Shown: positions 1-64,000 of the stretch, piece after piece
How positions within the stretch are numbered: position 1 is the first letter of the stretch
How the letters are laid out: every line of letters begins with the position of its first letter
Source: Lepidodermella squamata
Taxonomy: Eukaryota; Animalia; Gastrotricha
Direction: 5' to 3'
NCBI GenBank assembly: GCA_047495785.1
Contig: JBLDXI010000021.1
Coordinates: 372,001-436,000 of the forward strand
Length of the DNA stretch: 64,000 bases
Translations under genes and position numbers: made by a program
The notes under the pieces: model-generated
Databases searched by the model: none
Seen by the model: the letters and a program-made list of their open reading frames with translations, nothing else
What the model was told of the DNA's origin: nothing

Positions 1-883
1 GAATAAACGGCACATACCAGCTTTGTTGTACAAGTTGATCAACTTTAGATTTTTCGTTCAAAATCGTGAGAGATTTCAGGAACCAGGCTAGGAAATGCAT
101 TTCATTAAGGTCCATCTTTCGGCAATCGAAATTTTGAAGGAACGAAGTGAGAAATTTATTATTCTTGATTCCGCCAATGTAGTCTCGCAAATGCCGCTGG
201 ATAAAATCGTTTGATGCCTGCTTGCGATATTCCATGTGGGCAAATAAATTAGTCAGGTGAAACAACTGCTTCGGCCCGAGTAATTTACTGCTGGTGAGGC
301 GAAGTTTCAGAATCTGATTCATCGAGTTCTCAAGATCTTTGTCGTCGAACTCCTTCGATGGTGTCACACTCTGATCCTCTCGCCATTTTCTCAAAGCTGT
401 CTCGAAAAGATTTGGCGCTAATGCAAATTTCGATTGCGCCATTAATGGTCCGATATCGCAATAGCCGAGTTTAACGTAGGCCTCAGCTGTCAGAAGCTCG
501 AAGTTGTCAGTTTCTTCCTCGAAATATAGCGAATGGCCGTAAAACGAAAGAGCGGCGGCTTCTTCGAATCGCTTCGCCATCATATGACATTTTGCGGCCA
601 TATAAAGCTGATGCCGGCTGAAGTCACCAGCGATATTGCCAGCCTGGTATAAACTGTCCAGAGCTTCATCATAACGGCCGTCGAAGAAGGCTGATTCCGC
701 GGCAGCTTCAAGTTCTCGAATCTTTTCAAAGCGAGCAGTCTTATCAGTTCCGCCTGCGAGTCGTTTGCGAACTTTCGATTGAAACATTCCAACCGACTTC
801 CGATCTTTTAGTTGCAACAAAGCGTTGTAGACAGAAGCTGAACCAGGTTCAACTGACTCGCCGAAGATCGCAGCAAACGCCAT
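1..883 (-). CDS. TPR-like helical-repeat protein, partial (open to the window edge)
   Basis: Translated by hand: ATG at 883, then about 294 codons without a stop to base 1 (MAFAAIFGESVEPG...). It is missing from the ORF track because it runs off the edge. Segments AESAFFDGRYDEALDSLYQA and LYMAAKCHMMAKRFEEAAA resemble TPR helices. Confidence 0.6.
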   Translation of the reverse strand, partial: MAFAAIFGESVEPGSASVYNALLQLKDRKSVGMFQSKVRKRLAGGTDKTARFEKIRELEAAAESAFFDGRYDEALDSLYQAGNIAGDFSRHQLYMAAKCHMMAKRFEEAAALSFYGHSLYFEEETDNFELLTAEAYVKLGYCDIGPLMAQSKFALAPNLFETALRKWREDQSVTPSKEFDDKDLENSMNQILKLRLTSSKLLGPKQLFHLTNLFAHMEYRKQASNDFIQRHLRDYIGGIKNNKFLTSFLQNFDCRKMDLNEMHFLAWFLKSLTILNEKSKVDQLVQQSWYVPFI

Positions 884-1315
884 TAATCCCGTTTTAATTA
901 TTTCTAGTTCCAAATTAAGTACAAAATTAATGCCTTTTCACGAGAAACCGGTTGAAACACATAATATTATCAAAATGTACTTGTACTAATACAAGTTTAT
1001 TAATACCTTGTAACATTTATCTAATGCTAAGTATAGGCAAGGCAGATGCCAGATAACTTTCAAAGATTTAGAGTAAAATTTTTTCCAATCTGACTCTCTC
1101 TGTAACGTAATCGCCTTCAGTTCAAGCTCATCTACACGTGCGCGTACAAATATCTCGTCGGGAATGTGCGTCATCTCGCACATCACACATTTCGGCACGC
1201 AGCAACATCAAATAGTTTCATTTTCTAGCTCAATTTTCACTTTGAAATATTTAGCAATTCCGTTGTTAGCGAAATGTTGATTTTGTATCATCAAGTATGT
1301 AAATTTAGAGTAAAA

Positions 1316-2970
1316 ATGAAGTTTCTTTGAAGCTTTTGAGCAACGATGATGAGAAGGAAGAAGGAATAAGAATTTCGTGTGATTCTGAAATTCACCATGA
1401 CGACGGTTGCGTAGAGGCGCCTAACCGGGTGTCTAATTACTAATTACATTATTAATTAATTAATTGCAATATCAAGTTTTTATTTTTTACTACAACCAGG
1501 CTTTTCTAATGAAAAAGCAATCAAGAAACACGAGGATATCGCCGTTATTGACCCTTCTCTGCTCGAGACTCAAGCCCGAAATTCAATCTGGTCCAAGGCC
1601 AAATTTGGCGATTTACCGAAAATAGCTGAAGAATTTGCGAACCCGAACCTTCCGAAATCTTGCAAGAAATACATGACGGAACTGCCAGATAAATCCGACC
1701 TTGGCCGGAATATTCTCCACAAAGCAATTTTGGACGGCCGGCTGGATGTCGTCAAATATTTGATTGAAGAACAAAACTCTGATTTGAACTCGGGGTCAGA
1801 TGAAATTGGAATAGTGAAGCCATTTCATTCGGCTATGATGTCTGGCCATTTAGAAACTGTCAAAGATTTCCTCGAACTACAATCAGAACCCAGTGTCGAT
1901 ATTCTAACTTCAAGATTGAACATTACGCCATCAACAAATGCCGCTTTCTCAGGTTCTGTTGAAGTTCTGGAATACCTGGTTAAAGAAAAGAAAGCTTCGG
2001 TTCAAAAATTGCCGAAATCTTTCTGTGCGCCACTTCAAACAGCTTCAAGCAGCTGCGAAAAGTTGATACGGTCAAATTTTTACTCGAGCTCGGGGCAGAT
2101 TTGCGTGAAAATACAGGTGGCTTTCACAGGAACGCTTTCCAACGAGCTGTTGAAGATAACAGGCTGGAATTCGTCTTGATGGTGGAATTTGACCGGGAAA
2201 TCGTGAAAATTGAGGATGAGAATAGCGAAAGTTCGAAGCAAGAATCGGCGATTCATTTGGCTGTTCGATGTGGAAATCTTGAACTTGTTGAGTATTTGCT
2301 CAATATAAACCCGGATTTTTTGAACATGAGAAATGCGGAAATGACTCGCCTTTAACCCTGGCTCAACGTCTGAAACACGAAAAATCCAAATTTTTCCTCA
2401 AAATCTTCAATAAACGCGGAATTGTTGTATTATTGACTAGGTCTTCTCAATAAAAAATGGAAAGCTTCAATTGTATTATGGAAGAACTTGAACAGTTCAT
2501 TGGACAGGTAAAATTACCTGTAAAATTAATTCAATTATTTATGGCAATTTTCACTCATTTTCACTCGAAAACACGTTCTTCGAAATGTAGGTAGAAAAAT
2601 GGTGCTGACTTTCACACTCGCAATTTGCATGACAATGAAAACATGACTATTCATTATGCTGCGATGGGTGGATACAGAGATGTCGTCCAATATTTGTTGA
2701 AGGAAAAGCCCGAACTCGTATTAGGAATGCGTAACGCTAAAGGCGAAACGGCATCCGCTCTACAGGGTGGCCAAAAAATTCCAAGAAATTCGATGCGCAT
2801 CATTTTAATGAGGAGTTTCAAGAAATTGAGAAGTTTCATTGGCAAAAAAAGGCTTGAAATTCTTTAACTTCTTAAAACTCCTCGTTAAATTGATGCGCAG
2901 CGAATTCCCGCTCTGCGGAATTTTTTGGCCACCCTGTACTGGCGAAAAAGTTGGACATGAAATTATGACT
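1316..2970 (+). pseudogene. Ankyrin-repeat gene broken by frameshifts/stops and a MITE insertion
   Basis: Ankyrin consensus fragments occur in different frames: GRNILHKAILDGRLDVVKYLIE (1673 ORF), SAIHLAVRCGNLELVEYLL (2101 ORF), TIHYAAMGGYRDVVQYLL (2625 ORF). The last repeat is interrupted by the element at 2763-2936. Boundaries are approximate. Confidence 0.7.
2763..2936. mobile_element. Tc1/mariner-type MITE, copy 1
   Basis: Terminal inverted repeats CAGGGTGGCCAAAAAATTCC / GGAATTTTTTGGCCACCCTG, internal inverted repeat (GATGCGCATCATTTTAATGAGGAG) and TA on both flanks (2761-2762, 2937-2938). Confidence 0.9.
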
Positions 2971-3580
2971 GAACCGTATCACCTCTACTTCCTGTCTGAT
3001 TTTCATTTATTAAACATTAAAACTTCAAGTGTGGATTTACAAATTGCTCAACGTAGAAGCTTGCAAGGCCAAAGCAATAACCCCGCTGAACTTTAGTCTT
3101 CCCGCCTTTACTCTTTGAAATAGCGGCGAATACGGACATTTTAACATGCATCAAGCATTGTGCGCACTTGATTACCATAAAAAATGTCATTACTCTGCTC
3201 ATAGATAAAGCTTTATCTATGATGATTTTGCTTCTATCGTCGTAATAAATATTCATATTCATTCATATTTCGGTAAACTTTTCATCCTCCCCTGTGTTTT
3301 TTCTGTCTAATAATGCACTATAGCACATCACATGACTGGGCTAATATATATCGCGCATTATTTGATTTTATTGTCAGCTGCATGAAAGGTAGAATATTGA
3401 TTTTGCATAGGTACATGATGCATACTACTCGCCGCCACTATCACCAGGCTACTAACATATAGCGAAATCGGACGATCATTCGAGTTCAGATAAAAGCAAA
3501 ACGCGCGTCTGGTTCATTTCCCAAATTTATAATCGCTATACAGTGACTACAGTTTCTCAATCTCTATTTACCAATATTAA

Positions 3581-5175
3581 ATGTTAGTGCGATACGAGAA
3601 TGCTTTGAACAGCCGAATTTCTAACCTGGTTGATGCCGCGACTTTGCAAAAAATTCATGAGTCGGCCTGCCTTGGCGATAGGTCTGTGCTGGAGCGAATG
3701 CTGCGATCGATATCCTCCTCCTCATCAGATCACAGAATGATATTGGAACACCGGGATGCTAATGACTATCATCGAACGTGTTTTGTTCAAGCGGCAAAGA
3801 ATGGTCATCTCGAGTTGATTAAATACCTTCACAGAGACTTCAAGTTGACTTTCTTTCATCGGGAACAAACTGACAGGCAGTCCTTAGCCATTCATCTGGC
3901 GGCTGACAACGGGCATATAGGTGTCGTGGATTACATAACGTCTAACGAGAGTGAGCAGTTTGAAACAGATGACGCGAAGCAAAACAATATTCTTGGTCGG
4001 GCAATACTAGCTGGACAGGAAGAAATGGTCCGATTTATATTGGACAATCATTGCTATGAAATGGATAGAACGAATCGTGATGGCGATTCGTATCTCATGA
4101 TAGCATGCAGGGAAGGTTCCCTGCCAATCGTCAAGTTGCTGATGAAATACAAATCCGATGTCTTCCAAAAGAACAAAAGGGATCATGGCTACACTGCTAT
4201 GCATTACGCGGCTTTGGGTGGATTCACAGATATTGTCGCTTTCCTGGTCAGCGAGAACTCAGATGCTGCAGAGAATCTAAATTAATAACTTTTCCGCTGT
4301 GCGCCCATTCGCACTTGAGACAAATAAAAACATATGAAGTATTGTTGCTTGACTTCACTGTGCAACTTGGTGACTATCGACTTGAAACCTTGATGAGTCA
4401 CCATGCAGTTGCCAAACCTCAACGCCAAAGGTAATTTCCACAAACGACCTCTCATTACTCATCGATTGAGAGCTTTCGTGGATTGTGGGTCCCTTTTGTG
4501 GGTAAACACCAATGAAACTACAGCTTGCAGCTCGAACATTTTGAATTGAGATAGACAAAGTCTTTTTGTGGTAAAAGGATTTCAATTTGAACTGAGAAAA
4601 ATACTATAGAGACTTACATGCGAAGCGCTGTTCCAGTTAGAAGATAGTGTAGAAGATTCAGTTCAGTTCTGGCCATGGCCTCTGGTTGGTAATCCGCCAA
4701 AACGCAATCGGCCTATGAAACAAGCGCATTCATAAACGCGTCTCAGTTCTTCGATTCGCTTGAAACGAATACAACGCCTGGAATTTATGGGGCAACTCTG
4801 AATCTTCTCGATGTTCATGTTCAGCGATAACATTCAGTTACGAAATCTTGAAACACTATTAAATGAAGTAATTCGGAATGTCTATTTTCAATATTATACC
4901 TTTAATTCATCGAAGAACGCTCATATTCATTTCCTTTTTAGGTTCTGGAGACGTGTTATGAAAAGATTTAGCGATAATCGTTTCAAATCGTCACATGTTA
5001 GTCTTCTATCTGGCGTCGTGCTGTCGATCAAATCTCGCTAATCGGCTGAGCCTCAAAATTGGCCCAGGCGCTGCTTTAGCCGCTAAGCTCAATCCAAAAC
5101 TGCGTGCTGAAGCTGAAGCTTTCAGCTGCCAACTTTTTTGCATTCCTTTGTCGAAACTTTCATGAAACACTTTAA
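3581..5175 (+). CDS. Ankyrin-repeat protein; intact to 4285, apparent frameshifted C-terminal continuation
   Basis: The 234-aa ORF has about 6 ankyrin repeats (AIHLAADNGHIGVVDYI, GDSYLMIACREGSLPIVKLLM, GYTAMHYAALGGFTDIVAFLV). Downstream sequence looks coding and has a GT-AG intron near 4868-4941, but it is frameshifted, so the 3' boundary is uncertain. Confidence 0.6.
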
Positions 5176-5288
5176 TACCGCATTTTATTGAAACTCGAAA
5201 GCTCGGTGAACAAAATTTGTATCGTTAATGATTGCATTTTTACAGCTATATGCAATATATCTATGCAATGCAATGCTGTACCTTTTGT

Positions 5289-6439
5289 ATGGAGAATGGC
5301 CATAATCCTGTGTACGCCCGTGGCAATAAGACTCAATCTGAAAGCCAATCTCTCCTTCTCACGATTCTCACCACGACGAAGCAGTGAGCAACGGTAACGG
5401 AAACGGTCTTCACGGTAACGGCCACAGCTACTTGCGAAAGGCTGGTAGATCCCCGTCGACATTCAACTGCTGCTGTTTTGTCGTCGCTTTTCTTCTCATT
5501 GTCGACGATGCCTTGTATTTCCTATTCTTTCAGCCACAGCCAGGTTTGTTAAAATTAAACATTTGATGTCGCGAATTCCGCGCCGTTTGAAGTACCACTT
5601 GGAAGCTCGATTTGTTTAATTCATGTTTAATGGTTAGAATATACGGTTGAGCGTCATAATGTCGATGGCGCCGGGGCCCCAGCACTTCAACGATGCGCAG
5701 GAGAAAGTAGAAGTTACAGAAGGCTACGTCACGATCAGCGTCGAGAAAGTTTGCGGATTAATTTTTTTAATTGCTTAGCACTTGATCGATCTGCAGAACC
5801 TGCACGCACATGCTCTTTTCGCGCTTCCTCCCAGCAAAGCGGATGGTCGCTATGCCGTTCTCTTTCTCCATGGCGCCGCGTTCACCTCGGAAATTTGGCG
5901 GCAGATTGGTTCGCTGAAACTTGTTGCCGCGCTTGGTCTCCGCGCAATCGCTATCGACCTGCCCGGGCGCGGCAAAACGCCGGCTGAAAGTGATGTCCCT
6001 AGTTTTGTCGCTGACGTTGTGAAAGCACTTAAATTGGACCGCCCTGTTATATTGTCACACCCTCAAAATCAGGCACTTATGCAATGCATTATGTCACGAT
6101 GCCAGACCCAGATACGGCAGAGGACAGAATTCGCGGCTTTGTGCCAATCGCCCCGGTTGGCACGGGTGCCTACCACCCCGGCGATTTGAATAGAATGAGT
6201 GTTCCGACTATGATTTTAATGGGGGAGAAGGATTATGACCTCCGCCGCCACGCTACCGGCGACTTGAGGGCTATATGTCCAATGCTGAGCCTTTGATTAT
6301 AATGGGCGCTGGTCATGCGTGTTATGTTGAGAAGCCGGACGTCTTCCACCGCTTCCTCTACAATTTCCTAGCTAATATCGACCCGGCTATTGTTGAGCCC
6401 GCATCTCAGCCTCCGGTGATTCGTCCGACGGAGGGTTAA
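5289..6439 (+). CDS. ABHD14: ABHD14-like alpha/beta hydrolase (probable N-terminal membrane anchor), with several 1-nt frameshifts
   Basis: Motifs VLFLHGAAFTSEIW and AIAIDLPGRGKT, nucleophile region (I)VTPSKSG after a frameshift near 6048, RGFVPIAPVGT, VPTMILMGEKD, and GAGHACYVEKPDVFH after a frameshift near 6270. Intron at 5749-5796, stop TAA at 6437-6439. An upstream hydrophobic exon (FVVAFLLIV...YFLFF) resembles ABHD14A. Confidence 0.75.
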
Positions 6440-7300
6440 ATTTTGTCCCATTTTCATTCCGTACATTGGCAATAAAACCGAACTTGAGATCTTGAGAACA
6501 CCAGTCGTCAAGTTTTACGATTTTGCGGAAACACCTAACATTGAACAGTTCCGTATTTATTTGGCTTTTGATTTATGGACAACATTTTGATTCTCTTTTT
6601 TGAATAAAACTGCTTATTAATTGCAAAGAGTTTAACAAATCTATGGCTTAATTTGATTTCCGGCGTTTTTTGTTTTATTAAACTGATTCATGTGTCTCAC
6701 TCCACTCTAATTTTGTCAGGAAATCGAAGCAGATTAGGCAGCAGTTGGCAGTAATATACCAGAAAGTGCGGACTAATTTAATGAAAGCTGCGGGAAGTAA
6801 TCAATAAATTTAATCGCCACGTCAAGAGGCTGCATGTTCCTTCAAGTGGGCTGAGTGATTCACATTTGTAATCCCAGAGACGCCTCCGTAGCGAAGCCAG
6901 CCATCTTACATAGAGCCACTCATACTATAAGCGGCCGTAGCGGACTTCTTTGCTTACTATCAAGATATTTTCAGTAAGCTGTAATTCCCTGACTTTTGGA
7001 TAGTCTTCGCAGGATGTGTAATTGATACAAACAATCTCCGTTGAAATGGCGCGTTGCGAAACTGCACAAGGCAATTAAAACTGCCCACCTACTCCTTGCT
7101 CTTGCGGATGCGACGCAGGCAAGGCCGTGATCAGGGTTTCTTATTTCTTCTATTGTTTCACACCTAACTTTCAATCGACGCATTTTCCGCCTTGATGCAA
7201 AAACAACCCCGCGACTAATACAAATACCTCGTGCTTACGCAGCAGTGTGAAATTAAATTTCTAGGTGATTCGTCATTAAATTTTACTTGAACCTGCGAAG

Positions 7301-7706
7301 ATGGTCAGCCAAGCGTCAAGGACTGCTTTCTCGTGCCTGATTGTACTTCCAATTTTATTATCTATCACAATTGATGCCGCCTCGATCGTCGACAGCATTA
7401 CAACGAAGTAAATACTTCCATTTACAGAAGGTTAATATCTTATACGATGTAACGTTTAGGCAATGTAAAAGCTTATGCCAACCATCAGCTGTCAAACGAG
7501 CCACTCCGTCACCACTATCTGATATGAAGCCGCCAAAAGCTAAGAATATATCCGTTTGCATGGATAAATGTGCCTGTTCGGCTTTCTGCGTTCTACTCGA
7601 GGCTGATACCGAATTTCCTTACGATGATTGTTACGTGAAATGTGTCAAAGCGAAACCAAATTCAGCGACAAGCTACGAGAGCTTTGTGGAAAGGTTCTTG
7701 GCATGA
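7301..7706 (+). CDS. Small secreted Cys-rich protein with one frameshift; paralog of 8973-9363
   Basis: ATG 7301 gives the signal peptide MVSQASRTAFSCLIVLPILLSITIDA. A +1 shift near 7405 joins it to CKSLCQP...CMDKCACSAFC...PYDDCYVKC, the same 8-Cys pattern as the paralog. Confidence 0.6.
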
Positions 7707-8044
7707 GGACAGAGTAATAAGTTTTAGTTCAATAAGTCACTTGCAATCTCTCGCTTTTCAAATCGTTATTCTACGTCGCCATCGGTGAACTATATATTTT
7801 TATCACTTTTGAAACCAGCGCACATAAATTTCCAATGATTAACGGGGGACATTTGGGACAATAAAACGTTTGTTATAGAACACTCATCACTTTATTTTGA
7901 TTCACATTAATCATAATATGATTAGTGCTGCCTAGAAACTCTAATTTTTCAAATGAAGGAACCCATGAACGACACGTTCTTACATCTAGGCAGCGCTATA
8001 ACCAATCGTGTGGCATGTTAATTATTGTGAGCATTGTTTGTTAA

Positions 8045-8524
8045 TCAGGCGATCAGAAATTTGCATACATTGTTGAAAAGAATACCTTCATTCATGATGT
8101 TTTTCATTAGCTTGACGAGCAAGGCCGGTTTCATCTCGTCGGCCGCAGCCATCTTCTTGAGTAAATTTGCCTTCAGGCACATTGTATCACGTTTGGAATG
8201 ACAGCGCTTGACCAGTTCGAATGAAGACAGAGAAGATTGCGACATGCTTTGATTCTTGTTCACTGTTCGGCAGTAGAATTTTCGGAAGAAGTTTGCTGTT
8301 TTGATAGCGTTAGTGACGTAGCGGTTTCTGGTTAAGGGTGATGAAGTCCTCATAAGAGAATAGGACTCGTCTCGCTCATCTATCTCTTCGCTGCCTTCAC
8401 CAAGAAAGGGCTCGATTCCAGCAAAAAATTCATTGTCTGAGTCTTCATTAGCCAGACAGAATGTTACAATGATAGTCAAATGCATGGAAAAAATGAGGCA
8501 ACAAATATTTCGGCAGAGTGTCAT
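8045..8524 (-). CDS. Secreted protein with acidic pro-region and basic Cys-containing C-terminus
   Basis: 159-aa ORF with a hydrophobic signal peptide, an acidic stretch (EDSDNE...EEIDERDE) and a basic helical C-terminal part with 4 Cys and KR sites. Confidence 0.65.
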   Translation of the reverse strand: MTLCRNICCLIFSMHLTIIVTFCLANEDSDNEFFAGIEPFLGEGSEEIDERDESYSLMRTSSPLTRNRYVTNAIKTANFFRKFYCRTVNKNQSMSQSSLSSFELVKRCHSKRDTMCLKANLLKKMAAADEMKPALLVKLMKNIMNEGILFNNVCKFLIA

Positions 8525-8972
8525 GTTTGTGATCGAGTTCTGTTGAAATTGAAATTATGAAAAACTGGAACGATTTTTGTAGCTTTCATAGTCATTTTCT
8601 CACTCAGCAAGACATTTTGATCTTCAAACCACTCTTCGCCGCGCCCCATCCCGCAGGGTATCTCGTTTTGTGGAATTGACCTGATTTATTCCTCTCTGTT
8701 CAACAGTTCAACATGTGGGTGCACGATAATTGCATCCGCTTAGCGCTTCCTGCAAGCATGCGGTTTCCGCTGCGTGAGTGCGAAGAATCAAACGGTTGGG
8801 TATTAATTTTTAACCAATGAATAAACGATGTGAGGATCAACTGAGCCTGCTGTGAATATATTATGAAAATAACGCGGACTTTACTTCTAGTTTCTGTTCC
8901 TCTGATTTTAAAAGAACGAACAGGAGTGAAACATGCATATCTAAAATGACGAATAACACATTTCTTCTGAAC

Positions 8973-9365
8973 TTAATAATATTCCTCGTCAGGGTTATCC
9001 ATTACGTTAAGGCTAGGCTCAGTGGCTGTGCATGCGTCATAGCACTCTGAATAAGGAACTGTTAGAGCTCCTTTATCCTGCTGAACAAGACAGCTCATCG
9101 AGCACAAGCAGCCATCAACACAGGCCAAATAAGATGATCCACCCAGGAAATAGTGGAGCGGATAAGTCTTCATAGATCGCGGCTGACAGAACTGGCCACA
9201 GTGCCTTAGAGAACGATTGAAGTTAAATTCAACTGAAACTTTGAAGGTTTTCAAAACATACCTCGCGGTGTATGAGTCAATGTTTTCGCCTGCGAAAACA
9301 GGCTCGCCAGCAGCAGAAAAAGTCTCAAACGAGGCCAAGATTAGGATGATAGCTGCTGCTATCAT
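8973..9365 (-). CDS. Small secreted Cys-rich protein
   Basis: Signal peptide MIAAAIILILASFETFSAAG and pattern CGQFCQP...CVDGCLCSMSC...PYSECYDAC, shared with 7301-7706. Confidence 0.7.
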   Translation of the reverse strand: MIAAAIILILASFETFSAAGEPVFAGENIDSYTARYVLKTFKVSVEFNFNRSLRHCGQFCQPRSMKTYPLHYFLGGSSYLACVDGCLCSMSCLVQQDKGALTVPYSECYDACTATEPSLNVMDNPDEEYY

Positions 9366-10375
9366 TTTCTGATAAAAAAATAAACCTAAATTGCGGAGGA
9401 AACACCTAGGCAATTATAATGCGGATACTAATGAGTCTGGGCCCATATTTTTCGAATCACAGGGGATTTACAGCGTTTTAATGGAACGTATACAAATAAT
9501 TTTGATTTCCACGATACTTTATCATCGGTTACCTTATCCAATTGTCACTAAGTTGGAAATGATCTGCATGCTTACATCACGGTCAAGCACTTTTTAGAAA
9601 TAGTTAGACATTTATTAATAACGGGCGATGGCAACTATAATTACCCAAATTGTTGCGTGTTGAACGATGAAAAACGTGGTGTACATGGCGTGAACAAAAC
9701 ACGTAAAGTGATTGATTGTTTTTCGAACTTTGTCGTAAAAGTTGGCAGCCATAGAACACCACGCTGCAATTACATTCGATTGATTTAGCAGATATTATTA
9801 GAGAGACCGCCGCGCTGTCCTCCCCTAGCTTAATTTGTTATATGACTCCGGTCATTAATTTTACGCTGATTGAATATAATACGCGCATTCAGGCGAACGA
9901 TGACGCGTGTTGATGAAATCATATTTTGTTTTTCATTACGGCAGCGTAAGGTTTCGTTTTTTGACGATTTGTTTATTATTAACCAGTCATGTGGTCATAT
10001 AGCCATGAAAATATTTGCTGCGCATTCTTGAATTACCAACAGAGCAGATTATTCAATCAATAAAAAAAGAGTATTCATGTTAAAAATTAGGTCACAAGTC
10101 CTGCGACCTGATCGAAATAACTGTCAGGTAGCCAGGCTGACAGCTTATCATTTCGAAAAAATGAACTCTGACCGTGGATGTCATATCATAGCGACGGTTT
10201 TCAGCATAAAAATGCCGGCGACAGTTTGTGATAAGGCAAACAAACAAGCCCTACGTACGAGTACAGAGTTAGAATACAGACTTAGAAATGCTTCGAAGAA
10301 ATTTTAACAATGAATCTTTGCTGACGTAACAACTGCGTTTCAATAAGGAAATTTGTAACTTGCTTTAGTGATTAA

Positions 10376-12007
10376 ATGTACAGTAAAGATTGGTCATCCG
10401 CGCCAGATGACGGTCGTCGTAGTCGTGAAATGAGTGCAAACTACGACAGGAGCATGTCTTTAACTAGGAGAATCGCCGCTGAAGCTCAAAATCGACCCTG
10501 GCACAAGATTTCAGCAGTACTCGGTCGGGTTGAAATTCCACTTTTCCTCTACTTTTTCGCCTCTGGAATATTTTCGGAAGCCCAACAGCGGATTATCGAT
10601 GGGAGAATTTGCTTGTATCAGTATAAATCGCCCTCGATATGCGAACACATCTCTGACGAACCGGCCTTAGCGCTGAACAAAGCTGCAGTCCAGCGAGATG
10701 TTCAAGAGTTCACGTTGTTAACCGGTCTGTTCTCGAACCTGCCAATGATAATTATCGCTGTAACTCACGGATCATGGTGCGATCGAATCGGTCACAAAGT
10801 TTCCCTCATTTTCCCTCATGCTGGGGATGCAGTGCTGGGATTCCTGTATCTTCTATTTCTAAAAGCCCCGGTTGATATCATTAATCCAGTGTATTTCGGT
10901 GTGACCTCGGTCATCTCAGGGCTAACTGGATCTTGGGCTGTAATAATGATGGCATGCTCGTCCCACGCGATGTTGTCGACACCTCATCCTAACCGGTTAT
11001 TCCGAATCGCCCTGATTTCCGCCTCTATCACCGCGGGACAAATCGCTGCGTATGCCATGAATTATTTAGTGCTTAGATACAACGCCTTTCCTTTCGCCTT
11101 CGTCCTCCAAATAGCCATCCATCTTTACGCGATTACTCATGTTGCCTGCCACGTTCAAGAGGTTCATTCCAAAGAAGAGGTTGACGCGAATAGGATCCGG
11201 TTGGCTGGTGGTTCGCATTTGAAGAACATTTGCATGCCGAAAGAAAACTTCCCCGCCGTTTTCAGCATATTTTTTGGCAAATCTGAAGATCCAAGGGAGA
11301 ACGAGGCAAAACGCTATAAGCGAATCATGTTGGTCACATTCGCGATATCGTCATGTCTCATTGGCTTCAAGTCCCTTCTAACCGTGATAGAAAATTTCAT
11401 GACCCTTCCGCCTATATCGATGCCACAGACGGAATATGTCCTCTTCATGGCAGCTTGTTCTTTGTCTCTGACCTTCGCTCTAGCTGTTTTAATCCATTTG
11501 TTCCACTCTTCTCTATTCAACAACTTCTTTCGATACACTGATGCTGGTATAGCGGTGATATCATTAACCACCCGAATGCTAGCAATGCTGACACTTGGGT
11601 TTGGCGATATCTTGCCGAATGTAGCTCCTTGGCTGTATTGTGCTCTCCATATGTTCAGCCTTTATCCATTGGCTGCGCTAGGAGCTGGAATGTCCAAATT
11701 GACGGAGGATAGTAAGCAGGGTCGTCTATTCGCAGTTCTATGCCAATTTGAGAATTTCTGTCAAACCGGTGCTGCATTCGGCTTCAACGCGCTTTTTGCG
11801 ATTTTCGCGAAGGAACATGTTGGTCCGTTGGACAGTAACACTACTCACTTCATCCACGGCTACATATTCATCTTTTCTGCTGGATTAACTCTTTTACCGC
11901 TTATGGCAGTCATTTGGCTTGGCAGAAAGCCGATCAACAACTGGAGTTTCCAGAAGAGCGTCCCCAGCGTTTACGGCTACATGGAAGAAGCACCCGAAAT
12001 TAACTAG
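10376..12007 (+). CDS. MFS transporter, SLC46 (PCFT-like) family, intronless
   Basis: 543 aa with about 12 hydrophobic segments, VEIPLFLY in TM1, a Cys pair in the first loop, GSWCDRIGHK (MFS motif A variant) and SKL...QGRLFA. Confidence 0.85.
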   Translation: MYSKDWSSAPDDGRRSREMSANYDRSMSLTRRIAAEAQNRPWHKISAVLGRVEIPLFLYFFASGIFSEAQQRIIDGRICLYQYKSPSICEHISDEPALALNKAAVQRDVQEFTLLTGLFSNLPMIIIAVTHGSWCDRIGHKVSLIFPHAGDAVLGFLYLLFLKAPVDIINPVYFGVTSVISGLTGSWAVIMMACSSHAMLSTPHPNRLFRIALISASITAGQIAAYAMNYLVLRYNAFPFAFVLQIAIHLYAITHVACHVQEVHSKEEVDANRIRLAGGSHLKNICMPKENFPAVFSIFFGKSEDPRENEAKRYKRIMLVTFAISSCLIGFKSLLTVIENFMTLPPISMPQTEYVLFMAACSLSLTFALAVLIHLFHSSLFNNFFRYTDAGIAVISLTTRMLAMLTLGFGDILPNVAPWLYCALHMFSLYPLAALGAGMSKLTEDSKQGRLFAVLCQFENFCQTGAAFGFNALFAIFAKEHVGPLDSNTTHFIHGYIFIFSAGLTLLPLMAVIWLGRKPINNWSFQKSVPSVYGYMEEAPEIN

Positions 12008-12182
12008 ATTTTTAGAATTGTAATCAATTTCAATAAACTATTTCTGCATTTACGATTAAAGCAAACTCTTGTCTTTTTGCTATGACGTCATACAACATTT
12101 TATCATTTGCCGGCGGGTTTTTATCTTTAACGGTTTCAAGGCCAACAATTATCCTGTCTAATAGTGGAGCTTTTACAGAATC

Positions 12183-13667
12183 ATGTCTAAAATCACTAGC
12201 ATCTTAAACGTGATCAAAAGTATGATATTGGGGCCAGAAGTGCCCCTGTTCATATTGTATCTATCGCAAGGAATCATCAATGCTGCCCAACAGCAGTTCG
12301 TTTATCAACGCATTTGCATGTACCACTATGATTCGCTGACACTTTGTAACCAAATCGACAAGTCGCCCGACTTAAAGCAGCAAGAAACTCAAGTTCAGGT
12401 GGATTATTCGCAATACTCAACTATACTACAGCTTACGTCGTATGCTCCTGTTATTTTTGTTGCACTGATCTACGGGGCTTGGGTAGATCGGATCGGTTAT
12501 CGAATCCCGTTGGTCTTGCCTCACATTGGTGGCATATTATGCACCTTGACTTTTCTGCTATCGTCACTCCTGCCGGCGAAAGCCTTTAATCCGATATACC
12601 TCGGAGCTTCCTATGTTTTCATTGGCCTAACTGGTCAAAGCTCTACAGGAAGTATGGCTGCTTTTGCTTACGTCACTCAGATAACTGACGGCAAAGACAA
12701 GCTGATTCGATTAGGAATTTTAGAGGCATGCATGACAATTGGTGATATGATTGGGTCTTTTCTCTCTGGCTTCGCGCTTCACGGTGGCAAAGACTACAAC
12801 CTGGCCTTTATACTTCAAATCGCTCTCAACTTTTACGCGGTATTCTACACATTCTTTGTTTTGACGGAGCTGAAGCCATTCAGTGCGGTGAGGGAGAGAG
12901 TGAAAATCGAGGCTAACGGATCTTGGGCGAGGTATCTATTGTCTCCGAAAGAAAACTTCATATCAGCGCTGAAAGTAATTTTCGGAAAATTTCCTCATCG
13001 AAATGGCGAGAAGCGGCGTTGGCTTCTAACGATGCTGCTAACTTACTTTTGGCTCGGTGCTGTTACAACAAGGCCAACTAATCAAATGCTTTTCGCTTTC
13101 CTGACTCTTCAGCCGATATCTCTCACACCATTTCTATACACCATGTTCCAAGCCGTTTACTTGACCGGTATTTCATCTGCGCTGTTTTTATTAATGCCAC
13201 TTCTTCGCATGAAGGCGGGTAATATCCTCCCGCTGACTGATGCGATGCTTGGATTCATTGGAGCTATTTCCAGATTTGTCGGCATGATCATCTTGGCTAT
13301 GGGGGGTCTCTTCCCGTCTGTCGCGCCATGGTTATCCAGCGTCATTTTAGCTCCAAGTATTTTTGCTTTCATTTCAATGCGATCTGGGCTAGCTTATGTC
13401 TCACAAGAAGACGAAAGAGGGCGCGTTTACGCAGCAAACACTCTTTTCGAATGCATATCAGTTCTTCTCGCAGGTCTCGGCTACAATGCTCTTTACGGCA
13501 TTACCGTCGCTCAAACCCTATCTTCCCCATTAAAAGCAGCCTTAGTCCATGGCTACCCTTTCTTAGTTGTCGCAGGTGTAGCTCTCATACCATTGATTAC
13601 TATATTATGGCTTGGTAAACAGCCCATTACCAATTGGGCTTTTGCAAGTTCCACGAGAAAAATGTAA
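12183..13667 (+). CDS. MFS transporter, SLC46 family, intronless
   Basis: 494 aa with GAWVDRIGYRIPL, AFAYVTQIT...RLGILEAC and ERGRVYA. Collinear paralog of both neighbours. Confidence 0.88.
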   Translation: MSKITSILNVIKSMILGPEVPLFILYLSQGIINAAQQQFVYQRICMYHYDSLTLCNQIDKSPDLKQQETQVQVDYSQYSTILQLTSYAPVIFVALIYGAWVDRIGYRIPLVLPHIGGILCTLTFLLSSLLPAKAFNPIYLGASYVFIGLTGQSSTGSMAAFAYVTQITDGKDKLIRLGILEACMTIGDMIGSFLSGFALHGGKDYNLAFILQIALNFYAVFYTFFVLTELKPFSAVRERVKIEANGSWARYLLSPKENFISALKVIFGKFPHRNGEKRRWLLTMLLTYFWLGAVTTRPTNQMLFAFLTLQPISLTPFLYTMFQAVYLTGISSALFLLMPLLRMKAGNILPLTDAMLGFIGAISRFVGMIILAMGGLFPSVAPWLSSVILAPSIFAFISMRSGLAYVSQEDERGRVYAANTLFECISVLLAGLGYNALYGITVAQTLSSPLKAALVHGYPFLVVAGVALIPLITILWLGKQPITNWAFASSTRKM

Positions 13668-13807
13668 CGTAAATAAAACAGCTTTTGTCTTGTATTCTCT
13701 TGTCACGTGAGCTGAAGTGAGATAAGATAGTGGGAAATTTCCCCGACATCAGATAAATATCTTGGACGTTGTACTAGCTTAGAGATAAACTACCAATAGC
13801 TGAGAAA

Positions 13808-15384
13808 ATGATCGAAGCTGCCTTCGAGATCGGCTCTGGCGAAATAACCCTTAGGCACGATGGTTTGGAGAAGGAGACAACCGTCCGAAATAAAGAAAGC
13901 AGAAACTTTCCCATGAAATTAGCTAGTAAAAGCTTTTGGTCACCATTTTTCTCCGGACCTGAAATTTCAGTAGCGTTGTACTTCATCTGCTACGGAATTT
14001 TCGTACCGGCACAACAACAATTCATTTACCATAGCATCTGCATGTATAACTTCGATTCGGAATCAGTATGCGACCAAATCGACAAATCGCCACAGCTTGA
14101 GGAACAAGAAGCCATTGTTCAAGTTCAATACTCCCAGTTCTCAACAATTTTTCAAGTCGCATCATACACTCCTGTAATTTTCGTAGTGTTGGTCTACGGC
14201 GCTTGGTGTGACAAATTCTCCTACCGGATACCGCTTGCCCTCCCTCACCTTGGCTGTGTGATAGTGACTTCACTTTATCTAATACTCTCGATTGGCCGAT
14301 TCGCATCGATGAATCCAGTCTATTTCGGTGCCTGTTCTTTCTTTCTCGGCGTGACCGGGCAGTCTGGGACTGTAACTATGGCGGCCTTCTCATATGGCAG
14401 TAGAGTTAGCGATGGGAAAAGTCGAATGGTGAGATTGGCGATTATTGAGGCCTGCACAACCCTAGGAGAAGCTTTTGGGTATCTTTTCACAGCCTTCATT
14501 TTTGATGGTGGCAAAGATTACTACAGCGCGTTTATGATTCAAATCGCTATAAATGCCTATTCTATCGTACTGATTTTCTCAACAGTCAAAGAAGTCGTTC
14601 CTTTCAGAGAGGTTAAAGCACGAGTGCAAGCAGAGACAAATGGCTCCTGGCTGAAATTTTTATTCTCGCCAAGAGAGATATTTTTGCCCGTGTTCAAGAT
14701 CATCTTCACAAGATCTACCAATAGAACGGCGGAACAGCGTCGCGAGCTGTTCATTTTCCTGCTAACGTATGCCATGTGCTCGTGCTTAGTTGGCTCCCGA
14801 CCGACGTCTCAAATATTGTTTGCCTATTTGTCGCTGAGACCCATATCAATATCTTCGTTTTTGTACACTATTCTCAACACGGTTTACGTATCACTGGCAA
14901 CATTCAGTCTATTTGTAATTTGTCCGATTTTGCGGATGAATTGCCCGCCACTTCGTCTGCCTTTTTCTGATGCGGCATTAGGAATCATTGGCATAATTTC
15001 CAAAATGGTAGCGTTCCTTTTGCTTGGATTAGGAGGATTTTACCCCGAACTCGCTCCTTATTTGTTTTATTGTACCGGTTGCTGTGCGTGTTCAGTTTCA
15101 TCTCAGTACGGTCGGGAATATCAAAAATAGCAAGCGGAGAGGAGGTCGGCCGGTTATTCGCCGCTAGTTCTGTCCTGGAAAATATTTCTGTTTTATTGGC
15201 TGGTCTTGCTTTTAACAGTCTTTACGGGGTTACAGTTGCGCAGCTTCCTTCATCGGAGATTGCAATAAATTTAGTGCATGGCTATCCTTTCCTCATTATC
15301 GCAGGATTGTGCATTGTGCCGCTAATACTATTCATCTGGTTAGGAAAGCAATCTATACCTAACTGGTCTTTTTCGAATTCATGA
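13808..15384 (+). CDS. MFS transporter, SLC46 family, with one 1-nt frameshift near 15077
   Basis: ORFs 13808-15130 and 15070-15384 join into a full-length paralog of 12183-13667 if one base is restored at ACC GG- TTG. Confidence 0.82.
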
Positions 15385-16643
15385 AAGTTTGGAAATAAAA
15401 TGTGATTGAAGCTGTGACTTATCTTATCTCGCTTTGAGCGTTATCAGCAGACACATTTTCAGTTCCTTCGCTCGATCTGGTTATTCATCGGACCTTTGTC
15501 AGTTTTCGCATTGATGATCCTGAGGCATCTGCCGCAGAAAAAGTGGAGGGCTCTGAAATCCCTAAAGATGCAGCTAGTTCAAATTCTAAAACAAAACAAG
15601 GAGAAGCCGAGTCGGGCTTGGAGAATTTTCGCAGCAATCGCCTTCCAGCGCCGAAGTTCCCATGGCGCTCTACTTCTTTGCTTATGGAATTTTCACCATG
15701 TAGATGCGATGCATGTAGCCTACATGCGCATGGTAAAATTTTGCCATTGGGAAATTGAATTCTCTATGGCAACCAATACTTTCACTGTGGCATGAAACTG
15801 TCACAAATTTAGGCAGCATTTTGCTCGAAATTGACCTCGAACCACCCATGCAGAAAATGCATTTTCTGGAAAATCACGATAACAACGAAAACGACCTCAA
15901 GTTTACTTGAAAGCAATTTCACGTGCAAAAACAAAAATTTGACAAGAGGAAGCGAAAACGAGGTCTTCGAAATCTCTTGCTGGTAGCCGTCGCGATGCAG
16001 ATCCGCGGTTTTCCCTCCGAATTCGCTCCGAAATAGTTTCATTTTCTAGCTCAATTTTCACTTTGAAACTGGCTTGCCTATCATCTGTACAAATTCGCCG
16101 TAATGGATACAGCTTTTGCACTCGAATATTGCACTCGAAATTTGATTCATGCAGACATCTTAAATAAAATAAAGTAAATCTGGCTTTTAGCCGCAATTCC
16201 GTTGTTATTTATTGGTTTCTTTTTGGATAAAAATACTGCCGTCAACAAAACATTGCCGCTTTCGCTCAGCCATTCGGCACTCCAAACCCAGTGCGGCTTT
16301 GTAATCGCTTTCCGTCTCAGGCTACCCAGACTGCAGACTACACTGATATAGGACACAAATCCCGGCCTTTCATTGATGAAGCGCTGGCTCATCAGCAGCA
16401 GTGTGTAAACAATAAGTAACAAATAAGTAATTGAGTTTTTCCGGTCGGGCAGCTCCCTAAAGACCGGCACGAGGTCTTGAAGATGCGCGCTAGCAGCTTC
16501 AAGTGCATGGCCTGGCTGCGGGCTGTAACTAAGCGTGCATCACACTAGCGCGCGGATGTGCTAAATTGGAAAATTATTAAGGCATCAGCGCATCAGAGCT
16601 GTTTTCGTCATCATTTCTATCTCTCATTCATTCATTTTTCGCC

Positions 16644-17963
16644 ATGATGATGGCTACAAAGGCCTCGTTGGTATTGATTTTGTGCCTGACAGCAGCAACA
16701 CTGAGCGAATGCTCTGTATCGAGAGCTACCCTAGAATTCCCATTAAATGGTATGTATTTAAAAAATTCGAGATCAGGTATATCTAACACACGTTACGATT
16801 TCAGAGGACAAATGGCAGTTGGTTGGAGAGGCGAAGTATATTGACCGCGATCCGGCCAGCACCTTGCTCACCGAGGCGCCGAGAATTCGCTTAGTCGAGC
16901 CTATGAATGCGACTGAAGAATCATTCGGCGCTATTTGGAGTCGTCCGGTAACATTTTAATTTACATACTGAATTTCGTTTTATTGCTAGTATATTTTATA
17001 AGGAATTCCCGAGCGAAATTCTGTCGAAATCTAGCCATTGGCAGCTCGATGTTCTATTCACTGGTCGATCATTTCTGCATGGGACCGATATCGTTGCTGT
17101 TTTATTTGCGACTAATGAGTCATTTCCAACTACTCTTGGTATTCGAATTTCAAAATTTAAAATAAAATTTCATTTTAAAAATTCACAGACGAGCCCAACG
17201 ACAATTTCAACGGGTTTGGCATTGCAGTCAGCACGAATTTTGGCTCGGATCCATTGCAACCTGTAATTATTTCTAGCTATTTGTTCCAAATTTCGAAGAT
17301 ATATTATCCCTCAATCTATTGCAGGAAATTATTTTGACAGCCGCTGCTAGTGGATTCCCGGATAAAGTTCTAAAAATCAAATGCTGGGTCTATTCGTTTA
17401 TGGACTTGATAAATCGCCGATTTCGTCTCGTTTTCCAAAAAGATGGCAACAACTTGGCGATTCAGTACTTCAGCCCGTGCAGTCGGACTTACAATTTAAC
17501 GCTTGATATCAGCTCTTTCATCAACAACACCAACCAAAAACTGCATGTGGGTGCTGCAGTTTCAACTAGCCCGTTATCTGGCCGTTATCTCGATCTAATG
17601 ATGATGGAATTCAGCGATAATTTTACGAAAAGTTTCGGCATTGGCGAAATGTTGGTCAAGGAGTTGAGCTTAGCTAATCACACGGGGAAACTGCCGTCTT
17701 TCGAGAATATTTCGGCAACACTTTTACAATCAACGGCTAAACTCTTCAACAACACGCAAATCGCATCGCCGCCGTCGAAAGTTTCATCTGAGACGAAAAT
17801 GCTCAAGAAAGTGAAGAAAATCGCCGGCGCAACTCAATCACCTATTCCGCAGGCTTCACGGGAGGAAAAGGATGGCAGTAAAAGCAGCGAAGAAGAAAAT
17901 GAAGGCAATTTGTCGTTTGAGAAAAGTGATGAACAGAGTAATGACAAATCAAACGAGGCGTAA
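16644..17963 (+). CDS. Secreted L-type (legume/ERGIC-53-like) lectin-domain protein, 5 exons
   Basis: Spliced by hand: signal peptide, KWQLVGEAKY...IRLV...FGAIWSRP, HWQLDVLF, FNGFGIAVST. This matches the W-x-L-x-G / GAIWS / W / F-x-G-x-x-I pattern of L-type lectins. It has a charged low-complexity tail and no TM segment. Confidence 0.6.
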
Positions 17964-18196
17964 ACTTCTCAAATTTTCTCTTGATCAAAATAAATTGAAC
18001 ATAATTTAACTGTAAATTTCGTCTTATTTTGGAATTTGGATTACATTATTTCTACTCAACCCTGGTAGGTATATGAGACCGTCCGCAAAAAAATGGGGAA
18101 AATGTTTTATGGGTTGCCCGAACACAATACCTGTATATATGTTTGCTTTGCTTTTCATCCCTCTTCTTGCTCGCGGTCTCATATTTTTGAAATTTA

Positions 18197-18217
18197 GGGT
18201 TAGGGGTTAGGGTTGGG
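18197..18217 (+). repeat. Telomere-like (TTAGGG) tract able to form a G-quadruplex
   Basis: GGGTTAGGGGTTAGGGTTGGG has four G3+ runs with 2-3 nt loops, about 250 nt upstream of the eRF1 ATG. Confidence 0.7.
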
Positions 18218-18464
18218 ACTTGAATATCACTCCCGATGTCACAGTTGATAAACGCATTTAACATTCAGTGCAGAAATGAGTGCGTGCGCCTGCCTACTGA
18301 TTAGACTGGGCTATGAATCATCGCTCTTTTATACATTAGGAAATATTGCATCAGAATATTCATCTATAAAACTGCGCGCTGTATGCTGTATATGCGCACT
18401 TTTTGAAGGAAAAAATTGCTGACTGTTGTCGCTTGTCGCATATATCATATTTTAATTTTAAAAA

Positions 18465-20224
18465 ATGACCACAACCCACAGCCGAGCCGAGGCTGGCAGT
18501 ACCGAAGACACTATAGCGGTGTGGAGGACGAGGAAATTTATTAAAGAGCTGATTGGAGCGAAGGGGTAAAATTCGGTTTTTAAATCTCAAATTCCCTTGA
18601 ACCTCTAGCTTTATACGTAGAAATGGCACAGGCATGATCTCGTTAATTATCCCGGCAAACGGCCAAATCGCTCGGATAAGCAAAATGCTGGTCGGTGAAG
18701 TCGGAGCTGCTGCGAACATAAAATCGACCGCCAACAGGCAGGCCGTTCAACGGGCATTGAAATCTGTTCAAGAGCGGCTGAAATTGTATCATTCTCGTGA
18801 GCTTAAAATCCGCCCTAATATAGTGGAATTTCAATGTTTTCAATTATTTAGTGCCACCAAACGGGCTGGCTATTTTTTGTGGAACCGTGCTGATGGATGA
18901 TGGCAAAGAAAGGAAGTTGTGCATCGACTTTGAACCTTACCGCCCGGCTGGGCGAGCTGTCTATCTATGCGATAGCAAGTTTCACTGTGACGAGTTGCAG
19001 GCTCAGCTTGAAGAGAATCGCAAATACGGCTTCATAGTTGTCGACGGCAACGGAGCGCTCTACGCTACGTTGGCAGGAAATTCGCGCCAAATCTTACACG
19101 TTTTTGGCGTTGATTTGCAAAATAAGCAGGGCCGGGGCGGTCAGTCGCAACAACGATTTGACCGGAATCGATTAATTCAGCGGCATAATTACCTGCGAAA
19201 GGTTGCTGAGATCGCTACGAAGTTGTTCATAGTTCAGGATAAGGTGAACGTTGAAGGCTTCATAATTGCTGGATCAGCTGCTATCAAGGATGAATTGGTT
19301 CAATCCGATCTATTCGACAAGGTCAGAATTTAAAAAACTTATTTGAAAAATAATCAACTTTTTACAAAATAGCGATTAGCTGCGAAAGTAATTAAGGTGG
19401 TCGACGTAGCTTATGGCGGAAATCGCGGGCTCAATCAGGCTATCGATTTAGCCGCGGATGCTATATTAAACGTCAAATATTTCCACGATAAAGCCGTAAT
19501 AAGTATGCGAATTAAAATCTAATAATGCCTGAAATCTACTTTCAATATTTTTTCAGCGAATTTTTTCGACGAAATCGGCGCCAATTCGGACAAAGTTATT
19601 TTTGGCGTGGACGAGACAATGCATTGCCTAGAAACAGGCGGCGCTGTCTTGACATTGATTGTATGGGAAAACCTGGACGTGGTCAGGTACACTGTTCGTC
19701 GCAAGGTGCCCACAGATGACGACGCTGTTGAGGACGCTGTAAAAACGGTCTATGTGCGACCTGAGCAAATTAAGCGCGGCAACTCTTGACTGACTAAGGC
19801 TCTCGGCATCTCTGACGGAAGATCTCAGGATGCCGAAATCGTTGACAGCCAGCCCCTCATTGACTGGATCGTCGAGAACCATTCAAAATTCGGTAAGAAA
19901 AGACTCTGAATTGCGGAACTATTACCAATTGATAACGATTCAAATTGTATAGGCTGCAAGCTAGAACTCGTGAGCGACACTACGCCAGAAGGAAATCAAT
20001 TTTGCAAGGGGTTCGGCGGCTTAGGGGGTATACTTTGTTGCTTTTCGGATCCTAATTGAGGGTAACTATTGTTGCGACATTTTACAGGAATGCTGCGCTA
20101 CAAAGTTGACATGGCAGCTTTTTCAAGTCCATTGGCTGATCCGGAAACTGGCGCGGGGGCGAGTGGCACGGTCGATGAAGCTGAGGATCCGGCTGATCTT
20201 TTTGATCTCGCCGACTACATATAA
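18465..20224 (+). CDS. ETF1: Eukaryotic peptide chain release factor 1 (eRF1), divergent, with an in-frame TGA at codon 370
   Basis: Exons 18465-18565, 18621-18796, 18852-19321, 19373-19502, 19557-19892, 19953-20027 and 20088-20224. All introns are GT-AG, 51-60 nt and phase-compatible; 474 codons plus TAA. Motifs [48 protein letters not shown] and acidic tail FDLADYI. Confidence 0.96.
19787..19836 (+). promoter_or_regulatory. Candidate stop-codon readthrough cassette: UGA-C plus 3' stem-loop
   Basis: TCT TGA CTG ACT. Hairpin: TCGGCATC (19803-19810) pairs with GATGCCGA (19829-19836) and CTGA (19812-19815) with TCAG (19825-19828), with one bulged T and a 9-nt loop. Confidence 0.6.
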
Positions 20225-20412
20225 AAATTGGAAGGATAATGATGTTCACAGATTACTACGTATAAGCACTAAGGATCCGTTTCAATTGTTCACATCCCCC
20301 ATAAATGACTCTGTATACTAAGTTTAAATCGCAAACTTACAAATCCATAGCTTGCAATTATATTCAAATATAAAAGATTGGCATGTAATGTTCCTTATAA
20401 TCTTTATTAAAT

Positions 20413-21168
20413 TCAAGCGCGATTACGAGCGGGAAATGGGTCATCGCCATCATTGGTATGGATTTTCGAAGTTTCGGCTTCGTATCTCACCCGCCTTACA
20501 AATCGTCGACGCTGCCGTTGTCCACCGCATAAGAACTTAGTAACCACATAATAAATCAACAACAGCAAAATAGCCGCGGAGAAGCCGTAGAAAACGGAGA
20601 CACTTATGACCCATACTTTACAGCCGTGATAAGTCCAATCGAATTTTACGTTTTGATCGATATTAGCTTCAACAACATTGTAACGCCGGTAAATCACGCC
20701 GAATTTGTTGTAGACGACGCAGAGCAAGTTAGATCCGGGTTGAACTTCGGAAGGGAGTGGCCATGAGAAAATGCCGTCAACATTTTCTAGTTTGAACAGA
20801 GCTGTCTCCTTGCCTGGGCCGTAGTTATCGATCATAGCATACCATTTGATCAAGGCTTGGCCAATTTTGACAGAACAGTCTAGGTCTGGACAGGTGCTGG
20901 GATTGTGACCGCAAGAGCGAATCCCAAGCTCGAATTGATTGGGTTCTAAGCGAAATATTGGGGTTGTTAATTTCACTCCGCTGCCGTCCGAGAGTCGAAC
21001 TAGCTTTTCAACGCTGCTTGCCAATTCCTTAAAGTCAGCTGCGACAAGACCGGGCGCAATCGTGTCGTTGTAGTAGAGTAGGTCTGTGGCGTTCTCAGAT
21101 GCGTTAATAATGGAGGAAACCATCATCAACACCGTAATCGGAAATAAAATTGAAACTCTTGAAATCAT
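20413..21168 (-). CDS. Type I membrane protein with a single Ig-like domain
   Basis: Signal peptide, PIF...LDCS...IKWY...LLCVVYNKFG (Ig C...W...C-x-V-x-N-x-x-G pattern), TM segment and Arg-rich stop-transfer sequence. Confidence 0.75.
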   Translation of the reverse strand: MISRVSILFPITVLMMVSSIINASENATDLLYYNDTIAPGLVAADFKELASSVEKLVRLSDGSGVKLTTPIFRLEPNQFELGIRSCGHNPSTCPDLDCSVKIGQALIKWYAMIDNYGPGKETALFKLENVDGIFSWPLPSEVQPGSNLLCVVYNKFGVIYRRYNVVEANIDQNVKFDWTYHGCKVWVISVSVFYGFSAAILLLLIYYVVTKFLCGGQRQRRRFVRRVRYEAETSKIHTNDGDDPFPARNRA

Positions 21169-21260
21169 CAGTGATTATGCGAAATCTAAAATATTTGCAA
21201 AGCATTAATTACACTTTATTGAAATGACTCATCATTAGAAAGTATTTTCGCTTCCGGGTA

Positions 21261-21479
21261 TTAGGTTTTAGGATTTTGACCTCTCATTTGGACATTATGC
21301 TCAGGTCCTGCAAGTTGTGAGAAAGTGATGTTCGACATTGGCCTCGATGCGAGGATGCAGTTTCTAGACAGGTGGATGTAGTCGGTCCAAAAGGCAACAG
21401 CTATGATTATTGCAGCAAACAGGAAGCCAACCAGGTATGACACAGGTAAGATCCACGCAAATTCGTGCACGCATGTCAT
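21261..21479 (-). CDS. Putative single-TM microprotein
   Basis: 72-aa ATG ORF. Its TM WILPVSYLVGFLFAAIII resembles WVISVSVFYGFSAAILL of the adjacent gene. Confidence 0.4.
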   Translation of the reverse strand: MTCVHEFAWILPVSYLVGFLFAAIIIAVAFWTDYIHLSRNCILASRPMSNITFSQLAGPEHNVQMRGQNPKT

Positions 21480-22314
21480 GGTTTCAGTATATCAACTGAA
21501 TGGATCGGATTCTTAGCTGTAGAGGACTGCGGCAGATTTTATTAGTCCAGACAGCACTTTTTTATTTTATTCATCCGAGTTTCAGGAATTAGCGTTTCGA
21601 CATCTGTGGTTTTTAATGTCTTTCCCGTTTACGTATTATAGTTGATAACTCCTGTGCATCATTTAGCCTATATTATTTGTTCCTTGTCAATCCTCAATTC
21701 ACTCTCTATCATAAAAATACAATTGAGGTATCTGAAATGGTAAATAAACAATATATTAGTGACCTAATTAGGGACTTATTTGATTGTTGCAGTAGTAATA
21801 ATATTGCTCATGCTGAATAGCTTTCGAAATTAGTAGACTATGATTCATTTTCGGTTGTAGTGATATTATGTCACTTCTGAGCCACGCAAAATGCCGTCTT
21901 GCAACCCGTACTTGGATCGTGAGTTCAAATTTTTGAATTAAATTCCACGAAAGAGTGAGCCTGTTTACGTACGCCGATTGGAAGAGTGCCAACGGACATG
22001 TTTGTTTGAGTAAACGTCGGATACTGCGGCGGGTATTATAAACGTGAGTGGAAAATTTGAAATGAGTGTGTGTCCGCGTGATTCATCGCCCATTTATGAG
22101 AAGCGCAGGTGGTTGAGCCTCAAGAGCACGCCTGCGCTATTACATACGATGATCGCATAATGAAGCCACTATTAACACAGGGAATACTACACCCGTATCT
22201 TTGAAGACAGAGTATTGCAATTACAGTTATTACCCAGATATCATTGCGATGCAATTAACGATGTTCATTTCCAGTGTTTATTAAATCGTCTGATGAGTAT
22301 TTTTGCTAACAAGG

Positions 22315-24113
22315 ATGCTTAACAAGATGCTCATCTTACCAACGATACTCAGCGTTTTGCTTTTGATGACGGCTTGCGATGGCAGTGAACCTTGGAGTGA
22401 GAATCCGGACGATGACAGCCGTGAATGGGAGACCCCAGCCGTTGAAGACCCTTTTGAGGAAGAGAATGTGGTGCAGGTCGAGGAAGCTTCTGTGGATGTC
22501 CCAAATGGTCACTACTACGCAACATCAGACTTCCAGCCGAAGGATCATGCCTCATTCCACGATATTGCCGATATCTTTCACCTAAATACGAGCGAAATCG
22601 ATACTAGCTGGCTACTCTTTGGATCTGCAAAAATCAATGAAGTTAAAGAGCTTGAATTGAACTCACGTCTGGAACGGGAAAACTTGACGGGTTTCATGGC
22701 GAGTAAAAAAGTATAAAATGTCAATTTACTTAATTATCTGAGCGAATTTTTCTTTTTTTTCACAGCCTCTGCCCTTGTCGATTTCCAACGATTCTCAGCA
22801 CATCGGATGGAGAATAGATGCTACGTTTGAATTGGAGATACTTAAGCTTAACAAGTCTTCTGTCGTCGATGGAGGATCGCATGTTGTTATGTATCTCGCC
22901 AAAGCAAGCCACGTTAATCTTCTGAACAGTATGCATTTGCTTTTAAATGATCGTTTTGAACTTGAATTGATCCTGCAGAACTAGAAAGCTTCAGTTTTCA
23001 ATCAGTGCTCAACCTTGTAATGTTTCCTGAAAACAATGCGATCTCAGAGGGGGTCATCGCTGCGTTCACCAGGACGACCGATCATGATACGGTTATTTTC
23101 ACTTTACCTTTCCCTTCAGCATCTCGAAGTGGTATATTTTTTAGGTAACTGGTAGTATGATGGGAGGAGAGTATGCGAATGCCATAAATATTTGCTCTCC
23201 TGTTACATCCCACCCCCCTAACAACGAATCAATCACAATATCAATCATGGGCCACGGCACTGTTTTGGAGGTACAACCAAAGTTTCAACTCCAACCAAAT
23301 CTCTATTACAACATTTTAGAGCCGAATCGAATGGTGGCATTCCGACCGCTCAATTTGTAGGTTCAGTCAAAAGTACTCCGAAGCCGCTGCTAAACGACTG
23401 ATAGGCAACGATGCGTTGCACTTGATAGTGATGGCACCGCCTTTTACTGCGAAACATGATCCCGAGGACAAACCTGCAGTATTTTCACCTGTGAAAGTAA
23501 AAAGCATCGGATTTGCCCCCATCTTCACGGGTAAAAACCACATTTTCACTTTATTTTCTTTTAATAATGTTAATCTTGCTACATAGTTTCCGTCAACAAT
23601 AAACCGTCAAGCCCTAAATTCGCCAGTAATCCAGGATTGCATTGGATTGAATTGCAAAGCTGTAATCAGCCTTCATTACTTGATTGCTCAACAGAATTCT
23701 CCCACTCAACGCCAATGACGTTGTGGTTCCGGAAATCAAACCACCAGCATAATGTATCACGAATTTTAGGAGCTGATGGTTTGCAAGTTATTGATCTCAA
23801 CGCCGTTGAAAATTGTCAACCTGGCGATAGCTACGTTTGCCTAGTCAGAAATCATTACGGTATAGCTAAACGTCAGTTCGTCATCAAAACCGAAACTCAG
23901 TCAGACGAAAGCTTCTTGAATAATCTACCTGGCCAGAGAGCCTTCTTCTTTTTTATCGGAGCCCTGGTCATGGCGTTAGTTCTAGCAATAATTCACTTCT
24001 CCAAGGTTGTTTTAGCGCGAAGGAAGGAAAAACTCAAATCTCAATCTGGTGCTAATCTTAGCAATCAATCAACACCAAGTTACGAGCTCCTTCGAAAGAC
24101 TGAATCTATTTAA
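22315..24113 (+). CDS. Type I membrane protein: L-type-lectin-like domain + Ig-like domain + TM, multi-exon
   Basis: Signal peptide, SWLLFGSAKI...GFMASKK|PLP...GWRIDATF, then LDCSTEF...LWFRK...YVCLVRNHYG, TM (FFFFIGALVMALVLAIIHF) and tail SYELL. Short GT-AG introns keep the frame. Confidence 0.75.
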
Positions 24114-24344
24114 TTAGAATTTCAAGTTTTAGATAAATAATAGTTTAAATAAAATTCTAATTTGATGAATAATCCGACGCGAATTGCGCAGACTGACGTG
24201 GTGAACTTGGTATTGAATACAATTGAAGCTAACGGTATTAATCTGAAATGCAACCGTGCATGACAATAACCCGACAGGAAAAAGCAGCGTGTGATAGATA
24301 GTCTGCAAATATATACCATTTGTTTTTTGCTTTCTGTGTTTCAA

Positions 24345-27220
24345 ATGAAATTACAGCGTTGGGTTCTGTTGGCCCCACTTTTCGTCTGCCTAGCTGCAAC
24401 AAGCGAATACGAGGACTACGCGGCAAATCGCGAGGTCGATTCGGAAGATTACGTTGAGGATGTAATTCCGTTCATAGAACGGAATTATGCTGAGGTTGAA
24501 ACGATTGACAGGCGTGCGATACCTGGTACGCTTCATTCTGATTTTCAGTCTGGACGTAAGTTGTAACTACGTCATTTGTTAAGTCAACATCGATGTTGAT
24601 TCACAGAGAAAAGCAAATGGCGGGCTTCCGAGGGGGTTAAGTGGGATTGGAACGGCGTATACTTGATACCAGATGAAAGCAGCAAAGCGAGATACGTAAT
24701 ATCGCAAAATCCACTCCCCGAACATTTTCTCAAGGGTTCCAAGTCCAGCTGGAGAATCGGTGTTGAATACTCCTTGAAGCTTGACGAAAACGACGATGGT
24801 CTGACAGATTTTTCGAACCCGGCGCAAGACGCAGCTGTCATTCTCATTTCAAAGTCCGGATTCGACCAATTGCAATCTGACGACTTTCGCCTTGATAAAA
24901 TGGTTGCTGGTTCAGGATTCGCAGTTCCGATTCAAGCCAGGCGTACAGTGACTTTCAGCAACGAAACCTTTCTAACAGTCAAGGGCCAGTCAAGCTTTGA
25001 TATTTCAGCTTTATTCGCGGATCACCTTCCTGGCTCATGTGTTGTGCCTTTCGCTAGAAAGGGCACTGCCAAGGCACACCTTTCTTCACACCTCGTCATT
25101 CATCGCACTTACGGCTCTAATTATATATATGTAAGTCTGGCAAACTACCGATTTAGAGTTTTTGTCAGTGATTACTTATGAATTCTTTGTAGATTGAAGT
25201 ACCTGAAGGAAAGTGTCTTCTGGAGTTCAGGCCAGGCATGCTTTGGGCTAAGGAATACTACCTTGCTATCATGGCATGGGGGCGCTTTTCAATCGACCAC
25301 TTTAGCATACAATCTATCAGAGTAATTTCCAGTGAAAAGGATCCTTCCGCTGAAGATAAAGGTTAGCAAACCTTTTCACTGTTCAAGATTGCAAAATTAC
25401 TGTTTGTTACAGAGGAGAAGAAGAAAGATGACGACACTATTGTCGCCTTAAACAATCCTACTTTTACATTGGAAGACATGATGGGGACTCTTTTCGATAA
25501 TAACAATGTGAAATCAACAACGGAAAGTCCAGATTACATGAACTCAGAAGAGCCGGAGCAAGGCTTCGCAACGCAAAATGTTAAAGAATCGACCGATTAC
25601 TATCATTATTTATTCGATAGCTTCCATCTTACGTTCCCATTGAAAGGTAAACTTCAGCGATTACAAAAATCCAATGCATAGCTCTTGCACAACATTCAAG
25701 AATCAAACTGGTTAGTTTACGGAGCGGCCATTGCTTCTGATGAAAATCGTATGGTTATGATGAACCCATTTGCTGAAAATGACAATCGATCTGGTATAAT
25801 TATGGCACGAGAAGTACGTATTTACATATTCATCATTTATTATATGGCTTCATTTTTTTATTTTGCTAGCCTGTACCAACAGTCGATCCGTGGAGGCTGG
25901 ACGCTAAGTTTCACGTTGGCCACCGCAGGCGTAACGAATCATTTTACGATTCACGCGACCACGGGTTCTTCACCCTAGCCTTCATAACAGATCGGGTCGC
26001 TCAGACTATAAAAGGTAATAGAACTCCCATGCCATGTATAACCATTACCAGTTATCGTCGATCGTCTCACTTTAGATAATGGGGATGCGACAACTGTTGG
26101 AACTGCATTGTCACGCAAAGGTGAATACGCAAAAGAGGCTATGTTTTCCGTGGGAGTCTTTCTATCGATAGGCGATGATGAGGTCTGTTTATCTTGTGCA
26201 TGCATTCTAGCTTGTGTATCATTTCGTCTATATGCTTAGATCAGAAGCTACTTGGTACCGTCTTCATCAGAACCGGTAGATACCATCGTCGAAGTTTGCA
26301 GATCACCGCTGTCAGACATTGATTGGAGCGGCGACGTTGATCCTAAAGATGCTTTTGTAAATGAGACGTACACGATTTCTATCATTAAAAAAGATACGAA
26401 CGAGATGGACGTTAGGATGGAGTGGTGGCAAGGCGTTGAGAACGGCAGAAATGCAAAGCCTTCTAAAGTTGTCTGTACAAAAGAATTCGAAATTGAGGCA
26501 GCACAATGGCCCTTCCAATTCAACGACTCGATATATCTGATAGCATACGCCGATAACAAGCAGCAAAGCACTACCGCATCGAAGTTTCACAACGTTGATG
26601 TCGACTTGGTTGCGCTAACGATTTCACCTCTAATTTCGGGTAACAGCAATATTTTGATTTAGTTTGTCAATTAAAATGAGATTATATGCCTAGTTGATAT
26701 CAGAACAATTCCATCAGCTCCAATTTTCGTTAACGACGACAAAATACGCGATATTTACGTGCCAATTTGCAACGAAGCGTCGACGATTCACTGTCTCCTG
26801 GATTGCTCAACCATCATGGCGAATCCAAGGCCGTACACCTTTTGGCTGAAGAAACCGGTTGACGTCTCAGGAAAGCTGTTACAGATTACAGGAGCAGAGG
26901 GACACTCTGTTCTACAGCTGAACAAGCTCGACAACATCAGAATCGGCGACGCGATTGCTTGCATTGTCCAGAATGATTACGGTGTCTCGCGTCGCACTTT
27001 TTACGTCACTGACGACCACGACTTGCTGGGCGCGAACGCCCGTAATACTGATCGTTCGTCGGCAGGCATCAAAGCTCTCCTCTTCTTTTCCGGGATTTTC
27101 ACTGTTGCAATAATTTTCAGCATTGCTCTAGCTGCCAAAGTAGTCAGAAATAGGATAGTTAGACAACGGACGATTGCCGATACTTATTCTTTATTGCAAA
27201 GGGCTGATCAAGGCCTGTGA
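24345..27220 (+). CDS. Type I membrane protein: two lectin-like units + Ig-like domain + TM, multi-exon
   Basis: Signal peptide MKLQRWVLLAPLFVCLAA. Unit 1 KWRASEG...ISQNPLP...SWRIGVEY; unit 2 FPLK|ESNWLVYGAA...GIIMARE|PVP...WRLDAKF. Ig LDCSTIMANPRP...WLKK...IACIVQNDYG, TM and tail DTYSLL. Confidence 0.75.
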
Positions 27221-27284
27221 TGTAACCGAGCCGTATTCATTTAAGAAATAAAATAATCAAGGCAGCATGAAATATTTGTATGAT

Positions 27285-28688
27285 TTAGTGGAAACAATTA
27301 AATTTGCATGGAACACATGAGAAGTTCGCGATAGGTGTCTCTGGGTTATCATGGATCCATTTCTTGAAAACCAGACCAGCTGATTGTTGGTACCAAGTTT
27401 TGTTGAAGCCGTAGCGATTATTAGGGTACTCATGCACCAAGTAAGTCCTGTTGAACAGTAGCTCATGAAAGCAATGTACTGCTAACGCGTCCGAACGGAT
27501 CATCAATTTATTTACAAAGAGCTCAGGCCGTTTGCCAAGCCGCTTTAGGTCTCCGAGCCCGAAGACACACACGCCATGGCGCCACTGTCCTTTGCAAGTC
27601 GCATTGTCATAATCTTCCCATTCAGAAAATCTCGTCACCCAATCTTTACGACCAACAGATACACATCGCCCAGGGTAACCACCTGGAACATGGACATTTT
27701 CGATGTTGTGATTCATAGTTGCCCAGTAAGCTTCGTCCATCAAAACCGAATTGTCGATATACCGGACCAAGTCAGCAGCAATTTCACTCGAAATTAAGTA
27801 CTCGGCGAACGAACGGCTGAGGGAGGTGCTGACAGATCCTTTGTAAATCTTTAATGCCCGGGCAGGATTAGGCATTGTTGTCTGCTGCAGCTCTTTGTCG
27901 TAATCGAATTCCAAGGGTAGACCATTTTCTTCATATGTTACAGATATCCGCTTGTTTAGCAACGTTTCGTCTATTTCGAGCAGTTCTACGTCGTTGGTTT
28001 CATTGAGAATTTTCGCAATTTGAACCAATTCTCTGTTTGTTCTCAACGGAAAATCTTGGCCCTGAAGAGTGAAAACATATTTCCATGGATGACCGCTTTT
28101 GAGTAGGGCTTTCAAACAGCTGCGATATGCTCGAATCATGTTCAACCCCAGTGATGAAACTGAGTACTGCTCTTCGGCTACTATGACGTTTGGGAAGCAT
28201 CTGGCGAATCGCCGAAGACCGCTTTCAAACAACTGCGGTGATTTCAAGTCGATATGGAGGCAGTACAAGTTTTGTGGGGCATAGATCGCGCTGAGAAGTA
28301 GCTCGACTTGCAGTAAATCTTCGTTAACAGGAACGGCGTAGGCTAACGGAAATGCAGCCTCCTCGACACTGCCCGGTTCATCCGGATAGAAGAATCGCTC
28401 TTTAATGGTCTCGCAGGAGGCAAAAGCTTTCCAAGTTGAGAACTCTTTCTCCAATTTCATCGGTTTTAAAGCCTGTCCGATCGCTGCTGCGTCTCCTTCC
28501 ATTATCGCAGGGCAGTCATAGCTGTGCCGCCTTTTGTAGAACACCTCTGTAGTTGGCCTTGAGCCGTCTTCCGTGTCTAACTTCAGGTGGCGATTTGGAG
28601 TGGTGGCGATTAATGCGTAGGTTACAACAGCCGCGAAAAGAAATCCCACACAGCCGTTGCGAGTTCTCTTGCCGAAAATTCGCGTCAT
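27285..28688 (-). CDS. Core-2/I-branching beta-1,6-GlcNAc transferase (GT14, GCNT-like)
   Basis: Type II anchor, EEAAFPLAY, IYAPQNLYCLHIDLKS, WKYVFTLQGQDFPLRTN, KGS, DEAYWAT, RHGVCVFG and LFVNK. Start set at MTRIFGKR by comparison with the paralog. Confidence 0.93.
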   Translation of the reverse strand: MTRIFGKRTRNGCVGFLFAAVVTYALIATTPNRHLKLDTEDGSRPTTEVFYKRRHSYDCPAIMEGDAAAIGQALKPMKLEKEFSTWKAFASCETIKERFFYPDEPGSVEEAAFPLAYAVPVNEDLLQVELLLSAIYAPQNLYCLHIDLKSPQLFESGLRRFARCFPNVIVAEEQYSVSSLGLNMIRAYRSCLKALLKSGHPWKYVFTLQGQDFPLRTNRELVQIAKILNETNDVELLEIDETLLNKRISVTYEENGLPLEFDYDKELQQTTMPNPARALKIYKGSVSTSLSRSFAEYLISSEIAADLVRYIDNSVLMDEAYWATMNHNIENVHVPGGYPGRCVSVGRKDWVTRFSEWEDYDNATCKGQWRHGVCVFGLGDLKRLGKRPELFVNKLMIRSDALAVHCFHELLFNRTYLVHEYPNNRYGFNKTWYQQSAGLVFKKWIHDNPETPIANFSCVPCKFNCFH

Positions 28689-29015
28689 TGCTATCAGGAA
28701 AAAACTGCATATAGCAATGTGTGGCTCGTTATAGACACAAATAGTTGGCTGCATAGTTCGATACAGGCGGTCCTTGGCAAACAAATGTCCGGCCGAGTAT
28801 CAAATTTGTACGCTGCAATTAATTTTTAATTTCTATGTGGACAGTGGCTATTCTAGCTCGAAATCGATTTCTTGTGCATCTCTGAGTAACTATTCTAGCA
28901 ACAAGTATCTTTCGCATATTATAACCATCGCTGCCTTCATTGTTCCCATGAAATAATGGTACATTGCAAAACTTCACATCTTTTATTTTTCCCAAATATT
29001 GCAAAATTAGAAAGC

Positions 29016-30443
29016 TCAATGTAAGCAATTGAATGTGCACGGAACACAAGTAAAATTTGAAGTAGGCGTTTTGGGATTCTCGCGATACCATTTTTGGAAC
29101 AATACACTGGCAGACTGCTCGTACCAAGTTTGGTTGAAACCGTACTGCTTCGGTGGGTATAAATTTTCATAATAAGTCCTATTGAAATGGAGCTCGTGCA
29201 GGCAATGAGCAGCTATCGCCTCGGAACGCACTGAAAGCTTGTTTGCAAAAAGTTCCGGCCGTTTAGTCAGCCGTTTGAGATCAGCCATTCCAAACATGCA
29301 GACGCCATGCCGCCATACACCTCGGCAGGTTGAATTCGGGTAATCAGCCCATTGAGTATATCTAGTTAACCAGTCCTTTCTGCCGACAGAAACACATCGG
29401 CCAGGATAACCACCTGGCGGTGACAGCTCTTCGAAATTGTGGTTCAGAGTTGCCCAATACACCTCGTCCGTTCGAAGAGTATGGTCAAGATAATTAACCA
29501 ATTTTCTAGAGACTTCACCACTCAGCGTGAATTCAGCAAATTTGCGGCTTAATGCCGCACTGACGGAGCCTTTGTAGTAGGTTATTCCTTTGATAGGAGC
29601 CGGAGTCGAGGCTTTCAACTCTTTGTTGCCATCGACATCCTTAGGCACGCCATCCGCTTCATATTTTACCTGAAACCTCTTCTTCAAGCGATTTTCGTTC
29701 AGGTGAAGCAATTCGACGTCGTTAGACCCATTGAGGATTCTGGCTATTCGAACCAACTCTTTGTTAGTTCGAAGAGGGAAGTCTTGGCCTTGTAATGTGA
29801 ACACATACTTCCAAGAGTGGCCGCTTTGGGTTAATGCTGAGATGCAGCTACGATACGCCCGGATCATGTTCATTCCAACGGAAGATACAGAGTACTGTTC
29901 ATCTGTGACGATGATGTTTGGGAAGCATTTAGCAAATCTTCGAACTCCTCGCTCGAACAGCTGGGTAGCTTTAAGATCAATATGAAGGCAGTAGAGATTC
30001 TGCGGAGCGTAAATTGAGCTCAGCAGTAGTTCGGTTTGCAGCAAATCTTGATATACTAGAATATTGAATGCTAATGGGAAGCTCGCTTCTTCCTGGCTAG
30101 CTGGTTCAGTGGCGTAGTAAAATCGCTGATTAATCGCTTCGCACGACGAAAAATTCTGCCAAACTGCGTATTCAGTTTCAAGGGTGATTCCCGCTTTCGA
30201 AGCGGCTAGAATAGACGGCATACGGCCCTGAAGGATAGGTTCGCAGTCATGTGGATGCCGCTTTCTGTAAAACGGAGCCGCATTGTTAACATGCCCAACT
30301 TCCCTGCTGTCGCTAAGCTCACGTTTCGGCCGTTGATAAGGCGTTGATGCGATGAGGGCATACGTTACCACAACAGCCAAAACAAAGGCGATGGCACAGT
30401 TCCACAGGCGTTTGCCTAGGCTGATGAAACGAACCCTAGCCAT
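29016..30443 (-). CDS. Core-2/I-branching beta-1,6-GlcNAc transferase (GT14, GCNT-like), tandem paralog
   Basis: 475 aa, intronless, same motifs (EEASFPLAF, IYAPQNLYCLHID, WKYVFTLQGQDFPLRTN, DEVYWATL, LFANK). Ends in TGA where the paralog has TAA. Confidence 0.93.
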   Translation of the reverse strand: MARVRFISLGKRLWNCAIAFVLAVVVTYALIASTPYQRPKRELSDSREVGHVNNAAPFYRKRHPHDCEPILQGRMPSILAASKAGITLETEYAVWQNFSSCEAINQRFYYATEPASQEEASFPLAFNILVYQDLLQTELLLSSIYAPQNLYCLHIDLKATQLFERGVRRFAKCFPNIIVTDEQYSVSSVGMNMIRAYRSCISALTQSGHSWKYVFTLQGQDFPLRTNKELVRIARILNGSNDVELLHLNENRLKKRFQVKYEADGVPKDVDGNKELKASTPAPIKGITYYKGSVSAALSRKFAEFTLSGEVSRKLVNYLDHTLRTDEVYWATLNHNFEELSPPGGYPGRCVSVGRKDWLTRYTQWADYPNSTCRGVWRHGVCMFGMADLKRLTKRPELFANKLSVRSEAIAAHCLHELHFNRTYYENLYPPKQYGFNQTWYEQSASVLFQKWYRENPKTPTSNFTCVPCTFNCLH

Positions 30444-31234
30444 GAGACAGCCGGCTGTCGACTTCTTTCATGTTGTAACAGAATGAAAATCTATATTGAT
30501 AAAAGAAAGCGGTGAATAAGGCGTGGGCTGTTGTAGACTGTAGATAAGCGGATTGATTATCAGAATGAGCGTCGAAAGATCTAAGGCTTCCCGGCGCGTG
30601 GCTATAATAAATCGAAATTTAAATCTCGAATTATAATGAGCAACTGAGAAGCTAATAACAACAATCCGATAAAGTTTGTTTTGCATTACTGCAACTAGGC
30701 TAAAATTTGAGTCGTTTTTTTTCGAAAAAATTGCATGTTAATTTTCACAACATGCAACGGCGATCAATAAACCTGGAATTTGCTCTCATGATGAAACCAG
30801 ATACATGTTCACGCATCACGTACACCGCACAAGCGTTTTTCCTCATTATAAGGCCTCATTAAAGGATAAAAATCGGCCGAGAACAAGCTACGCTACATTT
30901 GATACGATTTTTCTTGGTCTGACAGCTCAGCGCCCTGCAGGTGGTCGCGCTCTCGACTGGCTCACCGCACAGAATAGCTGCGTATTTACTCTAACCAAGC
31001 GCATATGTATGCAGTGTGAAATGAAATATTGAGATTCTACTTGTTGATGTTGAGTCTTTTGCGCTTAAATGTTGCAAGTTTTTGTACGCCATTCTGCGGA
31101 CTCGGAATATTTTTAAACACGCGATTAATGGTGGCACATAATTAGAATGGTGCTAGAAGAGGTGTTTCGTTGAGGTGAAAAATGTTGTTACTGGAGGAAG
31201 CCACCTGAGCGTCTTACCTGTGAGAGCTCAATGA

Positions 31235-32020
31235 TTCAAGAGGCTTTTTAAGTATGGAAAAAAGCTAATAGAATCTTAAAACGTTCTTGAGACAAAACAT
31301 CCCTAAGCGTCTTTTATCTTTTGCATTTCCAGTGTTCAAACTAAATTTCACTGTTGGTTACATGCCCTTTTCTGCTGTTCCTATTGCAGCAGCATATCTC
31401 GAATCAGCAAAAAATGACGAAAATTATGCAGAATCTACACAAGAAATGAGTAAAAAATGATAACGATGATTACACGCAGAAAAAATGGGCACTCGACCAA
31501 CACCGATAGTGAATTTGTTTTGAACAAAATGAGAATGCAATAGAAAAAATTTCAAGTAAACTAAAACGAACCGAAACAATAATATTGCTTACTGTTGAAG
31601 TTCGAAGTCGACTAAAACTTTTACTAAGAAATGTATAAACGCAACTTTGGTTTGCTTCGCGCCAAGCGTAATATATTATCAGTGCATGAAGCCGTTTTTT
31701 CCTAAATTCCGCGCATAGGAGATAAGGGAACTCTACGCCCAGCGACTCGGCCATCTATTTTCAATTCCAGAGAGACCGAGTGGCTGATGTAAAGCGGATA
31801 GGGTAATATGAATACCGGGTGCATACGGAAGTTTATGGGTGGGTGTACCCCACTTGCGCATTTATCACTAGCGTATTAATTACGCTCACTCGTGTTATCA
31901 CTTGTATATTTTTCTAGGAAATGTGTCATCCTAAATAATCATAAATAAATAATCATAATCATAATAGATAATCATATATAAATAATCATAATAGACAAGA
32001 TAATTCACTATAGATCGTCT
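31235..32020 (+). repeat. Degenerate local repeat, copy 1 of 3
   Basis: Shares TTCAAGAGGCTTTTTAA, TTTGTTTTGAACAAAATGAGAATGCAATAGAAAAAATT and ACTCGGCCATCTA.TTTCAATTCC...GAGACCGAG.GGCTG with 33111-33760 and, in part, 34473-34800. Confidence 0.85.
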
Positions 32021-32037
32021 GCTCACGAGAAGGGTGT

Positions 32038-32592
32038 GACTTTTTTCATCAGACATATGTCTTCTTTTATCAGACAAATGTCTTATTTCATCCGACATGC
32101 TAAAATATGACCATAGACATAATTTAAGAATCCTAAATTATGTCTATGAATATGACTTTAATTATCCGACAACAGTTCTCACTCGGAACCAAGTTTCATT
32201 GAATTTTTAGCAAATGAGGGAACTTCAAGAAAGTGACCGTGGATATTTATAGTGATTCCGAAGTCGATATTGATTCGGCAAAGGGTTATTTGGTTTAGGA
32301 ATCCATTCGAAGTCAGGATTTCGAACAGTATTGAACCTTTTTTTTACGTCAAAGGACGTCATTTTGAACTCCTGATCCCGCCAACTCATGGGTTTCTAAA
32401 AATATGAATGATTTTGGAGTCGATTGGAGCCACGGGCCGAATATATAGAACTAAATTTTTAGGTTCCTGGGCTTGGCTATTGGGCAGAGATGATCGGCAA
32501 AGTTTGAATTTAGGCAAATTTCATGTCGATTAATTTAAGTCACATTTTAGGTTGTCGGATGAAATAAGACGTATGTCTGATGAAAAAATGTC
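32038..32592. mobile_element. Non-autonomous TIR element (about 555 bp)
   Basis: The left arm GACTTTTTTCATCAGACATATGTCT...TATTTCATCCGACA..CTAAAATATGAC is the reverse complement of the right arm GTCACATTTTAG..TGTCGGATGAAATAAGACGTATGTCTGATGAAAAAATGTC. Confidence 0.8.
32112..32148. mobile_element. 37-bp hAT-like micro-MITE with an 8-bp target-site duplication
   Basis: Perfect 15-bp TIRs CATAGACATAATTTA / TAAATTATGTCTATG with AATATGAC duplicated at 32104-32111 and 32149-32156. Confidence 0.85.
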
Positions 32593-33110
32593 CACGAGAT
32601 AAGGGGTGTAACACCGTGGGCGCTATAATTGGGCATTGGTCTACTAATCCATTGTCGGCTTATAGGCCGAATAAACAAGATATCGATTATTTTTTTGCTG
32701 GTTCCGGGGCCGTATCCGGGGCACGCTTATCTCGACCATGGGCGAACGGCGAAACATCGCGGGATGACCGACAGAACGACTTGCCTAGAATAGAAACAAA
32801 TGGCGTAAACTAGCTTTTTGCATCTCCGCCAAGTCAGTCACGTGCCGGTTCACTAGAAAGCAAGTTTTTTCTATGCATCGAATGCATTACCCTCTGTTCT
32901 GTCGCCCACTCCGCGATATATGACAAGGATGGGAGTGGGAGTTGGCGTTAGTTAGTTAGACAGTTGGCAAGTAAATGATTGCGACAGTTGCGAAGGGAGC
33001 CGAAGCTACTTCTTTGCAGATGGAGCAATCACCGGGATAGTTTCATCGGGATAGTTCCCAATAACTTCTGGCGCGATAGCAATATAACAAGTCGCGCACA
33101 ACTGTCGGTG

Positions 33111-33760
33111 TTCGAGAGGCTTTTTAAGTGGAAAATAGCTAAAATAGAATCTTGAGATAAAACATCCCTAATCGGCTTCCTGTGCAGCAGCTTGTCATGA
33201 ATCAGCAGAAAAAATGAGGGAAAAAGTTGGGAAAAAATTGAAAAAAAATGAAAACAATAATGGCGCACGTGACCAACACCGCTAGTGAAATTTGTTTTGA
33301 ACAAAATGAGAATGCAATAGAAAAAATTCTGAGAATATACTGAAACGAGCCGAAACAAAATCGTTTAATCGATTGGAGTTCGAAGTAGACTAAAAAATGT
33401 ACTTGCGAAATGTATAAACGCAACTTCAGTTTTCTTTATGCAATTCGCATGCATAATGCATGATTGAATGGAGCCATTTTTCCGAAATTTCGGGCATAGG
33501 TGATGAGGGAGCTTGCCCCAGCGACTCTGAAGTGTTCCCAGCAACTCGGCCATCTAATTTCAATTCCTAAGAGACCGAGCGGCTGTTGAGAATAGGTAAT
33601 TCGAATAACCGGTGAATACGGAAGCTTATGGGTGTACCCTACCTGCGTAATTAATCACTTGTTTATTAATTTCACTACTCGTGTTATCGCTTGCGCATAT
33701 CATTTAGGAAAATAATTCCTATAGATTAGTTCACGATAGATCGTGTGAGAAAAGGGGTGT
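33111..33760 (+). repeat. Degenerate local repeat, copy 2 of 3
   Basis: Collinear similarity to 31235-32020. Confidence 0.85.
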
Positions 33761-34472
33761 AATACGACGGGTTTTTCTAAGAAAATCCACCGAACCCAAG
33801 TACCTAATATCGGGTTACAAATAAATATGTTTTTTTAATAGGATTTTTAAGAATAAGCGTAGAATTTGCGTAGGCTTATTTGCTCATTCTATGCTTCTAT
33901 AATAGGATGTATTTAGGAAGCTTTCGCTAAATTCCAAATTTAGAGATTGTGAGTCATTTGGGCCATATAGAAAATGAAACCGGACCATTTTGGACGTTAC
34001 ACTGTCATTTGTGTAAAACATTAAAAAAACCAGGTAACCCCATGCTGAGCGCCAAATGGTCTGTTGATTTATCAGCAGCTTGGAGGGCGAGTAAACGAAA
34101 GGTATTTAATTATTTTTTGCTGGTTCCGGGGCCGTTTTAATTTTTTCCGGGAATTGACCGACGATCGACGGCACATAAGCGCAAAATGTTGTAAACTCAA
34201 AAATAGGGAGACCTCAAAAAAAAAATAAAAAAATGTTGAACAAATATAAATTATAATTTCAATCGAGCGGGTGTTAAAATAAGTGTTTCTTTGAGGTTAA
34301 AAAATGCTGTTATTGGTAGGAGAAGACTTGTCTCGCTATGAGGCTGATATCGCCGAAGATGCTTTGCTATTAGAAGGCGAATTTCTCGCATAACAACGCA
34401 GCAGTATCTCACCATCGGGTAGCACCCGAATATATAATCGCGCGAAAACATTCCCTACGGCAGTTGAAAAAA

Positions 34473-34800
34473 TTCAAGAGGCTTTTTAATGAAATAATCT
34501 TTAAGCGTTCTTGAAATTAAACGTCCCTATTGTTGTACGCACGACCTGAATTTCGGCTCTCTAAGTCGACCTCGTTTTTGCGTTTTTGCGAAATGCACAC
34601 GCAACTTTATTTATCTTCGCGCCAAGCGCATGCATAATATATCTTATTGAATGAAGCCATTTTTTTCCTAAATACCGCGCATATTGGAGATGAGGGAGCT
34701 CTATTCCCAACGACTCGGCCATCTAATTTCAATTCCTGAGAGACCGAGTGGCTGTTGTGAAGTGGATAGGGTAATATGAATGCTCCTTGAGTACGGAGGC
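34473..34800 (+). repeat. Degenerate local repeat, copy 3 of 3 (internally deleted)
   Basis: Starts TTCAAGAGGCTTTTTAA and keeps the CGACTCGGCCATCTAATTTCAATTCCTGAGAGACCGAGTGGCTG core. Confidence 0.8.
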
Positions 34801-37800
34801 TCATATAATATAGTACCGGGTTTAGGTATTAAAAATGGCGTATCCTGTAATTTGCGATCAAGGAGGGCTGCCGAGTAGGGTAAACACTCTTTCTGCAACT
34901 CTTTTGTCGTCTAGCATTTATTGTGTGTCACTATGTTGACAGACCCATTGTTGTAAAATTCCGCTGACAAATGATCGTGCGCTTCCAGGCATCGGCCTGA
35001 GCTATTTTCGACGTTTTTATCCTCGTCTCGTTCTTGTTATATAGCGAGTCATGGCGATTTACATCAAGGTAAATTGAAATGATAAAAAATTATCCAACTT
35101 ATAATGCAAAGCTCCCGACAATCGATTATTATCAGTCTGAACCTGCCTTTTTGTCATTTTAATTGGCCGTATTGTTTAATTTAAAGCTCTGACGACAGCA
35201 AAGCTTACTCAACATGCGTCATCGTTCTATATAAATCGACGGGTTTATTATAGGACCCAACTGTTGGAAGCAAATAACAAAGCAATAGCAGTTTTTTGCG
35301 TCAATAACTTTCAATGACGTGGGAATGTTGAAAAAAAAGGAAATGGCGCTTTTGAGGAACAAATAAGTGTTGGCGGTGTTGAGTGGAGCAAAACTCGTCC
35401 GTGTTTATGACCAGTAGTAATATTCATGTGACAGCAAAGCGAGGCGTAAATGCGTGGCGATCACTTTTCTGAAATGGACATACTTTCATCCCAATTGACA
35501 TGGTAAAAATAGCCGAAAAAACACTCAAATAAGCATAAAGTTAATTTTCCATGGCTTTCTAGATCAAACAGACTATATTTCAAGCAGACTATAAGTAGCA
35601 AGCAACTTCGATTATATTCTGCAAAAACTGGCAAGTTCCGTGAATTTAATCATAGACAAGTTAGGACAGGAAATAATTATTTCTCTCATCGGTGATCATC
35701 TGCCACGTAGATGAAGTCCCGATGAGAGATCAGTTCAATGAAGAAATTGTCAAGCTAGGTGAAGTTCTGAAGCGTGCTCAAAGTCAGTGGCAATTAACTT
35801 GAAATCGTTCGTAATTTGTTCGAAAAGTTGGCGACAGTCGTGTGTCTCGGGAAAGGATCCATTACTTGATTTTCAATTAGGTCCATAGCCAAAATGCTAT
35901 TTCGCCGATTAGGTGCGCGGCGCTTCAACATTTGACCTATGTCATCCAAAAGTCAAATTGGACGTGCGCTGGATGCATTCCGGCTGATTTTCAGGCTTTC
36001 CTCAAGTTTGCAGACAAGTAATTATCGAACATTCTCAACCAAAGCAAAATTACATAATGATTTTGTTTTATTTTTTTCTATTATACCGAGATCTAATAGA
36101 AAACGTGATTTGGCTCGGTAAAGTTCAAAATAGTTCGGAGAGGGCTATTTTAAGCTATAATAATTACGCATTCCTTAAATTGCATTCGAACAAGCGTAAC
36201 ATGTAACACGCACGTTCGTGAGAGGAAAATATGTCCGCTCGAAGTAGCTCAGCACGGCATTCTTTCTTCACATAATACATAATATGCACTTTTAATTGGT
36301 ATACTCCGATGTGAGAGTGAATTCGATCTTGCCTTGATGTCCGACTTAATTAGCAATCAGTCTGTGGTGCGAATTCCTTAAAGATGGAAGGCACGGTGTT
36401 CAGGTCGGGCATTTTAGTATTTACCGAATCTTTTGCATGGAACATTTACTGCGGGTAGAATCTTTGATTCATCATCAAAAATTAAGCTGGTAAATAAGTT
36501 ATGGTTTTCCAAGCTATCCACACGTAAAAATGGGCGAAAAGCGGCGTCGTGAGTCGTGACTATTACTTTATCTATTATGACCCCGCTTTAAGGCGATTAT
36601 ACTGAAATGGGGGAAACGTATTTTGGATTTAGGAGACCACAAAAGGTGTGTGCGGTGATGAATAACGATGCCGCTTGTTTATACCAGAATATATGCCAAC
36701 CTCAGATTTCGTCGAGGCCTCCAAACTTGAACTTCAGTAACATCTAACATGTCTTATTAATGTTTATATGTTAAATTTGCGCTTGGCAGTTCCGATGACG
36801 AATCTAACCGTAAAAAAATTGGACTCTGCTTATTACCAAAAAACCTAATGCTCAATGTTTTTAACTAGCTAATACGTAGGAGAACGTAGGCGACTTTCCA
36901 GTGGTTGCACCATACTTTCACCTAAATACGTGTTCATATATGGGCACCATCTCAAAGCGAGGCAGAACTGGAAACTCGGAAAAAAGCATTGTCATTAGAA
37001 GCCCAAGTTGCTATCGCCTGTAAACTTTCGTTTTTTATATCTCGCGTTATTTTTACCTCAGACAAAATCGGTCCGTGCGTTTCCATTCATGCGGGTACTA
37101 GATTGTCTCTGCCTTTTTGCAGACGTGTGACTTTAATTCAAATCCTTACACCCTCTTTTCTCGCTTAATTAGCGCAAATAACCGAAAAGCCCTCGAAATC
37201 AGACATACAATTAACCCTGGTTATCCAGATCATCGATTGGCTTAGCTCGGAGGCTAAGCGAGTGTCTTCATGATTCATGAGAACAGCATGCATTCGTCCA
37301 AATTTGTCGAAGAGTTTCGTTTAATTAGCAGAATACTGCACTATATTGTACCTCGATTACCTGGAATGCCTCTCTGTCTATCTTTCCGCAGTATAGAGTC
37401 GTATACTCAGTCGTAGCAATCTTCGTTAATGAGCAATTAATGAGCAATTAATCAACTTGATCAACTAAAAGATCACTTGAAAGACAATTCGCCTAATTGT
37501 CAATTTGTTAATGGAAATTTCGATCCATTTCGATCAAGTCTTTCTAGTGTCACATTTTCCAATTTTTGGCTAGTAGAGCAAGAAGTTACAGTTTTCAGCG
37601 CGACAAAATCCCCAAATTTTTGAAAAGTTAGTACTGGAACGACTGTCTTCGACGTCATTTTTTATTCTAACTCTTATTTTCACGTAAAAGGCACGTGAGA
37701 CATGACGTAAATTACCTTTTTATTGAGCGTCATAGACACCTGACCGTCTACCCGTCTCTGTAAATTTAAATCTAAAAGATTTCAAAAATTAAGCCGTCTC

Positions 37801-37809
37801 GCTGGCTGG

Positions 37810-37853
37810 CGCAAAAGCAGGATATTCCTGACTGTGCGTATCCTGCTTTTGCG
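37810..37853. repeat. Perfect 15-bp inverted repeat (hairpin)
   Basis: CGCAAAAGCAGGATA, 14-nt loop, TATCCTGCTTTTGCG. Confidence 0.8.
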
Positions 37854-39352
37854 TGGGATCTGAATTTCCCACCCACGCCGCATAGAGTCTTGGAACCTAA
37901 TGATTTTTCCTTTCCCTTGGGAATACGTTCATGGATGAAGTCATTGAATAACCATTAAAAAGTTCGCTCGCATTTTGTCATGTCACGTAGTCACGTGAAT
38001 TCAAAATCACTTGGCGTGGGCCAAGCGCGAAATTGCCTCATTTGCGAGTCATTTCTCTTTTATCCTTCACTCCCATTTACTATATAGTTCTCTTATATCG
38101 CCTGAGGCGAGGGGGGCCAAAGCCGTTTCCGATCAATCAGGCCGGGCGGTTTTGGTTACAAATTCCTTTGAGATTCTCTATCTTATAATCCTAGAATTCC
38201 GATAAAAAGGCTCCGCCGCCTCCTTCTCGAAATGCTTCAAACAGTGAAAGTTTTCGCATCCGGGCCGGTCTATAATCCGGACTATTTTCAATGGCTCGTA
38301 ATGTGGGCTTTCCAAGCAATAATTATTGATGGTCTCAGCCGAACTACTTTGCCGAAGATTTTTCGTATTTTAGATATCAGATAACTTTCGCTTTTTTAAT
38401 TTTCACTGCGAGACCAGGCTAAAGTTCAAATCCGAGTCGGGGTCAATGTCGCTCAAGTTTTATGAGACCTTTTAGCTTATGAAATCGAGTGGGAAGAAAT
38501 GTCCTATTCAACCACGCTGCAGCTATTTTTATGCGTTTCCTTTATTTTAAGATTATATTAAAAGTCAATGATCGTCGTCGTAGGAGTCTATTTCGAATAT
38601 TTGTGCGCCGTTGACAGTCTTATTGCGCCTCATTCCACTTTTTAGAAGGATGAGTATCAAACTTGACGCTCTCGATAGAAGTCAAGTGCGGGGGGTTCCA
38701 TGTGGTTTTTGTGATCTGGTGCAATTCGACCTAGAGTATTATTTAGATTTTAGGTTTTCCTTGAATCCTGCCTAATAAGGTATGATAAACTATTTTACTT
38801 GTTAATCGTATTTGTTTTGATTCTGGCATTTTCGTTGTCATACACTTCACAAAATGCACAGACTCGTTTGTCAGCGTAATCGACTGTGAAACGATTTCAC
38901 GGATACTTTTATCAACTCTATCTTGATGTTTCAGAAAGACACGTGTCCAGTCCTAGATTTTACTAATAAGCGCACTCGAGTCCGTGTTAATCTGTAAAAG
39001 TGATTAGCACTATGTCCTGCGTCCCGTGTTTATGCCTGCGTTCTCAATGTTGGTCCGTGTCAAATTAGTCGAAATGTATCGCAAGTTAGATGAGCCGTCA
39101 AATTTTGTTAGTCACGCACTGATTCACTGCGATGGCGTTCTCATTTGTCTTTCCGCGACTCTGTGATCGAGCCAATTAATTAGCCCACGCGCTGAAATGA
39201 GAATTGGGCTTTATACAACGAATAATTACTTTATTAACGTTATTGCAAAAACAAGTAAAACAGAACGGCGGAAAAACGACACGCATGACAAATTCATTTC
39301 ACGTCGTTTGCAGCTTTTTACTCGAGCTTATCGAGGCGCATGAGCAATTCTG

Positions 39353-40698
39353 TTACGGAACACCCGCGAGTCCTCCGCCCGCCATCCCCCACTCAGGATT
39401 CGTATTAGCCAAACGCCGCATGCGCCTATAAAAAATTTAAATTAATAAAAAATCCTTCTCAACATTTTTTTCGCAAAATTCTCACCTTGTAATACGATCT
39501 TGATCTTTGAGTTTTTTCGCCATTTCTGCGTCGCTTAAAACATCGACAGTAGGCCCCCATTGGTCGGCTTCATTCTGAGCCCTAAGCGGGACTTCAACCG
39601 GGGGTAGCATTTGAGATTCGCCCGAAAACGCGTAGACACCCTGGTACCAGGCCAATTGACCGCGGATCGAATACGCGATAGTCGATACAAATTCACCGCC
39701 CAGCCCTAACTCAGCGCACAGCTTCTGCGCGAACTGCTCCGGATTATTTTCCGGGTTTGACATGTCCCATTCGAACTGATCGACTAGACACAAATTTCCG
39801 ACATGTATATTCAGCTTAATTACAACTCGACTGTCTGACTGCTCTGTTATGAATGATGAATCAGCCGACGTAAAGCCGTCTAGTTGTTGACGTATGCGTT
39901 GAGCAATAGCTGCGGAAATCATTCAATTAGTTTAATGTGGTCACATTGTTTAATTAAATTACGTTGAGCAAATGTTGTTGGGTTCAGGTCGAGATCTTCG
40001 CATAAAATTTCGGCGAAAGCTTCCGGCGTGATCAGCTGTTCGTTTTTATTCCAAACGAAGCAGTCGCGCAATTTCGCGCCCTCTAGTTCTAGGTCAAGGC
40101 GGATAGGCACCAATACCTCGGCCTGGTTAGCGTTTTCTGTCAGCTTAAACGGGTCCAGATCGTCGAAGCACATCGGGAAAGACGTGGCTTTAGTGCGCAT
40201 AGGCATGAACCGGTTGTGATTGACCGGGGTGCAGCACGGAATGGCTTCGAGGTGGATTGAAGTCGAAGGCATTCCTGACACCCACGGCGACGCCCCGGCA
40301 GCAGCGGCGGCCGCGGCGCCTCGTTTCGTCGTAGTTTTCACGCTATCATTGCGCGACATAGCAGGCGTAGGCGCCGTAGTTGGACCTGCGGGGCCTGTTG
40401 GGACTTTGAAATTTGCGTCAGTGCCGTCCATAATTCCAGCAATTATCGCATCGACCTCAGCGGCTTTTAGCAACATGCAATTCTGGGTGATGGCGCCAAA
40501 CGGCACCACGCCCTGGTCTACCAGTAGCTTCCTTTCGTCGTAAGTGATTTGCCGCTTCCATAGCTGCGGGTACTTTCGGTAGATAGTGCCGCGAAATAGT
40601 CGCAGGTAAGCGCCGACTTCAGACCCGATGTAGTACTGCTCGCCTTCGAGTTCGATTTTTTTGGGCTTTTCGCCAAAAGTGGCCGTGCCAACGTCCAT
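39353..40698 (-). CDS. SMARCB1: SWI/SNF subunit SNF5/SMARCB1
   Basis: Exons 40698-39963, 39909-39486 and 39425-39353. Motifs [63 protein letters not shown] and [15 protein letters not shown]. Confidence 0.97.
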
Positions 40699-42097
40699 TA
40701 ATCACTTTTGTTTATGTTATTCGGCGTAATTACAATTCAAAAATGACCACCTACGTGATAGAAATTGCACAGATTAATTTTTTAAATTACCTATTCACAC
40801 TTGAGTGGACAGTGACACGGTGTCTCATTCGTTCTAGTAACGCACAACGCGCGGCGGCCATCATAAACGTGGGCAGCGCGATTAGCGACTGAAAAAAAAT
40901 CACTCAAATAATGACGCGCGTAGTAAAATCGATAGGTAATCCTGTAATTCGCGGGTGACAATCTCATTGGCCGATTAAGCGATGGGCGAGATAACGTAGG
41001 ATGCTTACAAACGCCTTCTCTAATCTAAGCTAAAACCTTTTAAGCATCATAAAAATGTTTATCGCTAGATTTTAATCTTGCTCAAACACGCTTACCGGAT
41101 ATTTGGGCATTCAAGGTTATAGTCGCGCTAATTTTAGCGAGAGGCAACGATTTTTTCAAGATTAGCAATTTTTTTGAACAAACTCTTCCTGTATCTTATC
41201 AACTCGCAAAATGAGTCAGTTTTTACCCTCTAAGTGGAATTTCACACACAGCTAGCTAACAATTCTACATTTTTATGGTTATGGATTGCCTAATTGGCCC
41301 AATCATTTGAATTATGCGCGCGTGTTTTCTCCATATGAATTCCTCTCTAATTACTAGCGGAGTTTCTCCGCGTTGAATTGGGCATTCGTCCACGCGAGTC
41401 ATCAAAGTTCGAAGTCAGACAGATCTCATTTCATCGCCAAAGCCAAGTTCTTGTTACTCGATTGTCTAACTGTCTTTCGAAAAACAGGTACGACAAATTA
41501 ATTCCCACTATGTCAGTGTGAACCTAATTCGATTTACAAAATCAGGGCGCGAATCGCCCTGAAATTCGCAAAACATGTCCAGATGACAATTATGTCAATA
41601 ATCAATTTTCTGGATACAATTTTTGTCGTGACAGCTGTGCCCGATTTATTTCCCGTCTCGAAGCTGTCACGGTTCTCTTTATTTGCATTCCGATTTTTTC
41701 GTTAATTCGAATTTCCCCCTCTTACTTAACTTGATCCGACGAAACCTACTCGATGTAAAAAAAAGCTCCTACTTCCGGTCCAGGATAGAATTATTGCATG
41801 CGGCTACTTAGTCGGATATTGCAACGGCTAACCTGGTCCTATCGTAGGTGTTTAATATTTTATGAATAGCTCATTAATATCCAGTCTATAACTTGTTAAC
41901 ACTCATCCTGGCAAAAAACGCTAGGTCGCTCTTTACTACAAATTTTTAATGAATATATAACAGGCTAGAACAAAATGATAGACCCCATCTGCATTACTTA
42001 AAAACTTATCACCCCTGGAGGTGACCTAAGTGTATGATAGATCTTTAACTAAGTTGCGCGTTTTTATTTTATAGAAGCTTTAAGATAAAATAACTGT

Positions 42098-43217
42098 ATG
42101 CTACCTATGAGCCCTTCAATGCAAGCCTATCAATCCGACATCTTGAGTGAAATGGCAATGGACGACATTGACCCGGGTATGGATATGGAGGGTAGTGGTA
42201 TGGTCGATGACGAGGAAACACAACGTCTCGTCGCCGAGAGCCATCAACGAGCATTGCCCGTCAATATCGTTTGGATGGTATCAACAGGACTAGGTGTCCT
42301 TGCAATAATGTGGGCATTCCTCGTTGCTCTCAGCAATCGCTCGGTCATAAGCGCTAAAGAAGTACCATACATCGGCTTCTTACTCGCTAACTTTCTCGTA
42401 CTGGTGGTTGTAGAAATTCCTGATATCATTATTTTCACAACGGGAGAACCTGTGCACAATGAATGGTCAAAATTTCTGTACGAAACTGTGAACAACATTC
42501 CATTATTCAATTTGGCTTGGATCGGTCTCCAGAACTGGATAAATGTTTCGCATCCTGAGTGGCTATCTGCAAATAAGTCTGTTGCTATTGGCGCTATTAC
42601 TTGGTCGTTTGGCATCGCATTAGCTCTGCCCCTAAGTATCTCGTTTTCTCTAATCGACGAGGATGAGGAGTACATGACGAAATACGTTCCTTTGTTCATC
42701 ACTTCCTTCATTCTTCAAAAAGCCCTTCCGTTGGGATTTGCTGTAGTAACTAATCTGCTGGCTAACTTGGCCTTGACAGCGAGGCTGGAGCAATACTCCG
42801 AATCTCGGCAAAAGCAGTTTTGCTGGCCATTCAAAGTTAAAGCCACGCGTTCCTACACCATTGACTTCATCACAACAGTCCTATTCACCTTCGTATGGAT
42901 TTCAGAGGATGTGCACATTCTTGTGTACCTAACCAACGGGTAAGCCAATCTAAAGCTTATTATTATTATACCATAATAACGCATTCAATTTTTGCAGGGC
43001 AAATATGGCAGGTCTAGAACTATATCACATTGCCATCTACAACCTCATCGAAACTACAGCGTTGTTTGTTTCGACCGTGTTGGTGGCAGTAGGAGTCGAC
43101 AATCTACGCCGCGTTTCCTGCTGTAGAGACCCCAGTGTAGACGCAAGTGAAAAATCTCTCAATGATCCTGTGGCAAAGCTACTAAATGATTCTCTTGAAG
43201 ATCAATGTCACCCCTAA
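42098..43217 (+). CDS. Divergent rhodopsin-like 7TM receptor, 2 coding exons
   Basis: Seven hydrophobic segments across ORFs 42098 and 43005, joined by intron 42940-42997. TM3 ends LAWIGLQNWINVSHP (DRY-x-x-V-x-x-P position), TM4 W...LALP, TM5 LPL, TM6 FTFVW, CC after TM7. Confidence 0.7.
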
Positions 43218-44035
43218 ATTATGAATATATTTGTAAAGTGCAACCATTAATGCAGTATTTTTTTGCTATTGTTTAATTGCGTCATGTAAAACTGATCTCA
43301 GGTGCGTATTCATACTCACTAATCATGTTAATTATTTCATTCGTATCAACACAGCAACTCAACAAAATATTGCTGTTTTGGCGATTATTATATTGGTGTT
43401 GTACACTTGAATAACGTGATATAATCCACCTTGTTATGTGCCTAGTGCACTCAAATGTAACTTAAATGACTAGGAACGGTGAGAATAAATTCAACGCTCG
43501 TTTGAGATGCTTCGACTATTTGCGCAAAAACTGTGTCATAAGAACCTACCTAACCATCTAATTGAATTTATAGTAACAGATGGTAACAGTCAGTAGTTAA
43601 CATTTGAAGAACACTGATAGCGGACTTGCAAGGAAAAATATGAATATGGTGCTTATTTAAAGAGGAATAATGCGAATATCCAGTATCCAGTAATATAAAT
43701 AATGTACGTAAATGTTAAAATTTTTAGTAACTTGAGATACAAACGGACGAAATAAATTAAACTGAATCAACGATGGAAAAAGAGCAAGATAGCAGATAGC
43801 AGCAAATAGGTAAATTCATTAATCCTCGAACAGATAATGCAGAGGTCATGCTACGACCTTATTCTTGGAGGGATCTTCGCGAGGCATATATGTCAAAGAT
43901 AGGGAATCGTTAGCCGTTAGCATTTCAAGACTGACCCTAAATACAGTCCTCTTTGGAAACAGATCGAATTAACGAAAAATTCGCTGCAATGTTACCAAGT
44001 CTAAAGCCATGAATGTTGAGTCGAAAATGTACATA

Positions 44036-44172
44036 CCGGGTCGCCAAAATGCCGCAGAAGGGGAATTTGATGCGCATAATTTTAATGAGGAGTGTCATTG
44101 GCAATTTCTTAAAACTCCTCATTAAATTGATGCGCATCAAATTTCCCTTCTGTGGCTTTTGTGGCCACCCTA
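44036..44172. mobile_element. Tc1/mariner-type MITE, copy 2 (same family as 2763-2936)
   Basis: TA-CCGGGTCGCCAAAA...GATGCGCATAATTTTAATGAGGAG...CTCCTCATTAAATTGATGCGCATC...TGGCCACCCTA-TA. Confidence 0.85.
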
Positions 44173-44939
44173 TAGGTCCTCAAACCACGGAACACGGAAG
44201 TTGCAAGTTCGGGAGTTTCTTGCGGAGAAGAAACAGCACTCGGGAAGTGATAAGTGATCCGGCTGAATCTTCTCAATTTCGGCGTTCAATTTTTGAAGCT
44301 TAAATGCCATCTCAATCATCATTTAGAAATACTTTGATGGGGTTGAAGTCATTAACAAGACCCAAATAAATAGCTGTATTAAGCATTAATTGCACCAGAC
44401 TCTTGACCAGGCGCGGAAACTCTTTCGAACATTCATATGCATACCTAAATCTCACACAGATATCATGGCTCATTCTTCCTTACAAGACGTTCGAAGTTGG
44501 CATTGTTGAGCCTATGAGTCGACGAGTCGGCTTTCGGCTTAGGCATTAAAGGCAGAAATCTAGTAGACTGGCAACTGACAATCGTACCCAGCTTTCTTTT
44601 CCGGTAAAAAAAATGACACGGAAAAGTGATACTTCAGTCAGTCAGCTCAGCCACGAGTCACGAGCCTCAACTTTCTTAAAACACACCTTGGAGGTGAGCC
44701 GGTGGAACGAAAACTTGATCAAACCTTGCAAACACCGGACTTCGGACTCCCCGCGCAAAACCAGAGGTAAAACAAACCCATACAATTTTTCAGCTGGTTA
44801 TAAATTCGGTTTTTTGTTGTTAAGGCTTATCATTAAAGTCATTATACGAAAAACTGGGGTTGATGATTTTGGCGCGCAATTCTTTTTTGTTCGGAAACCA
44901 GCAGCATTTTTTATTTAGCTCAGGTGTTCTCCTGCGCTC

Positions 44940-45887
44940 CCCAAGGAAAAAAGTTAGAATAGATCGACAGTCGATGTAGATGTCATTTAGATGTGATCTT
45001 TTTTGATGCGAGGATGCATCTTAGATGTAACTTACATGAATCGTGGATGATCGCTAAGCTTCATGTACAATTCATCCGAGCATCATCTTAACATGAAGCC
45101 ATGATGATACATGGCCTTATCTACATGATATCTACACGACAAGTAGATGCGATCTACATGACAAGTAGATGGGATCTACACGACATCTACATGACAAGTA
45201 GACGGGATCTACATGAAATCTATATGACAAGTAGATGCGATCTACATGACATGTAGATCTCATCTACATGGCATCTACATTTCATGTAGATGTGCACTAC
45301 ATAATTTGACAAAATCATGTCATAAAGATGTCGTATCGATAAACACCTTAAGATTATGGGTAATTTTTAGCCGACATGACTTCTATCATTGAACTCTTAA
45401 TTAGTATTGTGTTAATTAATTAAAATAATTTCACGAGAAGCCTTTAGGGAACCCTTTAGGCTCTGGGTTACCAAGGCGCTACCCTCAGCTCGCGAAGGCA
45501 GGGAGTGAACGCTTAGGTTAAAGTCACCCACGCCCAGTCTCGTCAAAAACCGTCTGAATATGAGTTAATTAGAGAAAAATTGGTTTGACCACCTCTTTGA
45601 GTGAGAATCGAAACGACAGCTAAATTGATTTGCATATGCACACTTTTGAAAATACTCAAATTAATTGCTGTAGACTTGGTTGCATCTAAGACACATCTAT
45701 ACATCATGTACAATTCATCTTTCATGATTCCTAAATGATGGAGTTGACATGTAAGATGCATCTTGTACCCATCTAGAACACTTGTTTGACATGCATCTTA
45801 CATGTGTCTTACATGCAGCCGACATGAGACGGTCTCATATAGATGACATCTACATCAGGCCAGGATGATCCCTTTTTTTTCCTTGGG
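44940..45887. mobile_element. Non-autonomous CMC/EnSpm-like element with subterminal repeats
   Basis: TIRs CCCAAGGAAAAAA / TTTTTTCCTTGGG with TC on both flanks (2-bp TSD). Arrays of ATCTACATGACAAGTAGATG-type repeats occur in both orientations near both ends. Confidence 0.8.
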
Positions 45888-46772
45888 TCCCTTGCGGTCT
45901 TCTGCTGGAAGCTGGGTAGCCAGTTGGGCGCAATTGGGTTTACAGTTAAAAGGGCAAAAGTAGTTTCATGTCGACGTTCAAGCTGACATCTGACATGCGA
46001 TTACGGTTTAGGCACTTCAATAGCGAAGAACACGTTTTGCAATTAACTTATTTTGGCTGCTAGATGAGCTGTTGAATTTCAGATCGAGGCATTTTCAGAC
46101 TTCGCGATAAGTTTATATGCATGCTGCTAGCCCAATTTTTATGGTATGGATGTTCAATCGTTTCGATGATATAGGGTGTCGAATAAGTCGCGCAACTACT
46201 CTTTGGGTTCCAAACATTTTCAGAGAATTGTGATTGTTTTGATATATATCAGCTATACTGAAGCTGACTAAGTACTTATCCTCTCGAATTTGTGCCTCCG
46301 CGCCGAACGCAAAGGGTGTAAAGCCGTTATCGTCATCATTTATCCGGAAGCAGTTTGTATCCGTTATCTTAGATCTACGATTTCGCCGAAGAAAATCCGA
46401 CATCCTTGTGGCTTATGGCGGATGAGAATGGCTCGTTTGATTTCGGTATATAATCGTGAGCTTTATCCCATGATTTATCGCTGCAAAATAGGTATCATTC
46501 ATCTCATCTGTCGATCGTATAGTTTCAAGCTATATGCTTTGCCACTCAAATGACGAAGTTGAGTGGTTTGATTTTTACCAAATAACGAGAAAGCAGACCG
46601 ATATTAAAAGATGACTTAGTTTCTCGCCATTTTTGTTCGTGAAACCCAAAAATTTTCCCATACTATTCTGAGATTCTAGGAACTATTTGATAATCTAGCA
46701 ACTCGCAGTTGGCGTTCGGCTTTTTTATTGAGAATATCTTATGCTTCTAGATTGGCTTATGATAATATTACG

Positions 46773-49700
46773 ATGTCTAAGAAAGTTGGTAAACTCGTTT
46801 CGCCTATGGACGAGGTAGAAGACGAAGATTCTCAGAACGACGCCATTATGGACGTTGAGCAACCGGAAGATGGATCCAGTGAGAGTGACAGTGAAGACGA
46901 AAGTGGCGGTGAAGATACTGATGCGATTGAAAGGCGAACTATGGAACTGAAAAATCTGGTTCGTCATTTTCGGATTGGCATCAATACCACTGCCTTACCT
47001 CGAATTTTAGATTTCACAAAACCCTTACGCGTATGATCAACATGTCGAGCTTATCAAATGCTTGGAAAAGCTGGGAGAGCTTGACCAGTTGCGATTGGCT
47101 AGGAAGCACATGCACGAATTATATCCATTGTCAGAAGGTAATCGATTACAATCGCACTTATTCATGCGCTAATTTCATCTTTAGAATTATGGCTTAAGTG
47201 GCTTCGCGATGAGGTAAAATTCTCCGAGGACAAGAATGCTGTTGTGGAGCTTTTCGACGAGGCTGTCAAGGACTATCTTTGTATGTTGACCATCACTTTT
47301 ATTTAAGATGAACTATTTTTTCTTTTAGCTGTCAACGTATGGCTAGAATATTGCCAATATGCAATCGGGACGTTTTTATCAGAATCACCCGATAAGGTCC
47401 GATCAGTGTTGGATAGAGCTCTCGCAGCTTGTGGGAATCACGTAATCAATGGCGCCACAATTTGGGAAGTTGCCCGGGAATTCGAAATCGCCATGCTCCA
47501 AGTTGACGAAGCTAAGACTGGCCCTGATGCTGAAAAGGCACTGGCGATTCAGAAAAATCGCGTTATCGCTCTTTTCAAGGGTCAACTGAGCGTTCCGCTA
47601 TTTGAAATGGAATCAACCTTCAACGAATATTGCGAATGGCTGGGCGATGTCGAGCCTGAAAAATCAGTGAAAGACGCTTATGATAAAGCTCTGAAAATGT
47701 ACTCAGAACGCAAGCCATTCGAAGACAGCCTCCTTGAATCAGATCCACCACCTGTTGAGGCTTACACCGCTTATTTACAGTTTGAGGAGGAAAAGGGCGA
47801 CCCGACTCGTGTTTCCTGTCTTTATGAACGAGCGATTAACGATCACCCATTGGTAGAAGATTTTTGGAAGCATTATTGCAATTTTCTGGAGAGAAAATTA
47901 CGTTCAGGCCCTGAGGTTATCTCGGCTTATGAGCGGGCTGTTCGAAACATACCATGGTCCGCCGAGTTGTGGATAAAATGGGCGCAGGCTCTTGAGAGGA
48001 GTCACCCCGAAAATGTTGCAAAATTGACGAAGATCTTTGAGGACGCTATTGCTGCTGGTTTCCAAAAAGAAGCCGACCAGGTTCAAGTGTGGGTGGCTTA
48101 TCTCGACTTTTTAAGGCGCAGAATTAATTGGGACCAGCCGCACGAAACTGAACTTGCCAATCTTAGAGCTGGTTTCAACAGAGCCGAAGAAGCAATAAAT
48201 GCTATGCAGGAAAAGCGAGACCACTTACCTACTGTCCTCAAATACTGGGCTTTCGTCGAGGCTAAGTACTGTCAAAACGTGGAAAAGGCCCGTCATTTAT
48301 GGCACATGGTTACCCGGCTAGGGCGGGGAAGTCAGGCCGATTTGTGGCTTGAATACATATCATTTGAACGAGCCTTTGGCGACTCGCCTGCCTCATGCAT
48401 TTCAGTCCTACAATCAGCGCTTAATGCCGTTACAGATCGGCCGGAAGCAATATGCGCGGCTTACATTAATTTCGCTCGTGAGGCATGCAGTCTCGAACAA
48501 TTGGATGAAGCTATTGCAGCCTGCGAGAAACGAAACGCGTTGTTGAAAAAACGTACTAAAGAACAAACTGATCGCGAAAATGCGAAATTGGCTAAATCTG
48601 TTGGAAAACATGGCCATTCTGGTCTTGGGTTTCATAAGGGTAAAAATCAGGAGGAAAATTCAGGTGCGGCTAATAAACCCGGCGGTGGGCAGAAATTTGT
48701 GAAAGCTGGCCAAAAGCAGTTTCAAGAAAATCAGAAACAGGCGCCAAAAAAGTTTGAAGATCACGGAGATTCGTCAAATAAGCGAAAATTTGACCAAAGT
48801 GGCGATCATTCGAAGGCTGAAGGTGAGTCGCCCTTCAAGAAGCCTTTCGCCCCAGCTCCGAAAAAAGATAATAATTCGTTCAAAGAGCCGTCGATTCCGC
48901 CGCCACCCAAGTTCCAAGAATCAATGGAAGAGAAGAAAGAAGCTCCTGCTGCCCGAAGGAATGTCAATTTTTCAGAAGAAAATCCTACTACTGTCTTTCT
49001 TAGCAATCTGGATTTCAAAATTAAGGAGGAGGATATTCATGAATTTTTCAAAGACGTAAGCTTCATGCATCAATTTTTTTGTATTTCACATCTGATATAT
49101 TTTCTCTGGTTAGTGTGGTGAAATCGACGACGTTCGGCTAGTCCTGAAAGCTCAAAATCTCAACAAAGGATTTGCCTACGTCAAATTCGCCAATGTCTCG
49201 TCAGCGAATAAAGCGCTGGAAATGGACCGGCAAAAACTGAAAGGTAGACCGGCTTTTGTGTCACCCTACAAGGAAAAGGGCGACGGGCCAAGTGCCGAAA
49301 AGAAAGGCGGTCTTATCGTAAGTTCAAATACGGGTAAACGAAAAAATACTCCTTTAATTTTTCAAATTATAGTTTTCCGACGCCTTGGAAAAGAATAAGC
49401 TGTTCATTCGCAATGTTCCTCTGTCAACTACGGACGAATCCCTAACTGCCGCATTTTCAACTCATGGCAAGGTGAAAGCCGCTAGAATAGTTACGTTCAA
49501 AGACGGCACGCCTAAAGGCATTGCTTACGTCGAGTTCGAATCAGCAAGCGATGCGGAAAAAGCGCGTGAAGCCACCAATGGAACGTCGCTACTCGGCGAG
49601 GGAAAAATTCTCAGCGTTGAAATTTCGAATCCGCCGAAAAAGCGCGAAGTCAACGCGGCGGCTGGGGCGTCTTCATCAGCTGCAACTCGCAGCCGGGCTA

Positions 49701-50180
49701 TCGGCTCGTTTTATTCAAATTTCGGAGCCGGCTCAAGACAGCATACAACAGGGTAAGTCATTATCTCCACATTACCATGTCTTTCAGAGGTTAAAATTCA
49801 GCTTTTGCTCAAAAATATCCGAGATGTGATTAATTCAAAGTGAAATATGGTTACTTCCGATTTTTCTTTAAATTTTGAGAAAATATTTGTATTTTTAACT
49901 GATTTTTGTCTGAAGTTTGAACGCTCATTTGCATATTAAACGACCTTGTGAGTTCCAAGATTTGCCTTCAAATCTTGGGTCGAATTCTGAACACAAATTA
50001 TTCAATTAAATTTAAATTATTCCACCTTAAATTTCGTATTTTTTCAGATCCGGACAGCAAACTCGCATCAGCGTGCCTTCACCCGCTGAACAGCAAGCTG
50101 CTGCGTCGAATTCGAACGGCAACGGTGCTCAAGAAACAGCGAAAATGAAAAATGACGATTTCAGGCGTTTCCTCAAGTAA
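46773..50180 (+). CDS. SART3: SART3 / p110 / Prp24 U4/U6 recycling factor
   Basis: NPYAYDQHVELI, HAT repeats (LYERAI, YERAVRNIPWSAELW, LWLEYISFER), RRM1 (TVFLSNLDF...KGFAYVKF), RRM2 (EKNKLFIRNVP...KGIAYVEF) and the C-terminal LSm-binding motif KMKNDDFRRFLK*. Confidence 0.95.
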
Positions 50181-50641
50181 TAACAACCCATGCCGGTGCA
50201 TCATCATGTGAAGCGAAAATCATCTTTCCAGTTCTACTTTTGTTTGAGAGATCTTTATTCAACAAAAACATTATTTAGTCACTCATCTCGTCGGCCTCGA
50301 ATTTGATGACAATGTCAATTATTGTGATTAAACAGTCGGAAATAAAAGATTCGAAGCCTTGTTTCATCAAGTTGTTGGTAAATGATGGAGTTGTAATTGA
50401 AATGAGGCCGCGCCAGCTGAGCGACACCCCGCTCGTTCGTGATAGCTGGCATATTGTCTGGTCGGGGAGTGACCTGTAAAATATGGGCTAATTACTAGTT
50501 GGTTTTGATGTTATTGCTGAATAATTCAGCAGAGGGTAGCCTGATGCGGCGGCGACGGCGCGGTAGCTAATCATGTTACACAGCAGCCGCGCGACACCAA
50601 ACATCACGCACAGGCCGATTGATTACTGGCCGTATTATAGG

Positions 50642-50871
50642 CTAATAAAAGGCGCTCTTGACCTGCTATAATATTTCCGATACTTGAACAACATCATGTT
50701 CGATATACTTACTATCAGTTGCGCGGGTGCGCTTGCTGCTTCCCTTTTGTAGGCGAAAATCGAGTAGCCGCGGTCAGCGGGTACGAATGTTTTTGCGGTC
50801 GGATCGTCGGAATTTTTTATCACCCCCAACAATAATAATAAACCGGCAAAAAACAACACGCGGTATATCAT
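50642..50871 (-). CDS. Possible 59-aa secreted peptide precursor, 2 exons
   Basis: Signal-like MIYRVLFFAGLLLLLG, a KR site and a 50-nt GTAAGT...TAGCAG intron (50712-50663). No recognised homology. Confidence 0.3.
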
Positions 50872-53800
50872 GCACGCAATTTATCTTTATTAATGTTCCT
50901 CTCACTTACAGCACATTTTCAGATTTAGTTATATACATTATCGCAGGCCAAATTTTCTAGTGATTTATTGAGGCCATATTTGACACGCTAAGAAAAATAA
51001 ATTTCCCGCCATTTTTTTTCTATTCGGATGCTTAATATCTTAGCATGAAGCGCAAGAACAATAACTCCGTGATTAGGTCATTGATAAATTATATAATTAT
51101 TCCTAACTAAAGAGGTTCCTCTTACCATTATGTGCTTTTACTATTTTTTGGGTCGACACCTACCGATGCATTGGTGCGTGTCTAGATAATTGTTCTGTAC
51201 GAATTTATGTCGTCCCATTCTTTGACTTTCGGCATGTTTTTCGGGCGCGAAGTGAAAAAATATTGCTTTTTTAATTTATTCGATAAATGATTATTTTTAG
51301 ATAAACATTTTACGTCGTCACTCTCAAAATTGAGTTGTAACATTCCATGCGAAGATGACCTTTCCGAGAGTATATTAAACGCCTACCTTGGCAATTTCAA
51401 GTTTGAAACGCAAGTAGGCAAATAATAAATAATAACAATAATAATGGTGTAAAAATAATAGCCGTAAAATGACACACGGCTTCTCACCGCACATCATCAT
51501 CATCTTGTTCTTCATCTACGTTTTACTCGTCTTCATCAACGCCTCGTGCATCCCGCGTACAGGAATGTATGAAGAGGCACCTTGTTTATTGTTATTGTCT
51601 GGTTATTAGTACCTACCTACAATGTCACCGCTGTACCTACTGGAACATTTTTGCGGTTGGTCTCTTTGCAAAATGTTATTTGGCGTCGCTTATCTCACGT
51701 TATATTCACGGCCCATCTCGCGCGTGTGTTAACTACCCCCGCAGTAAAAGTTACCTAGTAATAGATTGCAGCGGCTATTTACCTGCGACACCCCCGCCTC
51801 TTTGAAGAGCACCCCTCCGATGGGCTTAATTATCATAGCGTTTTACTGCGACTAAAATGCTAAAATCATAGCACGGTGGGTGTTTTTACGGTTATCACAC
51901 GTACATTATGTATTGTTTATACAGAAAACTGCGATGGGAATGTTGGCAAGAGTCGACTCATCTCATCAAGGTACACGCGCGCAGTGAGAAGCAGAACAGC
52001 AAGGTAATTTTTCGGCCTGAAATTTGCTTGCGCGCAAGCCGCCTTAAAATTCGCGCATTTTTATCGCACGCAATAAAAAGCCACTCTGCGCTGGAACCTT
52101 TATTGCGGCAGCACGCCGCGCAACACTTCCTTCGATAATTTCAAGGTAATTGCCGCCGCATTTGACACCTTAATTTAGCATTTCTGAGGTGTCGCGCTTC
52201 CGCCTTAATAGCTCAACGCCACCTTACTAAAAGAGTCAAACTCGTTTACAACAAGCGATTCATATATAGGTATATCGAAATGCGTAATCAACTCGATAAT
52301 ATGTTATATTCCCCTTCAATTTATGCACGCCATTTCCGATGGCGGATGAAGCATCAGCAGTAGCCGAAGCATATGGAAGGTGGACAGATGAGGATGATGA
52401 TATTAGCGCATATGTTTACGGCTCAATGTCAAGTCAATCCGGTCTTCGGGGCGGAAGTATAGCCGGCCGGGCGGCCAGCTTTAAAAATCATCTGTTATCG
52501 GTTTCATTGCGCAACGCTAATCGCGTCTTTGTAGTGCAAAGCCGCACACTCACTCTCGCCTATCAACCCATCAACATGACCTTGAAAATATTTTGCAAGC
52601 GCGTCTCGCACTATGCATTTTCCATCATCAACAAACTGTCGTTCATTCAGCCGTGCGCGCTACTATATTTAGTGTAGTAATAATATAAATATAAACTTTT
52701 AACCCGCACATGCTCGCCGGACGCTGTTCCACCAGGCGCGTGCCGGGCGCATCCGTTTTTGTTGTTTTAGCAGCGATAAATAGCGCGACCGAAATATGTT
52801 ATCATACGCGCAAATTAATTACTGAATTAATTAGCTCTTCATAACTCGAGTAGTCATCGTGCTCTCGCGCGCAAAATAACCGGATATAGAGGGACGTGCT
52901 TAAGAGGCAATGGAAAATTTCGATGAGATTAACGAAAAATCTTGCGAATAATTTTCTTGTTCATTCGTGGTTGTTTACGCATTTTCTCTGTTTATCCGCC
53001 GACTCGCGAAACCAATCAATCAACAAAAACATCGAAACAGCTTTCACGCATCACCGCTATCTCATCACCGGATCGTCTTACTTTTCGCGCATCTTCGCCT
53101 CGAGGTTGGGTTAAAGCTAATATTTCCCGGTACGTGTTTGCTCGCAGGGCGTTATATACAACAGCCTGCTTGACTTTTTGGAAACAAGGTGCAATGTAAT
53201 CTAGAAGTTATTTGCCGTGCTGATTAAACATCAGATAAGATGCGCGGGTGCAATTATGCGCCTGATACCTACATTCGCTGGGTGCCGCTTCTTCACACAC
53301 CACTTGCTCGGGCACTTAACAGTTGCACAGGCAATTCTTTAACTATTACTATTTATTGTTATGCACCCCGCCTCTGCTGCTTCGATGTCTTTTTCAGGCC
53401 TAACCTTGTTTTCTTTAATGCCGCTTAGTGTTTACCTATCCATTAGTAAAAGGATATCAGCGCGACTGAATGATGCGATTGTAAGGTAGCGCCTCAAAAT
53501 ATCACTGTGCTAACGAACAATGCAGCTTTTAAAGGCTCTCCAGAACAGCAGAAGCGTTTTTCGCCCCTGCTCGTCGTCGGTGGCGGTGGTGATAGAAATA
53601 TTATACTGGTGCGACGCGTCTTTTTACGGTAGCTTTTTGTCCCGCGTTCGCTGCCGCGATGTCGACCACGAAAAACATGTTTATGCGTGTTGTATTGTGT
53701 TGTGTCTGTCGTCGAGATCGGCGGCAACCCGGCGTGGATTACTATTTTTCTATTATTACGATCGCCCCTTCCCTTTGCCCAGAAAATACATACAGCTCAT

Positions 53801-56800
53801 TATATCCATGCCACGGTCCACTAAAATTGCGAGACGATGTTTGATGCCGACTCTGAATGCTGAACGCTGAATCTTTTATGCGCGCGCGCGGCGCCAGCAG
53901 CGTCAGAAAAAATGCGGCGCCAAAATCAATTGATTGCTGACACAATAAAATCATCAGAAATTATTATAATTTTTTCTTATTTTTACACTCGCGCGGTCGT
54001 AGATGATTTTATTATCCTGTTTCGTTTTACCATATCGAGGCCTGTGTTATGCACCGAGGGATTTTTTTAATGTAGGCCGCGGCAACTTCGTAAATTTTTC
54101 TACACCGGATGTTTATTTTTTGAACCGTGTTCTTATTAAAACTTCCGCCTTAATGAAAATAAAATAAATATTGCCGTTTTTGCGCGCGTCCACTCTAAAT
54201 GATTGCTTTTGCAGTCGTAAATAATAATCGCTTTTCGCCCCAAAACATGTGTTCTCTCAAGTGATTTACTACGCGCAGTAGCTTCTCTGACCAGAGATCG
54301 AGATGATCGGTAAACAAAACGTAAAACACGTGGAGCCTGTCTACTCGCATAAATTATTGCTCGCGTTGGTCATGTCGAGGAGAAATTATTACAAATGTGG
54401 CGACGATGATGATAATGAGAAGAAAAACGCGGCGCATCTCTCAACATGCCATTAACGCGCATTGTTTTTAGCCTCAAGTAAGTATGTAAGATTTCTCTAC
54501 GAAGCGGAAACGCTGCTACTGCGCGGTTATTTTCGATTCGCTTCATTGTTTCGCCCGCTCAAGTAGCCATCTCCCCTACAACATCGATTTTTGATCTGAA
54601 CAGCCGACCCCCCCTTTTTGTGCTACTTGTAGCAAGTAATCAAAGCGCACGCGGCCTTTTGTTAAATGTTCGTCGACGCTTCGTAGTAATAAAACATTGA
54701 CCTAGGTCGTGTATTATTGCGCCAAAAAGCGCGAAGGACCCACCCATATACTAGCTAACACGTTTTGGTATAATTTTAATTACAACACTCTACAAATACA
54801 CACAGCATATTAATACCATGGAAAATTTCCGCAAACAACAAAACAACAACAAGATTAGACCGCGACCCCGGCGGGTAGCGCGCGCAAGTTAAATTCTAAT
54901 ATTTTCCCACAACGCACACACAGACAGGCGCCGCTTTATTCTATCCACACGGCGATTTTATTACTATTTTAAATATTATATCAAAGTATCGAGATATACG
55001 GCCGTTTTATTAGATAATTCCCTAGCTCAATTTTTTGTCATTATCGCATCTCGAGCGGGGGATCAATTGCGGGCAAGTTTTTTTTGGAAAGCACTGCAAC
55101 TCGGCACTGTTTATTTTATTAAATGAACTCTTCATTCAGTTCGATTTTTGTCGAGATAGTTTTTTCTCGCAGCCAAAATCTGGCAAGCGATTTTGGCGAT
55201 GATTATTGTAAATAATAAATAATAATTTCATCGTTGGCCCGCGTGTCCTCGTCATCAGCGTTGATTGGCGTTGCGATCAAATTTCATGGTCGTTAACGCG
55301 TCGGGCTGACAAGCGCGATCGGCGCCAATCCGCGCGGCTCCGAAGCTTCGGCCTCAACAAATCGGGCGAATTTTCGTTCGATTATTATTGCTATTTAATT
55401 TAATTGGCCGATCTTTACTACATAGTATACAACAAACACTGTTATTTTTATATATGGGCCATATATCTGAGATAGTACTATCGCTACCGAATGTACGCGT
55501 TCAAATTCGATTGATCCTATGTAGAGCAGGGTCTTTTGTTTATGCTCCCGAAACCCGTCGCTTTTTCAACAAATGTTTGCTGTTAGCGTTATTATTAGTT
55601 TTGTATTTATCATTATTATTATTATTATTTGCTGCCATTTATCGGCCAGGGGAGATGTACACGCGGAAATGTGAAACTTCTGCCCGATCTGCGTCGTCTC
55701 CTATATCGTTTTGGGAATATTTCGCAAAAATTCGGCTAGCTATACGCAAATTTTTGACGTAATCAATCGAATGCTCCCGGGCCGTATCGCATGTCGTAGC
55801 ATGTAGACGCGTTTTTCCACCCTGAAAACAAGTTGAGATAATCTCAAATTCGCTTTAGCCGATGTTGTCCCATGATGGTTGTTATTTGTTATCCGATATT
55901 TTACCCATGGCAGAAAAATGATATTTTTAGAATATTTATTTCGAAAAAACCCCAGAAAAACCTTGGCGTCGGTTCAAAGTCATTAGTGCGCGAGCGAGTT
56001 GTTTGCGCATTTCATATAAATATATAGAAGAAATTATTAATTTTCGCACACGATATCATCTGTTATCTCGTATTGTTTTTTCTCGCCGCCTGATAATTAG
56101 ATAATTTGATGACACGGAGCCGCTCGAGTGGCCTTACACGGCTAAGTCGCGCTCTTCCACCTGTCATACACACGCGCGTGCTCGTTTATGCTGTAATATC
56201 CATACAAACCCCGGTTGGATTATTAAAGCGCGCCAAAAAATTTTGCTACAAAACACTTGAGAGGCTTAAAGGGCGTAAGGTGAGAGAGAAAATTATTAAA
56301 TAATAATAAACGCTAAAACACGTGTTGAATGTAGTAAAATGTCGCCCCGGGAAAACCGTGTTATTTTTTTCAAAAAGTGACACCATTGTTGCGGGGTTTT
56401 TTTCCACGTCCGCAGGCACTCACTTTTTCTATAAATAATAATTATTTTATTACTTTTATTACAGGTGCGAATAATAACATAAGACGCGCCGCCGAGTTTT
56501 GTTTTTCCTCGGCGGAAAGTTGGTGGCGATGAAAGATGAACGATGTTTCGCTCTATTACCTGCGTTTTATCACGCGCGCGCCAAAAGTCAAATAATTATT
56601 CACACCTATAACGGCACGTTTTTGCATTTCGAAAAAATAATAATACCATCGCCGCTAAAAATAAATAATTTGCCGTCGCGTCTTTTCTTGCGGTAATAAT
56701 CGCATTATTGTAACACCTGTTGTCTACTTTTTTCTAGTCTAGGAATTTACTCGTTATTTCTGAAAAAATGTCTCATGTCACAATTTGATTAACAAACGCC

Positions 56801-56807
56801 TGGGAAC

Positions 56808-59800
56808 ATGTTGTTAATATCGTTGCTATTGATGGGCCTCGCGGCGGTGGAAGCGTCGAAATTGCAAGGCGAAGACGATAACGGACCCTGCCCGAAACAC
56901 TGCACCTGCGATTCGGCTAAATTAGTCATGCGGTGTACCCACATTCGAGGCGGCCTGCCTCAACCTTACGGCCAACAGGCGTCATTTTTCAGCTACACGA
57001 ATAAATCAGCCTCCCTAGCGATGTTGGTGGTACATCGCGCGATTTTCACGTATCCAACATTGACTCGGGACAATTTTTCGCACCCTATCTACGCCGGGCT
57101 TGTCGATCTGGCGTTTACTATGACGAATCTCGAGACAATTGAATCGAGAACGTTCGAGAAATTGCCAAAGTTATCGCGGCTCGTTTTTAAATACAATCAA
57201 AATTTGAAATTGATCGAGCCGGAGGCGTTTTTCGGGCTGAATTTACAACGGCTGGAATTCCACGAAAGTCCGCAGATTATGCTGACGCGGGACACGGTTT
57301 TCGTTGAAACGCGGACGAATAAACTTGTGGTCACAAATTGCGGCCTCAGCGATTTTTCCTACGACGTGTTTCACCTGTTGTTGAAAATCAGCCTACCCAT
57401 GGCGCTGCTCAACTTGGAGGGCAATGCCATCTCATCGGTTGACAATCGATTTTGGCCGTTGTTTCAAAACATTTCGCAAATCAACATGGACGCTAATAAG
57501 CTGCAATGCGTTGAACAAAATTACTGGCTCTACTTCCTATTCCGATCCAATCCGGAAAGATTTTTGACCGATCAGTCAGAAAAGGTATGAATAGAAGTTT
57601 TTCTAGGTTTTCATTTTTCGGTTTCAATTGGGTTTATTGAATAGATTTGTGTCAATTTTTTAATTTATTTTTCAATTTTTTTGAGTTGGTTTTTAGCGAA
57701 TTTAATAATGCTTAGTAACACCATCGCTTTTTATAATTTATTGAAAGGCATGAAATTTCAGATTTTACCGGCTTTTTTACTTCAGTTCCTTCTTGACCTT
57801 CAACAGAAGAAATTTCGTGCCTTATATTGAGAATTATTCGAGACAATAAATCTACCTGATTTTTTCTCGCTCTTAGAAACCCGATATTTCCTGTATGCGC
57901 CAATCAACAGGCGAAGTGGTACTTTTCCGCGACGCCAAGCCGTCCGATTTCAACATCAAGCAGACCGGATCGACGTTGATCAGTAAGTTGTAATTGATTA
58001 TAGAAAGCTATTTCTTCAAGTAGACTCGTCTCAAGTTGTCTGGAATTTTTCCGAAATTAATTACATTATATTGATTACCACGCAGTTTGCAGCTCTTCGA
58101 AAAAAGAAACGGAAGCCATTTACAAGCTTTTATCGACCCAAAATCGTAGCCATAGGCGGGTCATAATTACTAACAAAGGAGGTAAAAGAAAAGCGAAGAA
58201 AGTTATAGATAACAGTCAAAATTACTCGTCTTGTCCCAATATTTTCCCAGCGAGTTGGAAAATAATTAAATTAGAAAACATTTTCCGTTGAAAAAATGAA
58301 TGATTTTAAAAATAGATTAATTTAGATAGAAAAAATAAATTAGTTATTCCTAATTAACGCTAATCTTTTTTATTTATTTTTTTATAGATGGCGCTCAATT
58401 GAATTCAGAAGGTCAGTTCTATGAAGTTGCCGTAGATCAGCAGCAACTTGAAGGTAACCCAACAGGCCGGAGTGTTTCGAACGTGTTGTCGGACAAAGAG
58501 CTGCCCGAACCAGCGGCGCCCGACTACGAACCCGAGCCGATCGACGCGACAATACCCGGCGAGCGCGTGATAAACGGGCTTGGCCGCAATGCCGCCGGCT
58601 CGTCGACAACGCGGCTGATCCCCACGTCACCCTGGGTGCTAGTCACGTCAACCCTGGCGCCGGCGCTATTCGCCCGAAGTGGCAACACGAATAAAGCGGG
58701 AAATATCGATACAATTTTAGGCGACGATGAAGAACTGCCAGCGACAACAACGCAACTGGAGAAGGAAGTTGTATCGGCGAATACGGACGCGTTCTTCTAC
58801 ATCCTGATTATCGCAGGTGGCTATGCATTGCAGCTATTTAACGCCTTTCAAACCTCACAAAACCTACACGTGTTGATGTTCTTCCACAAACTACAAACTT
58901 GGCACAATCCAACTTTGAATAATTTGAACAAACATTCGACCAGGTAGATTATTCTCAATCGGCCCGTAGTTGACGCATCAAAAAATTACTAAAATCAAAT
59001 AATAATTAGCACGCAGCCAGAGGCTTTTGTATTGTGATTTTTCACGAAAAAAACGCAGCTTTTAGTCGTTGTTCTTGTCGTTGTTGTTGTTGTTGTTGCA
59101 TTTTTCGTGCTTAATTCTCTTGCCTAGTAGTCGGCGATGAATCACGTACATACAAACCTCTGTGCTGCGCTTTGCTACTGACAACGATTTTTCAGATTGA
59201 ATTTGTTAGCATAGTCGATCAGATCGCGCTTGAAACTGCCTTTCACTGACATCGAAAAATCACGTATGCTTTTTTGTCTTTTTACCATCTCAACCAAACG
59301 TCTGTGACACGCAAAGGTAAACTACGACCTTGAAAAAAATTGAGCATGCTTTGAGGGGAACTTTACGTCGAATTGGGGTCGATTAAAAAAAAATCACGGC
59401 TTTTGATAAAAAAAAACTCACCAACTGCCAGCTAGGATAGACCGCAGATAACTAGCCAAAGTATTAGTGCTTGAACGCATGTGGAGAACAACTATTTTTC
59501 CAAGATATAAATGTGCTTTAAGTTTGACGGAAGAAGAAAATTCCCGGAAAAAGCAACACTTTCCATTATTTTTATTGAAAAAAATACCGCACAATACCTT
59601 GAAATTAAGATGTCTTCGTTCGTCCTTGAAAAAACGCGAATGCTTCTTCCATATATCACTGTGAGAATGCTGTTCATTAGTCGAGAAGCTTAATTAATTG
59701 AAGAAACATTCTCGGCACAAATTTTTCTATTCCTCAAAGAATTCCTCCTTAATTTCCAAAGAAAATTTGTGCGGGAAATGTTTCTTATTTAATGTGCCAA

Positions 59801-60431
59801 TTTTTACGATTTTAAAATTACCTAATAGAAGAAGTCCGATCTGAGTTATGTTCTAAAAATATGTTTTGATTTTTCAGGTAGCGTCTCGTTTCTTTCAATA
59901 ATCATCGGCGTTATAACATCAGTCCGCCGCGCAGCAACCTGGCCGCGCCATCACAGCAAGGGTGGAACAGTGGACGCCGAGAATTCTTCGAAAATAAGCA
60001 ACAACACTGCCAGCAATAGGAATAACGGTTCTTCGCCAGTTGTTTTGGTCGACAAGTCGATGGTCGAGCGGCTGCTGAACAGTAGTGCTGAAAGCGGCGC
60101 GTCGTGCATTGATACGTCGGGCGAAACAGCGTTGATGATGGGCAAACCCCGGTGTTTTAACGTTATCGATACTACTTGTAGCAATTTAAATTCATCGCCT
60201 AATAACAATAGTCACCTGTATTCTGTTATCGATCGCAATAACGATCAGCTGTACATGGACAGTCATAATCACTATCAGCATCATTCCTCAAATTCTACTT
60301 CGCCACTTCTGTCGGCATCCCCGCAAGGCTCGTCTCACTCTTCAAATCGATCAGCGGCTATCTTGCTAGCCCCTATACCAGGTCAGACCAAAGTCATTCG
60401 ATTTGCTGATATGGAGAGTGATGAGTGCTAA
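56808..60431 (+). CDS. Leucine-rich-repeat type I transmembrane protein, 4 coding exons
   Basis: Signal peptide, LRRNT CPKHCTC, LRRs (LETIESRTFEKLPKLSRLVFKYN, LNLEGNAISSV), LRRCT-like NKLQC...WL, Thr/Pro stalk, TM split by an intron (FFYILIIAG|SVSFLSIIIGVI) and a Ser/Asn-rich tail with HLYSVI. Confidence 0.85.
59701..59786. repeat. Imperfect palindrome in an intron (MITE-like remnant)
   Basis: AAGAAACATT...GCACAAATTTT pairs with AAAATTTGTGC...AATGTTTCTT. Confidence 0.6.
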
Positions 60432-61542
60432 CATCATCAGATGAAATCAGACAATAAGTAATAACCGCACCAAAACTTCAAACAAAATCGCTTGGTTTTA
60501 ATTTTTTCACATTTTCTGTAATAATTCGAAAGATTCTTTCTTTATCAATGTCTAAAAATTACGACAATTCTTTGTCTCGAACATTTCTTTTACAACTTGC
60601 CGGGATGATTGTTCAAATTTGATTCCCGACGGATAAGTAAATTCCTCTCTGTCTGCCTGATTTAATTATTGGCGAACGATAACAGAAAGCAGAGTAAATT
60701 TTTCTACCGCCCTTTATTGAATTGATTCATCAGCGTAGGTCATAATATCATTATATCTAATGATTTGTTGGCGAGGATGTACATATTTTAAATGTCGACG
60801 ATTTTTGTACATAGAATTTTTGAGTGATTTCAAATTTCATCGCCACCATTGTATGTGTCAAACCTTCATTTTCCGCTTGGTAAACGACGAAGCCTAATAT
60901 TGTGGGCTTGTAATGAGTGCAACGACAATAAAAATACAAATCTTTGCTTTTTGGGCACAAAACAAAATGATATTTTGCAGGAGACAATGTTGTAAGTACA
61001 TGCTACTTGAATCACTGTATAATTCGTCCTATTAAAATTATATACCTTCCGGCGGCAAGAATCTCAAAGAAAGTGATGATCGCTCAGCAGCCTTTATGAA
61101 GTTCGATTGACATTGCATGGACCTGTATGTCATATTTTCTCTCTCTCTCTCTTTCTCTCTCATCAGGCTAAAAGTATATACGATCACCCCAGCATCGTCT
61201 TTTCGTGCCTTTTCTTCTCTTTTTCGAACCTCAGCTGCACATCGTTCATTATTGTTTCATTGTGAAAATGTATACATCGTGTATGAATACTTAAATGGGT
61301 TACTGTATGATTTATAAAATTGCGATAGCAGAAGAAAGAGATAACGAATAAAGTTCGGGATATGACATCAAATCTTGGCATTTTTGAGATGAGGTAAACA
61401 AGCAATTATAATGTACGAATTTTGGCAATGTCGGAAGTGGCTTCATATGCCGAAACTGCCAAAACTGGCATGGTGGTCGATTCGAAAAACCATAATCACA
61501 AAATTTCGTGACAAGACCTATTATTCCATTGACTCTGATGAT

Positions 61543-61594
61543 TGGATCAGTGGATTAGATGATTGCGATCACTGGTTCGATTCCCACCAGCGCC
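61543..61594 (+). other. Degenerate tRNA-derived (SINE-head-like) A/B box remnant
   Basis: TGGATCAGTGGATTAGA (A-box-like) and GGTTCGATTCCC (B-box, from 61574). No cloverleaf can be folded. Confidence 0.35.
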
Positions 61595-62953
61595 TAATTT
61601 TCGGTTTTTCCATCGCTTTTTGAGAAGTGCGCGACAACTTGACTCTGCGGGACAAAGGGGCAGTGTGCGTGTTCCTGCGCCATAAATGGTCTTAGCTGTG
61701 GGACGAGGTGTGGAATAAACTGCGGGATGTGTGGAACGTAGTGCGGGATCAATCCCACACAAAGCATCCTCACACTTGATGCGGGATGCAACGTTTAGCC
61801 GGCGTTGTGAAACACGCGCTCGCTCTCACCGAACTTGGTGCTGCTCTGTCCTGTATGCAGTCACCCTCCACCTTCAAACAGCTGTTTAGGTGCTAATAAT
61901 CGTGCCCTTATTGACCTGATTGAAGGTTGGCCACCTTATTGAAATGGAGCCAACCTTATTGCAAATGTCTCAGCCTCGACCCAATCTCTGCTTATCTTTC
62001 CCCTCGAAGACAATTATAAAATGTATATTACAGGTCTCAACTTCACATCGACAGTTATCAGTCTCGGTAGCTCTTTCATTTGACAGCTGTTTGGTGTCAG
62101 CGCCGATCTCCACCCAGCCCAGGACCCAGGGTGCAAGATGGAACATCTGGTAACTGGTACCTGGAAACATCGAAAACGCACGCAATTTAATTGCGCGCAA
62201 TTTTACCATGAAAAATTGCATAAACCTATTTTTTATTGTATTATCATTGAATTAATGAAAAATTTATATGACCTTGACTGCTATTTTATGGCGCGAAAGC
62301 TGGATTTTTTCGTAGCGAAGCCGGACGCATCGATCACGTGGAAGACGCTGAGTTAAGTGAGTCGCTTGGTGTGTTACCTGTTACCTGTTACCCTTTCATT
62401 GGGAGTAGTAGGGGCTCGGTTCTATCAAAATTCAAGCCTGTCCTGAGTTTTGGCCTCTCAGTTTTACAGCAGATCACCTTTTCTATTTTCTAGGCGCTCA
62501 GTTTCCCGATGATGATTGCTTTCGACAAAAATGACTCACATAAGAATTGCGTCAACCTTATCCTCGCGCACATGTCCGCTGGAGGGCCAACAAGTTTGAC
62601 GGCAGGCTTTGGGTCTTAGGTCAATATGAGTTTTCTCTCTTATTGTCGCTGGCCTTAAACTGTGGAATGTGAATTATATTTTAGCATTTGAAGACTAGAT
62701 TGCTGTCCTAAATATCCAGGCCAAAGACATGATGCCTGGTGCCTGTTGAATCTTGTTTATAGCTTTTATTTATTTTCAACACATGTCTTTCCCGTGATTA
62801 TCAGCACCTTTGGGTATTAAGGAACATATTTGATCAGCAATTGTGTGATATGGCATTGCCGTAACTCACTCATCTAATGGAGTAGTCGTGTTTATATCGT
62901 TTACTCTTTTTGTAGAATATTTGTTGAATTAAGATCGCTAGCCGACTGAGGAA

Positions 62954-64000
62954 ATGTCTGAGCGGAAAGTCCTTAACGTAAGTTATAGCCTTTCATAAAC
63001 GTCACGTCAGTAATGTTGCGTATTCTGTTATTCAGAAATACTACCCGGCTGATTATGATCCATCCAAAATACCTAGGATCAAGGGTGAACGATCGAAGCA
63101 ATTCTGTATTCGTGTCATGGCGCCCTTCAATATGAGGTACGAAATTATTATTAGATTCAAAGCTTCATATTCACTTTCTCTTACTGCTGTTTTAGATGCG
63201 AGTCATGCGGGGAATATATTTATAAAGGAAAGAAGTTCAACTCACGCATGGAGAACGTTGAAGGGGAATCATATTTGGGCATACCTATCCGTCGTTTTTA
63301 CATCAAATGTACCAGGTGTGTCTCGGAAATAACGTTTCGCACCGACCCCGAGAATGTCGACTATGCTCCCGAGCATGGTGCGACACGGCTCTTTGAAGCC
63401 CTTAGAACTGCCGAAAAACTTGCCGCCGCTGAGGAGGATAGGAAACGCGAGGAGGAAGCTGATAATCCGATGAAACAACTGGAAAAGCGTACCACTGCAA
63501 GTCAGCGTGAAATTGAAATGCTGGAAACTCTGGAGGAACTGAAAGAGCTGAACGCTCGCCACGCATCTCTAGATCATGAGCAACTGCTTGACGCAAATGT
63601 GAAGGATACGGCCGAAAGAATAGATGCCAAGTTATTAGCTGCCATCGAAGAAGAAGAGGATGAACGAATAGTACAAGAGGCATTCGGCAAGAAAGGGAAA
63701 CGTGCACATGACAGCAGTGAAAGTGAAGACGATGAAAAGGAGGACCCAGAGAAAATGAAGGAACGAGAAGCTGCGATCGCGGCCTGGAAAAAAGCGAAAC
63801 CGTCATCCTCGTCTTCGTCATCAACAGCAACTGCTGACTTTGCTGTGCCAGCAAAACCTTCAACAATAGCTCAAAAAGCTGCTTTAGTAGTTCGCCCTAA
63901 AGCACCTCTAGTTAACAAACTTGGTGTCAAACCACCAACCTCTACTGCGAGTACCGCACCGAAGCCTGCAAATACCGAGCCCATTCGTGGCTTGGCCTTG
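62954..64000 (+). CDS. YJU2: Splicing factor YJU2/CCDC94, 5' part (runs off the window)
   Basis: Exons 62954-62977, 63036-63136 and 63196 to the edge: MSERKVLN|KYYPADYDPSKIP...MAPFNMR|CESCGEYIYKGKKFN...FYIKCTRC...FRTDPENVDY..EHGATR. Confidence 0.96.

What the first reader, a model, noticed from the sequence alone, without database searches (positions are those of the whole stretch)
18465..20224. eRF1 gene with a single in-frame UGA: candidate release factor controlled by readthrough of its own stop codon
Seen: the seven exons splice to a complete 474-codon eRF1 with no frameshift, but codon 370 is TGA (19787-19789; ...[18 protein letters not shown]...). The frame continues for 104 conserved codons ([15 protein letters not shown]...[21 protein letters not shown]...FDLADYI) across two more correctly phased introns. 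The stop lies in the variable C-domain minidomain, where almost any inserted residue should be tolerated, and its +4 base is C. Established: UGA-C is the leakiest eukaryotic stop context and the eRF1 C-terminus binds eRF3. Bacterial prfB (RF2) autoregulates through an internal UGA-C, giant-virus eRF1 genes need recoding, and plant/fungal eRF1 autoregulates through readthrough/NMD at the terminal stop. Inference: full-length protein is made only when termination is weak, so the gene senses termination capacity. I do not know of an internal-stop version in an animal nuclear eRF1.
Basis: partly seen in the sequence, partly recalled or inferred. Interest (0 to 1): 0.95.

Follow-up and report, generated by a model that had tools for sequence, protein, structure and literature searches.

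The report
Diverged animal eRF1 with internal UGA
An animal genome carries an intact but extremely diverged copy of the translation-termination factor eRF1 whose reading frame holds one UGA stop, followed by an unusually stable RNA hairpin. The gene may need readthrough of that stop to make full-length protein, but a very recent nonsense mutation or a base error cannot be excluded from this window alone.

Summary
Seven GT-AG exons (18465-20224, +) splice to 474 codons plus TAA, with one in-frame TGA at codon 370 (19787-19789, next base C). Both sides are homologous to eRF1.

This is not an ordinary eRF1. It is about 52% identical to animal eRF1s, which are 70-89% identical to each other. It sits on a branch about 15 times the median and has lost 38 of 162 near-invariant residues, mostly in the stop-codon-reading N domain (GTS to GTG, TASNIKS to AAANIKS, S70A). 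Neighbouring genes are normally conserved, so it is probably a specialised paralogue.

The 104 codons after the TGA are the best-kept part (14 of 15 invariants). A disabling stop would therefore have to be very young. TGA is not a general sense codon in this genome, and no SECIS was found.

New here is a 13-bp hairpin (19803-19836, -18 kcal/mol) that starts 13 nt after the stop. It is the most stable local fold in the gene (p about 0.002-0.003).

I put programmed UGA-C readthrough at about 0.45, a young nonsense allele or base error at about 0.33, and an in-frame spliced "exitron" at about 0.12. No relatives were found, so conservation of the stop is untested.

The parts
18465..18565 (+). exon 1 (ATG at 18465)
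   Evidence: splice model
18621..18796 (+). exon 2: N domain. It carries GTG in place of the GTS loop (18625-18633), AAANIKS (18706-18726), and Ala at the position of human Ser70 (18742-18744).
18852..19321 (+). exon 3: end of the N domain with YLCDSKF (18962-18982), and the M domain with GGQ (19136-19144)
19373..19502 (+). exon 4: end of the M domain and start of the C domain
19557..19892 (+). exon 5: C domain including the minidomain; holds the in-frame TGA
19787..19789 (+). in-frame TGA, codon 370, next base C; column of human Phe357
19803..19836 (+). RNA hairpin: 8 + 4 + 1 Watson-Crick pairs with one bulge, about -18 kcal/mol. It begins at +17 from the U of UGA (13-nt spacer). It is encoded largely by an insertion specific to this gene (ISDGRS, 19808-19825).
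19739..19828 (+). Candidate in-frame exitrons sharing the donor GTAAAA at 19739. The acceptors are AAG at 19798 (60 nt) or CAG at 19828 (90 nt; this one lies inside the 3' arm of the hairpin). Either would remove the TGA.
   Evidence: composition is exon-like, and nothing shows that either is used
19953..20027 (+). exon 6: C-domain core (FCKGFGG at 20000-20020)
20088..20224 (+). exon 7: C-terminal tail with the conserved FDLxDY-type end (20201-20221) and the true stop TAA followed by A (20222-20224)

Best explanation
The locus is a real, structurally intact gene for a highly diverged animal eRF1. It is most likely a second, specialised copy beside a canonical eRF1 elsewhere in the genome. Full-length protein needs decoding of the UGA at codon 370.

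The most likely route is programmed readthrough. The stop is the weak terminator UGA-C and a stable hairpin follows it. A near-cognate tRNA (Trp, Cys or Arg) would insert a residue at a tolerant, normally aromatic position at the tip of the minidomain. Translation would then continue through the conserved C-domain core and the eRF3-binding tail to a strong UAA-A stop.

Termination at the UGA would give a 369-residue product without the C-domain core. It would also leave two exon junctions downstream, which could mark the mRNA for nonsense-mediated decay. Output would then rise when UGA termination is weak.

Shown: the gene model, the stop, its context, the hairpin, conservation on both sides, and the divergence. 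Inferred: readthrough itself, NMD coupling, the regulatory logic, and the existence of a canonical copy.
For: - One stop only in 474 codons, with six intact short introns.
- The part after the stop keeps 14 of 15 columns that are at least 95% conserved in 114 canonical eRF1s. That is the highest share of any part of the protein. It includes the FxKGFGG core and the FDLxDY end.
- eRF3-interface residues F291, I294, F303, F406, R192 and R203 are kept (mapped; residue list from PMC2909394).
- In a neutral simulation the downstream 104 codons plus splice sites stay intact with P=0.12 at 0.05 substitutions per site and P=0.015 at 0.1. The stop is therefore either tolerated or very young.
- The context is UGA-C. 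The same tetranucleotide is the readthrough stop in the Mimivirus/Megavirus RF gene, and there too the true stop is UAA-A or UAA-U.
- The hairpin 19803-19836 is the most stable 35-nt fold in the CDS. Only two equally stable ones occur in 13.6 kb of other coding ORFs, about a 0.3% chance of one starting within 20 nt of a given codon. Only 0.22% of synonymous recodings of the same peptide fold as well, and 0.06% of shuffles.
- The stop replaces Phe357, and F357A human eRF1 is active.
- The first downstream exon junction is 103 nt after the stop.
Against: - No orthologue or close paralogue was found in any collection. Conservation of the UGA and of the hairpin is therefore untested.
- There are no transcript, read or ribosome data.
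- The hairpin starts at +17, while characterised readthrough stimulators start near +12.
- All 13 pairs are Watson-Crick, which would also fit a recent palindromic insertion.
- The window holds another broken gene, an MFS copy with a 1-nt frameshift. So lesions or assembly errors do occur here.
- Internal readthrough that is essential for a protein's fold is rare in animals.
Confidence: 0.45

Rival explanations
1. A very recent nonsense mutation, either segregating or just fixed (the start of pseudogenisation), or a single-base assembly error, in an otherwise functional diverged eRF1 paralogue. There is no recoding, and the hairpin is coincidental.
For: - A single lesion is what a young loss-of-function allele looks like. 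The simulation allows it if the stop is younger than about 0.05-0.1 neutral substitutions per site.
- TGA is one step from Leu TTA, Cys, Trp, Ser, Arg or Gly codons, and Leu occurs in this column in 3 of 114 sequences.
- A fast-evolving duplicate may be dispensable.
- Another gene in the window carries a frameshift.
- No comparative support for recoding could be obtained.
Against: - The gene kept an open frame and splice sites along a branch of about 2.2 substitutions per site. Catching it just after death is a priori unlikely.
- The stop is the leakiest tetranucleotide, lies at a tolerant residue, and is followed by the most stable hairpin of the gene. That is three coincidences.
- The context is not a homopolymer, so the typical long-read error type does not apply.
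Confidence: 0.33
2. The TGA is removed from the mature mRNA by splicing of an in-frame exonic intron (exitron). The candidates are 19739-19798 (60 nt) and 19739-19828 (90 nt). The product would lack part of the variable minidomain. The hairpin, which contains the 19828 acceptor, could control this choice.
For: - The donor GTAAAA at 19739 equals the donor of intron 1. The 60-nt length matches the gene's introns (51-60 nt). Both candidates keep the frame.
- Only 3.3% of coding positions in the window are spanned by an in-frame GTAA..NAG pair of 45-65 nt, and 1.3% by GTAA..YAG of 45-95 nt.
- Many diverged eRF1s lack this minidomain segment.
- CTGAC, a branch-site-like motif, directly follows the TGA.
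Against: - The segment is exon-like: 50-53% A+T against 63-82% in the six real introns. There is no T-rich tract before either acceptor, and one acceptor is the disfavoured AAG.
- The segment still encodes the conserved YxxPEQ motif in frame.
- Splicing would not explain why only one stop is present.
Confidence: 0.12
3. UGA is a sense or ambiguous codon throughout this genome (a variant nuclear code). That would fit the Ala70 and altered decoding motifs of this eRF1 if it were the only copy.
For: - S70A lowers UGA decoding in human eRF1, and Ala70 underlies the UAR-only specificity of Euplotes eRF1 (PMC3025575).
- Ser occupies this position in 183 of 194 homologues.
- The GTS and TASNIKS motifs are also altered.
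Against: - About 3,500 codons of homology-supported coding sequence in the window hold no in-frame TGA: two Branch genes, SNF5, YJU2, a HAT-repeat protein and MFS genes.
- The two Branch paralogues and a database homologue end at the same residue, one with TAA and one with TGA.
- A scan for other TGAs flanked by coding-like sequence gave no convincing case.
- Ala70 also occurs in chytrid fungi.
- No suppressor tRNA is present in the window.
Confidence: 0.02
4. The UGA encodes selenocysteine, or the UGA is edited to UGG by A-to-I editing.
For: UGA is the Sec codon. Editing of stop codons to Trp codons is known in other systems (general knowledge).
Against: - No SECIS or any Rfam family scored at E<=10 in 19700-21300 or at gathering score in the whole window.
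- The 3' UTR has at most about 190 nt before the convergent neighbour.
- The position is a variable surface loop, not a redox site.
- The edited A would follow G, the least favoured ADAR neighbour (general knowledge), and it is not inside the stable helix.
Confidence: 0.03
5. An old, decaying pseudogene.
For: The sequence is highly diverged, and 23% of near-invariant residues are lost.
Against: - There is one stop, no frameshift and six intact introns. GGQ, NIKS, YxCxxxF and the eRF3-interface residues are kept.
- Neutral decay to this divergence would give many stops and indels.
Confidence: 0.02

Closest known systems
Mimivirus R726 / Megavirus mg280 class-I release factor (PMC3521657)
   Same: It is an eRF1-family gene whose full-length product needs readthrough of an internal UGA-C, and whose true stop is a strong UAA-A/U. 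An autoregulatory logic has been proposed for it.
   Different: The viral gene also needs a frameshift, has no introns, and its stops lie early in the gene. This one is an intron-bearing animal nuclear gene of metazoan descent. It has a single stop late in the C domain followed by a hairpin. No viral relative was found.
Plant eRF1-1 readthrough/NMD autoregulatory circuit (PMC5397192)
   Same: A leaky stop is followed by downstream intron(s), so termination invites NMD and readthrough protects the mRNA. The system senses eRF1 activity.
   Different: In plants the leaky stop is the normal terminal stop and the read-through part is 3' UTR. Here the stop is internal, and the read-through part is an essential, conserved quarter of the protein.
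Bacterial prfB (RF2) +1 frameshift autoregulation
   Same: An internal UGA-C in a release-factor gene, with synthesis inversely coupled to termination efficiency.
   Different: prfB uses a +1 frameshift on CUU UGA C with a Shine-Dalgarno stimulator. Here the downstream frame is frame 0, and the +1 frame hits TGA after one codon. Only readthrough fits.
Animal and viral programmed readthrough with a 3' stem-loop (Drosophila kelch and hdc, alphaviruses, coltivirus; review PMC13517186)
   Same: UGA-C context plus a stable downstream structure and a conserved in-frame downstream ORF.
   Different: Characterised stimulators begin near +12 (8-nt spacer); this one begins at +17. No conservation or assay data exist.
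Variant-code ciliate eRF1s (Euplotes, Blepharisma; PMC3025575) and the diverged second eRF1 of Tetrahymena (PMC2613156)
   Same: Ala at position 70 and altered N-domain motifs. A long-branch second eRF1 copy is known in ciliates.
   Different: The host is an animal that uses TGA as a stop. Ala70 alone is not diagnostic, since chytrids also have it.

Membership tests
eRF1 (eukaryotic class-I release factor) | Three-domain architecture eRF1_1 / eRF1_2 / eRF1_3 | tested here: met
   Pfam hits on exons 2-6 in the right order. PDB eRF1 aligns at E=8e-60.
eRF1 (eukaryotic class-I release factor) | Catalytic GGQ, plus the NIKS and YxCxxxF stop-codon-reading motifs | tested here: met
   GGQ at 19136-19144, NIKS at 18715-18726, YLCDSKF at 18962-18982.
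eRF1 (eukaryotic class-I release factor) | Near-invariant second-shell decoding residues (GTS loop, TAS before NIKS, R65, V66, S70) | tested here: not met
   They read GTG, AAA, T, A and A. The N domain keeps only 52 of 75 near-invariant columns, whereas other long-branch animal eRF1s keep 98% overall.
eRF1 (eukaryotic class-I release factor) | Orthologue-level similarity to other animal eRF1s (70-89% to Lingula) | tested here: not met
   53% identical to Lingula, less than Naegleria at 62.5%. Terminal branch 2.17 against a median of 0.13, though inside the holozoan clade at 97/97 support.
Programmed stop-codon readthrough gene | Weak stop context | tested here: met
   UGA followed by C. The true stop is UAA-A.
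Programmed stop-codon readthrough gene | Protein-coding constraint continues in frame after the stop | tested here: met
   14 of 15 near-invariant eRF1 columns are kept downstream, and two introns are in phase. This rests on homology to distant eRF1s, not on orthologues.
Programmed stop-codon readthrough gene | Stimulatory RNA structure about 8 nt after the stop | tested here: inconclusive
   A strong hairpin is present, but the spacer is 13 nt, not 8.
Programmed stop-codon readthrough gene | Stop codon conserved in related species; readthrough measured | not testable with these tools
   No relatives found. No expression data.
Autoregulated release-factor gene | The internal stop is read by the gene's own product | tested here: inconclusive
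   Ala70 and Arg73 predict weakened UGA reading. The single S70A effect is small when eRF3 is present, and chytrids also have Ala70.
Autoregulated release-factor gene | NMD-competent layout: an exon junction more than 50 nt after the stop | tested here: met
   Junctions lie 103 nt and 178 exonic nt after the TGA. Whether NMD acts on this mRNA was not tested.
Selenoprotein gene | SECIS element in the 3' UTR | tested here: not met
   No Rfam hit at E<=10 in 19700-21300.
Variant nuclear genetic code (UGA as sense) | In-frame TGA in many conserved genes; TGA not used as a terminator | tested here: not met
   None in about 3,500 homology-supported codons. Branch paralogue 2 ends with TGA at the homologous C-terminus.
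Pseudogene | Several disabling lesions, lost splice sites, neutral substitution pattern | tested here: not met
   One stop only, all splice sites intact, functional motifs kept. A pseudogene only just born cannot be excluded.

The most novel reading that the evidence does not exclude
An animal keeps a second, radically remodelled class-I release factor whose stop-codon-reading surface has changed (possibly UAR-biased). Its synthesis requires hairpin-assisted readthrough of an internal UGA-C. The canonical eRF1's efficiency at UGA would then set the level of the paralogue, through truncation and NMD. This would be a cross-regulated, two-factor termination system not described in any animal.
Probability: 0.3. 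Interest if true: 0.85.

Novelty: new variant of a known kind. Interest (0 to 1): 0.62.

Why it matters
Release-factor genes that gauge termination through their own recoding site are known in bacteria, giant viruses and plants, but not in animals. If the UGA is truly read through, this would be the first animal case. The read-through part would also be an essential piece of the protein rather than an extension.

Apart from the stop, an animal eRF1 copy this diverged is itself unreported in the literature I could search. It is more distant from animal eRF1 than an amoeboflagellate's is, with its changes concentrated in the decoding domain. It would be a natural experiment on stop-codon specificity.

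If instead the stop is a young lesion or a base error, the finding reduces to a fast-evolving duplicate on its way out.

Tried and rejected
- Close relatives. I searched 1.84 billion cluster representatives with exon 3 and the 5.8-billion-protein collection with exon 3. I also searched it with a profile of full length that carried the window's exons. Two metagenome scans and one viral scan followed. Nothing was closer than about 52-61% identical, so no dN/dS or stop-conservation test was possible.
- Synteny through the neighbouring Branch gene. The nearest homologue's contig (L001, 45% identical) has no eRF1 and no shared neighbours. The NCBI contig gave no DNA.
- A first fragment alignment (A1) was misaligned by MAFFT and dropped.
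- Genome-wide UGA reassignment was rejected.
- Selenocysteine was rejected.
- Frameshifting was rejected: the downstream homology is in frame 0, and the +1 frame stops at once.
- A lower extension of the hairpin towards +10 (I2) alternates pairs and mismatches and is not predicted to form.
- A simple codon-usage score had too little power to rank in-frame TGAs.
- Organism identity is unresolved. The best named hits of a neighbouring gene are nematodes. An AU test marginally rejects grouping this eRF1 with two nematode eRF1s (p=0.034). The assembly accession of the nearest NCBI hit is not mentioned in the searched literature.
- Structure prediction was not run, because the spliced protein has no reference form.

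Full report
**1. Observation**

- Seven exons: 18465-18565, 18621-18796, 18852-19321, 19373-19502, 19557-19892, 19953-20027 and 20088-20224.
- Six GT..AG introns of 51-60 nt, 63-82% A+T.
- 474 codons plus TAA, and one internal stop: TGA at codon 370 (19787-19789), followed by C.
- Pfam eRF1_1, eRF1_2 and eRF1_3 match the exon translations in order, on both sides of the stop.
- Human eRF1 structures align to exon 3 at E about 8e-60.
- The piece before the stop aligns to human 290-350, and the piece after it to human 363-385.

This places the stop at human Phe357. In an alignment with 114 canonical eRF1s that column is Phe in 102. Phe357 lies at the tip of the flexible minidomain (residues 329-372), and F357A human eRF1 remains active (PMC2909394).

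**2. What kind of eRF1 this is**

The gene keeps GGQ, NIKS and YxCxxxF but is far more diverged than any other animal eRF1.
- No protein more than about 61% identical to exon 3 exists among 1.84 billion cluster representatives or among fragment-sized proteins of the 5.8-billion collection.
- A profile search able to return full-length proteins gave only canonical eRF1s at 49-54% identity.
- It is 53% identical to Lingula eRF1. For comparison, Enterobius is 82%, a plant 72% and Naegleria 62.5%.
- A maximum-likelihood tree puts it inside the holozoan/metazoan clade (97/97 support), on a terminal branch of 2.17 against a median of 0.13.
- Of 162 columns at least 95% conserved in canonical eRF1s it keeps 124. 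Other long-branch animals (Meloidogyne, Henneguya) keep 98%.

Retention of those near-invariant columns, by region:

| Region | Columns kept |
|---|---|
| N domain | 69% |
| M domain | 81% |
| C domain before the stop | 78% |
| C domain after the stop | 93% |

The losses cluster in the decoding surface: GTS to GTG, TASNIKS to AAANIKS, R65T, V66A, S70A, G73R, Q80E, and the five residues before YxC.

Ser70 is present in 183 of 194 homologues. S70A lowers UGA decoding by human eRF1, and Ala70 accounts for the UAR-only specificity of Euplotes eRF1 (PMC3025575). However, Ala70 also occurs in chytrid eRF1s, so it is a lead and not a proof.

Two other genes in the window, SNF5/SMARCB1 and YJU2, are conserved against human at ordinary invertebrate levels. 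The divergence is therefore specific to this gene. It points to a specialised paralogue with a canonical copy elsewhere. That is an inference, because the rest of the genome is not available.

**3. Not a code change, not Sec, not an old pseudogene**

- Long homology-supported ORFs hold no in-frame TGA. These are two Branch genes, three MFS genes, SNF5, YJU2 and a HAT-repeat protein, about 3,500 codons in all.
- The two tandem Branch paralogues and a database homologue end at the same residue, one with TAA and the other with TGA. TGA therefore terminates in this genome.
- No tRNA and no Rfam family, SECIS included, was found.
- Neutral decay to this divergence would have produced many stops and indels. 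In simulation the 104 downstream codons plus four splice dinucleotides stay intact with probability 0.12 at 0.05 substitutions per site and 0.015 at 0.1.

If the stop is disabling, it is very young. Otherwise it is tolerated.

**4. New evidence bearing on mechanism**

(a) A hairpin lies at 19803-19836. It has 13 Watson-Crick pairs and one bulge, about -18 kcal/mol, and begins 13 nt after the stop.
- It is the most stable 35-nt fold in the whole CDS.
- Only two hairpins as stable occur in 13.6 kb of other coding ORFs, both in a GC-rich Ala tract of SNF5. The chance of one starting within 20 nt of a given codon is about 0.3%.
- Only 0.22% of synonymous recodings of the same 12 residues fold as well.
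- It is encoded mostly by a six-residue insertion that other eRF1s lack.
- Caveats: characterised readthrough stimulators begin near +12 and this one begins at +17 (PMC13517186). An all-Watson-Crick helix could also be a recent palindromic insertion.

(b) The stop contexts parallel the giant-virus class-I RF gene. Here the internal stop is UGA-C and the true stop is UAA-A. There the internal readthrough stop is UGA-C and the true stop is UAA-U or UAA-A (PMC3521657).

(c) Two introns follow the stop, the first junction 103 nt away. Termination at the UGA could therefore trigger NMD, as in the plant eRF1-1 readthrough/NMD circuit (PMC5397192).

(d) The eRF3-interface residues are kept except Y301V, and one of them (F406) lies after the stop. 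The acidic FDLxDY end is also kept. The downstream quarter of the protein is thus functionally needed.

**5. Rivals**

*Young nonsense allele or base error.* This needs no special mechanism. The window does contain another broken gene: the third MFS copy has a 1-nt frameshift near 15065-15087. Against this rival, three things would have to coincide: the leakiest tetranucleotide, a tolerant residue, and the gene's strongest hairpin just downstream.

*In-frame exitron.* The donor GTAAAA at 19739 is identical to the donor of intron 1. It pairs in frame with AAG at 19798 (60 nt, the size of the gene's introns) or with CAG at 19828 (90 nt, inside the hairpin's 3' arm). Such pairs cover only 3.3% and 1.3% of coding positions. 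However, the segment is exon-like in composition, lacks a T-rich acceptor tract, and still encodes the conserved YxxPEQ motif.

*A-to-I editing.* This is unlikely, because the A follows G and is not in the stable helix.

**6. Verdict**

Recoding by readthrough is the single most likely reading, at about 0.45. The gene is a remodelled paralogue rather than "the" release factor, so any feedback is probably exerted by the canonical factor.

I found no report of an internal stop in an animal eRF1, or of such a diverged animal eRF1. The decisive tests are listed under next steps: raw reads, a whole-genome search for the canonical copy, orthologues, cDNA, footprints and reporters. None of them is possible with this window alone.

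Noticed in passing
window 18194-18212: A short interstitial telomere-like repeat (TTAGGG / TTAGGGG, about 3 units) lies about 250 nt upstream of the eRF1 start codon.
   Followed up: partly
window 10376-15381 (+): Three tandem MFS_1 transporter paralogues, 31-48% identical. The third copy switches frame near 15065-15087: 23 nt where its paralogue has 8 codons. It is either a pseudogene or a 1-nt assembly indel next to T runs.
   Followed up: partly
window 27288-28688 (-) and 29019-30443 (-): Tandem, single-exon core-2/I-branching enzyme paralogues, 59% identical. They end at the same residue with TAA and TGA respectively. The best named homologues are nematode proteins (Soboliphyme, Steinernema).
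   Followed up: yes
window 19787-19797: The string TGACTGACTAA puts a stop in all three forward frames within 11 nt at the site of the in-frame TGA. It also contains CTGAC, a branch-site-like motif.
   Followed up: partly
window 39922-40701 (-): SNF5/SMARCB1 orthologue exon. Its Ala-rich, GC-rich insert holds the only two coding hairpins in the window that are as stable as the one after the eRF1 stop.
   Followed up: no
window 23574-24110 (+) and 26675-27217 (+): Two paralogous ORFs, 28% identical, each with a C-terminal membrane anchor and no Pfam match. They flank an ORF at 24600-25178.
   Followed up: no
window 45125-45302: A tandem repeat array with nested periods of 22, 33 and 55 nt (unit like ATCTACATGACA...), in an intergenic stretch.
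   Followed up: no
P0073 and P0101 (database proteins): eRF1s of two chytrid fungi (Obelidium mucronatum, Boothiomyces sp.) carry Ala at the Ser70 position that is linked to loss of UGA reading in Euplotes. The Boothiomyces entry is a 680-residue protein named as an electron-transfer flavoprotein.
   Followed up: no
window 47307-49118 (+) and 63155-64000 (+): A HAT-repeat RNA-processing protein (PRP39/SART3-like, with an RRM-like end) and the splicing factor YJU2. Both are normally conserved and both lie in long single exons.
   Followed up: no

Follow-up and report, generated by a model that had tools for sequence, protein, structure and literature searches.

The eukaryotic release factor eRF1 is one of the most conserved animal proteins, and against this background a locus of the gastrotrich Lepidodermella squamata raises a question: can an animal keep a working eRF1 whose UGA-reading residues are altered and whose own coding sequence holds an in-frame UGA, and is such a gene a second copy or the only one? 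Our analysis of the window, by which we mean the whole stretch of 64,000 nt, led to the conclusion that the gene encodes a predicted functional eRF1, which is expressed and maintained by selection and has undergone extremely rapid evolution. With respect to copy number, we lean slightly towards a lineage-specific putative second copy beside a canonical eRF1, while the complete reading, which combines a UGA-weak eRF1, an internal UGA sensor and a lineage-specific second copy, is in our estimate an even call.

Gene structure, expression and selection

The window carries one seven-exon eRF1 gene of 474 codons on the + strand (18465-20224; hand-built model, checked by translation), which is organized as follows:

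18465-18565, 18621-18796, 18852-19321, 19373-19502, 19557-19892, 19953-20027 and 20088-20224, + strand: the seven eRF1 exons (model and translation)
Between these exons, + strand: six introns, each GT..AG and 51-60 nt long (gene model)

The exon pieces matched Pfam eRF1_1, eRF1_2 and eRF1_3 above the curated cut-offs, so that the three-domain architecture of eRF1 is present. The exon 2 piece aligned with human eRF1 structures over residues 30-86 (E = 1e-14, phmmer) and the exon 3 piece over residues 89-244 (E = 8e-60); the human numbering used below was set by phmmer alignment to the human eRF1 N-domain structures, query residue 1 corresponding to N30. Spliced contigs from two RNA-like runs joined the gene across introns 1, 4, 5 and 6 exactly at the model borders, and both alleles were found to be transcribed and spliced. 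The transcript is present in both RNA-like data sets, one of them small, which fits a housekeeping factor and a specialized one equally well. As the codon differences between the alleles comprise 24 synonymous versus 8 non-synonymous changes (partial list), the gene is under purifying selection. An untranscribed gene with dN/dS near 1, the outcome named by the original prediction as fatal to it, is not what was found. Protist contamination or transfer was considered and rejected in view of the host-type introns, the animal gene neighbors and the place of the gene in the tree.

Altered and retained residues

All residues named in the original prediction were recovered at their positions by the gene model and the phmmer numbering:

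18625-18633, + strand: GTS loop, here Gly31-Thr32-Gly33 with codons GGC ACA GGC (S33G; T32 kept)
18706-18726, + strand: TASNIKS changed to AAANIKS in the alignment (T58A, S60A; NIKS intact)
18727-18747, + strand: helix after NIKS, RVNRLSV changed to TANRQAV (R65T, V66A, L69Q, S70A; N67, R68 and V71 kept)
18947-18982, + strand: INTSL changed to AGRAV (residues 120-124), then YLCDSKF (YxCxxxF intact, N129S)
19136-19144, + strand: GGQ catalytic motif, intact (GRGGQS at 19130-19147)

Thus, TASNIKSRVNRLSV is replaced over 18706-18747, with Ala70 encoded by GCC at 18742-18744, and INTSLYLCDNKF is replaced over 18947-18982. Ala60 belongs to the presented allele, while the other allele carries the canonical Ser60 (18712 G>T), so that this change is polymorphic. 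The eRF1-typical combination of a GTS loop and TAS before NIKS is absent, the loop reading GTG and the triplet AAA here and AAS in the other allele. Alignment to human eRF1 agreed with the description of E55, NIKS, YxCxxxF (Y125/C127/F131) and GGQ as intact, and T32, N67, R68, K109 and the C-terminal GxLRY/acidic tail are kept as well. Flanking GGQ, H180Q and, in the presented allele only, P177Q were observed, and the M-domain universals H180 and E196 are both changed.

Among full-length eRF1s (n=284 alignment), the residues found here are rare: S33G occurs in 1.1% (3/284), T58A in 2.1%, S60A in 0.7%, R65T in 0.4%, V66A in 0.7%, S70A in 1.8% and I120A in 0%. Their carriers are divergent protist sequences only, with none among the sampled animal, fungal and plant eRF1s, and the changes lie far beyond chance variation.

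Divergence and search for relatives

The same picture extends over the whole protein. Nine of the 89 universal columns are changed and 80 kept, against 89/89 in all animals, fungi and plants checked; the premise that animal eRF1 is very highly conserved holds for every other sampled animal, a fast-evolving myxozoan, tapeworms and plant-parasitic nematodes included. Of those columns in which the sampled animal-type eRF1s are at least 98% invariant, 37% differ here. Identity to any other eRF1 is about 55%, and the domains share 54% (N), 61% (M) and 44% (C) identity with the animal consensus. The gene is placed within the animal/Capsaspora clade on a branch of 2.49, about twelve times the median of 0.2, while the maximum for any other animal is 0.54. 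By contrast, SNF5 and SART3 from this window match the human proteins at ordinary levels, so that the long branch reflects an acceleration of the eRF1 gene in particular. Such a burst would be unprecedented for a sole essential factor and is common after duplication, and together with the changed invariant columns and the changed universal ones, the latter unparalleled in any other sampled animal, it speaks against a serious rival in which this gene is the sole eRF1 of the animal. This rival, to which we return below, would combine a fixed and partly self-suppressing in-frame UGA with RF2-like negative autoregulation, and we hold it to be possible but doubtful.

The exon 3 piece reached a top identity of 60% against 1.84 billion representative proteins, while among 90%-identity clusters, with protein length restricted to 86-273 aa, the highest values were 64% in a partial alignment and 61% over the whole piece. 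In a profile search with a canonical scaffold, canonical eRF1s crowded out other matches, a simulated true relative ranking about 120th and thus right at the cut-off; with a divergent-protist scaffold, the top match besides the scaffold itself scored 122 bits, where simulation expects 220-300 bits for relatives. In JGI metagenomes, exact peptides returned no match and degenerate patterns reached at best 62% among 520 eRF1 loci. Three Logan eRF1 proteins are slightly more identical and stem from unrelated recent runs, not from SRR1273732, a 2014 transcriptome run cited by the Lepidodermella genome paper. A near relative is absent from every searchable collection, an absence that says little on the age of the gene if no other member of the phylum was sequenced before this animal.

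Decoding pocket and UGA recognition

Of the 11 residues that form the P1 decoding pocket, five differ from the canonical state (S33G, R65T, V66A, L69Q, S70A), while T32, N67, K109, T99, E107 and N30 are among those kept. In a yeast alanine scan of this pocket, mutants of T32 and N67 were lethal, those of T99 and E107 hyperactive and that of N30 neutral, whereas R65A, V66A and L69A leaked at UAA, UAG and UGA, and S33A and S70A at UGA only, all five being viable (PMC4381064); S33A, S33C and S33T each increased UGA readthrough in yeast (PMC4381064). Viable-but-leaky alanine mutants were obtained at six positions in that scan (PMC4381064), and all five positions changed here belong to these six. 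Across the N-domain columns that are at least 95% conserved (n=284 eRF1s), three of five are changed in the pocket versus 2/33 elsewhere (Fisher p = 0.011), showing that the changes are concentrated in the tuning pocket and not spread at random. A hydrogen bond has been proposed between S33 and S70, neither of which remains here, and with R65, V66 and L69 the same pocket has three further replacements; the original prediction underrated the altered-pocket case in this respect.

The literature agrees that Ser70 is replaced by Ala or Gly in Euplotes, Blepharisma and Blastocrithidia and that such changes weaken UGA termination (PMC3025575, PMC12153298, PMC4381064). Ala70 restricts UGA decoding in Euplotes eRF1 and is also present in Blepharisma (PMC3025575), the Blastocrithidia eRF1 carries Ser70Gly (PMC12153298), and S70A lowers UGA termination of human eRF1 2.4-fold (PMC3025575). 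A ciliate-type loss of UGA recognition, as had been proposed for this gene, is nevertheless overstated, because human S70A together with eRF3-GTP still reads all three stops (PMC3025575) and Ala70 occurs in some standard-code ciliates; as Ala70 is also missing from several ciliates that translate UGA (10.1101/2023.10.09.561518), S70A by itself neither suffices for lost UGA reading nor is required for it. What stands of the proposal is a weaker UGA response, a fair inference and a plausible prediction by analogy with the mutants above. The S33G, R65T and L69Q changes of the present gene differ from the substitutions tested in yeast and have effects that are predicted only. Judging from the yeast and human mutagenesis, the factor would still terminate at UAA and UAG, with a lower overall efficiency and UGA as its worst stop.

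A different reading of the same divergence is a paralog that does not terminate, either with another ribosome-associated role or as a decoy that sequesters eRF3 or occupies the A site but releases inefficiently. Dom34/Pelota, with which such a protein might be compared, is without GGQ and the stop-codon recognition motifs, whereas GGQ, NIKS and YxCxxxF are present here. The extreme branch, the divergence of all three domains and the changes at the M-domain universals H180 and E196 are in favor of this reading, and such roles have been suggested for divergent, weakly transcribed eRF1 paralogs of Blepharisma (10.1101/2023.10.09.561518). However, the residues for stop reading and peptide release are retained (GGQ, NIKS, E55, YxCxxxF, T32 and N67), and the changes cluster in the tuning pocket instead of being randomly spread, which makes a non-terminating paralog unlikely in our view.

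The in-frame UGA and its context

Translation of the gene model confirmed a single in-frame TGA in addition to the terminal TAA (20222-20224), and the region contains the following features:

19787-19789, + strand: in-frame TGA, codon 370, followed by C, aligning near His356 in the domain C minidomain of human eRF1
19790-20221, + strand: post-TGA frame of 104 codons across two introns, open and eRF1-like, with the acidic tail DLFDLADYI, ending at the TAA of 20222-20224
19803-19836, + strand: hairpin of 13 bp that contains two bulges and is closed by a loop of 6 nt; it starts 13 nt 3' of the TGA (folding)

Both alleles carry the TGA without change, in DNA as well as in RNA-like contigs spanning 19630-19829, and none of the 13 allele differences listed for that contig touches the codon. 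UGA-C is the leakiest tetranucleotide (PMC4748822), and the hairpin (-18.1 kcal/mol, z = -3.07), the interior of which is free of allele differences, is matched in folding energy by 3/200 shuffles. Judged from the sequence, UGA-C and hairpin together form a candidate recoding-prone context. The full-length protein requires readthrough of this in-frame UGA-C.

Other explanations of the TGA were examined and discarded. A sequencing error is incompatible with its presence in both alleles across three studies. A small intron over the TGA lacks an upstream GT, and the RNA-like contigs run straight through. No SECIS or any other Rfam match was found in 19700-20500 that would point to selenocysteine, and the 64,000-nt window holds no tRNA gene as a nearby suppressor. 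High-level RNA editing of the TGA was not seen in the contigs, by which rare variants are hidden.

A decaying, transcribed duplicate with a premature stop would likewise show an in-frame stop, very strong divergence and a lack of annotated relatives in the protein collections searched. Against such a pseudogene stand the excess of synonymous allele differences (24 versus 8), the GT..AG borders kept by all six introns together with the spliced contigs, and the fact that both alleles share the same single in-frame stop without any other defect. In addition, the chance of 104 post-stop codons staying open is about 0.007 by our own arithmetic, the frame here running across two introns, and the post-stop part is as conserved as the part before it, with 43% identity to the animal consensus in domain C after the TGA and 45% before. 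The post-TGA allele differences (partial list; 3 non-synonymous, 2 synonymous) are too few to show constraint. We consider the pseudogene very unlikely.

TGA as a terminator, copy number and feedback

Two neighboring tandem Branch-domain paralogs share the residue at which they stop but differ in the stop codon, TAA in one and TGA in the other; the statement that neighboring genes still end in TGA is thus correct for one of them. Within the window, TGA is absent from reading frames 440-571 codons long, and genome-wide translation of UGA as a sense codon is not what these genes display. TGA genuinely ends genes in this genome, and a factor that reads it must therefore exist. Both the ordinary genes ended by TGA and the long reading frames free of it count against the present gene being the sole eRF1.

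The sole-copy rival nevertheless has support of its own. Living yeast strains with nonsense mutations in the essential SUP45 have been isolated and studied (PMC2039749), and the yeast S33A, S70A, R65A and V66A mutants are viable (PMC4381064). Both alleles are transcribed and were seen in two RNA-like data sets, the gene is under purifying selection, and the TGA predates the allele split and has been retained although 8 of 9 single-base changes remove the stop. With a sole copy, less eRF1 would mean more readthrough of its own UGA, and UGA-weakening pocket changes would be favored, since synthesis of the factor itself would rise, at the cost of leakier UGA termination across the whole genome. 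If the gene is the sole copy, this layout therefore gives ordinary negative feedback.

The internal UGA may act as a sensor of cellular UGA termination efficiency. Termination at this codon would yield a protein with truncated domain C and, given two introns downstream, would probably also trigger nonsense-mediated decay. Under the slightly favored second-copy reading, a fall in canonical UGA termination would yield more of the UGA-weak factor. The positive-feedback switch put forward in the original prediction is, in this respect, a logically coherent conjecture.

Relation to known systems

The bacterial RF2 gene (prfB) is interrupted by an in-frame UGA that is bypassed by a +1 frameshift, and RF2 reads UGA well. 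Full-length synthesis here likewise needs failed UGA termination, but by readthrough in an unchanged frame and for a factor predicted to be poor at UGA. In plant eRF1-1 the regulatory stop is reportedly the normal terminal stop, with an intron in the 3' UTR, whereas in the present gene the stop lies within the coding sequence, 104 codons before its end, and the residues with which the factor itself would read UGA are altered. Both share a leaky stop, and expression of the plant gene is reportedly controlled by a loop of readthrough and nonsense-mediated decay (PMC5397192).

The eRF1s of Euplotes (Ala70), Blepharisma (Ala70) and Blastocrithidia (Ser70Gly) have, as here, lost Ser70 and kept NIKS, YxCxxxF and GGQ. 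These organisms translate UGA as an amino acid, whereas here TGA still ends genes, and in contrast to them the present gene belongs to an animal, also loses S33, R65, V66 and L69, and holds a UGA in its own coding sequence. Strongly diverged eRF1 copies likewise occur in ciliates (three paralogs in Blepharisma stoltei with 60-72% identity, a second one in Tetrahymena), but these are protists, several with altered codes. To our knowledge, natural decoding-pocket variants of eRF1 are known only from code-changing protists. The literature searched yielded no account of an animal with a divergent eRF1 paralog, and a release factor with altered UGA-reading residues that itself needs UGA readthrough is new for animals. 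That an animal's only eRF1 should have its UGA-reading residues dismantled while the whole proteome relies on it and its own synthesis is gated by UGA readthrough is conceivable, though we would not expect it. If true, it would represent a natural intermediate towards an animal nuclear code in which UGA is ambiguous or reassigned, and a snapshot of an early step of stop-codon reassignment, a long-standing open question. With a second copy, the gene would instead exemplify regulated readthrough in an animal, a dedicated UGA-weak eRF1 by which readthrough would be switched to a higher level in certain cells or at certain stages.

The P1 mutants S33A, S70A, R65A, V66A and L69A (Blanchet et al. 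2015, PMC4381064) concern the same five positions, V66A and S70A being identical, but those are single laboratory mutations, while here all five positions are changed together in a natural, selected gene. This animal gene thereby combines laboratory-identified termination- and UGA-weakening positions with a UGA in its own frame, which makes it a directly testable case of coupling between stop-codon specificity and release-factor dosage, and its N domain is a ready-made variant for readthrough and genetic-code expansion work.

An eRF1 with an altered stop-decoding pocket

Reading of 17800-20800 and translation of candidate exons yielded an eRF1 gene of seven exons and 474 codons on the forward strand, with six GT..AG introns of 51-60 nt, a terminal TAA and a single in-frame TGA (codon 370). 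The exon pieces matched the Pfam domains eRF1_1, eRF1_2 and eRF1_3, and their gapless alignment to human eRF1 structures, in which exon 2 begins at N30 and exon 3 comprises residues 89-244, fixes the human numbering of the gene.

Features of the eRF1 gene
18465-18565, +, exon 1
18621-18796, +, exon 2
18852-19321, +, exon 3
19373-19502, +, exon 4
19557-19892, +, exon 5
19953-20027, +, exon 6
20088-20224, +, exon 7
18625-18633, +, GTS loop changed to G31-T32-G33 (S33G)
18742-18744, +, GCC codon of Ala70, within the stretch [14 protein letters not shown]
ending at 18982, +, altered stretch [12 protein letters not shown]
19787-19789, +, in-frame TGA

All residues named in the original prediction were found in place, including the GTG loop, Ala70 and the intact E55, NIKS, Y125, C127, F131 and GGQ. 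Very few of 284 aligned full-length eRF1s, a set of animals, fungi and plants plus numerous divergent protists, share the residues of this gene: S33G (1.1%), T58A (2.1%), S60A (0.7%), R65T (0.4%), V66A (0.7%), S70A (1.8%) and I120A (none). In this sample, changes at 33, 58, 60, 65 and 70 were almost confined to divergent protist sequences and occurred in no named animal, fungal or plant eRF1. While all animals, fungi and plants checked retain 89 of 89 universal alignment columns, the L. squamata protein retains 80, and its non-conservative losses in the N domain are exactly S33, R65 and S70.

These positions were compared with an alanine scan of eleven residues of the P1 pocket, the decoding pocket next to NIKS, in yeast (Blanchet et al. 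2015, PMC4381064).

P1 pocket residues: effect of mutation in yeast (PMC4381064); state in L. squamata eRF1
T32, N67: lethal; both kept
R65, K109, V66, L69: leakier at all three stops; R65T, V66A, L69Q, K109 kept
S33, S70: 5-10 fold rise in readthrough at UGA only; S33G, S70A
T99, E107: better termination; both kept
N30: no effect; kept

Of the six positions whose mutants are viable but leaky, five are changed here, including both members of the proposed hydrogen-bonded pair S33-S70 (PMC4381064), whereas the lethal (two), hyperactive (two) and neutral (one) positions are all kept. For N-domain columns conserved in at least 95% of the 284 eRF1s, changes affected 3/5 in the pocket versus 2/33 elsewhere (Fisher p = 0.011), an enrichment that weakened at a 90% threshold (p = 0.07). 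At the level of sequence comparison, the pocket pattern is more specific than the original prediction had recognised.

That prediction had also proposed a loss of UGA recognition, which the literature supports in direction: in Euplotes it is Ala70 that limits the reading of UGA (PMC3025575), UGA reassignment in Blastocrithidia is accompanied by Ser70Gly (PMC12153298), and mutations of S33 and S70 are UGA-specific in yeast (PMC4381064). The support has limits, as human eRF1 carrying S70A responds to all three stops in the presence of eRF3-GTP (PMC3025575), and Ala at position 70 is present in standard-code ciliates and absent from several UGA-translating ones (10.1101/2023.10.09.561518). Three of the five pocket substitutions found here differ from those tested. 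The observation was confirmed and extended and the interpretation partly supported; the best reading is of a release factor predicted to work still on UAA and UAG, to be weaker overall and weakest on UGA, and whose own synthesis would be gated by UGA readthrough. The literature searched yielded no animal eRF1 of this kind.

Transcription, alleles and selection

Contigs from four public runs were placed on 18300-20400. The DNA run contained two versions of the gene at about equal depth, one being the window sequence and the other differing by about 5-6%. Two further runs from two other studies gave contigs over exons and none over introns or flanks, with introns 1, 4, 5 and 6 skipped precisely at the modelled borders; the fourth run gave no contigs in this region. 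Both versions of the gene are therefore transcribed, and their transcripts spliced. Among the 40 of 113 allele differences listed, 24 codons in the coding sequence differed synonymously and eight non-synonymously; since non-synonymous sites are about three times as numerous, purifying selection is clear, with a rough dN/dS of the order of 0.1 from these 40 differences. Absence of transcription and a dN/dS near 1, which the original prediction had named as speaking against it, were thus not found.

At two of the eight replacements the other allele carries the canonical residue (Ser60 and Pro177, versus Ala60 and Gln177 in the window allele; 18712 and 19119-19120), and the decoding region has therefore not stopped evolving in one of the alleles. 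Both positions are otherwise near-invariant in eRF1s. No difference at Ala70 was seen among the 40 of 113 listed. Both versions (0% and about 5-6%) recurred at about equal depth over 18300-20400 in three studies dated 2014, 2015 and 2024, which suggests a clonal culture line with fixed heterozygosity. The genome (122.8 Mb, 157 contigs, GC 43.3%) has been described with 3% heterozygosity and two diverged haplotypes (PMC11660948); GC in the window is 40-45%. The genome paper names a 2014 transcriptome and also covers sequencing of C. elegans, which would fit the run without contigs here, a run from that study.

The in-frame TGA

A 200-nt contig (19630-19829) is present for both alleles in DNA and RNA-like data, and none of the second allele's 13 differences within it (all listed) touches 19787-19789. 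The stop is therefore real, predates the allele split and is not spliced out. Beyond it, 104 codons remain open across two introns, contain GFGGLGGMLRY and an acidic tail, and are about as similar to the animal consensus as domain C before the TGA (43% vs 45%). The following base is C, UGA-C being the leakiest context in yeast (PMC4748822), and a hairpin (-18.1 kcal/mol, z = -3.07) starts thirteen nt downstream. No SECIS or other Rfam family matched the TGA region, and the window holds no tRNA genes. Taken together, these features make stop-codon readthrough the likeliest route to full-length eRF1, in agreement with the earlier proposal of an mRNA that ends in UAA and needs UGA readthrough. 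Termination at 19787-19789 would truncate the protein inside domain C and leave two exon junctions downstream, a layout that may trigger nonsense-mediated decay.

UGA remains a stop in L. squamata. Two tandem, intronless paralogs of the Branch-domain (core-2/I-branching enzyme) family share 60% identity and stop after the same residue, as ...FNCFH-TAA and ...FNCLH-TGA, the latter with a TAA two codons further; of the neighbouring genes described as ending in TGA, one of these two does. No TGA occurs within the window's reading frames of 440-571 codons.

27285-30443, -, tandem Branch-domain paralogs

Second copy or sole eRF1

Identity to every canonical eRF1 is about 55%, compared with 85-93% among canonical ones of animal phyla, and against the animal consensus it amounts to 54%, 61% and 44% in domains N, M and C; yeast, rice and a slime mould reach 77-84% in the N domain. 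A maximum-likelihood tree placed the protein inside the animal/Capsaspora clade (SH-aLRT 93), although its exact position is unreliable because the terminal branch is so long (2.49 substitutions per site; other animals, median 0.2, maximum 0.54). Two other genes in the window show ordinary conservation: in the core repeat, SNF5 shares about 69% of its residues with human SMARCB1 (counted by hand), and the alignment of SART3 with its human counterpart spans 390 residues. The speed-up is therefore specific to the eRF1 gene.

39482-40698, SNF5/SMARCB1 homologue
47406-49121, SART3 homologue

A speed-up of this size confined to one gene is frequent after duplication but would be without precedent in an eRF1 that is sole and essential, and TGA continues to serve as a stop; both favour a second copy beside a canonical eRF1, a reading that we consider about as likely as not. 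Less likely, though a serious rival, is that this gene is the only eRF1 of the animal. In its favour, yeast pocket mutants are viable (PMC4381064), yeast strains with nonsense mutations in eRF1 are alive (PMC2039749), consistent with partial self-suppression in which less factor would give more readthrough, and the transcript was readily detected in small whole-animal data sets. In a sole copy, UGA-weakening changes would be favoured because they raise the gene's own output, and the layout would amount to simple negative feedback of the kind seen in bacterial RF2. With a second copy and competition for eRF3, both of which it requires, the putative positive-feedback switch proposed earlier is coherent.

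No near relatives were found in the protein collections or metagenomes searched, which would be explained by this genome being described as the first of its phylum (PMC11660948). A 642-aa public protein of the rotifer Adineta steineri, annotated as a single eRF1, joins head to tail an N+M part and a second eRF1 copy from which part of domain M is missing; the annotation has probably merged two tandem genes.

Elsewhere in the window, three tandem intronless genes (10376-15130, +) encode proteins of 543, 494 and 440 aa, the second of which matches the major facilitator superfamily; the first and third, without a Pfam hit, appear by eye to be diverged paralogs. A short, imperfect interstitial telomere-like run of three TTAGGG-type units lies at 18186-18215, some 250 nt before the start codon of the eRF1 gene.
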